Assembly (NCBI GenBank): GCA_031401755.1
Contig: JANNRU010000643.1
Coordinates: 1 to 43,940, forward strand
Reading direction: 5' to 3'
Length of the DNA stretch: 43,940 nt
DNA from: Acidobacteriota bacterium
GTDB lineage: Bacteria; Acidobacteriota; Polarisedimenticolia; Polarisedimenticolales; Polarisedimenticolaceae
Shown: piece after piece, positions 1 through 43,940 of the stretch
Position numbering within the stretch: position 1 is the stretch's first letter
Layout of the letters: each line of letters starts with the position of its first letter
Position numbers and translations under genes: made by a program
Notes under the pieces: generated by a model
Database searches by the model: none
The model's input: the letters and a program-made list of their open reading frames with translations, nothing else
What the model was told of the DNA's origin: nothing

Positions 1-3000
1 GTCGATGTCGTGGTCGTCCCCGCACGGGCGCTGCTGCAATGGCTTCCGGGCCGCGACGAGTGGCTGACCTGGAACCAGACCCTGCGAGAAGGGGAGTCGC
101 TGTCCCCGGATCGCTTCATGAGTCAGCTATTGAATCTGGGCTACCGTCGGATGGAAACGGTCGGCGCGGCGGGAGAGGTCGCCAAACGAGGCGGAATTAT
201 CGACCTCTTTCCCTGCGATGCGACCGAGCCGATCCGGATCGAGTGGTTTGGCGACACGATCGAGTCGTTGCGTGCGTTCGACATCGACAACCAACGCTCG
301 ACGATTCGTCTCCAAGAGGTGCAGGTCGGGCCCGCCGTCGAGTGCCCGCCGACCCACGAGGCGATAGTTCGGCTGTCGTCGTTTCTCGAGGCTGGCCGCC
401 ATGCCGCGCAAGGGGATGACGCGGTAGTCCGAGAATATCGCGGTCGCCTCGACCAGCTCCAGCAGGCCGGCTACTGGCCCGGTCTCGAGGCCTTGGCGCG
501 CTTGTCGGCGGAGCGACCTTCGTTGCTCTTCGATTACGCTCGCGAGTTCGCGCTCTGCGTCGACGAACCCGAGCGGGTCGGCCAGGAGCTCGAGCGCACG
601 GCCCACGAGTGGACGCTGGCCTATCAAGACAACGAAGACACGATCCTGCCGCCACCCGACAGCCTCTTTGCGAATCCTGAGGAGATCGGCCGGCGCTTGG
701 AGCGTGCCGTCGTGGTCCTACGCGAGTTGAACAGCGACAGCCCCGCGCCCGGCGAATTGCGCGTCGCCTGTCGCGGTGCGATGGCCTATTCCGGTCGCAT
801 CGCGGCGCTGGTCGAAGATCTGCGTCGATGGCGCACGGCGGGTGAGCGGACGATCCTCGTGCTCCGGGCCGAGGGCAGTGCTGATCGCGTCATCGAGGTC
901 CTGCGCGAGTACGGGATCGAGTCCCTGCGAATTCGCGACCTGGCGTCGACCAGTGGACCCGTCGCCGGCCCGTTCGTCGGCGTCGGCGCGCTGCGTGCCG
1001 GGTTCGAGTTCGGCGACGTCGGGCTGCGCGTCCTGGCCGAACGCGAGATCTTTGGTGAGCCGCAGCGAACGAGCGATCGTCCGACGAAAGGGCGCAGCGC
1101 ATTCGTTTCCGACTTTCGCGATCTGAAGCCCGGCGACCTCGTCGTCCACGTCGACAACGGCGTCGGCCGCTTCATCGGCCTCGGGCGTCCGAAGGGCGGC
1201 AGCCTGAATCGCGACTTCATGTTGCTCGAGTACGCGGGCGGCGACCGGCTGTTCGTGCCGGTCGATCGCCTCGACCTGGTCCAGCGCTACAGCGGAGCGG
1301 GCGGCGAAAAGGCCACGCTGGACAAGCTCGGCGGCGTGAGTTGGGAACGCGTCAAGACTCGCGTCCGAAAGTCGGTCGAATCGATGGCCAAGGAGTTGCT
1401 CGAACTTTACGCTCGCCGCGGCGCGGCGCGGGCGCGGCCGGTCGGCCCCGATACGCCCTGGCAGAGTGAGCTCGAAGAGTCCTTCCCCTTCGAGTTGACC
1501 CCGGACCAGCAGCGCGCGTTGGCCGAAACCAAGGCCGATATGGAATCCGAGCGCGTGATGGACCGCCTGCTCGTCGGCGACGTCGGGTTCGGCAAGACCG
1601 AGGTCGCAGTGCGCGCGGCGTTCAAGGCGGCAATGGACGGTCGCCAGGCTGCCCTGCTCGCGCCGACGACGGTGCTGTGCTTCCAGCATCACCGCACCTT
1701 CGCCGCGCGGTTCGCGCCGTTTCCGGTGCGCGTCGAAATGGTCTCGCGTTTTCGCTCTCCGGCGGAGATCCGTCGAACGCTCGAGGACACGGCGGTCGGG
1801 GCGGTGGACGTGCTGATCGGCACGCATCGGATGCTTTCGACCGACGTCCGGTTCAAGAACCTCGGACTGTTGATCGTCGATGAAGAACAACGCTTCGGCG
1901 TCGCCGACAAGGAGCGCCTGAAGCGCATGACCGAAGGGGTCGATGTGCTGTCGATGACGGCGACGCCGATCCCGCGTACGCTCCAGATGTCCCTTGCCGG
2001 GGTGCGGGATCTTTCGATCATCGAGACACCGCCGCCCGGACGGTCGGCGATCAAGTCTTACCTGGTACCGTTCCGTAAGAACGTCGTGGCCAGCGCGATC
2101 CGTCAAGAGCTGGCGCGCGGCGGCCAGGTCTTCGTCGTGCACAATCGGATCGAAACCTTGCCCGCGATGGCCCGGGCGATCATCGAGGCCGCGCCCGACG
2201 CGCGGGTGCTGACCGCCCATGGGCGCATGGCCGAGTCGCGCCTCGAAGCGACGATGCTCGCGTTCATGCGCCACGAAGCGGACGTGCTGATCACGACCAC
2301 GATCATCGAAAATGGACTCGACATTCCCAACGCGAACACGATCATCGTCAACCGCGCCGATCGGTTCGGCCTGGCGCAGCTCTACCAGCTTCGTGGTCGC
2401 GTCGGGCGCAGCCACCAGCATGCCTATTGCTACTTCCTGATCCCCGATCGCCGTCACCTGACCGAGGAGGCGACAAAGCGATTGCGAGCGTTGCAAGAGT
2501 TCTCCGACCTCGGTGCCGGGTTCCGCCTGGCCGCGGCGGATCTCGAGATTCGCGGGGCGGGGGAGTTGCTCGGATCGCGCCAACACGGTCACATCGGCGC
2601 GTTGGGCTTCGATCTCTACTGCCAGATGCTCGAGCGCGCCGTGCAGGATCTGAGCGGCGAGGCTCCGCGCGAGCGCGTCCCGCCGTCGATGCACCTGGGA
2701 ATCGACATCAAGATCCCGACGAGCTTCCTGCCGGAAGAACGCGACCGGTTGGTGCTCTACAAACGCCTGGCCCTGGCACGCGACGCCGAGCAGGTCGACC
2801 GCTTGCAGGCCGAGACCGAAGACCGCTACGGACACCCGCCGGTCCCGGCGCGCAACTTGTTCGACATGGCCCGCCTGCGGTTACTCGCCGAGGAGGCAGG
2901 CATCAAGACGATCGACGTCGCGGCCGACAAGCTGCAGATCCGTTTCCACGATCGGCCGCCGGTCGAGCCCGGCCGCGTGATCGAGATTCTCTCGCGCCAG

Positions 3001-3120
3001 CGCGGGACCTTGACCCCGTCGGGGATGCTGCTAATCCCCGTGTCGGCCCAGAGCGCCGATCGGGTCCAGATGACCCGTGACCTTCTCGAGCGAATGCTCG
3101 GCCGAAAGGCGGCAAGCTGA
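1..3120 (+). CDS. mfd: Transcription-repair coupling factor Mfd (5' end lies left of the window)
   Basis: The frame is open from base 1. CarD-like segment DLKPGDLVVHVDNGVGRF. SF2 helicase motifs GDVGFGKTEVA, LIVDEEQRFG, SMTATPIPRT, QLRGRVGRS. Stop TGA at 3118-3120. Confidence 0.95.
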   Translation, partial: VDVVVVPARALLQWLPGRDEWLTWNQTLREGESLSPDRFMSQLLNLGYRRMETVGAAGEVAKRGGIIDLFPCDATEPIRIEWFGDTIESLRAFDIDNQRSTIRLQEVQVGPAVECPPTHEAIVRLSSFLEAGRHAAQGDDAVVREYRGRLDQLQQAGYWPGLEALARLSAERPSLLFDYAREFALCVDEPERVGQELERTAHEWTLAYQDNEDTILPPPDSLFANPEEIGRRLERAVVVLRELNSDSPAPGELRVACRGAMAYSGRIAALVEDLRRWRTAGERTILVLRAEGSADRVIEVLREYGIESLRIRDLASTSGPVAGPFVGVGALRAGFEFGDVGLRVLAEREIFGEPQRTSDRPTKGRSAFVSDFRDLKPGDLVVHVDNGVGRFIGLGRPKGGSLNRDFMLLEYAGGDRLFVPVDRLDLVQRYSGAGGEKATLDKLGGVSWERVKTRVRKSVESMAKELLELYARRGAARARPVGPDTPWQSELEESFPFELTPDQQRALAETKADMESERVMDRLLVGDVGFGKTEVAVRAAFKAAMDGRQAALLAPTTVLCFQHHRTFAARFAPFPVRVEMVSRFRSPAEIRRTLEDTAVGAVDVLIGTHRMLSTDVRFKNLGLLIVDEEQRFGVADKERLKRMTEGVDVLSMTATPIPRTLQMSLAGVRDLSIIETPPPGRSAIKSYLVPFRKNVVASAIRQELARGGQVFVVHNRIETLPAMARAIIEAAPDARVLTAHGRMAESRLEATMLAFMRHEADVLITTTIIENGLDIPNANTIIVNRADRFGLAQLYQLRGRVGRSHQHAYCYFLIPDRRHLTEEATKRLRALQEFSDLGAGFRLAAADLEIRGAGELLGSRQHGHIGALGFDLYCQMLERAVQDLSGEAPRERVPPSMHLGIDIKIPTSFLPEERDRLVLYKRLALARDAEQVDRLQAETEDRYGHPPVPARNLFDMARLRLLAEEAGIKTIDVAADKLQIRFHDRPPVEPGRVIEILSRQRGTLTPSGMLLIPVSAQSADRVQMTRDLLERMLGRKAAS

Positions 3121-3122
3121 GC

Positions 3123-4031
3123 GTGCGGAAAGCCACGATCGTCGTTTCGTGTCTCGCTGCGATCGCCTGTGGCCCTGACGATCCCGGGCGCGCGGTGGTC
3201 GCGGTCGTCGGTGATCAGTCGATCCGGCTGACCGAGCTCGAAGGCTACCTCCAGGCGAACCTGGTCCCGGTCGATCGCGACGACGAACCGGTCTCGGCGC
3301 TCGAGTCGGACTCTGTCCGCAGCCGCCTGCTCGATGCTTTGATCGACAACGTTCTGCTCGCCCGAGAGTCCGAGCGGCGAGGTCTGACGGTCGACGAACG
3401 CGACATCGACAGGCAACTCGAGCAGGGAGTTGGAGAGGTCGAGTCCGCGTTTCGGCGGGAGGACCGCCGGGCGTGGGCGCGCCGGCAGCTGGCGGCGCAG
3501 GCGCTTGAAGAGCGCGTCGCCGCCGACCTGGTCGCGATCGATGACGCCGAGTTGCAGGCCTACATGGCGGAGAATCCCGAGCCCACGATCCGCGAAGAGC
3601 GACTGGTCCTCCGTGGACTGACCTTCCCGTCCCTGGAGGACGCGTTACGAGTGCGCAGTCAGATCGTCGAGGGGCACGATACCTTCACGGGTGCGGTCAG
3701 CCGGTACGCGACGAGCGAATCGGATGGTGTCCCGGTCGAGATCGCCTGGCCGAAGCTGCCCGAGACGATCCGCGGTGCGCTGCGCCACCTCGAACCCCGG
3801 CGGGTCTCGCCGGCCGTCGAATACGAGGGGCACGCGTATCTGTTCGAGATCGAGGCCTGGCTGACGAAAAAACCCGAGACCGAAGCGGTCCGATTGGAGC
3901 GGGCCCGCGAGGACCTGGCCCGCCTGCGACAAAGCTGGGCGATCGACGCCCTGCTGCAAAAATTGCGCGCCAGCACCGTGATCTCGATCCGGCGCAGCCA
4001 ACTGCCGTTCCGCTACAGGGATCCCAGTTGA
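3123..4031 (+). CDS. SurA_N/parvulin-like periplasmic chaperone, probable lipoprotein
   Basis: GTG start 2 nt after the mfd stop. N-terminal signal ending VSCLAAIAC-G. SurA_N-like helical region LLDALIDNVLLARESERRGLTVDERDIDRQLEQ. Degenerate PPIase-like C-terminal half. High GC3. Confidence 0.6.
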   Translation: MRKATIVVSCLAAIACGPDDPGRAVVAVVGDQSIRLTELEGYLQANLVPVDRDDEPVSALESDSVRSRLLDALIDNVLLARESERRGLTVDERDIDRQLEQGVGEVESAFRREDRRAWARRQLAAQALEERVAADLVAIDDAELQAYMAENPEPTIREERLVLRGLTFPSLEDALRVRSQIVEGHDTFTGAVSRYATSESDGVPVEIAWPKLPETIRGALRHLEPRRVSPAVEYEGHAYLFEIEAWLTKKPETEAVRLERAREDLARLRQSWAIDALLQKLRASTVISIRRSQLPFRYRDPS

Positions 4032-4059
4032 TGGCCGCCGCTGGACGAGCCCCGCTAGA

Positions 4060-5070
4060 ATGACGGGCATGGACAAGCACAGGGTCGTCGTGCTGGCGTT
4101 CGCCGTCATTCTGGCCGCGACCGCGCCGCGCGCCGAGGTCGTCGACGACATCGTCGCCTGGGTCAATGGCGACATCATTACCAAGAGCGAGTACGAAGAG
4201 GAAGCGGCCGGCCTGAAAGCCGACGCCGAGCGTAGCCTGACCGGTGAAGCGCTCGATCGCGAGCTGCAGCAGATTCGCAGCGGACTGTTGATCCAGATCA
4301 TCGACCGCCGGGTTCTGCTCGATCGCGCCAAGCGCTTCTACGACCTGTCGAAGATGGAAGAGGCCTTCTTCGACCAGTTCAAGGAACAGCAGAAAAAGTC
4401 CGACGCCGAGATCGAAAAACTCTTGGCTGAGGACGGGACGACGGTCACCGAGCTCAAGCGGCGTCTGGTCCAGATCTATGCGCCGCAGGAGGTCGTACGG
4501 CTGGAGATCCGCGACCGCCTCGGCGTGCCGAGCGCCGAAGTCCGGGCCTACTACGACGCACACCCGGAGGAGTTCAAAATCGAAGCCCAAGCGACCTTCC
4601 GGGAGATCGTGTTACTCGGGGAGGGCGCGTTCAGAAAACGTGAACGGCGGGACGAGATCGAGGCGATGCGCGTACGGTTGGTCGCCGGCGAGTCGTTCGA
4701 AGACATGGCGAAAGGGGTCTCGGAGGCCCCCTCGAACGAGGGCGGCGGGTTGGTCGGCCCGATCCGCCGCAGCGATGTCCACGAGCAGCTCCGGGAGGTG
4801 ATCTTCGGTATTGCGCCGGGAGCGATTTCGGAAATCGTCGAGAGTCCCTTCGGCCTGCACTTGATTCGCGTCGAAAGCCGCGAAGACGATCGATCCCGTG
4901 AGTTCTCCGACGTCGAGGCGGCGATTCGCAAGCGCCTCGAGGATCGGAAGTGGAATCAAGCCACCAAGGATTTCATTGACAAGGCCCGCGCCGAGGCCGA
5001 CTGGTGCGTCAAGCCCCGCTACCGCGACCTAATGCCCGACGATCAGTTGGGAAGTTGCAGGGCGCTCTAG
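4060..5070 (+). CDS. SurA/PrsA-like peptidyl-prolyl isomerase with a single parvulin domain
   Basis: Signal peptide MTGMDKHRVVVLAFAVILAATAPRAEV. SurA_N-like start IVAWVNGDIITKSEYEEE. Parvulin domain ending SPFGLHLIRVESRE. Confidence 0.85.
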   Translation: MTGMDKHRVVVLAFAVILAATAPRAEVVDDIVAWVNGDIITKSEYEEEAAGLKADAERSLTGEALDRELQQIRSGLLIQIIDRRVLLDRAKRFYDLSKMEEAFFDQFKEQQKKSDAEIEKLLAEDGTTVTELKRRLVQIYAPQEVVRLEIRDRLGVPSAEVRAYYDAHPEEFKIEAQATFREIVLLGEGAFRKRERRDEIEAMRVRLVAGESFEDMAKGVSEAPSNEGGGLVGPIRRSDVHEQLREVIFGIAPGAISEIVESPFGLHLIRVESREDDRSREFSDVEAAIRKRLEDRKWNQATKDFIDKARAEADWCVKPRYRDLMPDDQLGSCRAL

Positions 5071-5089
5071 AATTATTCAATCTTCCCAG

Positions 5090-5118
5090 TTGCAAGCGAT
5101 CAGGACCTTTGGTAAATT
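5090..5118 (+). promoter_or_regulatory. Sigma70-type promoter candidate for the Hfq-like gene
   Basis: TTGCAA (5090-5095), a 17-nt spacer, then TAAATT (5113-5118), in the only AT-richer intergenic stretch here. It would give a leader of roughly 115-120 nt before the ATG at 5243. Confidence 0.45.
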
Positions 5119-5242
5119 CAGCTGCATCCGAGCCTTGACGCGTTGCGAAACCCGCGTTCGCCGAGTCTGTGGCAGCCCCGAAGTCTGATACTAACGACTT
5201 GTAACACGCTCCGATGCCGACACTTGGAGGACTGAATCCGTC

Positions 5243-5632
5243 ATGGAATCAGAACAGACCACCCGCATGATCAATCGGAAACTCGTCCGGCCGAAACTGG
5301 CGGAGGTCAAGGAACGATTTGGCCCGCCACCACAACGCGGCGGAGACGGCCCGGAAGTCAGCGCGCGAGACAACACGCAGAACGGAACCGCGCCGCGAAG
5401 GCGGATGGCGCCGCCCGAGCAGACCAATGCCGAGGCGTTCTACTACCTGAAGCAGATGAACCAGCAAACGGCGATGGTCGTCGTGCTCGATGACGGCCAG
5501 AAGCTATGCGGGCACATCGAGTGGTATGACCGCTCCTGCCTCAAGGTGCATCGCGAAGGGGCACCGAACGTGCTCGTCTTCAAACACTGCATCAAGTATC
5601 TCTATAAGCAGGAAGACGAAGCCCCGTCCTGA
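5243..5632 (+). CDS. Hfq-like Sm-fold RNA-binding protein with a long basic, disordered N-terminal extension
   Basis: The C-terminal ~65 aa parallels Hfq Sm1/Sm2: MVVVLDDGQKLCGHIEWYDRSCLKV, then VLVFKHCIKYLYK (compare Hfq YKHAIST). GGAGG lies 12 nt upstream of the ATG. An alternative start is the ATG at 5267. Confidence 0.6.
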   Translation: MESEQTTRMINRKLVRPKLAEVKERFGPPPQRGGDGPEVSARDNTQNGTAPRRRMAPPEQTNAEAFYYLKQMNQQTAMVVVLDDGQKLCGHIEWYDRSCLKVHREGAPNVLVFKHCIKYLYKQEDEAPS

Positions 5633-5637
5633 TCCGT

Positions 5638-6447
5638 TCACCGATGCCCAAAAGCCTCCCGTGTGACTCGAACCAGTTCGGGATGTAGGGTCGCTCCGGC
5701 GGCGACGATCTCCCCGGAATCCAGATAGCTCGCGCCGCCGACCACGTCGGTAACCATTCCTCCCGCTTCGAGGACGACCAGCGCTCCGGCCGCGATATCC
5801 CAGCGCGACAACCCGACCTCCCAGAAGCCGTCGTAACGGCCGCAGGCCGTGTGCACGAGATCGAGGCTCGCCGAGCCCGCCCGTCGCAATCCGGAGCTTT
5901 TGCGCGCAAAGACCTCAAAGGCCGTCAAGTACTCGCGGAGCCGCGCGAACTCGCGAAACGGGAAGCCGGTGGCGAGCAAGGCTGGCCCCAGCTCCCGCAC
6001 GGACGAGCAGTGAATCGGGTTGCCGTTCAGCCGCGCCCCTCCGCCACGGAAGGCGTGGAATGTCTCGCCGTGAATGGGATCGTGGACCGCGCCGGCGACC
6101 AGGCCCTGCGCGTCCTCCACCGCGACCGAGGTCGCGAACATCGGGATCCCGTGGATGAAGTTCGTCGTCCCGTCCAGCGGATCGACGACCCAGCGATGGT
6201 CGGAAACGCCTGCGCTGGGGGTTCCTTCTTCGGCCATCACCCCATGTGCGGGAAACGCGCGATGGATACGCTCGATCACCGCCCGTTCGGCGGCGCGATC
6301 GACTTCGGTGACGTAGTCGTGCTCGCCCTTGGATTCCACGCGCAGCGGAACGGCACCGCGAAAACGGGCGCGTAGTACGGATCCCCCGGCGTGGGCGGCC
6401 TCGATTGCCAGGCACTCGAGGGCGGCGGGTGACGGCGAGTCGCTCAC
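5638..6447 (-). CDS. suhB: Inositol monophosphatase family protein (SuhB-like)
   Basis: Motifs EEG, WVVDPLDGTTNF, ATGFPF. I chose the GTG start at 6447, which forms a GTGA overlap with the xerC stop. The longer 382-aa track ORF runs into xerC. Confidence 0.85.
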   Translation of the reverse strand: MSDSPSPAALECLAIEAAHAGGSVLRARFRGAVPLRVESKGEHDYVTEVDRAAERAVIERIHRAFPAHGVMAEEGTPSAGVSDHRWVVDPLDGTTNFIHGIPMFATSVAVEDAQGLVAGAVHDPIHGETFHAFRGGGARLNGNPIHCSSVRELGPALLATGFPFREFARLREYLTAFEVFARKSSGLRRAGSASLDLVHTACGRYDGFWEVGLSRWDIAAGALVVLEAGGMVTDVVGGASYLDSGEIVAAGATLHPELVRVTREAFGHR

Positions 6448-7382
6448 GGCTCCTCGACCGGGCGACGATGGGCGCGCGGGTGCGCGCGCTCGTAGACCGC
6501 CACCAGGGATTCGATACCCACGTGGGTGTAGCGCTGGGTCGTCGAAAGCGAGGCGTGCCCGAGCAACTCCTGGATCGACCGAAGATCGGCTCCGGCGTTC
6601 AATAGGTGGGTCGCAAACGAATGGCGCAGCGCGTGGGGCGAGATGTGGCCCACGATCGCAGCCTCTTGCAGTCGCCGATCGAGGATCCGGCGCACGCTGC
6701 GGTCGGTCAGTCGGCCCCCGCGCAGGTTCAAGAACAACGGCTCGCCGTCGGTTCGCCCGCGCAGCGGAACCGCCGCGGCAAGCCAACGCCGGAGGGCCAC
6801 CGCGGCCTTGTCGCCGAAGGGGACTTCCCGTTCCTTCCCACCCTTGCCGGTGACGCGTAGCATGCCGCTGGCTAGGTCGATGTCACCGATGTCCAGCGAG
6901 ACCAACTCGCTGACCCGCAGTCCCGAAGCGTAGAGCAACTCGAGCAGCGCCCGGTCGCGGGTTCCCGCCGCGTCGTCTCCGACGATTCGATCGAGCAACA
7001 CGAAGATTTCGTCGACGGTCAAAGCCCGAGGGAGCCCGCGCGGCGATTTTGGCGACGGAATGCGCGCTGCTGGGCTGCTATCGATCCGGCCCTCGCGAAC
7101 CGCGTAGCGTAGGAACGAACGTACCGCGGCCAGCTTGCGCGCGGCGGAGCTGCGCGCAAGGCCGCGGCGGTGCAAGGAGGCGACGAAGCTGCGCACCGCC
7201 AGTCGGTCGATCCGCTCGGGGCCGGGCGGCGGATCGAGACCGAGTTCGACGACGAGGTGTCGCCCGAGGTCGGCCAGATCCGACGAGTAGGCAACGATGG
7301 TCCGCTGCGAGACTCGCCGTTGGTCGCGCAGGTAGTCCAGGAACCGCTCGACCGCGACGTCGAAACCCGAGCCGTCGCTCAT
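6444..7382 (-). CDS. xerC: Tyrosine site-specific recombinase XerC/XerD
   Basis: N-terminal SAM-like domain FLDYLRDQRRVSQRTIVAYSSDL. Catalytic signature LLYASGLRVSEL, HALRHSFATHLL, LGHASLSTTQRYTHV. The ATG at 7382 overlaps the trmFO stop (ATGA). Confidence 0.9.
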   Translation of the reverse strand: MSDGSGFDVAVERFLDYLRDQRRVSQRTIVAYSSDLADLGRHLVVELGLDPPPGPERIDRLAVRSFVASLHRRGLARSSAARKLAAVRSFLRYAVREGRIDSSPAARIPSPKSPRGLPRALTVDEIFVLLDRIVGDDAAGTRDRALLELLYASGLRVSELVSLDIGDIDLASGMLRVTGKGGKEREVPFGDKAAVALRRWLAAAVPLRGRTDGEPLFLNLRGGRLTDRSVRRILDRRLQEAAIVGHISPHALRHSFATHLLNAGADLRSIQELLGHASLSTTQRYTHVGIESLVAVYERAHPRAHRRPVEEP

Positions 7383-8722
7383 CCGGCGGGCTCGTACGTT
7401 CGCGGCAAATCGGCCAGCTCGAGCCAGCGGTCGACCGCCGCGAGCGCGCGTTCGGCGCGTGCGCCGTTTCGCGCTTTTTTGCCACGCGGGCCGGACGGGG
7501 GTTCGGGGAGCAGTCCGAATGCCGCGTTGGTCGGCTGATAACCCGCCGGGTCGGCGTGGGATATGTAATGACAGAGGGCGCCGAGCATGGTCTCCTGGGG
7601 AAGTTGTAACGGCACGCGCCCGGTCGCCATCCGCGCCGCGTTCAGACCGGCCAGCAGACCGGTCGCCGCCGACTCGGTGTAGCCTTCGACCCCCGAGATC
7701 TGCCCGGCAAAGAACAGCCCGGGGCGCTTTCGGGTCTGCAGCTCCGGGCGCAGGACTTCGGGCGCGTTGATGTAGCAGTTGCGGTGGATCTGTCCCAGTC
7801 GGACGAACTCCGCTCGCGCGAGGCCCGGGATCGTGCGAAAGACTCGGGTTTGCTCGGGCCAGCGAAGCTGGGTTTGGAACCCGACCATCGAGTAATGCTC
7901 GGCGGCCAGGTTGTCCTGCCGGAGTTGGACGACCGCCCACGGACGGCGGCCGTTGGCGGGATCGGAGAGTCCGACCGGTTTCATCGGCCCGAAGCGCAAG
8001 GTATCGGGACCCCGTCGGGCCATCTCTTCGATCGGCAGGCAGCCTTCGAAGAACGGCGTCTGGTCGACCTCGTGGAGCGGGGCCTTCTCGCCCGCGAGCA
8101 GGGCCGCGACGAATCCCTCATAAACTTCCCGGTCCATCGGGCAGTTGAGGTAGTCCGCACCGGAGCCCTTGCCCCAGCGCGAGGCGGCGAAGGTGATGTC
8201 TCGGTCGATCGAGTCGGCCTCAATCACCGGCGCGATCGCGTCAAAAAAGAACAGGTATTCGCGTCCCGTGAAGCGCCCAATCGCGGCGGCCAGACTCTCC
8301 GCGACGAGCGGTCCGACCGCCAAGATGACGACGTCGTCGGGTGGGATCTCGGTGATCTCGAGCCGCTCGAGCGTGATCAGCGGTTCGGCCTCGATGGCCT
8401 CGGTGACCGCGCGGGCGAACGCTTGGCGGTCGACGGCCAGAGCCGATCCTGCCGGAAGTTGGGTCTTGATGGCACAGTCGAGGATGAGCGAGCCCATCCG
8501 GCGCATCTCTTCTTTGAGAAGACCGTGGGCGGTCGAAAGCTCGACCGATTTCAGAGAGTTTGAGCAAACCAACTCGGCCAGGTCGCCAGTCCGGTGGACC
8601 GGGGTCTCGCGCACCGGTCGCATCTCGACCAGACGCACCGGAACCCCGAATCGGGCGAGCTGCCAGGCGGCTTCGCTTCCGGCCAGGCCGCCGCCCACGA
8701 CGACGACAGGACGGATCGCCAT
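7379..8722 (-). CDS. trmFO: Methylenetetrahydrofolate--tRNA-(uracil-5)-methyltransferase TrmFO (Gid)
   Basis: FAD-binding fold VVVGGGLAGSEAAWQLA, then VCSNSLKS and FFAGQISGVEGYTESAATGLLAG. The ATG at 8722 (MAIRPVVVV) is preferred over the upstream ATG at 8776. Confidence 0.9.
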   Translation of the reverse strand: MAIRPVVVVGGGLAGSEAAWQLARFGVPVRLVEMRPVRETPVHRTGDLAELVCSNSLKSVELSTAHGLLKEEMRRMGSLILDCAIKTQLPAGSALAVDRQAFARAVTEAIEAEPLITLERLEITEIPPDDVVILAVGPLVAESLAAAIGRFTGREYLFFFDAIAPVIEADSIDRDITFAASRWGKGSGADYLNCPMDREVYEGFVAALLAGEKAPLHEVDQTPFFEGCLPIEEMARRGPDTLRFGPMKPVGLSDPANGRRPWAVVQLRQDNLAAEHYSMVGFQTQLRWPEQTRVFRTIPGLARAEFVRLGQIHRNCYINAPEVLRPELQTRKRPGLFFAGQISGVEGYTESAATGLLAGLNAARMATGRVPLQLPQETMLGALCHYISHADPAGYQPTNAAFGLLPEPPSGPRGKKARNGARAERALAAVDRWLELADLPRTYEPAG

Positions 8723-8891
8723 GGCTCCTCCGCAGACGAACGCGAAAAGGATCATAGCGCAGCGTTTCCAAGGCACCGGCCACTGATGGACGGCGTTCGG
8801 GACACCGTGTAATCTCTCCGGGTCCTGAACCCGGACGAACCGGGCTCGATGGGCCTCCTGCCAACCAAAATCATCCCGGAGTGATGAACCG

Positions 8892-9938
8892 ATGAATCAG
8901 CGGATACTTCCTGGCGTCCTTGTCCTCGCACTTGCTTTCGCCGGTTGCGGCGGGTCCCCGACGGCGCCGAGCGAGTCCGGCCCCGCGGCGAGCGCGCCGT
9001 CCTCCGTCGTCGCCAAGATCGGCGAGGAGACGATCACCATGGCTCAACTGGAAGAGGCCGCCGGCAACGAGCTGCGCGAGCTGGCAAATCAGCGCTTCGA
9101 GCTGCTGCAGTCCACGCTCAACAACCTCGTTTCGCAGAAGCTCGTAGCCAAGGAGGCCGTGGCGCGCAGTATCTCCGAGCAGGACTTGTTCGCGGCCGAG
9201 GTTGCACAGAAGCTCCAGCCGCCCACCGAGCAAGAGGTGCAGGCTTTCTGGGAGCAGGTCAAGGGCAACGTCGGCGACCAGACCTTCGAATCGCTCAAGC
9301 CGCGCATCGAGGGCGAACTGAACAACCAGAAGCGCCAGGTCCGTGTTCGAGAGTTCCTCGAGGGCCTGCGGGCCGGGGCAAACGTTCAGATCATGCTCGA
9401 GCCGCCGCGAGCGGAGGTCGTCGTTCCGCCTGGCGAGCCCGCGCTCGGGCCGGAGAACGCGCCGATCACGATCGTCGAGTTCTCGGACTTCGATTGTCCG
9501 TTCTGTAAGGACACCTACGCTCCGATGGAGCGCGTGCTGGAGGAGTACAAGGGCAAGGTGCGATTCGTCTATCGCGACTTCCCCTTGGCCATGCACAAGC
9601 GGGCCATGCCCGCCTCACAGGCCGCTCGCTGTGCGCACGAGCAGGACAAGTACTGGATCTATTACCGGAGCCTCATGGAAATCAAAGGCGATCTCAGCGA
9701 CGAAGACCTGAAGAAGCGCGCCACCGACCTCAGCCTGGACATGACGAAATTCGAGGAGTGCTACGGCTCGAACCGCCACGCCGCCACGGTGCAGGCCGCG
9801 ATGGAGGATGCCAAGAAATTGGGCGTCACCGGGACCCCGACATTTTTCATCAACGGTCGCATGCTCGTCGGACGCCAAGGCTACGATCAGTTCAAGCAGA
9901 TCATCGAACAGGAACTGGCGACCTCGAAGCCCAGCTGA
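8892..9938 (+). CDS. DsbA-family thiol:disulfide oxidoreductase lipoprotein with an N-terminal chaperone-like helical region
   Basis: Lipobox LALAFAGC. Thioredoxin active site FSDFDCPFCKD. DsbA-like C-terminus GVTGTPTFFINGRMLVG. Confidence 0.85.
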   Translation: MNQRILPGVLVLALAFAGCGGSPTAPSESGPAASAPSSVVAKIGEETITMAQLEEAAGNELRELANQRFELLQSTLNNLVSQKLVAKEAVARSISEQDLFAAEVAQKLQPPTEQEVQAFWEQVKGNVGDQTFESLKPRIEGELNNQKRQVRVREFLEGLRAGANVQIMLEPPRAEVVVPPGEPALGPENAPITIVEFSDFDCPFCKDTYAPMERVLEEYKGKVRFVYRDFPLAMHKRAMPASQAARCAHEQDKYWIYYRSLMEIKGDLSDEDLKKRATDLSLDMTKFEECYGSNRHAATVQAAMEDAKKLGVTGTPTFFINGRMLVGRQGYDQFKQIIEQELATSKPS

Positions 9939-9961
9939 CCGCGCCGCAGTCTCTCGAAAAA

Positions 9962-10015
9962 CTTACCCCGCGGGGGCCGGAGCGACTAGGAACTCCGGCC
10001 CCCGGGCGGGGTAAG
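9962..10015. terminator. Long GC-rich hairpin between convergent genes (bidirectional terminator candidate)
   Basis: CTTACCCCGCGGGGGCCGGAG (9962-9982) pairs with CTCCGGCCCCCGGGCGGGGTAAG (9993-10015) with a 2-nt bulge and a 10-nt loop. There is no clear U-tract. Confidence 0.6.
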
Positions 10016-10034
10016 AGGGAGAGACCAAACGAGC

Positions 10035-10322
10035 CTAGCGTCGGGGCAGCGATCGCCCAGCGGTTGAGCCAGTCGTGACTACGACCTGTTTCAAGAAAAC
10101 TCTGACTCGATAGATCGCGCTCGATACGCGATCGGCGGTTCCGTTCGTAGTCAACGGATCATCGTGATCGCCGATGAGGCAGTTCGCAGGTCGAGGGACC
10201 CTAGACCGCTGTTCGGCGTTTTCGTCCATCGGTACACAGGGTTTCGCTATCTCCGTTGGGTCTGCACGAACGCTCAACCCAAGCATCAATACCATCAGGG
10301 TGCATGTCAACAATCGCGCCAT
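10035..10322 (-). CDS. Small secreted protein of unknown function (95 aa)
   Basis: The ATG at 10322 is preceded by GGAGGG about 8 nt upstream. Signal peptide MARLLTCTLMVLMLGLSVRA-DP. The mature part has 2 Cys. GC3 is lower than in neighbouring genes. No family recognised. Confidence 0.5.
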   Translation of the reverse strand: MARLLTCTLMVLMLGLSVRADPTEIAKPCVPMDENAEQRSRVPRPANCLIGDHDDPLTTNGTADRVSSAIYRVRVFLKQVVVTTGSTAGRSLPRR

Positions 10323-10442
10323 TGACTCTTCCCTCCTCGCTTCGAGCGACGTAGTGGGAGTTACGGCGAGAATGGCAATGTGCCAGCAAACCGCATTCAA
10401 TCGGTTGCAGGTCAGAAAGTTGTGTGTTGCGCGTTGGAAACG

Positions 10443-11627
10443 CTAGCTGGCCGACCGAGCAAGACTCGTCGCCACGCGGCGAAACTCGTCGAGTTCCGAG
10501 GCGTCCGTCGCGACCCAACTCGATAGACGGCGCAATCGACGCGCGAGCGCGCGACTCGCAGCAGCATCACCTACGGCTACCGAGTACTTGAAGAGCTGGA
10601 ACTCAGCCTTGAATTGCAGTGTTTTGTCGTTCAACTGCTTTGCAATCTCTGCGGCCTCCCGCCACAAATCGACTGCACGACTTGGATGACTCTCGATCAG
10701 CTCGATCTCGCCGAGTAGGATTCGACCAAGCGCGAGTGTTTTCCGCTGTTCCATCGCGCGCAGTCGCCGCTCCGCAACGCCAATCACTCGCCGAGCTGCT
10801 TTCAATCGTCCCAAGAGGACATAGGCTTGTCCGAGGTTCTGAAGCGCGCGCGCCATATCATTTTCACGACCCGCCGCTTTATGTGCTTCATGTGCTTTCT
10901 CAAAGTGCACCGCAGCGGACGCACCGTCGCCTAACGCTAGATCCACGTTCCCACGATTCGAGTACGCGTGTCCCAGGTGAGTGTGTTTCGGGTTGCTCTT
11001 GGCAGCGAGGATTGCTTGGTCAGCAAATTCCAGGGCTCGGTTAAGCTCCTTCAGGCGAAGGTAGCAAGACGAGACACGTTCCAAGATCTCGGGAATTCGT
11101 TGCGGATTCAGTCCCTCGTGCGAGTAAACGTGATTTACTTCGTGTAACGCGAATCTGTATCGCCCGAGTCGCATCGCGGTGGTGGCACAGTTTTGGGTCG
11201 TTACGAGTTGCTGTTCCTCGAAATCGCGGAACTCATCCAGTAGTTCGGCGCCAACGACGGCGAGCGCGTCACGGCAGTACGCATAGGCGTGCCATGTGTA
11301 TCCACCATTGATTGCTTGTTGGCTGAGGACGCGCAATTCCTGGAGAGTCTTGCCCGCGGTCTCGGGCCCGCCGATCCGGTCAACTTCAAGATCGAGTTCC
11401 ATTCGCTCTACGAGGGCATCCGCCGAAACCTCGTAGATCCGCGACAAGGGAATCGCCTTCGTCAGCGCAAGCCGCTGAAACCCGTTTTCGCAGCGTGAGA
11501 GGTAGCCTTTGCTGATGCGTTCGGCGAAGGGCTCCGAGCGCGAACAGACTTCGTTCAGGCTGAACCCGCGTCGGACCCGCAGGGCCTTGAGGTAGCGGCC
11601 AAAGGCGTGGATTGCATTTTCGGCCAT
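10443..11627 (-). CDS. XRE-family HTH transcription regulator fused to a TPR-like superhelical domain
   Basis: N-terminal HTH: FGRYLKALRVRRGFSLNEVCSRSEPFAERISKGYLSRCENG. About 300 aa of TPR-like repeats follow (e.g. ARALQNLGQAYVLLGRLKAARRV). SD is GAGGGA. G+C is visibly lower than in flanking genes. Confidence 0.8.
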   Translation of the reverse strand: MAENAIHAFGRYLKALRVRRGFSLNEVCSRSEPFAERISKGYLSRCENGFQRLALTKAIPLSRIYEVSADALVERMELDLEVDRIGGPETAGKTLQELRVLSQQAINGGYTWHAYAYCRDALAVVGAELLDEFRDFEEQQLVTTQNCATTAMRLGRYRFALHEVNHVYSHEGLNPQRIPEILERVSSCYLRLKELNRALEFADQAILAAKSNPKHTHLGHAYSNRGNVDLALGDGASAAVHFEKAHEAHKAAGRENDMARALQNLGQAYVLLGRLKAARRVIGVAERRLRAMEQRKTLALGRILLGEIELIESHPSRAVDLWREAAEIAKQLNDKTLQFKAEFQLFKYSVAVGDAAASRALARRLRRLSSWVATDASELDEFRRVATSLARSAS

Positions 11628-11750
11628 GACATCCCTCGCGTCCCGACAGTTATACCAGTGATTCGGGCCGCCTTGCGCGGTCCGGGGCGGCCACGAGACT
11701 CACGGCGTTCCCGTTCGCCAACTTCCGCGGGGCGCGGACGGCTACGGGGC

Positions 11751-11768
11751 GGTTGCGGATCGGCAACC
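11751..11768. promoter_or_regulatory. Palindromic operator candidate in the divergent regulator / Cys-rich-gene intergenic region
   Basis: GGTTGC-g-GATC-g-GCAACC: 6-bp perfect arms plus a palindromic GATC core. It lies between the divergently oriented genes at 11627 and 11917. Confidence 0.3.
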
Positions 11769-11916
11769 GGACCAGCGAGCAGAGCGTGCGTCCATGCGGC
11801 CGAGGTCTACGTTTTGATCCATGGAACGCAGGGGCAATCGATCCGCGATCCCAGAAGTTCGCGGCGTTGCGTCAGGCGGCTCCGGGTCCTGGCCCCTTCT
11901 CGAGTTTGGAGATCCG

Positions 11917-12243
11917 ATGGGTGTTGAACGCGATCGTCGATCGGTCCCTCGCCGTCTTCTACTGTCCCTCGCCGCGATGGCGATGGGATCGGGACTCAGT
12001 GCAGTACTGGCTCTGAGCGTCATCGGGGGTCCGGGAGGGTCCTCGCCCCCCGTTTCGTCTCCGGCTTGGCTAGACCTCTCGCGGTGCAATACGTATTGTC
12101 AGATGTACCACCTCGACCACGGTGACGTCCTCGGCTACAACACCTGTTACACCTGCGGCTGCCTCGTCGATGCAGCAGAGAACCACTCAGAGTTCGTTTC
12201 CGCGATGGCCCAGTGTCAGCGAGCCGCGCGAGCATCCTGGTGA
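11917..12243 (+). CDS. Small Cys-rich exported protein of unknown function (108 aa)
   Basis: The ATG at 11917 has GGAG 8 nt upstream. N-terminus RSVPRRLLLSLAAMAMGSGLSAVLALS looks like a twin-arginine-type signal. The C-terminal half carries six Cys (RCNTYC, NTCYTCGC, AQCQ). Confidence 0.5.
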   Translation: MGVERDRRSVPRRLLLSLAAMAMGSGLSAVLALSVIGGPGGSSPPVSSPAWLDLSRCNTYCQMYHLDHGDVLGYNTCYTCGCLVDAAENHSEFVSAMAQCQRAARASW

Positions 12244-12308
12244 TCGCCCGCGGCTCGGGGTCGTCCATTTCCAATCGGCCTGCGGATGGCAGGCGGGAGG
12301 CTAGGAAG

Positions 12309-12959
12309 ATGAATCGAAGGTTACATCGGCTCGGAGTCGTGCTCGCAATCGGTGGTCTCGCCACACTCGCAGGGAGGGCGGAACCCGGCGGCGAACCGCT
12401 CGTCGACGTCTACATGGACGGAACCGGAACGACCGCCGTGGACGCGGTCCTCAGATCCACGGCCAAGGTCGTGCTCGAGGATCTGCGGACGATCGATGAG
12501 ATTCCGGCCTCCGCGCGCCGGACCGTGGTCCCGGAGTCCCAGCGAGTTTCGCACCGCAACCCCGTCGGGGTCCGCGTGCCGGAGGGAACGCGGGAGGGCA
12601 GTCGAGCCTGGCTCGAGGCCGATCTGCTCCGTCGAGAGGACGCCGAAATCGTCCTGACTCACCACGACGCCACCCGGCACCAGTTCGTGATCGCCGGCTA
12701 CAGCTACCCGAAGGGGCCCGGTGAGGATCGGAGGCCGTGGATGGTCCTCTTCACACCGGAGTTCCTGCACGCCCGGGCCGAGTTTGCGATTCAGTCCTCC
12801 ACTGACGAGGCCGCGAGCCTGGCGCTCCGGGAGGTCGCGGGCCTGGACGGCGATCGGATCTACTTCAAAGCGGAGTCGGGCGATCGCAGGGACTTTCTCG
12901 TCTCGGCCCGCTACACGGTTCGCGGTGTGACACCTGAGGAGACTGTCTCGAGCCGATAA
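12309..12959 (+). CDS. Secreted protein of unknown function (216 aa)
   Basis: The ATG at 12309 has GGGAGG upstream. Signal peptide MNRRLHRLGVVLAIGGLATLAGRA-EP. GC3 is high throughout. No recognisable family. Confidence 0.6.
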   Translation: MNRRLHRLGVVLAIGGLATLAGRAEPGGEPLVDVYMDGTGTTAVDAVLRSTAKVVLEDLRTIDEIPASARRTVVPESQRVSHRNPVGVRVPEGTREGSRAWLEADLLRREDAEIVLTHHDATRHQFVIAGYSYPKGPGEDRRPWMVLFTPEFLHARAEFAIQSSTDEAASLALREVAGLDGDRIYFKAESGDRRDFLVSARYTVRGVTPEETVSSR

Positions 12960-12998
12960 TCGGCCCCATTTGGCTCGATCCGCAGCAAAATCCAACCT

Positions 12999-13032
12999 GT
13001 CCGGCGCTTAGGGGTGCTTCCCGGCGCCGGAC
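12999..13032 (+). terminator. Hairpin after the 216-aa gene (terminator candidate)
   Basis: GTCCGGCGC (12999-13007) pairs with GCGCCGGAC (13024-13032) across a 16-nt loop, followed by TCCTATATT. The T-tract is weak. Confidence 0.4.
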
Positions 13033-13130
13033 TCCTATATTCGGCCAAGAGACTGTCGCCGCGACGCGCGTGGCGGGCCTGGTATTCCCGCTGGCGGCCT
13101 TCAAGGTACCGGTCCGCGCGGGGGTGAAAC

Positions 13131-14507
13131 TTGGCTGTCGTCGACATCCCGACTCGCACGATCACGATCAAGGTCGTGTACTTCGGCTGCGCCCTCGGCG
13201 GGAAAACGACCAACCTCGCGACCCTCCACCGCTTGACCGATCCGGACGGCCACCAGGGCATGGTCTCGATCGCCACGAACGACGACCGGACCTTGTTCTT
13301 CGATCTGCTGCCGGTGGACCTCGGCCAGATTGGCGGTCTCAACGTCAAGGTCAAGCTCTACACCGTGCCGGGACAAGTTCACTACGAGTTGACGCGACGA
13401 CAGGTGCTCGGCGGTGCCGACGGCGTCGTTTTCGTCGCGGACTCGGCGCCGGAGGCGCAGAAGTCCAACGCCTGGGCGTTGGAGAATTTGCGCTTCAATC
13501 TTACCGAGCAAAAGCTCGACCCCGATCTCACGCCGATCGTTCTGCAGTACAACAAACGCGATCTCCCGAACGCCATTCCGATCGCGGAACTCGAGGCGAA
13601 TCTGAACCGTCGCGGGATTCCGCACACCGAAGGTGTGGCCACCACCGGTGTCGGCGTCGTCGATACGTTTGCCGAGATCCTCAAACGCTCGATCACGAGT
13701 GCCTGGGCCAAAGCCGGGCGCGGATCAGCCCAAGACGCCGGGATCGCCGAAAAAGTCGATCAGGCTCTCGCCATCGCGCGCTCGCGAACACCGGGTCCAT
13801 CCCAGGTGATGCGCACCGACTTCGAGAAGCGATTCGATATGGACGCCTACCGTGAAGGTGAAGCGGACCGCGGTCGCGACCGTCGTATCGTCGACCAGGA
13901 ATCGCTGCTGTCTGAATCGGTCCAGGCCAACATGATGATGGCCGAGCGGCTCGAGGGGCTGCGGAGCGCCAATGCGCTCGGCGCGCGTCGCGGCGAGATG
14001 ATGGACGCGCTGGCCAAGATCGCCCCAATGCTCGCCGACACCGCTTCGGAGACCCTGCCGCTCGGCTCGCTCAAGGTCATGCTTCACGGGGCGAAGCGCT
14101 CCGAGGGCGCCCTGTTCTTCACCAAGCCGAGAGAGCAGAGTCTGGTCGAGCGCGAAGTCGAGCCTGCCGGGCGCCACGATCCGTTGAACGCCCTCAACGT
14201 CGAAGGACTGGGAAGTCTGGCTTTCCGGTTGGCCCAGACCGCGACCGTGCGGGTGATCGATGATCTCGTCGGCGACGTGTTCTTCGCGGAGGTGCCGCCC
14301 TCCTGCCAGACGTTTGGCTCGCTGCTGATCGCACCCCTGGCCTGCGACGGAATGACGTTCGGTGCCTTGTTCGTCTACGGCCGTATCGATGAGTTGGGAT
14401 TCGACGAGACCGAGCAGCGATTCTGGGCCGCGGCCTCGAGCCTCTACGGCTTGGCGTTGCACTGGCGAGCCTTGCGCAAGAAAGTCTTGGAGTTCCAGGC
14501 TCAATGA
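13131..14507 (+). CDS. MglA-family Ras-like small GTPase fused to a C-terminal GAF-like domain (458 aa)
   Basis: Residues 1-190 match MglA along their whole length: IKVVYFGCALGGKTTNL (P-loop), DRTLFFD, LYTVPGQV, GVVFVADS, QYNKRDLP, TGVGVVDTF. The C-terminal ~160 aa are GAF-like (TFGSLLIAPLACDGMTFGALFVYGRIDELGFDETEQRFW). TTG start at 13131. Confidence 0.85.
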   Translation: MAVVDIPTRTITIKVVYFGCALGGKTTNLATLHRLTDPDGHQGMVSIATNDDRTLFFDLLPVDLGQIGGLNVKVKLYTVPGQVHYELTRRQVLGGADGVVFVADSAPEAQKSNAWALENLRFNLTEQKLDPDLTPIVLQYNKRDLPNAIPIAELEANLNRRGIPHTEGVATTGVGVVDTFAEILKRSITSAWAKAGRGSAQDAGIAEKVDQALAIARSRTPGPSQVMRTDFEKRFDMDAYREGEADRGRDRRIVDQESLLSESVQANMMMAERLEGLRSANALGARRGEMMDALAKIAPMLADTASETLPLGSLKVMLHGAKRSEGALFFTKPREQSLVEREVEPAGRHDPLNALNVEGLGSLAFRLAQTATVRVIDDLVGDVFFAEVPPSCQTFGSLLIAPLACDGMTFGALFVYGRIDELGFDETEQRFWAAASSLYGLALHWRALRKKVLEFQAQ

Positions 14508-17398
14508 TCGCGCCCACGAATCCGCTCTCGGCCGATCCCGCCGAAATCGACCCATCGGCTTCGATGGCGATCCGCGAGCTTGCTCGCTCCATCGATTCGA
14601 TCGCCGAGCGCGAAGCGCTGCTGGCGAGTCTATTCGACGGTCTGGACTCCTCGAGCGCGGTGCTCGAGTCGAGCGGCAAGATCCTCGCTGTCAACGCTGC
14701 ATGGCGCGCCGCGGTCGACCCCGGGTTGCCGTTTGGCTCGCGACTCGCCGCCGGAGACGATTACCTGACGCAGAGTCGTGTCGACGCCGCGGTCTCGGGC
14801 CCCGCGTCAGCGGTCGCGCGCATGCTCACCGCGACGACCGAGGGCCGCAATGACGAAATGCGGGTCGAATACCATGTCGACACGCAGCGCGGCTCACGTT
14901 GGTATCTGTGCCGCACCAAGCGCCTAAAGGTCGGGAACGTCGAGAGAATCCTCGTCTTGCACTCGGATGTCACCGCCTCGCGCCAGCACCAGGCCGCTCT
15001 GGAGCAGAGCGACAGACTGCATCGCCGGGCGCTCGAGCATATCGACGAAGGTTTCATCGAGCTTGACGTTCTCGGGCAGGTCTGTTTCGCCAATCGGGCG
15101 GGTCGAGAGATTCTCGGTGTGACGATCGGCGGGTTGCGCGGCGCGGAATTGAGTCAACTCGTCGGCGCCGAGAACTGCGCCAAATTCTCGAGGATCCTGG
15201 TGCGTTGCCGCCGGTCGCGACTGAAGCGTCGTCGGTTCGGGTTTCCGATCGTGAGGAAGCAAGCCGATCCCGTCGACGTCGTCGGATCGGTGACCGCGCT
15301 CGTCGACGACAGCAAGCAGCACATGGGCTATCGCGTCGTCGTTCATGACGTGTCGCGGCAGCGACGCGTGGAGCGCGAGCTGCAACGGTCTTGCCGGGAA
15401 CTTGAAGGTGCACGGAACGCTGCCCTCGAGGCCACGCGCACCAAGTCCGAGTTCGTTGCCAACGTGAGTCACGAGATCCGTACGCCGATGAACGGCATCA
15501 TCGGCATGACCGAGCTGGCCCTTGACAGTGATCTCGATGACGAGCAGCGGGACTACCTCCAGTCGGTGCGCAGCTCCGCGCTGGCCCTGCTCAAATTAAT
15601 CAACGACATCCTTGATTTTTCCAAGATCGAAGCGGGTCGAATGGAAGTCGAGCGGACACCGTTCTCGCTCCAAGAGCTGCTGGTCGAAGCACTCATGCCG
15701 TTGACGGTCCGCGCTTCGCGCAAGGGACTCGAATTGCTCTACGAGATGGTGCCAGACCTGCACCGCCAGCTCGTGGGGGATCCGAATCGCTTGCGTCAGG
15801 TCTTGATCAATCTGGTGGATAACGCGATCAAGTTCACCGGGTCCGGTGAAATCGTCGTTCGCGTCACCGTTCAGGAACGCACGGCGAGCGACGTGGTCTT
15901 GTGCATCCTCGTCGAGGACACCGGCATTGGAATCGATCCAGGCAAGCATGCGCTGATCTTCCAGTCCTTCGCGCAGGCCGACGGGTCGACCACTCGGAAG
16001 TACGGTGGAACCGGGCTGGGTCTGGCGATCTCCCGGCAGTTGGTCGAGTTGATGGGCGGTGAACTCTGGGTCGAGCCGGGCACCGTCGGCGGGAGCCGAT
16101 TCGTCTTCACCGTGCGGTTGGGCCTCGGCTACGAGCTTGCCCCGCCCCAGGGCGTCGACCCCCCGGCCGAGCTCGTCGGATTGCGAGTTCTCGTCGTCGA
16201 CGATCATTCCGCGAGTCGCGCAACGGCGCTCGAGAGTCTGCGAATCCTTGGCGTCCAAGGCGTCGGTGTCGTCTCGCTCGAATCGGCCTGGACCGCGATG
16301 CGGGCCGCCTGCGCGGCGACCGCGCCCTATGGTCTGCTGGCGGTCGACGCGCGATTGATCTCCGCCGGCGGCGAGGCGATTCTGTCCCACATCCGAGAAG
16401 ATGCCTCGTTGAGCCACGTGCCCATCGTCGTGATCACGTTGGCCGGACATCGAGAACCTGCCGGTGATTCGGCGATCAAGATCGGCGGCCTACTCACCAA
16501 GCCGTACCGCCTGGTCGAGTTGCGGGATCTGTTGCTCAGCGCGATTGGGGGTCGCACCCCGAAGCCTCTCGCGGCGCCGAAGCTGCCAGCGGAACCTAGC
16601 GCGCGTCCGCTTCGCATTCTCATCGCCGAGGACAACCGCGTCAACCAGGAGGTCGCACGACTCCTGCTTCTCAAAGCGGGTCACCGGGTCCGACTGGCGA
16701 CGAACGGGCAAGAGGCGCTCGAAGCCTTGAATCACGAATCGTTTGACCTCGTGCTGATGGACATCGAGATGCCTGGGATCGACGGGATCGCGGCGACCCG
16801 AATGATCCGTAGGCGCGACCATCATCGCCGAACGCCGATCATCGCGATTTCGGCCCACGCGATGCCCGGAGACCGAGAGCGGTTTCTCGACGCCGGAATG
16901 GACGCCTACCTCTCCAAGCCCTTCGACCATGCGGCGTTCCTCAAGCTCGTCAACGACGTCAGCGCGGGTAACGCGATCCACACCGAATCGCAGAGTGCCG
17001 CTACCGCGGACTCGAGCGCCGAACAGACGCTGCCGGTCGACGCCGCGCTGCTCTTCGAGCAGATGGGCAACGACCGGGTCCTGATCGACGAGATCACGTC
17101 CCTGTTCTACGCGGATCGCACGGAGATGATCGAGGCGTTGAGCGCGGCGATCCGCAGCCGAGTTCCCAAGGCCGTCGAGCGGGAAGCGCACAAGATCCGC
17201 AGCACCTTCAGCACGCTTGCTGCGGCGCCGGCCGCAGCGACGGCGCGATTACTGGAAGACCTGGCGTCAGGAGGGCAGCTCACGCGCGCTGGAGAGTTGC
17301 GCGACCAGATCGAGATCCAAGCCGTGGAGGTCGAAGAGGCTCTGCGGGCCTACTTCGAGTCGCACCCGGCGTTACTGGACGACGAAGTCCGAAAATAG
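14504..17398 (+). CDS. Soluble hybrid sensor histidine kinase: PAS-PAS-HisKA-HATPase-REC-REC-HPt
   Basis: The ATG overlaps the GTPase stop (ATGA at 14504-14507). I see no TM segment. H-box SHEIRTPMNGI, G1 DTGIGI, G2 GGTGLGLAIS. REC1 VLVVDDH...LLAVDA...LLTKP. REC2 ILIAEDN...LVLMDIEMPGIDG...YLSKP. HPt EAHKIRSTFSTL. Confidence 0.9.
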   Translation: MIAPTNPLSADPAEIDPSASMAIRELARSIDSIAEREALLASLFDGLDSSSAVLESSGKILAVNAAWRAAVDPGLPFGSRLAAGDDYLTQSRVDAAVSGPASAVARMLTATTEGRNDEMRVEYHVDTQRGSRWYLCRTKRLKVGNVERILVLHSDVTASRQHQAALEQSDRLHRRALEHIDEGFIELDVLGQVCFANRAGREILGVTIGGLRGAELSQLVGAENCAKFSRILVRCRRSRLKRRRFGFPIVRKQADPVDVVGSVTALVDDSKQHMGYRVVVHDVSRQRRVERELQRSCRELEGARNAALEATRTKSEFVANVSHEIRTPMNGIIGMTELALDSDLDDEQRDYLQSVRSSALALLKLINDILDFSKIEAGRMEVERTPFSLQELLVEALMPLTVRASRKGLELLYEMVPDLHRQLVGDPNRLRQVLINLVDNAIKFTGSGEIVVRVTVQERTASDVVLCILVEDTGIGIDPGKHALIFQSFAQADGSTTRKYGGTGLGLAISRQLVELMGGELWVEPGTVGGSRFVFTVRLGLGYELAPPQGVDPPAELVGLRVLVVDDHSASRATALESLRILGVQGVGVVSLESAWTAMRAACAATAPYGLLAVDARLISAGGEAILSHIREDASLSHVPIVVITLAGHREPAGDSAIKIGGLLTKPYRLVELRDLLLSAIGGRTPKPLAAPKLPAEPSARPLRILIAEDNRVNQEVARLLLLKAGHRVRLATNGQEALEALNHESFDLVLMDIEMPGIDGIAATRMIRRRDHHRRTPIIAISAHAMPGDRERFLDAGMDAYLSKPFDHAAFLKLVNDVSAGNAIHTESQSAATADSSAEQTLPVDAALLFEQMGNDRVLIDEITSLFYADRTEMIEALSAAIRSRVPKAVEREAHKIRSTFSTLAAAPAAATARLLEDLASGGQLTRAGELRDQIEIQAVEVEEALRAYFESHPALLDDEVRK

Positions 17399-17800
17399 AA
17401 CTTCGTCGATCTGGCCGTCGTCGAGCAGCGGTTCCAGCGCGATCTTGACCTCGCGTCGGAAGCTCTCTTTTCCGATCGGGCTGACCAATTCCTCGGAGCT
17501 CTTGGTCGTCAGCAGGCTGAGGATGCGATCCCGCATCTTGGCCTGCATCAGCGGGTTCGCGCTGACGCTTACGGCTAGGCTCGCGGGCGCGATCGCGAGT
17601 TGAAGGTTGACCTTCGCGAATCGATCGCGTCCGGACTCGTGGATGTTGACCAGGAAGGTCTCCATCGTCACCAGTCCCGGTGGTTCCGCCTTGGCTTCCA
17701 CCGGCGCTTCGTGCTCACTCTTCCCCAGCATTAGGAAGGCGCCCGCGCCCCCGGCGACGAGGACCACGGGAAGCACGATCATCAGGAGCTTCTTGTTCAT
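17372..17800 (-). CDS. fliL: Flagellar basal-body-associated protein FliL
   Basis: MNKKLLMIVLPVVLVAGGAGAFLML is a single TM. FliL core: METFLVNIHESGRDRFAKVNLQL ... EVLFSDFVVQ. GGAG SD upstream. The 3' end overlaps the kinase 3' end by 27 nt (convergent). Confidence 0.85.
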   Translation of the reverse strand: MNKKLLMIVLPVVLVAGGAGAFLMLGKSEHEAPVEAKAEPPGLVTMETFLVNIHESGRDRFAKVNLQLAIAPASLAVSVSANPLMQAKMRDRILSLLTTKSSEELVSPIGKESFRREVKIALEPLLDDGQIDEVLFSDFVVQ

Positions 17801-17850
17801 GCAGATCTCCGGAAAGGCCTCGTCTAATCTCGCGTCCGCCGTGTCGGAAT

Positions 17851-17877
17851 TCAAGACTCTCGCCGTCGTGCCGATAA
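17851..17877 (+). promoter_or_regulatory. Sigma28 (FliA)-type promoter, rightward-facing
   Basis: TCAA-N15-GCCGATAA (TCAAGACTCTCGCCGTCGTGCCGATAA). The -10 box matches the enterobacterial consensus GCCGATAA exactly. It has the same architecture as the flgM promoter at 28227-28253. Confidence 0.55.
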
Positions 17878-17896
17878 CGGAAATGGAAGGTGGGAC

Positions 17897-18175
17897 ATGG
17901 ACATTCGGATCGGAAGCACGCCGCCAGTGGGGGCCCCAGGCGATCGACACCCGGTCCCCGAGGGCCAGGTCGAGGCCAAGCTGCTCGCCGTCCGAGCGCC
18001 GAGAAAGCGCGGCTCGGCGCCCCCGGTCGACCAACGAGAGCGCCGCCAGCCCGGGGGCGAGCGCGACCCGCAGGGCGGGCGCGTCCTTGTGTTGTTGATT
18101 CCCGACGGTGACCGGTTGCCCGATGGGATCGAGGCCGGCAACTGGCGCGTGTTTCTACGTTTCTCGCGCCGATAG
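17897..18175 (+). CDS. Hypothetical 92-aa ORF downstream of the sigma28-type promoter (coding status uncertain)
   Basis: The ATG lies 20 nt after the -10 box, with GGAAGG 6 nt upstream. GC3 is high. The product is Pro/Gly/Arg-rich with no recognisable fold, and the exact antisense frame also has high GC3. Confidence 0.25.
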   Translation: MDIRIGSTPPVGAPGDRHPVPEGQVEAKLLAVRAPRKRGSAPPVDQRERRQPGGERDPQGGRVLVLLIPDGDRLPDGIEAGNWRVFLRFSRR

Positions 18176-18191
18176 AAGCGCGTCCGACCCG

Positions 18192-19016
18192 TCAGCGGCG
18201 GACGAGTTGGTCCAAGAATACAGAGTTGGCCACGGCGTGCTCGCGACCATCGACCTCGATGACGGTCTGCAGCGGGGTGATCGCCTTCAGCGTGCCGCGA
18301 CTGTCACCGACCTCCAGCGACTCACCCGCACGGAAGAGTTTTCGAGCATAGAATCCGGCGACGATGTTGCGAGTCACGTCTTGGGTCCCCAATCCGAACG
18401 ACAACCCGAAAGCCAGCGCCGCGCCGGCGAGTCCGCAAAACGTCACGATGCGGATGATCTCGATATTGATTTTCAACTGGGCCACCGCCATGACGCCGGC
18501 GATGAAAACGACGAGCACTGAAACGATGTTGCCCAGAGCCGACGAGTAGTCGATGCCCGACTCGCGCGCCGACCGCGTTACCGCGGCACCGATGAACTGA
18601 CCGGCGCTGCTGCCGATCAGCAACAAGAGCAGCGCCGTCACCAGATTCGGCAAGAACGCCAAAAAACCACCGATGGCGCTTGATATCGGCTCGAGGCCCA
18701 GAGCGTCGGCCGCGGTCTGCGCGAACAGGAACAGCATCAGCCAGTAGACGACGCGCGGCAAGACCGAACTCAGAGGCTCCTCGATTCCGAATCGTTTGAA
18801 CGTCGTGTCCATGCCGTAGCGCGCCGGGAGCGCATCGAAACCGGATCGTCGCAGCACTGCGCGCAGCACGATCGAGATCGTCTTGGCCACGATCAGCGCA
18901 AAGACGACGACCATCAGACCGACGACGATGCGCGGGATCGCACCGAAGAATCCAGCGATCATCCCCTCCCAAGTCGAACGGGCATGCTCCAAGATACTGA
19001 TCGTCTCCACGCTCAC
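18192..19016 (-). CDS. MscS-related mechanosensitive-channel-like membrane protein (CmpX-like, conserved-TM-helix repeats)
   Basis: Several TM helices. C-terminal beta-domain-like ESLEVGDSRGTLKAITPLQTVIEVDGREHAVANSVF resembles the MscS beta domain. The start overlaps the upstream gene by 4 nt. Confidence 0.65.
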   Translation of the reverse strand: MSVETISILEHARSTWEGMIAGFFGAIPRIVVGLMVVVFALIVAKTISIVLRAVLRRSGFDALPARYGMDTTFKRFGIEEPLSSVLPRVVYWLMLFLFAQTAADALGLEPISSAIGGFLAFLPNLVTALLLLLIGSSAGQFIGAAVTRSARESGIDYSSALGNIVSVLVVFIAGVMAVAQLKINIEIIRIVTFCGLAGAALAFGLSFGLGTQDVTRNIVAGFYARKLFRAGESLEVGDSRGTLKAITPLQTVIEVDGREHAVANSVFLDQLVRR

Positions 19017-19252
19017 TCCCTTCGCGGTTTCTCACCATCGCCGACCCCGAGCAGTCCGAAGATCGCCCCGATGAACTCCAACAGCACCAAGAACGGCGCA
19101 AACCACGCCAGCTCTACAACCTGCCGGCCGAGAAACTTGCGTTGCAATTTGCCGTGCAGCCGGTCGCGAAATCGCGGATCGACCGCGTGACGCAAGGACC
19201 GCAGTTCGGCCACGGGCGCACCCGGGTCGATCTCGGTTTCGTCGTCATTCAT
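19013..19252 (-). CDS. Small single-pass membrane protein, putative anti-sigma/CfrX-like partner of the ECF sigma
   Basis: 79 aa. The cytoplasmic N-terminal ~45 aa is followed by the TM VVELAWFAPFLVLLEFIGAIFGLLGV. It is start/stop coupled on both sides, to the sigma gene upstream and the channel gene downstream. Confidence 0.4.
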   Translation of the reverse strand: MNDDETEIDPGAPVAELRSLRHAVDPRFRDRLHGKLQRKFLGRQVVELAWFAPFLVLLEFIGAIFGLLGVGDGEKPRRE

Positions 19253-19845
19253 GGTTCGTTGGCCGACAGGCCTTGCAGGCTACCGTAACGGGCGCGAAAC
19301 GCCTCGCGTCCGCGCTTGATCCGCATCTTCGTCGCCGAGAGGCTCAGATTCAACGAATCGGCGATCTCTTGATACTCCATACCGTCATGATCGCAGAGGA
19401 TCAGGGGTATTCGAAGCGTTTCCGGTATCGAGTCGAGCACGGCGCCGATCCGGGCCAGCTCTTTGGCGGATACGTGGGCCTGGGCGGTGTCGGGCGCCTG
19501 GGTCAGGGGCTCTTCGCCTTCCAACGCGGGATCGTCCACGTTCACGAAGGTCACGCGCCGGCGGCGCTCGAGAAAATTGAGGCAGTGGTTGACCTTGATC
19601 CGCTGAAGCCAGGTCCGAAACTGTGAACGGCCCTCGAAGCCACGGATTCCGAAGAGCGCCTTGACGAAGATGTCCTGCGCAAGATCCTCGGCGTCATCGG
19701 CCGAGCGTGTCAGATAGCGGCAATTGGTCACGATGCCCTCACGGTGGCGCTCGACGAGTTCATCGAAGGCGCGAAAGTCGCCTTCCATGGCCTTCGCGAC
19801 GCGTTCGGCGAGCGCCTCGTCGCTTTCGGAGGAACGGGCGGCCAA
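19249..19845 (-). CDS. ECF (group 4) RNA polymerase sigma factor
   Basis: Region 2: AEDLAQDIFVKALFGIRGFEGRSQFRTWLQRIKVNHCLNFLERRRR. Region 4: DGMEYQEIADSLNLSLSATKMRIKRGREAF. TTG start with GAGGAG SD. Confidence 0.9.
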   Translation of the reverse strand: MAARSSESDEALAERVAKAMEGDFRAFDELVERHREGIVTNCRYLTRSADDAEDLAQDIFVKALFGIRGFEGRSQFRTWLQRIKVNHCLNFLERRRRVTFVNVDDPALEGEEPLTQAPDTAQAHVSAKELARIGAVLDSIPETLRIPLILCDHDGMEYQEIADSLNLSLSATKMRIKRGREAFRARYGSLQGLSANEP

Positions 19846-20111
19846 GTCGGGCTCCTCGTGATAGGTGACCCGTCAGGGTCCAAAAAGGTCACATCGTCCC
19901 GTGTGAGAAGAGCAGGCGCGGCACTCTACATCTGCGATCCGGCCGGAATCAAACCCACCATGGAATTCGCGGTCGATGTGACTTTCCCCGTTCCGAATGG
20001 TCTACTGGTGCGACCGAACCGAAATGCCGTGGTGGCGATCGAGATCGGGATCCAACCGGAGCCCCGGCGACCCGCAGTTCGTCGGGCACCCCAATTTAGC
20101 GGGAGCATCGA

Positions 20112-20873
20112 ATGATTCGAGTGGAGCAACACCTCTTTTTCGCAGCCCTTGTCACGCTCTTGGCGTTTCCGGCCGTTGCCGCGGACGATCCCGCCCGGCC
20201 GTGGACAGACGCGGCGGAGGTCTCGGCCGTGATCACCTCCGGCAACACCGAGACCAAGAACGTCGCGTTGGCGAACAAATTCATTTACAACTGGAGCGCG
20301 GCCGACCTGACGGTCGACGCCGCCGCGCTGCGCACCGAAAGCGACAGTACGACGACCGCGGAGGCCTACCAACTCGGCGGGAAGTACCGCCGGACGATCC
20401 GCGACAACTTTCTGTGGTACACGTTGGCCGGCTGGGACCGCAATCGATTTGCCGGCATCACCGACCGCTACACGGCAGGCGGCGGCGTCGGCTACCGGTT
20501 TTTCAAGGATGACCTGCAGGCCCTGATCGGGGAGCTCGGCGTCGACTACACGGACGAGAGCCGGACCGGCGGGACGAGCGACAGCTTCGCCGGCGCCCGA
20601 GCGTTCCTGGGCTACGATCGCAAGTTGAGCGAGACGTCCAGCTTGGCGACGAGTCTGGAGGTCCTCGAAAACCTCAGCGACACCGAAGATCTGCGGGCGA
20701 AGTGGATCACCGGCGTCACGGCGAGCCTCTCCTCGAGGTTGGCGCTCAAGGTCGGTTACGCGATGCTCTACGATCGTCAACCGGTCGAGGTGCTGGTCGG
20801 AGCCGGGCCTGCCGTCATCGAGTTCGACGATGTCGACACGATGCTCTCAGCCTCTCTTGTGATAAATTTTTAA
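20112..20873 (+). CDS. DUF481/YdiY-like outer-membrane beta-barrel protein
   Basis: Signal peptide [18 protein letters not shown]. Alternating beta-strand pattern, with SGNTETKN and GGGVGYRF motifs typical of DUF481. C-terminal aromatic residue (..LVINF). Confidence 0.7.
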
Positions 20874-20898
20874 CCGTTTTGATCAAGGAGGATCCGAT

Positions 20899-21345
20899 GT
20901 GCTGAAAGACTTCAAAGATTTCGCAATGCGCGGGAACGTCGTCGATCTGGCGGTCGGCATCGTCATTGGTGGAGCGTTCGGCAAGATAGTCTCGTCGTTC
21001 GTCTCCGATGTGCTGATGCCTCCGATCGGTCTCGCGCTCGGCGGTGTCGACTTCTCGAACCTGTTCCTCGACCTGTCGGGGAAGGGGCACGCCACGCTCG
21101 AAGCGGCCAAGGCCGCCGGCGCGGCGACGATCAACTACGGTGTGTTCGTCAATACCGTGCTCGACTTCTTGATCGTCGCTTTCGCGATCTTCATGGTCGT
21201 CAAGGCAATGAACAGGATGAAGCGCGAAGAGGCGGCGCCACCTGCGGTACCGACCACGAAATCCTGCACCTACTGCCTGAGCGAAATACCGCTCAAGGCC
21301 ACGAAGTGCATGCACTGCACCTCCGCGCTGCAAGCGACGGCGTGA
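20899..21345 (+). CDS. mscL: Large-conductance mechanosensitive channel MscL with a C-terminal CxxC-x10-CxxC tail
   Basis: [40 protein letters not shown] and the TM2 segment [19 protein letters not shown] start 7 nt after AAGGAGG. Tail is [22 protein letters not shown]. Confidence 0.9.
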
Positions 21346-21351
21346 ATTGCC

Positions 21352-21377
21352 GCTGGGCCCCCTGCGGGGGGCCCAGC
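21352..21377. terminator. Bidirectional hairpin terminator between mscL and the HDOD gene
   Basis: GCTGGGCCCC (21352-21361) pairs with GGGGCCCAGC (21368-21377) across a 6-nt loop, in the 35-nt gap between convergent stops. Confidence 0.6.
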
Positions 21378-21380
21378 GCT

Positions 21381-22241
21381 CTAGAAGAGCTTGCGCACCT
21401 CGATCAGCTCGTCTTCCATCTCGACCATCAGAGTCGCCAGTTCGATATCGGGGACTCCCAGCAGGTCGATCGCCGCCTCCTGTAGCAGGTCGAGGTCGGC
21501 ATCCGGACGCAGGTGCATCCCGAACTTCTGCGTGACCAGATTCGCCGCCTGGACGCAAACGAGCAGGGGATCCGAGTCCTCGTCGACCTCTTGGCGATCG
21601 ACGAGGGCCGTCCGGCAGATCGACTCCGGTAGATTCCATTTCGTCAGCGTATTGAACCCGAGCTCGCAATGCAGGGCCTCGATCAGCTCCAGCAAAACGT
21701 CGCGGGTTGCGGTCACGCCGAGTCCGTCCGACTCGAGCAGGTCCGCGCCCCGGAGAATCAGCAACTGCCCGCAATCGTGGAGCAAGCCAGCCAGGAAGGC
21801 CTCATCCGGATCGGCGTCGATGCGTGGCGCCAGGCGGCGCGCGGCGAACGCCGTCGCCACCGAGTGATCCCACAGGATGTGTTGGAAATCCTGTTTGGTC
21901 TTCAGCTCGCCACCTTGAAAATGGCCTTTCATCAGCAGTGCGGTAACGACCGACCCGACCTGCTTGAAGCCAAGTCGCGCGATCGCTTGGTTCAGGTCGC
22001 CGACCTGTCGTAGCCCGCCGAAAGCCGCCGAGTTCGCAATTCTCAGGATCTCGCCGGAGAGGGCCGGATCGCGGGAGATCAGCGCGGCGATCCGTTTGGC
22101 GTCGACATCTTCCTGGCCTAGGAGTTGGGTCAGTCGGAGCGCGAGTTCCGGGATCGGCGGCAGGCTGATCTCCCCAGCCTCGACCATCCCCCGGATGCGA
22201 TCCGAAAGAGACGACACGGTCGGTGTCACGGCCTCGGTCAT
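21381..22241 (-). CDS. HDOD domain protein
   Basis: LPPIPELALRLTQLL...IAALISRDPALSGEILRIANSAAFG...QAIARLGF, and the later AFLAGLLHDCGQLLIL. The ATG overlaps the upstream ATPase stop (ATGA at 22238-22241). Confidence 0.85.
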   Translation of the reverse strand: MTEAVTPTVSSLSDRIRGMVEAGEISLPPIPELALRLTQLLGQEDVDAKRIAALISRDPALSGEILRIANSAAFGGLRQVGDLNQAIARLGFKQVGSVVTALLMKGHFQGGELKTKQDFQHILWDHSVATAFAARRLAPRIDADPDEAFLAGLLHDCGQLLILRGADLLESDGLGVTATRDVLLELIEALHCELGFNTLTKWNLPESICRTALVDRQEVDEDSDPLLVCVQAANLVTQKFGMHLRPDADLDLLQEAAIDLLGVPDIELATLMVEMEDELIEVRKLF

Positions 22242-24514
22242 TGTTTTCTCCCCACGCGAAGCGCCGATCGGATCGATTTCAACGGCCTGGCGGCGGTATC
22301 GCGCGGCGCGTTCGTGATGATCTCGGCGATTGAAGTCAACCCCTCGGCGGCCTTGAGCAGACCGTCCTCTTGCAGCGTCAGGAACTCGCTCAAGCGTCGC
22401 GCGGAGACTCGAAGTTCCTTTGCCGCCGCTCGGTGCATGACGAGATCGCGGAATTCATCGTCGGGCAACAGCACCTCGTGGATCGCGACGCGGCCGCGAT
22501 AACCGGTACCGTTGCACTGCCCGCACCCGACGGCTACCTGAAAAGCCTGCCCACGATAGTCCTCACGCTCCAAGCCGAGAAAGCGCTGCTCAGCTCGATT
22601 CGGGTCCCCGGGCTTACGACACTGCGTGCAGAGCCTGCGCACCAGGCGCTGCGCGACCACGGCCGTTACGGTCGAAGCCACGAGAAACGGCTCAGCGCCC
22701 ATCTCGAGCAATCGCACGAAGGCGCCGACGCTGTCCTCGGTGTGAAAGGTCGAGTAGACCTTGTGCCCGGTCAGTGCCGATTCCAGCGCCAAACTGACGG
22801 TCACCTCGTCGCGAACCTCGCCGATGACGATGGTGTCCGGATCCTGACGCACGATCGCGCGAAGCGAGTCGGCAAAAGTCGGGCCGGTCTTCTGGTTCAC
22901 GCTGCACTGCACGACCCCGGGCATGACGTACTCCACGGGATCTTCGGCCGTGATCACTTTCTCGGTCGGATCGTTGGCGTGACTGATGAACGAATACAGC
23001 GTCGTCGTTTTGCCGCTGCCCGTCGGTCCGACGATCAGCACGAGTCCCGACGAGGCTTCCAGAACGATCTCGGTCAAGGAAGCAAAAGCCCGGGGTGTGA
23101 AGCCGATCTTATCGATCGGAACGATCCCCCGGCTACGGTCGAGCAACCGCAGGACCATCGTTTCGCCATGCACCGAGACGTAGCTCGACACACGGATATC
23201 GATGTCGCGACCGTCGATCCGAACGTAGATCTTTCCGTCCTGGTGCAACCGTTTTTCGGAGATGTCGCAACTGGCCAAGATCTTCAAGCGTGAGCAGATC
23301 CGCGGCGCAAACTCGATCGGGAGGTCAGTCAGCGGGATCAGCACGCCGTCGACTCGTACCCGGACGCGAAGCTTGTCTTGCATTGGTTCGATGTGTAGGT
23401 CGCTGGCGACGAGTTGCAGTGCGCGCGCAAGTAGGTAGTCCACGATCTGGACCGCTTCTTCACCGTTCTCATCCGCGTTTCCGACTTCGCCGATCTCGCG
23501 GTACTGAAGGGTGGGCGCACCGGGTTCGTCCGTGCTGCTTCCACGCAGTCGCTCGATCGTGTTCAGCGCTTCGGTGATCTTTTCCGACGGACAGAGCACC
23601 GGTGTTACCGGGGCAGAAAAGATTCTCGACAGCTCGGCGATCAGATGATCGGCGTCGGGATCGGAGAGGAAGACTTGCACCCGGCCATCGACGATCGCCG
23701 ACGGAAGAACGTTGTTACGACGCAAGTACCGCATCGACGCTCGGCCGACGAGCTCGGTATCGACGGTGGCAATCTGGGGTTCGGCGAAGCGAAGCGAACG
23801 CTTGATTGCCAGCGCCTCGAGGAACGCGGCTTCGGTGACGAGCTTACCGGTGACCAGGATCAATCGATCCGAGAAATTCGGCTCGCTCGCGCGAGTCTTG
23901 AAAAACGCCGCGACATCCTCGTCGCTGAGATGACCCTTCGCCTGCAGCAAATCGACGAGCGACAGGCATGCCAGTCGCTCGTGGGCGATCCGTTGGAGGT
24001 CGTCACGGCTCAACTCACCGAGATCGAAAAGCACCTCCGCGAGCGGTTTCGGCCGACTCAGGCGCGCTGCAACCCGCCGTGCGCGCTCGAGCTGATCCTC
24101 GGTGACCTTCCCCAGGCGACGGATCGCATCGGTCTCGTCGCGCTCCTTGCGCGATTCGATGGCCGCACCGACGCCCCTTCGCAGTTCCTTGGTATCCCAG
24201 GGTTTGGACATTATGGCCAGGTCACCCAGGTCCCGGCGCACGTCGTCGGGTACCTCGAGCTGGTCCATCCCGGTCAGCATCATCAGTGGCGTATCCGGGT
24301 GCAACTCGTGGACTCGCTTCAGCAGGGACAGACCGTCCATCCCGGGCATCATGCGGTCGGAGATGACCAGATCGACGGGTCCACGGACTAACAGTTCGAG
24401 GGCCGCCTGGCCGCTGGTCGCCGTGAGGACCGAAGTCTGCTCATCGCTGAGCAGGCCTTCGAGCGCGCCGAGTATCGCGCGTTCGTCATCCACGACTAAA
24501 ATCTTGCGGTTCAT
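22238..24514 (-). CDS. Response-regulator receiver fused to a GspE/PilB-family (T2SS/T4P-type) secretion ATPase
   Basis: REC: ILVVDDE...LVISDRMMPGMDG...MMLTGM...IMSKP. T2SSE_N-like region. Walker A GPTGSGKTTT, Asp box AEDPVEY, Walker B IVIGEVRD, His box TGHKVYSTFHT. Tetracysteine CTQC...CGQC. The ATG overlaps the csrA stop (ATGA at 24511-24514). Confidence 0.9.
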   Translation of the reverse strand: MNRKILVVDDERAILGALEGLLSDEQTSVLTATSGQAALELLVRGPVDLVISDRMMPGMDGLSLLKRVHELHPDTPLMMLTGMDQLEVPDDVRRDLGDLAIMSKPWDTKELRRGVGAAIESRKERDETDAIRRLGKVTEDQLERARRVAARLSRPKPLAEVLFDLGELSRDDLQRIAHERLACLSLVDLLQAKGHLSDEDVAAFFKTRASEPNFSDRLILVTGKLVTEAAFLEALAIKRSLRFAEPQIATVDTELVGRASMRYLRRNNVLPSAIVDGRVQVFLSDPDADHLIAELSRIFSAPVTPVLCPSEKITEALNTIERLRGSSTDEPGAPTLQYREIGEVGNADENGEEAVQIVDYLLARALQLVASDLHIEPMQDKLRVRVRVDGVLIPLTDLPIEFAPRICSRLKILASCDISEKRLHQDGKIYVRIDGRDIDIRVSSYVSVHGETMVLRLLDRSRGIVPIDKIGFTPRAFASLTEIVLEASSGLVLIVGPTGSGKTTTLYSFISHANDPTEKVITAEDPVEYVMPGVVQCSVNQKTGPTFADSLRAIVRQDPDTIVIGEVRDEVTVSLALESALTGHKVYSTFHTEDSVGAFVRLLEMGAEPFLVASTVTAVVAQRLVRRLCTQCRKPGDPNRAEQRFLGLEREDYRGQAFQVAVGCGQCNGTGYRGRVAIHEVLLPDDEFRDLVMHRAAAKELRVSARRLSEFLTLQEDGLLKAAEGLTSIAEIITNAPRDTAARPLKSIRSALRVGRKQ

Positions 24515-24732
24515 TTACCGCTTCGATCGACTGGGGGCAGACAGGGAACTGCGGATCGTGCCGCTTCGTTGACGGCCGCGATCTCGCGGTGTAGCTCCGC
24601 GCGATAGATCGAAACGTCGGGCGGGGCCTCAAACCCCAGCCGAACGATTCCCGATGAGCATTCGATGACCGTAACGCGGATCTCGTTACCGATCACGACG
24701 CTCTCGCCGAGTTTTCGTGTCAAGACCAGCAC
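24511..24732 (-). CDS. csrA: Carbon storage regulator CsrA (FliW-partnered type)
   Basis: MLVLTRKLGESVVIGNEIRVTVIECSSGIVRLGFEAPPDVSIYRAEL. GTG start 5 nt after AGGAGG. Extended C-terminus, as in the FliW-regulated CsrAs. Confidence 0.92.
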   Translation of the reverse strand: MLVLTRKLGESVVIGNEIRVTVIECSSGIVRLGFEAPPDVSIYRAELHREIAAVNEAARSAVPCLPPVDRSGK

Positions 24733-24773
24733 CGGGACCTCCTGTCCCGCGGACGCGGTTTGCGCCCTGACCT

Positions 24774-24792
24774 CTCACCGCTCCGCGGTGAG
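24774..24792 (-). promoter_or_regulatory. GGA-loop hairpin in the fliW-csrA spacer (CsrA binding site candidate)
   Basis: The minus-strand RNA reads CUCACCGC-GGA-GCGGUGAG, an 8-bp perfect stem presenting GGA. A second GGA lies in the csrA SD (AGGAGG, 24738-24743), about 40 nt downstream. Confidence 0.4.
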
Positions 24793-24800
24793 TTCCTCGG

Positions 24801-25211
24801 CTACACCGTCTCGGCGACCAATCTTGCGCGTAGAGGCAGTCGACGATCGTCCAGGATCACCTGCGCACCGCAGCGGCGAGCGACGTTGATGACGATCGGC
24901 GCCCGCAGATTGGCCATCGGCCCTTCGGCCTCGATAGTCGCCACCGCGAGGATCAACAGCTCGCTCGTCTCGTCGAAGCCCAGCGCATCGGCCACGCGTT
25001 GACTGAACTCCGGCCGGTAGTCCGGGTCGACGAGAGTCGGGTCGACGACCGGCAGGTTGAAACCCGGAAGATCGGTGCTGCACAGGACACGAACCGGAGA
25101 GTCCGGACGAGCCAGCAGCTGGAAGTGACGAGCCTCCGGCACGCCGATGATCCCCTCCTCGAAATGAAGCCCGCTCGTGTCGTCGTCGATCGCTATTGCC
25201 GCCAGTGTCAT
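24801..25211 (-). CDS. fliW: Flagellar assembly factor FliW
   Basis: HFEEGIIGVPEARHFQLL...LPVVDPTLVDPDYRPEF...ANLRAPIVINV, a typical FliW. It sits immediately upstream of csrA. Confidence 0.9.
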   Translation of the reverse strand: MTLAAIAIDDDTSGLHFEEGIIGVPEARHFQLLARPDSPVRVLCSTDLPGFNLPVVDPTLVDPDYRPEFSQRVADALGFDETSELLILAVATIEAEGPMANLRAPIVINVARRCGAQVILDDRRLPLRARLVAETV

Positions 25212-25214
25212 GGT

Positions 25215-26084
25215 TCACCCCAGATAATCGAAAAGGGACCGTTGAAAGACCTTCGCCGCGCCGGCCGACAGCGCGTCGAGGGTCGTCGAGGCCGAAGTCA
25301 ATTCGAATGCCGTCTGCTCGATGTCGGCATCCTCGAGCTCGCCGATACGCAACTTCAGTCGCAGGGCCGAGTCCGCGCCGCGATCGAGCGCTTGCTCGAT
25401 CCGAACCAAGCGATCGCCGACCTCGGCGCGATTGACGCCCAGGCGATCGAGGGCATTCTTCAATTCGGGGAGCCGTGCTTCGATCGCCGCGGTGTCGTTG
25501 TCCCGCAAAGCTTGGGCCAGGTTGCCCATGAGCGCGAACAGGTCGCCGTCGGTGACGAAGATCCGCTCGCCCGACAGCGTCGTACCGACGGTCTGTGATT
25601 CGTCGATCGCTGCCTGTGCTTCGCCGTCGTTGCCGGCGTAGGCGCCACTGGCATCGAACGGCGGCGCGAGCGTTTCGGTTCCACCGAACAGATAACGTCC
25701 GTCCTGTTCGGTGTTGGACAGGAACAACAGCCGCTCGCGCAGCTGGTCGATCTGGCCCGCCTGGATTTCACGTTGCTGGTCGGAGGCCGCACCCGCTCCC
25801 AGAGCGATCGTCCGCGCCTCGCTGATCAGATTGAAGACCTCCCCCAGCGTCACGTCGATCGTATTCAACTCGAACGCGGCCGACTGCGCCGATCGCCGTA
25901 ACCCTTCGGTCCGGACGAGTCGCGCGCGCAACTCCAGCGAAGCCGCGGCGGCGACCGGGTCGTCCGACGCGTGGCGCACGCGCTTGCCGTCGCCGAGCTG
26001 CGCCAGCGCGCGATCCAACGTTCGCCGCTGGTTGCGGATGCCGCGCAGGTAGGTCTCTTGCAGGATCGCGTCACTGACTCTCAA
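25215..26084 (-). CDS. flgL: Flagellar hook-associated protein 3 FlgL
   Basis: Flagellin-like N-terminus RVRHASDDPVAAAASLELRARL and C-terminus DADIEQTAFELTSASTTLDALSAGAAKV. TTG start with GGAGAG SD. Confidence 0.85.
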   Translation of the reverse strand: MRVSDAILQETYLRGIRNQRRTLDRALAQLGDGKRVRHASDDPVAAAASLELRARLVRTEGLRRSAQSAAFELNTIDVTLGEVFNLISEARTIALGAGAASDQQREIQAGQIDQLRERLLFLSNTEQDGRYLFGGTETLAPPFDASGAYAGNDGEAQAAIDESQTVGTTLSGERIFVTDGDLFALMGNLAQALRDNDTAAIEARLPELKNALDRLGVNRAEVGDRLVRIEQALDRGADSALRLKLRIGELEDADIEQTAFELTSASTTLDALSAGAAKVFQRSLFDYLG

Positions 26085-26100
26085 GTGTGTCTCTCCGAGC

Positions 26101-27489
26101 TCAGCGCAGGTTGATTGCGGTTTCGGTCACTTCGTTCAAGACCTGGATGAAGCGGGCCGCCGCTTCGAACGCGCGCTGGAAACGGACCAGTTCGACGGCC
26201 TCCTCGTCGAGCGAGACGCCGGTGATCGAATCGCGACGGGCGACGAGCCCGTCCAGGACGCTCTCGGCGACATTGCCGGCGACATCGGCATCGGCGATCT
26301 GCCCCCCGAGGGTCGAAGCGACCTCGGCCAGAAACTGCGCGGGCGTCCGGTTCCCCAGTGCGGCCGAGGCGGTCGTCTGCAACCGAGAGAGCTCGACCGC
26401 TAGCGCGCCGTCACCCGGCGCACCGTCGGCGGAGATGGCCAGCAACGAAGGATCGGCGACGACTTGTGAATTGACGACGATCGATCGCGCCGCACCCGTG
26501 GCCGGAGCGGGGTCCGGGTCGAACAGGGGGACCCCCGTGGATCCGTCTAGGGCCGTTCCAGATGTGGTCAGTGCGTTCGCGCGCGTGATCAGATCGGCGG
26601 CCAGGCGATCGAGCTCGGCCAATCGAGCGGGAATCGCGTCGTCACGCACGGACAAAAGAGCGCCGAGCTTACCTCCACGCAGGCGACTGGTGATGATTTG
26701 ACCATCGGGGCCCTTAAGCTGGAGGATGCCATTGGCGTCACGGGTCTTTCCGAGTGGAAAAGCCGTGTCGGCGTTGACCAGTGTCGTACCCGACGGCAAC
26801 GAGAACAGGACGCGGCTGCCGTCGGCCGAAGTTGCGCTGCCGCCGGTCAGCTCGACCAGGGACTCAACGACCACTTGCCGTTGATCGCGCAGCGGCGCGG
26901 CCACCGCTCCATCTGCCTCCTCGGAGAGGATGCGTCGATTCAGCGCGGCGAGATCGTTCGCCAGCCGGTTGATCTCGCCGGTCAGTTGCTCGATGCTCCC
27001 GTCTTCCGCGCGGCGCTGGTCATCCAGTCGCGTGTAGGTGTCGCGGATCTGGCGCGTCAAACTTTCGGCCGAGGAGACCGCGGATCGGCGCAACGCCGGA
27101 CTCTCGGGTGACGAGGCCAGGTTGCCGAACGCATCGGTGAACCCGGCCCAGGCTGAGGCGATCCCATCACCGTCGAGCGAGCCAAACGTCGCCTCGATCT
27201 CTTGCAGCCCGCGCAGGCGTTCGCGCGATCCGGATAGATTGCCGCGCTCGCGCTCGAGGGTGACCTGCAGGAATCGATCCTCGGCCCGGCGGATCCGTGC
27301 GACCTCGACGCCGCTGTCGAGAAAGCCGCCCTGCACGCGGACCAGGAATCCAGGGGTCAGGTCGACACGGCGTCGGGCGTAGCCGGGCGTCGATGCGTTG
27401 GCGATGTTGTCGCCGGCGACCTGCAGGCCGATCCGCGCCGCGCTCAGCGCGCGGGTCCCGAGGTCGAAATAGGAAAAAAGACCGCTCAT
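26101..27489 (-). CDS. flgK: Flagellar hook-associated protein 1 FlgK
   Basis: N-terminus GLQVAGDNIANASTPGYARRRV. C-terminus VSLDEEAVELVRFQRAFEAAARFIQVLNE. The ATG overlaps the flgN stop. Confidence 0.9.
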   Translation of the reverse strand: MSGLFSYFDLGTRALSAARIGLQVAGDNIANASTPGYARRRVDLTPGFLVRVQGGFLDSGVEVARIRRAEDRFLQVTLERERGNLSGSRERLRGLQEIEATFGSLDGDGIASAWAGFTDAFGNLASSPESPALRRSAVSSAESLTRQIRDTYTRLDDQRRAEDGSIEQLTGEINRLANDLAALNRRILSEEADGAVAAPLRDQRQVVVESLVELTGGSATSADGSRVLFSLPSGTTLVNADTAFPLGKTRDANGILQLKGPDGQIITSRLRGGKLGALLSVRDDAIPARLAELDRLAADLITRANALTTSGTALDGSTGVPLFDPDPAPATGAARSIVVNSQVVADPSLLAISADGAPGDGALAVELSRLQTTASAALGNRTPAQFLAEVASTLGGQIADADVAGNVAESVLDGLVARRDSITGVSLDEEAVELVRFQRAFEAAARFIQVLNEVTETAINLR

Positions 27490-27905
27490 ACGCGTTGCCT
27501 CAAGCGGAGACCGTCGACCCGCGCCTCCTGGGCGCGGCCCGTCGGACCGTAGGTTTCTTCGGTCCCGTGGATCAACTCGATCAGTCGACGATTGATCTGG
27601 ATCAGGCGCGCCAGCAGCGCACCGTCGATCGCGGTCGAACGTGCGAGATCGGTCAAGGTCTGATCGAGGCGCGTTCGGGCTGCGCGCAACTCATCGAGGT
27701 CGCCCGCAGGTGCGCGACCGAATTCGGCAGCGAGCAACTTCGATTCGAGCGCCAGCGTCTCGAGGCGCGCCGTCACGCCGTCGATCGCGTCGGCATCCCC
27801 GTTACGCAGGGCGGCGCGCATCTGGCGATCGAGCTCGGCCGCCCCCACAAGGCGGCGGCACAGCTCATCGACGAGCCTCGCCCGGGGGCGGGCTCCGTCT
27901 GCCAT
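27486..27905 (-). CDS. flgN: FlgN-like flagellar export chaperone
   Basis: 139-aa helical protein in the flgM-flgN-flgK position, with a heptad-like Leu pattern (LDRQMRAALRNGDADAIDGVTARLETLALESKLL). The start at 27905 lies 1 nt after the flgM stop. An alternative ATG is at 27923. Confidence 0.55.
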   Translation of the reverse strand: MADGARPRARLVDELCRRLVGAAELDRQMRAALRNGDADAIDGVTARLETLALESKLLAAEFGRAPAGDLDELRAARTRLDQTLTDLARSTAIDGALLARLIQINRRLIELIHGTEETYGPTGRAQEARVDGLRLRQRV

Positions 27906-27906
27906 C

Positions 27907-28203
27907 TCAGCGGACGAGGCCATCCTCGAACTCCACCAGCGACTCGGCGACCCGCTTCGGATCGACTCGATAGGTTCCGTCGGCGAGCGCGTGCTTGAGC
28001 TCTTCGATACGCGATTCGCGGATCTCGGGAAGCTCGCGCACCCGATCGACGAGGGACTTGATTTGTCGTGCGCTTTCCGAAAGCTCGAGGCGGTCGGCCG
28101 CCTCGCGGCGCTTGGAGTCGACGGCTGCCGGCTGGGACTCGCGCCCCGGGGCTTTACCTGATCGCTCCGCTCCTCCGGGTCCGCCAATCGGTTCAATGGC
28201 CAT
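27907..28203 (-). CDS. flgM: Anti-sigma-28 factor FlgM
   Basis: 98 aa with a disordered N-terminus. C-terminal FlgM signature IEELKHALADGTYRVDPKRVAESLVEFE. The ATG at 28203 has a GGGAGG SD. Confidence 0.85.
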   Translation of the reverse strand: MAIEPIGGPGGAERSGKAPGRESQPAAVDSKRREAADRLELSESARQIKSLVDRVRELPEIRESRIEELKHALADGTYRVDPKRVAESLVEFEDGLVR

Positions 28204-29026
28204 TCTTGTTGCCTCCCTCGTTCTTTTTATCGGCCGGCGACCCGAGAACTTGAGTGGCCAGTGGGCCTGGGGCGGCGAACGCCGGGTCCGCATTTGCCCC
28301 GTTTTTTCGAGCTTCGAAGTGCAGATGGGGCCCGGTCGCCCGGCCGCTCTGTCCGACCTTACCGAGCGCCTGTCCGCGCACGACCCACTGCCCCTCGCTC
28401 ACGTCGGCCCCGGAAAGGTGCGCATAGCGGGTCCGCCAGCCCTGCGCGTGCTCCAGCTCGATGAGCAAGCCGTAGGAGCCTCGCGGACCGACATCGACCA
28501 CGCGGCCGGGCGCAATCGCCAGCACCGGGGTTCCGGTCGGGGCCGCCAGATCGACTCCGGCGTGGAAGCGGCCACGGCCGTCGATCGGATCGTTCCCCCA
28601 GCCGTAGCTGCGGGAGATCCGGGGCGGAGAGGCCGCCGGCGACGCCGAGCCTAGCCCGTCCGAGGCGGCCGTGGCAGTTTCGTAGGCGTTGCGTGCGCGA
28701 AGCCCGTTCAGCCGCTCGAGTGCCGGCTCGACCTCGCTCCCACGCCCACGGGTCCACTGCTCTTCGAGCAACTTTGCGATTCCGAGGGGCGAGCGCTCGG
28801 CGACCGATTCTCCCAGATGCTGTTCGAACAGGCCGTCGTAGATCGCAGAGCCGGTACCTCCGCCGAAAAATCCCTCCTCGAGCTGGGCTTCGCGCATCCG
28901 CGAGATCAAGGTCTGGAGGAACAACGACTCGAAGGCGCGCGCCGCCTGACGCAACGCGAGGCGCTCGGACGAGCCGTTGTCGGCGCCCGGAGCGAGTCGA
29001 GTGACGGCGAGCGACGTCTCGCTCAC
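28193..29026 (-). CDS. flgJ: FlgJ-type rod-binding protein fused to an M23 (LytM-type) peptidase domain
   Basis: Rod-binding domain AARAFESLFLQTLISRMREA...SAIYDGLFEQHLGESVA. M23 domain HAGVDLAAPTGTPVLA...GLLIELEH...YAHLS...SGRATGPHLHFE. GTGA overlap with the flgI stop. Confidence 0.85.
   Translation of the reverse strand: MSETSLAVTRLAPGADNGSSERLALRQAARAFESLFLQTLISRMREAQLEEGFFGGGTGSAIYDGLFEQHLGESVAERSPLGIAKLLEEQWTRGRGSEVEPALERLNGLRARNAYETATAASDGLGSASPAASPPRISRSYGWGNDPIDGRGRFHAGVDLAAPTGTPVLAIAPGRVVDVGPRGSYGLLIELEHAQGWRTRYAHLSGADVSEGQWVVRGQALGKVGQSGRATGPHLHFEARKNGANADPAFAAPGPLATQVLGSPADKKNEGGNKNGH
28227..28253 (-). promoter_or_regulatory. Sigma28 (FliA)-type promoter of flgM, embedded in the 3' end of flgJ
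   Basis: The minus strand reads TCAAGTTCTCGGGTCGCCGGCCGATAA (TCAA-N15-GCCGATAA). The -10 box ends 23 nt upstream of the flgM ATG. Confidence 0.65.
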
Positions 29027-30141
29027 ATCAACACCAGCTCGGCGTGCAGCGCGCCGGCAGCTTGGATCGCCTGGAGGATCGCGATCATGTCGCGTGATGA
29101 GACACCGAGCGCATTCAACGCGTTGACGAGCTCGGCGACGGAAACGCCCTCTTCGAGCGTGACGACGTGGCTCGGCTCTTCGGTGGCGACCACTTCGCGC
29201 TGCGGCAGCACTACGGTCTCTCCTTTCTGGGAGAACGGACCGGGTTGGCTGGCTTCGAGTTGTGTTCGGACCTCGATCGACAGGTTGCCGTGAGCCAAGG
29301 CCACACGAGAGACGCGGACATCGTTGCCCATCACGACCGTGCCCGTACGCTCGTTGATCGCGATACGCGCGACGACATCGGGCCGTGCTTCCAACGCTTC
29401 GAGCTGCGCTAGTAGACCGACCGGGTCGCCGGCGAGAGTCTCGGGCGGCGTGATCCGGACGGCGGTCGCATCCTCGGCGTGCGCGACCGGTGCCGAGAAA
29501 TGATCGTTGATCACAGCGGCTACCCGATTCGCGGTCGCAAAATCGGGTTGCCGCAGGAGCAGGTTGAACGGGACTCCGGCTCGAAGCGTGAACGGCACCG
29601 TACGTTCGACGACGGCGCCCTCGGCGATGCGGCCTGCGGTCGGATGGTTCTTCTGCACCGAGTTGCCGCCGCCACCGCCGAGGAAGGCGCCGCCGAGCGA
29701 GACCGCACCCTGAGCGGCCGCGTAGATCTCGCCGTCGGGTCCGGTGAGCGGGGTGAGCAAGAGCTGTCCGCCTTGAAGGGTCTTCGCGTCGCCCATCGAC
29801 GAGACTTGCACATCGATGCGTTGCCCCGCCCGGACGAATGGCGGTAGGTCCGCAGTGACCAGCACAGCGGCGACGTTTCGAACGCGGATCTCGTCCGGCG
29901 GGACGGCGATCCCACTTCGACGCAGCAAGTTTGCGATCGATTGGATCGTAAACTTGGCCTGGGTTCCGTCCCCGGTGCCCTGCAGACCGACGACGAGTCC
30001 GTAACCGATCAGCGGGTTCCGGCGCACGCCCTCGACGTCGGTAAGATCCTTGATGCGCACCGGCGGCGCGGCCAACGCAGGCACAGCCAGCCAGGTGGCG
30101 ACGAACAGAATCAGAATGATGCGCACGCGAGCTGTTGACAT
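29023..30141 (-). CDS. flgI: Flagellar P-ring protein FlgI
   Basis: Signal peptide, then RIKDLTDVEGVRRNPLIGYGLVVGLQGTGD, and the C-terminal ALNALGVSSRDMIAILQAIQAAGALHAELV. Confidence 0.95.
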   Translation of the reverse strand: MSTARVRIILILFVATWLAVPALAAPPVRIKDLTDVEGVRRNPLIGYGLVVGLQGTGDGTQAKFTIQSIANLLRRSGIAVPPDEIRVRNVAAVLVTADLPPFVRAGQRIDVQVSSMGDAKTLQGGQLLLTPLTGPDGEIYAAAQGAVSLGGAFLGGGGGNSVQKNHPTAGRIAEGAVVERTVPFTLRAGVPFNLLLRQPDFATANRVAAVINDHFSAPVAHAEDATAVRITPPETLAGDPVGLLAQLEALEARPDVVARIAINERTGTVVMGNDVRVSRVALAHGNLSIEVRTQLEASQPGPFSQKGETVVLPQREVVATEEPSHVVTLEEGVSVAELVNALNALGVSSRDMIAILQAIQAAGALHAELVLM

Positions 30142-30154
30142 GGGTCCCCCGGGA

Positions 30155-30874
30155 TCAGAGCGGCCAGATTCGGTTCATGAGGCGTTGCAACCAGCCCTGG
30201 CGTGCCGTGTCATCGAGTTCCCCGCGGCCCCAGAGCTGCACGGTGAGCTGGCCGATCATGCCCGAGGACACCTGGTTGTCCGAGTTGACGTCGACCGCCC
30301 GAACCGAGCCGACGAGGGTCAGGATCTGGCGCTCACGATTGACGACGACGGTCTTCTGTCCGGCGATGATCAGGTCGCCGTTCGGCAGTACTCGGGCAAC
30401 GCGGGCCGTGATCAGGCCGCTGAGCTGGCTGGAGCGGGTAGTTCGTCCGTCGCCGGCGAACACCGAATCGCTTTTTCCGCTCAGCAGGGGCGAGATCCCG
30501 AACTTCCCCGGTACCTGGGTTGGACCTTCCAGGCCGAAGGCTACGCTCGCGCCCATCTCCACACCCGAGGTGCGGTTGAGATCGGTCTGGGACTCGTTCG
30601 TTCCCAGCGAGCGCTCGTCGACCCGGATCGTCAACAGATCATTCGTGCGATAGGCGCGCGTGTCGCGGAACAGGGCGGCTCCCGGACCGCCGTCGGTCCA
30701 GAGCGAACCCGAAGAGGATGCGGGGGTCGGGAACGGGGGAAGCAGTTCGATCTCCCGAAGCACACTTTGCAGGTCGTTCTCCAGTGTGACCTCGGGAGCG
30801 CGGCGCGTGATGCAACCGCAGAAGATCAAGACCAAGGCCGCCGAAGCGGCCGTCCTCGAGATCGGTCGATTCAT
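30155..30874 (-). CDS. flgH: Flagellar L-ring lipoprotein FlgH
   Basis: Lipoprotein signal AALVLIFCGC, then NDLLTIRVDE and LITARVARVLPNGDLIIAGQK. The ATG at 30874 overlaps the flgA stop (ATGA). The longer track ORF is an upstream read-through. Confidence 0.9.
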   Translation of the reverse strand: MNRPISRTAASAALVLIFCGCITRRAPEVTLENDLQSVLREIELLPPFPTPASSSGSLWTDGGPGAALFRDTRAYRTNDLLTIRVDERSLGTNESQTDLNRTSGVEMGASVAFGLEGPTQVPGKFGISPLLSGKSDSVFAGDGRTTRSSQLSGLITARVARVLPNGDLIIAGQKTVVVNRERQILTLVGSVRAVDVNSDNQVSSGMIGQLTVQLWGRGELDDTARQGWLQRLMNRIWPL

Positions 30875-31560
30875 TCCTGACTCCTCCAGGCTGAGTTCGG
30901 ACGCGAGATGACCAGGGCGCCGTCGGCAGTGACGCGACCGGTGACCAGGGTTCCGCTGGACGTATTCAGCGCCGGAACGAGATCTCCAGGTGCTCCGTCG
31001 GCACGCGCGGTCCCCGCAGCCACGACCGTCAATCCGTGAGTCATGTATCGCAATTCGACCGGCCGACCGCGATGGACCACCGGTGCCGGGCCAAACAGAT
31101 CCGCGGTCAAGCACCGTCCGGCGCCGAGCGTTCGCAGCGGTACGCGGTCGACGAGCCCGTCCGGATCGCGCAGCGGCGTCCCGGTCGCCCGCGTCAAGTC
31201 GCATTCGCGCAGTTCGAGGTCGGCACTTGAGACCGCGCTGCCGCGTCGAAGTGCGCGGCGGGCGACGAGTGCCGGACCGCGCACGACGCCGCGGGCGGTG
31301 GCGAGCGTTTCGCGCACGGGACTCCCGTCGCTTGCGCGCACGCGGAGCCGCAACCGGGCGCGGCCCGACAGGTCCGGGCCCGTGGCCTCGACGAGCTCGT
31401 ACCGTTCGCCGGGTGCCAGGGAATCCTCGGTGACGCTGACCGAGACGACCTCGAATCGATCGGGCGCGGCGACGAGCCGTTCGGCCATCGCCGTCGGGTC
31501 GTCCGTGTTCGCCGCGAGGGAGGCGACCAGCAGGCCGATGATCTGTACCGGGGTGCGCAT
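30871..31560 (-). CDS. flgA: Flagellar P-ring formation chaperone FlgA
   Basis: Signal peptide. SAF-like C-terminal domain: VHRGRPVELRYMTHGLTVVAAGTARADGAPGDLVPALNTSSGTLVTGRV. Position is between flgG and flgH. Confidence 0.8.
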   Translation of the reverse strand: MRTPVQIIGLLVASLAANTDDPTAMAERLVAAPDRFEVVSVSVTEDSLAPGERYELVEATGPDLSGRARLRLRVRASDGSPVRETLATARGVVRGPALVARRALRRGSAVSSADLELRECDLTRATGTPLRDPDGLVDRVPLRTLGAGRCLTADLFGPAPVVHRGRPVELRYMTHGLTVVAAGTARADGAPGDLVPALNTSSGTLVTGRVTADGALVISRPNSAWRSQE

Positions 31561-32348
31561 CAGCGGATGATGTTGTTGACCTGTTGCATCATGTCGTCCG
31601 CGGTCCGAATCGTGCGCGAGTTCAACTCGTACGCACGCTGCGCGGCGATCATGTCCACCAGCTCGTTGACGATGCTGACGTTTGAGATCTCGAGGAAGCC
31701 CTGCTGCAGCTCTCCTAGTCCCTCGAGCCCCGGCGTTCCGTCGACCGGATCGCCCGACGCGGAGGTCTGCTGGAACAGATTGCCGCCCAGGCTCAACAGG
31801 CCGGTCGGATTGATGAAGTTGGCCAACTCGATTTGGCCGATCTCGGTCGAGCCGGTCTGGCCTGCCTGGGTGACGCTGACCGTTCCGTCCCGGCCGATCG
31901 CGACCGTCGTCGCATCGCTCGGGATCGTGATCGGCGGGTCGAGCGCATAGCCCTGCGCGCTGACGAGCTGACCGTCTCCGTTCGTGGTGAACGAGCCATC
32001 TCGTGTGTAGCCCGTGGTGCCGTCCGGCCGCAGCACCTTGAAAAAGCCGCTACCCTCGACGACGACGTCGAGTGGATTGTCGGTCTTCTTCATGTCGCCC
32101 TGGCTGAAGATCTTCTTCACCGACGACGTGGCCACGCCCAGGCCGAGTTGCACCCCGGCCGGTCGTTCCGTCGTGGCCGACGTCGGAGACCCCGGCGCTT
32201 CGACGGTCTGGTAGAGCAGATCGTGGAATTCCGCGCGGCTGCGCTTGAACCCGCTCGTGTTGACGTTCGCCAAGTTGTTGGCGATCGTGTCAATCTGCAG
32301 CTGCTGCGCCTGCATCCCTGAAGCAGCACTCCAAACGGCTCTCTGCAT
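31560..32348 (-). CDS. flgG: Flagellar distal rod protein FlgG
   Basis: N-terminus IANNLANVNTSGFKRSRAEFHDLLYQ. C-terminus ISNVSIVNELVDMIAAQRAYELNSRTI. Confidence 0.95.
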   Translation of the reverse strand: MQRAVWSAASGMQAQQLQIDTIANNLANVNTSGFKRSRAEFHDLLYQTVEAPGSPTSATTERPAGVQLGLGVATSSVKKIFSQGDMKKTDNPLDVVVEGSGFFKVLRPDGTTGYTRDGSFTTNGDGQLVSAQGYALDPPITIPSDATTVAIGRDGTVSVTQAGQTGSTEIGQIELANFINPTGLLSLGGNLFQQTSASGDPVDGTPGLEGLGELQQGFLEISNVSIVNELVDMIAAQRAYELNSRTIRTADDMMQQVNNIIR

Positions 32349-32368
32349 CGTACTCTCCTAGAATTGGG

Positions 32369-32400
32369 GACAGGCACTGAATTTCGATTCGGTGCCTGTC
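32369..32400 (-). other. Intercistronic hairpin between flgF and flgG
   Basis: GACAGGCAC (32369-32377) pairs with GTGCCTGTC (32392-32400), a 9-bp perfect stem with a 14-nt loop. It lies in the 57-nt spacer just upstream of the flgG SD. Confidence 0.5.
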
Positions 32401-32405
32401 TCCAT

Positions 32406-33137
32406 TTATCCGGCAATCTCGGTCACGGCTTTGCGGTTGACGTCGTTCATGGTCATCGAGACGATCCGTTGGTAGCTCTCGAAGGCACGCTGGGCCTCGA
32501 CAAGCAAGACCAGCTCGCTGATCGGGTTGGCGGCGGAGCCTTCGAGCCAACCCGGATCCAGTTGCTTGGTGGCGACCGGTTTCAGACGGTCGTCGTCGCC
32601 AGCGGCGGTCAACAGGTTGTTGCCCTCGGGGCGTAGCACCTGTTCGGGATCGGAAACGACGAGCAGTTCGCCGCGTGCCTGGTCGCCATCGAAGATCTGG
32701 CCGTCGGCGGTGATCGTCGCGGCCTGCGTCAGTCCGCCGATCGGCTGTTCTCCCGAGCCGAGCACGCGTCGCCCCCCGGAGTCGATCAACTCGCCCGACT
32801 CGGAAACGCCAAGCGCCCCGTTTCGCGTGTATCGACGACCCGCCGGGGTCTCAACGGCGAACAACGCACCCTCGGGAAGGGCGACGTCGAGCCCGCGGCC
32901 CGTGGGACGGCTGGGCCCGGGTCCCGGTGCCTCGTAGGCACCGCCGAGCGCGACCGCGCGATTGACTGCGGCCAGCTCCGGTGACGCGCCCGGGTCGAGC
33001 GCTTCGAAGATCGCCGAGAACGAGCGCTGCGAGCGGTAACCGCTCGTGGAAAGGTTCGCCAAGTTGTTGGCGATCATCTCCACGCGGCGCTCCTCGACCA
33101 AGAGACCCGAGGCGGCGACGTAGAATTGGCTGTTCAT
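32406..33137 (-). CDS. flgF: Flagellar proximal rod protein FlgF
   Basis: N-terminus IANNLANLSTSGYRS. C-terminus SAANPISELVLLVEAQRAFESYQRIV. The ATG at 33137 has a GAAGGAG SD. Confidence 0.88.
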   Translation of the reverse strand: MNSQFYVAASGLLVEERRVEMIANNLANLSTSGYRSQRSFSAIFEALDPGASPELAAVNRAVALGGAYEAPGPGPSRPTGRGLDVALPEGALFAVETPAGRRYTRNGALGVSESGELIDSGGRRVLGSGEQPIGGLTQAATITADGQIFDGDQARGELLVVSDPEQVLRPEGNNLLTAAGDDDRLKPVATKQLDPGWLEGSAANPISELVLLVEAQRAFESYQRIVSMTMNDVNRKAVTEIAG

Positions 33138-33160
33138 CGGGCTCCTTCGCAGGTACCGCA

Positions 33161-33178
33161 TGTCAAGCTCCGTGCCAA
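33161..33178 (-). promoter_or_regulatory. Sigma54-like promoter candidate upstream of flgF
   Basis: The minus strand reads TTGGCACGGAGCTTGACA. TGGCACG is a perfect -24 box. The -12 box is TTGA instead of TTGC. It ends 23 nt upstream of the flgF ATG. Confidence 0.35.
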
Positions 33179-33242
33179 CCGGCGAGACCGCGTCGTTACG
33201 GCATAAACCGACCGCCAGGCGAATGTCGACACCTGCCGCCGG

Positions 33243-33267
33243 CAAAAACCGGCCGGTTCACCGGCCG
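33243..33267 (-). terminator. Rho-independent terminator ending the fliR...fliN-orf operon
   Basis: The minus strand reads CGGCCGG-TGAA-CCGGCCG followed by GTTTTTG. It begins 16 nt after the stop of the 113-aa gene. Confidence 0.65.
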
Positions 33268-33282
33268 TGAATGGCCGCGCGC

Positions 33283-33624
33283 TCATCGACCCACCGAGCG
33301 CGCCCGGGCGGACTGTTCGGCGCGCTCGGCTTCGAGGATCCACTCGTCGAGTGCGCGTCCGCTCATCGGGGACTCGCTGCGCTTGCGCCAGCGCGCGACG
33401 CGCGCAGCCAGATCGGCCTCACCGCGCGAGCTGAAGTCGTCAGCAGACGTTGTCGATGGCGTGGGCATCGAACGTTCGTCGACGAGTAGCGATGCAGCCG
33501 GCGAACCAACCGATCGACGTCGACGGAACACCACGCGCGAACGCGAGGCCAGCCAGAGTGCGATCGCGAACAAGTTCGCGATCGCCAGCCCGACGAGAAA
33601 CCGGGGTTCCGTGAGTAGGTTCAT
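33283..33624 (-). CDS. Single-pass membrane protein of unknown function in the position usually held by fliO
   Basis: TM segment FLVGLAIANLFAIALWLA, then an Arg-rich, low-complexity tail. The ATG overlaps the fliN stop (ATGA at 33621-33624). The FliO core motif is not recognisable. Confidence 0.55.
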   Translation of the reverse strand: MNLLTEPRFLVGLAIANLFAIALWLASRSRVVFRRRRSVGSPAASLLVDERSMPTPSTTSADDFSSRGEADLAARVARWRKRSESPMSGRALDEWILEAERAEQSARARSVGR

Positions 33625-33911
33625 GATCGGGACTCCATGGTCGACCGCGCGCCGAGATCGGCGATGCGGCGTTGTGTCGATTCCGTGACACGGAAACCGA
33701 AATGGCCCTCGACCACGACGAGCTCGCCGGTGGCGACGATCGCGCCGTTAACTACGAGCTGCACCGGACCATCGGGATTTCTGGCAAGGGGCAGTGTGTG
33801 GCCCGGCTCGAGGTCGAGAAGTTTCTCGAGCGGGACCTCCTCCGAGGCCAGCCAAACCTCGACTGGGACCTCGAGGTCCAACAGCCCAGCGTTGCCGAGA
33901 GTGTCGCTCAT
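33621..33911 (-). CDS. fliN: Flagellar motor switch protein FliN
   Basis: SpoA domain: LDLEVPVEVWLASEEVPLEKLLDLEPGHTLPL...VVNGAIVATGELVVVEGHFGFRV. Confidence 0.92.
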   Translation of the reverse strand: MSDTLGNAGLLDLEVPVEVWLASEEVPLEKLLDLEPGHTLPLARNPDGPVQLVVNGAIVATGELVVVEGHFGFRVTESTQRRIADLGARSTMESRS

Positions 33912-34870
33912 TTCTTCTCCTTTGCTGCAGCCGGCTTACGGCCTCGTCGCCAACCAATTCGGAACGTGCCGACCCCACCGTCGCGTTCGACACGACCGGC
34001 AAACACCGTCGCGCCGTTCAGACGCAGCTCGAGCGGTGTCGTCTCCGGGGAGTCGAAGGCCAACAGCTGTCCGGACTTCAATGCCGTGAGGTCCGCGAAC
34101 GAGACGCGCCCGGCGCGCAATACCGGCCGGACGGTGATCGGGATCTTCCTGGCGACGATGCCAAGGGGCCCGACGCGCAACTCGTGCGGCAACAGATCGC
34201 GTTCATTTGGCTCGTGCAGCAGCGCCGGCGTCGCGACGAGCAATCCGCCGCGCTCCTGATCGCCGATGAAGATTCGAACCGGACTGACGCCGATCGTCTC
34301 CCCGCGCATCGCGAGCGTCACCGGGAGCGCAGTCGTACCGAACTCGCTGCGCGTCAGAACGATCCCGGTGCTGCGCGCCAAGCCCGGGGTCACCGTTTCG
34401 CAGAGGCTGGTCAGCACGCGCGATTCGAGCGGTGTCGGCCCGCGAACCTCGTCGGCGGAGTTTCCCACACCCCCGAGCGCGAGCTCGACCAGCGAAAGCG
34501 CGCAAGCCGGATCAAGGGCCAAGGCGATGCCACCCGAGTCGGCCATCAAGAACGACAACACCCAGGTCGGTGAGGCGATGGCTTCGAGCGCCGGGCCGGC
34601 CTGTTCTTGAAGGAAGCCACTCACTTCGATCCGCAAGGTCGCCTCGAGCTCACGCTCGAGTTCGGCCTGGAGCCCCGCCGCGATCCGCTCGAGTCGCTTG
34701 CGGGCCTCGGCCTCGCGGTCGGGCGCGATGGCCACGGGTCGACGGAGCGAGTAGGTGCGCACGGCGGCGTTGGCGGAAGTCGACTTGTCGGCCGCAGCCA
34801 GCGCGGTATCTTCTCCGACGGAGAGCACGCTGGCCACTTCTTCAGGTCGCAGCAGGGGACCTTTGCTCAT
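33908..34870 (-). CDS. fliM: Flagellar motor switch protein FliM
   Basis: N-terminal CheY-P-binding-like LLRPEEVASVL. FliM middle domain (RTYSLRRP..., LALDPACALSLVELALGG). C-terminal SpoA-like segment. Start/stop coupled to fliA and fliN. Confidence 0.9.
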   Translation of the reverse strand: MSKGPLLRPEEVASVLSVGEDTALAAADKSTSANAAVRTYSLRRPVAIAPDREAEARKRLERIAAGLQAELERELEATLRIEVSGFLQEQAGPALEAIASPTWVLSFLMADSGGIALALDPACALSLVELALGGVGNSADEVRGPTPLESRVLTSLCETVTPGLARSTGIVLTRSEFGTTALPVTLAMRGETIGVSPVRIFIGDQERGGLLVATPALLHEPNERDLLPHELRVGPLGIVARKIPITVRPVLRAGRVSFADLTALKSGQLLAFDSPETTPLELRLNGATVFAGRVERDGGVGTFRIGWRRGRKPAAAKEKK

Positions 34871-35652
34871 CTCGTCTCTCGCTTTCCGTCGGAGGCCATC
34901 GCGGGCCGCAGGCGCGCGCCGACGGCGACGCGCAGCCGCGCTGTCGCCTGTGAGTGGATCTGACAGATGCGCGACTCGGTGACCGCGAGCACCGCGCCGA
35001 TTTCTTTTAAAGTCAGGCCTTCGACGTAGTACAACTCGAGAATCCGACGTTCGCGCTCGGGAAGCTCGGCGATCGCCTCGGCCAGCAGCGCAACTCGTTC
35101 CCGACGCTCGAAGGGTCCGTCCGGAGGGTCAGTCAGCGATACCAGATGGTCGGACTCGCCATCGCCCGTCAGCTCGTCGAGTGAGAGCAGCGGGCCCGTC
35201 GCCGCATCGGCGAGCAGCGCGCGATAGGCCGGCAGTTCGAGGCCCAGCTGCTCCGCGATCTCTTCTTCGGTCGGCGTCCGCCCGAGCCGTCCAGCAAGCG
35301 TCGCTATCGCCGCGTCAATCGAGCGCCGCATGCGCCGGACCGAGCGCGGCCGCCAATCCTTCTTGCGCAATCCGTCGAGGATCGCGCCCCGCACGCGTGC
35401 TTCCGCGTAGGTTCGGAAGCGCGCCCCCTGCGCTGGATCAAAGCGATCGCAAGCGTCGAGTAACCCGAGTACCCCGTCATGAATCAAGTCGTCGAGCTCG
35501 ACACTGGCCGGCAGCCGCGGGTGGATGCGCAACGCGACATAGCGCACGAGGTCGACGTGCGACTCGACAAATCGGCCGCGCTCGATGGAGGAGGGATCCC
35601 GGACTCCCGGAGTCCACCCCAAGGGCTCGTGCTGCGAGGTCAATGCGACCAC
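34867..35652 (-). CDS. fliA: Flagellar sigma factor FliA (sigma28)
   Basis: Region 2: DLIHDGVLGLLDACDRFDPAQGARFRTYAEARVRGAILD. Region 4: LTLKEIGAVLAVTESRICQIHSQA. GTG start overlapping the flhG 3' end. Confidence 0.9.
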   Translation of the reverse strand: MVALTSQHEPLGWTPGVRDPSSIERGRFVESHVDLVRYVALRIHPRLPASVELDDLIHDGVLGLLDACDRFDPAQGARFRTYAEARVRGAILDGLRKKDWRPRSVRRMRRSIDAAIATLAGRLGRTPTEEEIAEQLGLELPAYRALLADAATGPLLSLDELTGDGESDHLVSLTDPPDGPFERRERVALLAEAIAELPERERRILELYYVEGLTLKEIGAVLAVTESRICQIHSQATARLRVAVGARLRPAMASDGKRETR

Positions 35653-36485
35653 TCCGGTGTCGCCTCGGGCAACAAGCGATCCCAGTAGCAGTTCGTGCGC
35701 TGCGCGCCGCGGTCACCGAGTGTCAGTCGCAGCGCCAGTTGCTCGTAGCAGCGACCGGCGCGGCTATCGGGAAACAGCTCGACGAGCGATTTCTGTCGCC
35801 TGACGGCCTCGGGTAGCTTCGGATCGGTGTAAACCGCGCCGAGCCATCCCGGCTCGCGCCCGAGGAAGTGGCGCGCGGCCTTGGCGATCTGTTCGTAGGC
35901 GCGCAGCGCCTCCTCTTCGCTGTCCGTCGCATTGACCACCACGTCGACGGGTTTGACGGGGTCGGCGGCCCATAGAACCTTGAGCGAGGCGTAGGCGTCG
36001 ACGAGCGACGTCGGCTCGGGTGTCGTGACCAGCAGCACTCTCCCGGCGGCAAGTTGGAGCGACAGCGTCGTCTCCCCCAGCCCGGCGCCTGTGTCGACGA
36101 TCAGGTCATCTACGCTGCGGCTTCCCTCCGCCAGCGCGGCGATCAGTCGGCGCCGCGACGCGGGATCGAGACTCGACAGCTCGGGAATCCCGGACGCCGC
36201 GGGCAATATTCGAACGCCCAACGGGCCGTCGAGCAACACCTCGTTGAGCGTGGCCTCGCCACGGATCAGGTGTTCGACGTTGCGCTTGGGAATCAACCCC
36301 AGCAGCACGTCGATGTTGGCCAAGCCGAGGTCGCCGTCGACGACCAGGACCCGACGACCCCAGCGCGCGAGCGAGACGGCGAGATTGACCACGAGATTGC
36401 TCTTGCCGACGCCGCCCTTGCTGCCGGTTACCGCGAGCGCGACCGGGGCCGAGCGTGAGGTGGAGACGAGTGTCGTATCGATCAT
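35640..36485 (-). CDS. flhG: MinD/ParA-family flagellar number regulator FlhG (FleN/YlxH)
   Basis: Deviant Walker A VTGSKGGVGKSNLVVNLA. VLVVDGDLGLANIDVLLG. Position is between flhF and fliA. Confidence 0.88.
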   Translation of the reverse strand: MIDTTLVSTSRSAPVALAVTGSKGGVGKSNLVVNLAVSLARWGRRVLVVDGDLGLANIDVLLGLIPKRNVEHLIRGEATLNEVLLDGPLGVRILPAASGIPELSSLDPASRRRLIAALAEGSRSVDDLIVDTGAGLGETTLSLQLAAGRVLLVTTPEPTSLVDAYASLKVLWAADPVKPVDVVVNATDSEEEALRAYEQIAKAARHFLGREPGWLGAVYTDPKLPEAVRRQKSLVELFPDSRAGRCYEQLALRLTLGDRGAQRTNCYWDRLLPEATPEWSH

Positions 36486-37513
36486 TTGTGGGCCTCATTG
36501 GCGCCGGTGCCCGGGTTGCCGGCGCGCAGCAGGAGCGCGGCGAGCCGTTGTGGCGTCGCCGGTTCGAGATCGTCGGGCACACGATGGCCCGTGGTCAGAA
36601 AGCCGAGCGGCAGCCGCCGTTCGGCGATGGCAGTCAGGCACTCTCCGGGACGCGAGCCGTCGTCGGTCCGGGAGAGCGCGGCGATCGTCGGACGGAGCGT
36701 TGAAAACCGATCACAGGCCTCGCGTGCGTCCTGATGATGCAGCCCCGCCGGAACGAGCACGACCAGCTCGGCCAGCGGCGCCACGTGGCGCAGAGATTCC
36801 GTTGCGGAGAACCGCTCGCGGTCTCGACGCCCGATGCCCGGCGTGTCGATGAAAACGGTCGTGCGATCGTTGGCGCGGTGAAGGATCGCGGCAAGATCGT
36901 CGGGCGTGCGAACGATTCGGTGCTCGACGCCGAGGTGGCGTGCGTAGATCGCCGACTGCTCGATCGCTCCGACGCGATCGACATCCGACTGCGCCACGAT
37001 GACCGTGCGCCTGGCCTCGAACACGGCTCGCGCAGCAAGCTTGGCCACGGTCGTCGTCTTGCCCGCCCCAGCCGGCCCGACCACGAACACCACGGGCGCC
37101 GCGAACGGCGGATCCGTCGTCGGCACGAGCGCGGCGATCGCTTCCGCCGCCGCCACCGCCAACCGCGCCGCGGTCGCCGGTGCCAAGTCCCGCTGCGTCA
37201 CCCGAGCGAACCGCTCCACCAGATCCCGCGACAACCCCGCCGCGACGAGCGCTTCACAAATGGGGTCCGTCACCTTTTCCGCCGCGCCCGTCGGTGGCAA
37301 GCTCGATCCCGGCGACCGCTCGGGCCGCGGAGAAATTCGCTCCTGTCCCCATTTCTCGGCTCGAGGGGAGGCGACGGTCAGTTCGACGGCGGGGAGGCCC
37401 TGGGGGCTCTTGAATTCGTTGGTGGCGAGGACGAGGGCGTCGGGGCCGAACTCGGCGTGGGCTTGGGCGAGGGCCGTGGCCAAGTCCGGGGCTCTGAAGG
37501 TCTTGAGCAACAT
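36482..37513 (-). CDS. flhF: SRP-type GTPase FlhF
   Basis: N-terminal B-domain start MLLKTFRAPDLATALAQAHAEFGPDALVL. G1 VVGPAGAGKTTT. G3 FIDTPG. Position is after flhA. Confidence 0.88.
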   Translation of the reverse strand: MLLKTFRAPDLATALAQAHAEFGPDALVLATNEFKSPQGLPAVELTVASPRAEKWGQERISPRPERSPGSSLPPTGAAEKVTDPICEALVAAGLSRDLVERFARVTQRDLAPATAARLAVAAAEAIAALVPTTDPPFAAPVVFVVGPAGAGKTTTVAKLAARAVFEARRTVIVAQSDVDRVGAIEQSAIYARHLGVEHRIVRTPDDLAAILHRANDRTTVFIDTPGIGRRDRERFSATESLRHVAPLAELVVLVPAGLHHQDAREACDRFSTLRPTIAALSRTDDGSRPGECLTAIAERRLPLGFLTTGHRVPDDLEPATPQRLAALLLRAGNPGTGANEAHK

Positions 37514-37522
37514 CGCCCGGAT

Positions 37523-39586
37523 CTACCGCACTTGCCCGAGGGCCTGGACGCGCACGCCGTCCGGCACCTCGAGTACCGAGAGGAAAGGCACAGACGGCAG
37601 CGCCGACTCGGTGAGCTGCCGCAGCAACGAGCGCGACTCGGCGCTCGGACAGAGCACGGCGGGCTGCACGCCCGGCGGCGCTTGCCTTAGCGCTGTCGCC
37701 ACGCGATGCACCAGACCGGCGGTCACCCGCGGGTCCGCGGGGCGCGGTTTGTTCCCCGTGCCGTCACCGAGCATTTCGCGCAGTTGACCTTCGACTTCGC
37801 TCGACAGCGTCACGACGTGCAAGGCGTCGCGCTCGAGCAGCGGCCCGACGAGCCACCGGCCGAGCGCCTGGCGTACGCGGGCCACGATTTCGCGCATGTC
37901 CTTGGTCGTTCCCGCAAGGTCGGCCATTGTCTCGCAGATCGTCATCAGATCGCGGATCGACACGCGTTCGCGGAGCAAGGACTGCAAGACCTTCTGCACC
38001 TGGCCGACGGTGTATCGCTCCGGAACAAGCTCTTCGACCAACTTGGGAGACTGCTTGGCCAGCAGGTCCAGCAGTCGCTGTGTCTCCTGCCGACCGAGCA
38101 GATCCGGAGCATGTCGTCGAACGACTTCCGACAAGTGTGTGGCCAACGTCGACGTACGATCGACGACGGTGTAGCCGACGCTCCGCGCACGATCAGATTG
38201 CGACTCATCGATCCAGAGCGCGTCGATGCCGAACGCCGGATCCTTGGTTTTTTCACCCTCGATCCGCTCCAGTGCGTCACCCGGGTCGATCGCCAGAACG
38301 CGCCGCCGCGGCAAGCGCGCTCGCCCGACCTCCGCACCGCGGAGCAGCAGCACATACTCGTCCGAGGCCAGCCGCAGATTGTCGCGGACGCGCACCGGCG
38401 GCACGACCATGCCCAGATCGAGCGCGACTTGCCGTCGGATGCCGCGAATCCGGTCGAGCAACCCGCCGGCGCGATCGGAGCCGGCGAGCTCCACCAAGTC
38501 GTAGCCGACCTCGATCGTCAGCGGATCGACCGCGAGCAAGGGCTCGATCGGTTCTTCGGGGGCTGCGACTGCGGGACCCGGCAACGCGGCCACGCGTTGC
38601 GCCTCGTCGCGCTCTTGTTTTCGGAGTCCAGAGGCGAACCAGCCGATCACCCCAGCCAGCGAGAGGAACGCGATCGTCGGCAACCCGGGAACGAGCGCCA
38701 GTGCCCCGAGCGATCCGGCAGCGACCGCGAGTGGCCGCGGGTTGGACAGCAGTTGGCTGGCCAAATGCCCCGACAACTCTTGGTTGCTGCCCGAGCGCGT
38801 GGTGATCAAGGCTCCGGCCACCGAGGTCAACAGTGCCGGTACCGCGGTGACCAGACCGTCGCCCACCGTCAGGACCGTGTAGGTATGCAACGCGTCGAGT
38901 GGTGCCATTCCGGCCTGCAGGATGCCGACGCCGAGACCGGCAATGATGTTGATGGCGACGATGATCAGCGAGGCGATCGCGTCTCGCTGCGTGAACTTCA
39001 CGGCGCCGTCCATCGAGCCGTAGAAATCGGCTTCGTCCTGGATGCGCTGCCGGCGTTCGCGGGCCTCGGTCTCGTCGATCAGCCCGGCGTTCAGGTCGGC
39101 GTCGATGGCCATCTGTTTGCCGGGCATCGCGTCCAACGTGAAGCGCGCGGCCACCTCGCTGATCCGGTTCGCGCCGTGGTTGATGACGATGAACTGCACC
39201 GCCAGCAACACGAGGAAGATCACGATGCCGACGATCAAGTTGCCGCCGACTACGAACTGTCCAAAGGCCTCGATGACGCTACCGGCGGCGTGGGTGCCCT
39301 CGGAGCCGTGCAGCAGGATCCGCCGGGTCGAGGCGATGTTCAGGGCCAGCCGAAACACGGTCACGAGCAACAGCACGGACGGAAAGACCGAAAAGTCCAG
39401 CGGACTTCGAATGTGCAGCGCGGTCAGCAGGACGATCATGCCGATCGAAATACTCAAGCTGACCAAGAGATCGAGAATCAGCGGCGGCAGCGGGATGAGC
39501 ATCACCGCGACCAGCCCGACGATCGCGATCGGAACCCCGATGCGGGTCACAGGGGCGATCTCCGCCACCACCTCGGTCGGCTTCAC
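37523..39586 (-). CDS. flhA: Flagellar export gate protein FlhA
   Basis: 687 aa. FHIPEP-family N-terminal TM domain (FPSVLLLVTVFRLALNIASTRRILL, GNLIVGIVIFLVL). Cytoplasmic C-terminal domain. Confidence 0.95.
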   Translation of the reverse strand: MKPTEVVAEIAPVTRIGVPIAIVGLVAVMLIPLPPLILDLLVSLSISIGMIVLLTALHIRSPLDFSVFPSVLLLVTVFRLALNIASTRRILLHGSEGTHAAGSVIEAFGQFVVGGNLIVGIVIFLVLLAVQFIVINHGANRISEVAARFTLDAMPGKQMAIDADLNAGLIDETEARERRQRIQDEADFYGSMDGAVKFTQRDAIASLIIVAINIIAGLGVGILQAGMAPLDALHTYTVLTVGDGLVTAVPALLTSVAGALITTRSGSNQELSGHLASQLLSNPRPLAVAAGSLGALALVPGLPTIAFLSLAGVIGWFASGLRKQERDEAQRVAALPGPAVAAPEEPIEPLLAVDPLTIEVGYDLVELAGSDRAGGLLDRIRGIRRQVALDLGMVVPPVRVRDNLRLASDEYVLLLRGAEVGRARLPRRRVLAIDPGDALERIEGEKTKDPAFGIDALWIDESQSDRARSVGYTVVDRTSTLATHLSEVVRRHAPDLLGRQETQRLLDLLAKQSPKLVEELVPERYTVGQVQKVLQSLLRERVSIRDLMTICETMADLAGTTKDMREIVARVRQALGRWLVGPLLERDALHVVTLSSEVEGQLREMLGDGTGNKPRPADPRVTAGLVHRVATALRQAPPGVQPAVLCPSAESRSLLRQLTESALPSVPFLSVLEVPDGVRVQALGQVR

Positions 39587-40683
39587 TGACGACCTCCATC
39601 AGACTGCGCGTCGGTGTCTGGCGCCGACGAACGTGCGGGCTTGCGCCGCAAGACCAACGCGAGCAGTTCGGCGACGGCGCGGAACAGTTGCGGCGGGATG
39701 AATCCACCTACCGCGACCGACCGATAGAGCGCTCGCGCCAGCGGGGGGTCGGAGAGCACCGGCACGCGATGCTCCGCCGCGACCTCGCGGATCTTCTGCG
39801 CGATCCGCCCGCGACCCTTGGCCAGGAGTCGCGGCACCTCGTCTTCGCCGGGCACGTAGCGCAACGCGATTGCGTAGTGCGTCGGGTTGGTCACGACCAC
39901 GGTCGCCTTCGCCACATCGGTCATCATTCGCGAGCGGGCGAGCGTCATCTGACGCGACCGCACGCGAGCCTTGACCATCGGATCGCCTTCCTGTTCCCGC
40001 CGCTCGTCCTTGATTTCCTGCTTGGTCATCCGCAGTTGCCGCACGTGGTCCCAGCGGACGAAGAGCCAGTCGAGAACGGCGAGCATCAGCGCGAGCAGGA
40101 CCACGCGAAAGATGACCCGGCCGCTGACCGCCGCGATGCCGTAGAAAACTCCAGCACCGCCCGTCCCGCCGACGAGCCCCTCGGCGAGCGCGTCCCGCGC
40201 CGCGCTGACCGCGACCGCGGTGTAGAGCGTCATCTTCAGCATCAGCTTCGGAATTTCGATCCAACTGCGCAGCCGCAGCAATTTCGACAAGCCACTGGTC
40301 GGTGAGATTCGCGAGAACTTCGGACGCAGCGGCTCGAAGGAAAACGAGGGCCGGTCCTGGATGAAGTTCCCGGCGACGCCAGCCACCGCTATCGCGCCGA
40401 GCGGTGCGAAGATCAACGAGCCTGTGACCAGCGCCAGATCGTGCATCATCACGATGAGCGTCGCGTCGTCGAGGTCCCGCAGTACCAGTCCGCGCAGGGA
40501 GCGCGCCATCGCGTCTTCGAGCTGGGCGATCCAGCTCGGCCCGGCGAGACGCGCAAACAGCAGGAATGCGCCGAGCGTCAGCGCTGCAGGGAGCTCCTTG
40601 GACCGGGCGACGTTCCCGTCTCGCCGGGCGCGCTCGATGCGCCGGCCTGTCGGTTTCTCGGTACGTTGGGCGCGATCGGCCAT
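39583..40683 (-). CDS. flhB: Flagellar export switch protein FlhB
   Basis: N-terminus RTEKPTGRRIERARRDGNVARSKEL. Autocleavage motif VVVTNPTHYAIALRY. The stop overlaps the flhA start. Confidence 0.95.
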   Translation of the reverse strand: MADRAQRTEKPTGRRIERARRDGNVARSKELPAALTLGAFLLFARLAGPSWIAQLEDAMARSLRGLVLRDLDDATLIVMMHDLALVTGSLIFAPLGAIAVAGVAGNFIQDRPSFSFEPLRPKFSRISPTSGLSKLLRLRSWIEIPKLMLKMTLYTAVAVSAARDALAEGLVGGTGGAGVFYGIAAVSGRVIFRVVLLALMLAVLDWLFVRWDHVRQLRMTKQEIKDERREQEGDPMVKARVRSRQMTLARSRMMTDVAKATVVVTNPTHYAIALRYVPGEDEVPRLLAKGRGRIAQKIREVAAEHRVPVLSDPPLARALYRSVAVGGFIPPQLFRAVAELLALVLRRKPARSSAPDTDAQSDGGRQ

Positions 40684-40692
40684 GCTCGCCGT

Positions 40693-41487
40693 CTACCTTC
40701 CGCCGAGGGCGGCGATGACCATCGCCCCGTCCTGCGCGATCATCCGCCCGAGTCCGCCGATCGCGGTTCCGGTCGTCACTGCCAGCAGCCCCATGGCCGC
40801 GAGCCCCGCGCCGAGCTTGAGCGGGTAGGCGACCATCAGGATCGGCACCTGCGGCATCGCGCGCCCGACCAACGCCACAACCAGATCGACCAGGAACGTC
40901 ACGACGAGCGCCGGCGCGGCCAGCTCGACCGTCAACGAGAACAGGCGCGCCCCGAAGCTTGCGGTCAGCGCTCCCAGGCCGCCGACCGCCGGCAAAGCCG
41001 CCGCCGACGGAAGCAGTTCGTAACTCGCAACGATGGCGCGGATGAACACGTGGTGCAGATCCGCGGCCAGGAACAAAGCGATGGCGAGCAAGTTCTGGAA
41101 CAAGGTGGGAGCCAAAGACTGGTCCCCCGATGTCGGGTCGATCATGTTCGCCAACGCGAAACCGGCCTGCGCGGCGACGAGTGAGGCCGCCCCTTCGATC
41201 CCGACGAAGATCATCCGCGCGGCGAGACCAAGCCCGAACCCCACCGACAATTCGCGAACCGCCACCAACACCCAGCCGACGGCGTCGCTCGGAATCGCGT
41301 CCAGGCGCGGTACGTAAGGAAGGAACGCAAACGCTAGGACCGAAGCGATGGCCCCCCGAATGCGAATCGGCACCACCTCGGAGCTGAAGATCGGCACGAA
41401 CAAGAACAACCCGATCACCCGCAGCCACACGACCGCGTAGTGCGCCCCATACCCGTAAAGGTCGAGCGTATCCATGGCTTCCAGCAT
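40693..41487 (-). CDS. fliR: Flagellar export apparatus protein FliR
   Basis: Polytopic membrane protein with a FliR-like start: VVWLRVIGLFLFVPIFSSEVVPIRIRGAIA. The start is ambiguous (ATG at 41487 or 41475, or the track start at 41556). No fliP or fliQ lies upstream. Confidence 0.8.
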   Translation of the reverse strand: MLEAMDTLDLYGYGAHYAVVWLRVIGLFLFVPIFSSEVVPIRIRGAIASVLAFAFLPYVPRLDAIPSDAVGWVLVAVRELSVGFGLGLAARMIFVGIEGAASLVAAQAGFALANMIDPTSGDQSLAPTLFQNLLAIALFLAADLHHVFIRAIVASYELLPSAAALPAVGGLGALTASFGARLFSLTVELAAPALVVTFLVDLVVALVGRAMPQVPILMVAYPLKLGAGLAAMGLLAVTTGTAIGGLGRMIAQDGAMVIAALGGR

Positions 41488-41596
41488 CCGATCCACAGGC
41501 GTCACCCCATCCCCAGCAGAGCAACGCCCGTACCGAGTCATGGGGTTCGACACCATTTCCGCAAAGGGCTTGTTTTCATAGACTTATGCTCTAGGT

Positions 41597-41614
41597 GCAG
41601 CACCGGAGTTGCCG
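41597..41614 (-). promoter_or_regulatory. Weak sigma54-like promoter candidate upstream of fliR
   Basis: The minus strand reads CGGCAACTCCGGTGCTGC. GG-N10-GC spacing is kept, with GGCAA for GGCAC and GTGCT for TTGCT. It lies in the divergent fliR/ccmH-like intergenic region. Confidence 0.2.
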
Positions 41615-41711
41615 GAGTCCCGACGAATGAGGTGGCGTCGACGGCCGGATTCTTGACGGGGGGCAGGGGGAGAGATTGGCGGGTCGGGAACTGAAGTCCG
41701 AGAATGCCTCC

Positions 41712-42200
41712 ATGTCCTCCGATCGATCGACGCGATGGTTCGCTTGGCTCTCGGCGTTCGTGGTGGCGGCGGTCCTGTTGGCAGCGACCCCCGGACGCGC
41801 CGAGAGTCTTGAGGTTCGAGCGCAGTCGCTCGAGGCCAAGCTGATGGCGCCTTGCTGCGGTGGGGGAACGGTCCGCAACCACGAGTCGGGTGCGACTGCC
41901 CGCATGCGCCAAGAGATCCGCCAGATGCTGGCGGCCGGTCGCAACGAGCAGGAGATTCTCGACCACTATGTGGCCGAGCACGGGACCTCGGTCCTCGCCG
42001 CCCCGCCACCGGTCGGCTTCAACTTGTTGGCCTACGTGTTCGCCCCGCTGTTCATGCTCGGCGGGGCCGTCCTGCTCTTCGTGATGCTCCGCCGCTGGCG
42101 CTCGAGGCCGGTGCTGTCCGACGGCACCGCAAGCCCGGCACCGCCGGTCGATCCGGTTTACCTGGAACGGCTACAACGGGAGCTGCGCGAGCGCGGTTGA
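41712..42200 (+). CDS. CcmH/NrfF-family cytochrome c biogenesis-like protein with a vicinal Cys-Cys in place of CxxC
   Basis: Signal peptide WFAWLSAFVVAAVLLAATPGRA. LMAPCCGGGTVRNHES...MRQEIRQMLAAGRNEQEILDHYVAEHG parallels the CcmH region LRCPxCQNQS...EIxxMLxxGxSDxEIxxYMVxRYG. C-terminal TM. An alternative TTG start is at 41676. Confidence 0.65.
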   Translation: MSSDRSTRWFAWLSAFVVAAVLLAATPGRAESLEVRAQSLEAKLMAPCCGGGTVRNHESGATARMRQEIRQMLAAGRNEQEILDHYVAEHGTSVLAAPPPVGFNLLAYVFAPLFMLGGAVLLFVMLRRWRSRPVLSDGTASPAPPVDPVYLERLQRELRERG

Positions 42201-42217
42201 TCGCTGCCGCAGCGGAA

Positions 42218-43213
42218 TCACGGCTCCAGCACCGCGCGATAGCGCACGCGGCCCTCGGCCAGTCGCTCGCGCACGTCGTTGGCTCGGTCGAGCGGGTAGC
42301 GCTCGATCCAGGGCTTGACCTTGCCCGAGGCGACCAGATCGAGTGCCTCGACCAGATCGCGCCGGTCGTTTTGCATGCTGCCGACCAGGCGTAGCTGACG
42401 ACTGAGCATCAGTAGCGAGTCGGCCTGAATCGGGCCGTCGAGTGCACCCATGTTCACCAGGCGCCCCTCGGGCCGTAGGCCGCCCAGTGCTTGGGTTGCA
42501 TGGGCCGCCGAGTTCGTCGTGGCCAGGATCACATCCGCGCCCCCCGCGGCGAGAAGTGCTGCGCCGAGGTCGCCCTCGGCAACGATCACCTCGTCGGCAC
42601 CGAGCTTGCGCGCGTCGTCACGCTTGGCCGCGGTGCCCGTGAGCGCCAAGACCTCGAGGCCGAGCACGTGGGCGTACTGGATCGCCAAGTGCCCAAGCCC
42701 GCCGATCCCGAGCACCGCGACGCGATCGCCGGGGCGCGGGTCGGCGTTGCGCAAGCCACTCATCACGGTGAATCCGGCGCAGAAAATCGGTGCCGCCTCG
42801 ACTTCGTCCAGACCCGCGGGCAACAGCGTGCAGCCCGACGCCCAGGCCAGCATGCGCTCTGAGTTCCCCCCGCCGAGATGCATCCAAGTCTGGCCCTCGG
42901 CGCAGTAGATCTCGCGTTTTTCCTGGCAGTGTTGGCATCGTCCGCAGCTGTGCTGGGACCAACTCACGCCGACGCGATCCCCGACGGCGAAGCCCGTAAC
43001 CCCGGGACCCACCTCGTCGATCGTCCCGACCGGCTCGTGGCCGAGAACCTTAGGTAACTCGACGGGCATGTGACCCCGATGCACATGAATGTCGGTTCCG
43101 CACATTCCGCTGGCACGGATGCGGATCGCGACCTGGCCCGGGCCGGGTCGCGGGTCAGGAAGCGATTCGAAGGACCAGGGTTGGTCATAGGCCTTGAGCA
43201 CGGCGGCGCGCAT
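42218..43213 (-). CDS. Zinc-dependent alcohol dehydrogenase (MDR superfamily)
   Basis: GMCGTDIHV and GHEPVGTIDEVG (catalytic Zn). CGRCQHCQ...C (structural Zn). VLGIGGLGHLA (Rossmann fold). Confidence 0.9.
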   Translation of the reverse strand: MRAAVLKAYDQPWSFESLPDPRPGPGQVAIRIRASGMCGTDIHVHRGHMPVELPKVLGHEPVGTIDEVGPGVTGFAVGDRVGVSWSQHSCGRCQHCQEKREIYCAEGQTWMHLGGGNSERMLAWASGCTLLPAGLDEVEAAPIFCAGFTVMSGLRNADPRPGDRVAVLGIGGLGHLAIQYAHVLGLEVLALTGTAAKRDDARKLGADEVIVAEGDLGAALLAAGGADVILATTNSAAHATQALGGLRPEGRLVNMGALDGPIQADSLLMLSRQLRLVGSMQNDRRDLVEALDLVASGKVKPWIERYPLDRANDVRERLAEGRVRYRAVLEP

Positions 43214-43321
43214 GATGTTCCCTCAGCGACGGTTTGGGCGCAGACCTCATGATAACCGGCCGACCCGGGAATCGCCCCCGCAACGGGACGCGAAAGCCGA
43301 CTTCGGCTACCTTCATCGGCG

Positions 43322-43940
43322 ATGATCCCACTCCACACACGGGGCTTCGCAGCGGCTGTTCTCTTCTCGCTCACGAGCAATATCGGCGCAGCACCGGCTG
43401 CGGTGCTTCCCGAGGATGCGCTCGTGTCGACCACGCTCGACAACGGCATGCGCGTGTCGATTCTCGCCGATCCGGCAAGCCCGATCGTCGCCACCCAGAT
43501 CTGGTACCACGTCGGCTCGGCCAACGAAGAACCCCACACGCGCGGCTTTGCCCACCTCTTCGAGCATTTGATGTTCGGCGGGACCGTCAACCACCCGAAG
43601 CGCTCTTACTGGGAGCTGCACGAACGCCTGGGCGGCGAGAACAACGCCTTCACCAGCGACGACGTCACCGCCTACCTGTCGGTGGTGCCGTCCAACCACC
43701 TGGAAACACTGCTCTGGGCCGAGGCCGAGCGCATGGCCCACCTGAACGTCGACGAAGCCACCTTCAAGTCCGAGCGCGCTGTCGTGCAGGAAGAGTTCCG
43801 CCAGCGCGTTCTGGCCTCGCCCTACGGCCGTTTCTACAACGCGTGGGGACCGTCGTCCTATCTGGTGGACCCGTACCGGTTCGGCGTCATCGGCAGCATT
43901 GCCGATCTCGATGCGGCAGCGCTGGCCGACGTGGTGGCCT
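43322..43940 (+). CDS. M16 (pitrilysin/insulinase) family zinc peptidase, 3' end beyond the window
   Basis: My own translation from the ATG at 43322: signal-like MIPLHTRGFAAAVLFSLTSNIGAAPA, inverted zinc motif FAHLFEHLMFGG (HxxEH), then NAFTSDDVTAY. The frame stays open to base 43940, so it is absent from the ORF track. Confidence 0.85.
   Translation, partial: MIPLHTRGFAAAVLFSLTSNIGAAPAAVLPEDALVSTTLDNGMRVSILADPASPIVATQIWYHVGSANEEPHTRGFAHLFEHLMFGGTVNHPKRSYWELHERLGGENNAFTSDDVTAYLSVVPSNHLETLLWAEAERMAHLNVDEATFKSERAVVQEEFRQRVLASPYGRFYNAWGPSSYLVDPYRFGVIGSIADLDAAALADVVA

Follow-up and report, generated by a model that had tools for sequence, protein, structure and literature searches.

ATPases of the PilB/GspE type are thought of as the motors of pili and secretion systems and normally depend on a platform in the membrane. 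Canonical pilB and gspE normally have pilC/gspF, pilM and genes for a secretin, a pilin and a prepilin peptidase in their neighbourhood. A tetracysteine Zn motif is typical of the assembly ATPases, not of the retraction ATPases. In the FliW-CsrA checkpoint, translation of flagellin is repressed by CsrA, which is antagonised by FliW, and the fliW-csrA pair comes last in a late flagellar operon, for instance in Bacillus subtilis. Among signalling domains, HDOD is very common; its molecular role is, to our knowledge, still undefined. In the REC-HDOD and REC-HD-GYP regulators (GsmR, MmoQ (PDB 3LJX) and the RpfG/NosR type), a receiver and an HD-type output form one unit. Stand-alone HDOD proteins have repeatedly been found to affect swimming in other bacteria, with genetic effects described for the small proteins SadB, PSPTO_4229, PFL_0554/PFL_5871 and Cj0248 (PMC11813219, PMC11004494), for none of which a PilB/GspE-type ATPase partner is reported.

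The window, i.e., the whole stretch of DNA analysed here, comprises 43,940 nt of contig JANNRU010000643.1 (GCA_031401755.1) from an Acidobacteriota bacterium of the Polarisedimenticolaceae. It carries an operon with the order flgM-flgN-flgK-flgL-fliW-csrA-ATPase-HDOD (Table 1). The first six genes and the sigma-28-type promoter-like site before them are alike to a FliW-CsrA checkpoint operon, in that fliW and csrA adjoin each other at the end of the late flagellar genes, but the operon of the window runs on for two genes further. A flagellin gene was not found in the window.

Table 1. Coordinates of the late flagellar operon of the window and of the domains of its ATPase.
Feature	Position	Strand	Evidence
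Sigma-28-type promoter-like element TCAAGTTCTCGGGTCGCCGGCCGATAA	28227..28253	-	Pattern scan; ~25 nt upstream of flgM start
flgM (anti-sigma-28), 98 aa	27907..28203	-	Pfam FlgM 1.5e-17
flgN-like chaperone, 148 aa	27486..27932	-	Pfam FlgN 4e-07, 31.0 bits vs cutoff 30.5
flgK	26101..27489	-	Pfam FlgK_D1 3e-47
flgL	25215..26084	-	Pfam Flagellin_N 1.5e-10
fliW	24801..25211	-	Pfam FliW 9e-29, 100 bits
csrA, 73 aa, GTG start, AGGAGG Shine-Dalgarno	24511..24732	-	Pfam CsrA 7e-22; TIGR00202 72.0 bits vs cutoff 70.1
REC-MshEN-T2SSE ATPase, 758 aa	22238..24514	-	Pfam Response_reg 5-112 (3e-21), MshEN 241-324 (1e-10), T2SSE 355-733 (2e-107)
ATPase residues 1-107: REC domain	24194..24514	-	Pfam Response_reg 3e-21; residue check; AF2 model
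ATPase residues 108-135: long connecting helix	24110..24193	-	AF2 model
ATPase residues 136-325: family-specific extended MshEN-like region, candidate HDOD-docking region	23540..24109	-	Profile vs PDB; AF2; fusion P0327
ATPase residues 349-758: N2 and C-terminal ATPase domains	22238..23470	-	Pfam T2SSE 2e-107; Foldseek
Stand-alone HDOD protein, 286 aa	21381..22241	-	Pfam HDOD 27-212 (1e-45)
G+C-rich hairpin, likely bidirectional terminator	21352..21377	.	Between convergent HDOD and mscL genes

The CTCAAGT..(G/A)CCGAT element, a putative sigma-28 promoter by its match to the consensus, is also present upstream of flgM in the related loci L001, L007 and L011, where flgL likewise follows flgK; the position of the flgN-like gene matches that in L001. 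The last three ORFs and their junctions were found exactly as described in an earlier note on this DNA, with an ATGA at 24511-24514 common to the stop of csrA and the start of the ATPase gene (GGT AAA TGA / ATG AAC CGC) and another at 22238-22241 common to the stop of the ATPase gene and the start of the HDOD gene (AAA CAA TGA / ATG ACC GAG). Such 4-nt overlaps are the usual junction in the flagellar cluster (11 of the 22 junctions listed); they reflect tight operon packing and are unremarkable on their own. Signals that might uncouple the ATPase from csrA, a possibility raised in the note, did not rise above shuffled background: a scan from flgK to the HDOD stop gave no sigma-70-like promoter, and the two terminator-like sites are fewer than those obtained from shuffled sequence. 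The strong hairpin noted after the HDOD gene is borne out by its 11-bp G+C-rich stem and a 61-nt fold of -36.9 kcal/mol (z = -5.1). The packing thus supports the description of csrA, ATPase and HDOD as one unit of transcription and translation with which the late flagellar operon ends, the three genes presumably being co-transcribed. No paper naming fliW, csrA and HDOD together was found in the literature.

The claim of a full secretion-ATPase core was confirmed. Residues 349-758 carry Walker A, Asp box, Walker B including the catalytic Glu, the His box TGHKVYSTFHTED and a Zn motif (C629/C632/C664/C667), and all motifs quoted previously were found in the translation. GPTGSGKTTT, EDPVEY, DTIVIGEVRD and TGHKVYSTFHT are invariant across the family, as are the four Zn cysteines in 50 sequences. 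The match to PF00437 (359.8 bits) places the protein in the T2SSE / PilB-GspE superfamily, and Foldseek revealed a TM score of 0.93 to the cores of Thermus PilF and Geobacter PilB, with core identities of 43% and 41-42%, respectively. The ATPase is therefore predicted to be a catalytically competent, hexameric member of this superfamily. Its scores are below the NCBIfam equivalog cutoffs of GspE (TIGR02533, 465.4 vs 630.25 bits) and PilB (TIGR02538, 433.6 vs 675.65 bits) and below those of TfpB, ComGA and PilT. In a rough NJ tree, the family formed a clade of its own, with HDOD-less ATPases outside. By sequence, we conclude that the family is a separate, old orthologous group with members in several phyla. 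In databases, the relatives are labelled 'PilB' or 'GspE/PulE family'. Fold and domain order (MshEN-type N-region, N2, C-terminal ATPase, tetracysteine Zn motif) are those of PilB, PilF and GspE, from which the family differs by its own His box (TGHKV[FY]STFHTED), its HDOD partner, the absence of adjoining platform, pilin or secretin genes and, in some members including the ATPase of the window, an N-terminal receiver.

The N-terminal repeats, previously called reminiscent of MshEN without matching its c-di-GMP motif, proved to be just that. Residues 136-325 consist of seven helices (139-238 in the AF2 model) and a subsequent alpha/beta MshEN_C part, and the match to PF05157 (41.9 bits vs cutoff 23.1) assigns them to the MshEN fold. 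In profile comparisons, the N-region of the family aligned with MshE (5HTL) and the N-domains of PilB and PilF; against the PDB, the canonical MshEN is located at ~181-320, and similarity to PilF 308-382 was seen for the extra repeats. Helix-turn-helix repeats of this kind with MshEN_C after them are known from MshE (Wang et al. 2016, PMC5013675) and from the GSPII domains of PilF (PMC11731258), but the family of the window has 3.5 repeats, where MshEN has 2. The c-di-GMP motif was sought as two tandem 24-residue units RLGxxL(L/V/I)xxG(L/V/I/F)(L/V/I)xxxxLxxxLxxQ with a 5-residue spacer, in the strict form or in the relaxed form of Wang et al. The window ATPase gave 0 strict and 0 relaxed matches, its best 24-mer (157-180) agreeing at 9 of 11 motif positions; the relaxed motif was missing from 106 of 110 relatives and the required tandem pair from all of them.

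The receiver domain is complete, as had been stated: the acidic pocket (D9, D10), the phospho-acceptor D53, T81 and K104 are all intact, PF00072 scores 76 bits and the AF2 model has a (beta-alpha)5 fold with pLDDT 84-96. In NCBIfam, it is matched best by a NosR-type REC-HD-GYP regulator (105 bits), and 3hv2 is among the closest PDB entries. The receiver is thus most similar to those of the REC-HDOD / REC-HD-GYP class; unlike in these regulators, REC and HDOD of the window are on separate polypeptides, with a complete secretion-type ATPase between them in gene order. REC is already listed among the domains co-occurring with MshEN (PMC5013675 / PMC11731258). Most members of the ATPase family are devoid of REC, and all receiver residues were retained in 11 of 32 REC-type N-termini. 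On sequence grounds, REC is an optional addition in the family, often degenerate and intact in the window, so that the proposed control of the ATPase by phosphorylation agrees with the residues found here but would be lineage-specific.

According to the earlier note, the ATPase is an orphan without pilus or T2SS partners, and this is true both of the window and of the loci of the whole family. Pfam analysis of all ~45 called ORFs of the window revealed no pilus or T2SS gene, phmmer with E. coli GspC/D/F/G/H/K/L/M/O, HofC and PpdD gave no match in the window, and a six-frame scan of the window for prepilin signal motifs was negative. Relatives of the same E. coli proteins were not matched in any of ~90 loci, and gspF/gspD/gspG-type partners were found neither in the window nor in 23 loci with long flanks.

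The neighbour that does recur is the HDOD gene. Of 81 independent loci with a downstream flank of 600 nt or longer, 73 have it as the next gene downstream in the same orientation; the loci are from Acidobacteriota, Gemmatimonadota, Desulfobulbales and other groups. At 72 ATPase-HDOD junctions, the two genes share 4 nt in 31 cases and are 0 to +4 nt apart in another 27. When 688 flanking ORFs were clustered, no other neighbour recurred, and Pfam families among 149 neighbours from the 23 long-flank loci had at most three members each, all housekeeping. No publication on this pair was found. In contrast, csrA followed by the ATPase was seen at only four independent loci of one clade (window, L001, L007/8 and L012), where it is kept down to ~50% protein identity (L007); in L011, csrA and the pair converge. 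Flagellar or motor genes adjoin the pair in eight loci of the Acidobacteriota-type clade in several arrangements, the pair being located behind csrA, facing csrA or fliE-fliK in convergent orientation, or directly upstream of motAB, whereas no flagellar genes are nearby in L002-5, L009, L010 and all of ~45 Desulfobulbales-type loci. The conserved unit is therefore ATPase plus HDOD and not csrA plus ATPase: the arrangement reported for the window is real, but HDOD is the invariant partner rather than an appendage, and outside one clade the linkage to fliW-csrA is not conserved, an outcome that the note itself had named as a refutation. A natural fusion, P0327, present on at least four contigs, joins a family-type N-region to HDOD and itself lacks the ATPase. 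It matches the family N-region profile at positions 4-196 with 96.5 bits, a profile not matched by E. coli GspE and HofB. Gene order and this one fusion family suggest that the N-region of the ATPase and HDOD interact physically.

The HDOD protein of the window (PF08668, 156 bits vs cutoff 22.9) has a HD Pfam match too and is matched by ~34,500 cluster representatives; its best PDB match (78 bits) reflects domain-level similarity only, with MmoQ among the matches. In 58 of 72 partners, five His and one Asp are complete in columns that align with the His/Asp of 3HC1, in which these residues hold two iron ions (PMC12075610), and a conserved Lys is also present. In the window HDOD, two His of this pocket are lost: the ligand set is cut down to H126, H155, D156 and H191, the HH of the family at 215/216 is D215/R216 and K159 is replaced by Q. 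Most pocket histidines are likewise gone from SadB, a protein adaptor without ligand binding (PMC12075610). Pocket loss was commoner in REC-bearing loci (6 of 9, vs 8 of 63 others), as counted over few, related lineages with kinship ignored.

Taken together, we favour, at a probability of about 0.5, a regulatory ATPase-sensor module, i.e., a self-contained ancient pair that was recruited to a late flagellar operon of the sigma-28 type, at its 3' end. The ATPase would be a hexamer of the PilB/GspE superfamily with a MshEN-like regulatory region minus the c-di-GMP-binding motif, and HDOD, made in step with it through translational coupling, would dock on the N-region as a subunit for regulation or sensing. 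The signal probably enters at the HDOD pocket in most lineages, because the five-His-plus-Asp set is kept there as in the di-iron site of 3HC1. In the lineage of the window, where the pocket is degenerate and an intact receiver of a type usually fused to HD-GYP/HD outputs was added to the ATPase, it probably enters by phosphorylation instead. ATP hydrolysis would then work on, or signal to, a partner encoded away from the pair; given the retained N1-like domain and the platform that such motors usually need, a distant platform is possible. Since expression would be tied to late flagellar assembly in the flagellum-linked clade, the output there is probably motility-related, but most of the family has no flagellar linkage, so that the ancestral or general output may be a different one. 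We infer both the route of signal input and any motility effect of the pair; a specific action of the ATPase on the FliW-CsrA checkpoint or the export gate would be pure speculation.

The ATPase could alternatively be a true type IV pilus or T2SS assembly ATPase, with platform, pilins and secretin elsewhere in the genome, HDOD and REC as accessories like PilZ/FimX on PilB, and a late-operon position that coordinates flagella with pili. The complete PilB-type architecture (MshEN_C/N1-like, N2 and C-terminal domains, Zn motif), the pilus motors PilF and PilB as nearest solved structures and the database labels agree with this, and the absence of partners refers to loci, not to whole genomes. However, a pilus ATPase without pilC/gspF, pilM, secretin, pilin or prepilin peptidase near ~90 family loci, with scores far under the PilB and GspE cutoffs and in a separate multi-phylum orthologous group with its own His box and invariant partner, appears unlikely. 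The position after csrA, in turn, may be a historical accident, a generic signalling module that, in one ancestor, came to lie between the flgM operon and motAB and is read through from the flagellar promoter with no functional tie to motility. At most loci, the pair is indeed in unrelated housekeeping contexts, 4-nt overlaps are the default junction of the cluster and the convergent pair of L011 implies that co-transcription with csrA is not required. Nevertheless, adjacency to flagellar or motor genes has outlasted several rearrangements within the clade, the csrA-ATPase order persists at the divergence of L007 and HDOD proteins elsewhere have motility phenotypes (PMC11813219, PMC11004494), which makes a mere accident quite improbable.

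Very improbable is a small-molecule turnover system, in which HDOD is a metal-dependent phosphohydrolase of a nucleotide signal and the substrate or product of HDOD either regulates the ATPase or is supplied by it. The full pocket of the 58 partners, positioned as the di-iron site of 3HC1 with the conserved Lys, and the HD Pfam match would suit an enzyme, but HDOD domains are reported to be without phosphodiesterase activity (PMC6543031). Furthermore, the window copy and several other lineages have lost at least two ligands while gene and coupling were kept, which implies that catalysis cannot be the conserved role of the HDOD partner.

For the ATPase-sensor module, the multi-phylum pairing and the N-region-HDOD fusion provide a concrete, testable partner for HDOD and suggest a signalling function for some 'orphan' secretion ATPases; the fliW-csrA-linked lineage with its sigma-28-type promoter offers swimming and flagellin level as a natural read-out. 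A bolder version, which we regard as distinctly unlikely, is that the pair is a new class of cytoplasmic signal-transducing motor, freed from the pilus or secretion machine, gated by the HDOD pocket or, in the lineage of the window, by REC phosphorylation, and acting directly on the flagellar apparatus or the FliW-CsrA checkpoint in the flagellum-linked clade. If true, this would be the first defined molecular partner and mechanism for HDOD.

With the PADLOC defence-system models, just fragments of P-loop or HD type were matched, at 17-23 bits. A hybrid kinase with a Hpt domain is encoded at 14504-17398 of the window.

The genes for csrA, a 758-aa secretion-type ATPase and a 286-aa HDOD protein follow one another in the window, with the end of csrA and the start of the ATPase gene having one ATGA in common, and likewise the end of the ATPase gene and the start of the HDOD gene. 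Both overlaps and the domains claimed in the earlier note were recovered, the former by reading the junctions directly in the sequence, the latter by Pfam assignment of CsrA, of Response_reg, MshEN and T2SSE, and of HDOD. A 4-nt overlap is the default way in which genes of the cluster adjoin (11 of 22 listed junctions), and in csrA/ATPase/HDOD it indicates operon packing and nothing unusual. On their strand, the three genes are preceded by fliR, flhB, flhA, flhF, flhG, fliA, fliM, fliN, an ORF of no known family and flgF, and the series runs on through flgG, flgA, flgH, flgI, flgJ, flgM, flgN, flgK, flgL and fliW.

Features of the window with their coordinates
Feature	Position	Strand	Remarks
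Hfq-like protein	5243-5632	+	~65-aa N-terminal extension
XerC/D-type recombinase	6444-7940	-	~190-aa N-terminal extension
Stretch after recombinase	7941-8891		~950 nt, no called gene
GTPase-GAF protein, 458 aa	13131-14507	+	weak small-GTPase (Arf/Ras-like) N-half, GAF C-half
tRNA-Pro call, 98 nt	14417-14514	+	ARAGORN; within GTPase-GAF/kinase coding junction
Hybrid histidine kinase	14504-17398	+	PAS-PAS-HisKA-HATPase-REC-REC-Hpt; 4-nt overlap with GTPase-GAF gene
MscL	20899-21345	+	two Cys pairs, each C-x2-C, in the C-terminal tail
Hairpin	21352-21377		61-nt fold, -36.9 kcal/mol, z = -5.1; common to convergent mscL
HDOD ORF, 286 aa	21381-22241	-	Pfam HDOD 27-212
ATPase ORF, 758 aa	22238-24514	-	Pfam Response_reg 5-112, MshEN 241-324, T2SSE 355-733
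csrA	24511-24732	-	GTG start behind AGGAGG Shine-Dalgarno sequence; Pfam CsrA
FlgJ	28193-29026	-	rod-binding domain and Peptidase_M23, not glucosaminidase domain
Sigma-28-type element	28253-28227		TCAAGTT-N-GCCGATAA, ~25 nt 5' of flgM
ORF between fliN and flgF	33283-33624	-	no Pfam match

The hairpin reported 3' of the HDOD gene is indeed strong. Between flgK and the HDOD stop, a sigma-70-type consensus scan revealed no promoter-like site, and an intrinsic-terminator consensus scan revealed two weak sites, with shuffled sequence giving more; by these two consensus types, no internal promoter or terminator uncoupling the pair from csrA was found. The sigma-28-type element of the window recurs, as CTCAAGT..(G/A)CCGAT, 5' of flgM in three related loci (L001, L007 and L011). 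The simplest reading of the sequence is a putative late operon flgM-flgN-flgK-flgL-fliW-csrA-ATPase-HDOD, which would end at the hairpin. In two related loci, sigma-28-like sites are located directly 5' of motA, just past the HDOD gene (L001 13469-13495, L007 13501-13527), so that the stator genes there seem to own a late promoter. No Rfam family, such as a riboswitch or a CsrA sponge RNA, was detected in the window, and the tRNA-Pro called by ARAGORN is almost certainly a false positive.

A protein search returned ~755-aa homologues of the ATPase with a receiver (45-63% identity) together with many ~640-aa receiver-less homologues, equally similar across residues 128-758. Terriglobia MAGs gave relatives at 53-57% identity, so the window presumably belongs to their phylum. 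Genomic contexts were read for nine homologues. The window order fliW-csrA-ATPase-HDOD, then motA-motB-fliL, is shared by L001, L007 and L008; L011 comes from a Terriglobia MAG, and there the ATPase lacks a receiver and the ATPase-HDOD pair and fliW-csrA converge. The pair of L006 converges with a fliE-fliK cluster, and no flagellar genes were found near the pair in L002-5, L009 and L010. At every individually read locus, the HDOD gene follows the ATPase gene. Scanning metagenomes for the His box specific to this family, TGHKV[FY]STFHTED, yielded 80 further loci. Downstream sequence of 600 nt or more was available for 81 independent loci, and in 73 of these HDOD was immediately downstream on the same strand; of 72 junctions, 31 were 4-nt overlaps and another 27 were gaps of 0 to +4 nt. 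The eight loci without an adjacent HDOD gene belong to the more distant ATPases; in a rough neighbour-joining (NJ) tree with only E. coli GspE and HofB as outgroups, L076, L077 and L081 from this set, and also L075, fell outside the HDOD-linked clade.

Clustering of 688 flanking ORFs revealed no third conserved gene, and the 149 neighbours of 23 long-flank loci comprised at most three members per Pfam family, all housekeeping. Since HDOD adjacency extends across the family, which ranges over Acidobacteriota, Gemmatimonadota, Eisenbacteria and Desulfobulbales including cultured Desulfopila, and nothing else recurs, we conclude that the conserved unit is the ATPase plus HDOD. Several related loci carry, immediately past the pair and on the opposite strand, another HDOD gene of divergent sequence (L020 3421-4353 (-), L021 6235-7191 (-), L023 4370-4972 (-) and L025 3257-4792 (-)). 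At L076 (6994-11653 (+)), a 1017-aa MshEN-T2SSE ATPase has a REC-GGDEF gene immediately 5' of it and no HDOD partner; its C-terminal extension of ~390 aa gave no Pfam match. In this outgroup lineage, the solution is thus a different one.

The full secretion-ATPase core described earlier was confirmed: its catalytic boxes are all present, as are the four Zn cysteines, and they are invariant across 50 relatives. The AlphaFold2 model is confident (mean pLDDT 87.3). Its receiver has the (beta-alpha)5 fold, and a long helix (108-135) connects it to the MshEN-type repeats, which are built from seven helices (139-238). After these come an alpha/beta MshEN_C part and, behind a linker disordered at 326-348, a PilB-like core, which, as modelled, superposes on the cores of Thermus PilF and Geobacter PilB with a TM of 0.93. 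In a comparison of the N-region profile (ATPase residues ~136-325, between receiver and core) with the PDB, the canonical MshEN domain corresponded to residues ~181-320, and the extra repeats 128-190 had their counterpart in PilF residues 308-382. Testing for the strict MshEN c-di-GMP motif and the relaxed motif of Wang et al. (PMC5013675) revealed neither in the window ATPase, the best 24-mer matching 9/11 positions; the relaxed motif was absent in 106/110 relatives and the required tandem pair in all. The description of the repeats as reminiscent of, but not matching, this motif thus holds for the whole family, and by this motif test the N-region is unlikely to be a c-di-GMP receptor. A defence system was likewise rejected, as PADLOC does not claim the ATPase-HDOD group.

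The HDOD partner is an ordinary stand-alone HDOD protein (best PDB match 3M1T, 78 bits; 3HC1, 71 bits). A search with it against 1.84 billion representatives gave 34,527 matches at E <= 0.001, of which 97 reached E <= 1e-30; almost all were stand-alone and ~280 aa long. No direct ATPase-HDOD fusion was present among the top matches of three large searches; a 964-aa candidate (P0364) was rejected, its N-terminus being low-complexity acidic sequence. A 548-aa protein (P0327; L094 8001-9647) is a fusion of MshEN and HDOD without the ATPase, and its residues 33-226 match N-region profile positions 4-196 with 96.5 bits, comparable to the 116.6 bits of a genuine Desulfopila family member; the N-termini of E. 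coli GspE and HofB gave no match. This fusion occurs on at least four contigs, adjoining PilZ and HD-GYP-type genes with no ATPase there, and on another contig in a split two-gene version (P0396 and P0399). It is the best available evidence that HDOD may work physically with the N-terminal regulatory region of the ATPase. Close HDOD relatives also include fusions with DUF4388 (P0344, P0359, P0366) and with a Ser/Thr kinase (P0338).

The receiver of the window ATPase is complete, as had been claimed, with D9, D10, D53, T81 and K104 intact. In the rough NJ tree, the receiver is an optional N-terminal addition spread over several sub-branches of the Acidobacteriota-type clade; all five residues are kept in only 11/32 REC-type N-termini, and L007 and the P0050/P0053/P0076 group carry Glu at the acceptor position. 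The receivers closest to that of the window are from REC-HD-GYP/HD regulators (NosR family, 105 bits; PDB 3hv2), with NtrC next at 62 bits. The hybrid kinase of the window, a similar one being carried by L001, bears an Hpt domain and lies 4 kb from the pair; by proximity only, it is a candidate phosphodonor for the receiver.

We favour, with a probability of roughly one half, an explanation in which the ATPase and HDOD form a self-contained regulatory module. Produced in step with the ATPase, HDOD would dock on the MshEN-like N-region and there take the regulatory place held by c-di-GMP in MshE and PilB. The main rival, which we judge unlikely, is a true pilus or T2SS motor with its partners encoded elsewhere. 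Within the T2SSE superfamily, the ATPase does fall in the assembly-ATPase branch; it scored under the cutoff of every NCBIfam equivalog (GspE 465 vs 630, PilB 434 vs 676, with TfpB, ComGA and PilT lower still). The reported lack of pilus and T2SS genes in the window was borne out in three ways: Pfam detected no pilin, platform, secretin or prepilin peptidase in any called ORF, phmmer no relatives of E. coli Gsp, Hof or Ppd, and a six-frame scan no prepilin motifs. No relatives of GspC/D/F/G/H/K/L/M/O, HofC or PpdD were found at any ATPase locus collected. Less probable again is a neighbourhood accident behind csrA. Linkage to csrA is limited to one clade (window, L001, L007/8, L012), and across the family the recurring partner of the ATPase is HDOD. 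In the Acidobacteriota-type clade, eight loci have flagellar or stator genes beside the pair, in several arrangements; loci of the Desulfobulbales-type clade never do.

An enzymatic HDOD appears very improbable. The pocket residues H126, H155, D156, H191, H215 and H216 (window numbering) are complete in 58/72 partners, and all six columns are His/Asp also in 3HC1, reported to bind two iron ions via five His and one Asp (PMC12075610). The window pocket reads H-H-D-H-D-R, with Q for K159; D-R in place of H-H leaves it incomplete. SadB, whose pocket is likewise incomplete, binds no ligand and serves as an adaptor (PMC12075610). Incomplete pockets occurred in 6/9 REC-bearing loci vs 8/63 others (Fisher p = 0.001, uncorrected for relatedness). 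Under the regulatory-module explanation, the signal in most lineages probably enters via the HDOD metal pocket; in the window lineage, this pocket would have decayed and a receiver of the kind usually coupled to HD outputs been fused to the ATPase, so that the signal there probably enters by phosphorylation. As the ATPase is, from its sequence, probably catalytically intact, it would have to act on something, with the target not encoded beside it. In the flagellum-linked clade, the ATPase would be expressed with late flagellar genes, and stand-alone HDOD proteins show recurring motility phenotypes elsewhere (PMC11813219, PMC11004494); from both, a motility-related output is the best guess.

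All parts are of known kinds. As the MshEN paper already lists REC among the domains occurring with MshEN (PMC5013675), the REC-MshEN-T2SSE architecture on its own is no novelty. Full-text searches returned one incidental co-mention of HDOD with GspE or PilB and no literature joining fliW, csrA and HDOD, and NCBIfam holds no curated family model covering the ATPase group. The new elements are the invariant pairing of the ATPase with HDOD, its independence from genes for pili or secretion, the fusion of the N-region to HDOD, and, in one lineage, the pair's capture behind fliW-csrA.

Among the other genes, the GTPase-GAF protein recurs with 54-58% identity at every flagellum-linked locus with enough flank (L001 18549-19967 (-), L007 16142-17629 (-), L011 8475-9905 (+)) and may belong to the same motility neighbourhood; in L011 its gene shares the strand of the ATPase-HDOD pair and lies immediately 5' of it. 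The ORF between fliN and flgF (113-126 aa) keeps its position in three loci (window, L001 960-1328, L007 1302-1682) and is possibly an undescribed flagellar component. The MscL tail looks like a small zinc ribbon.
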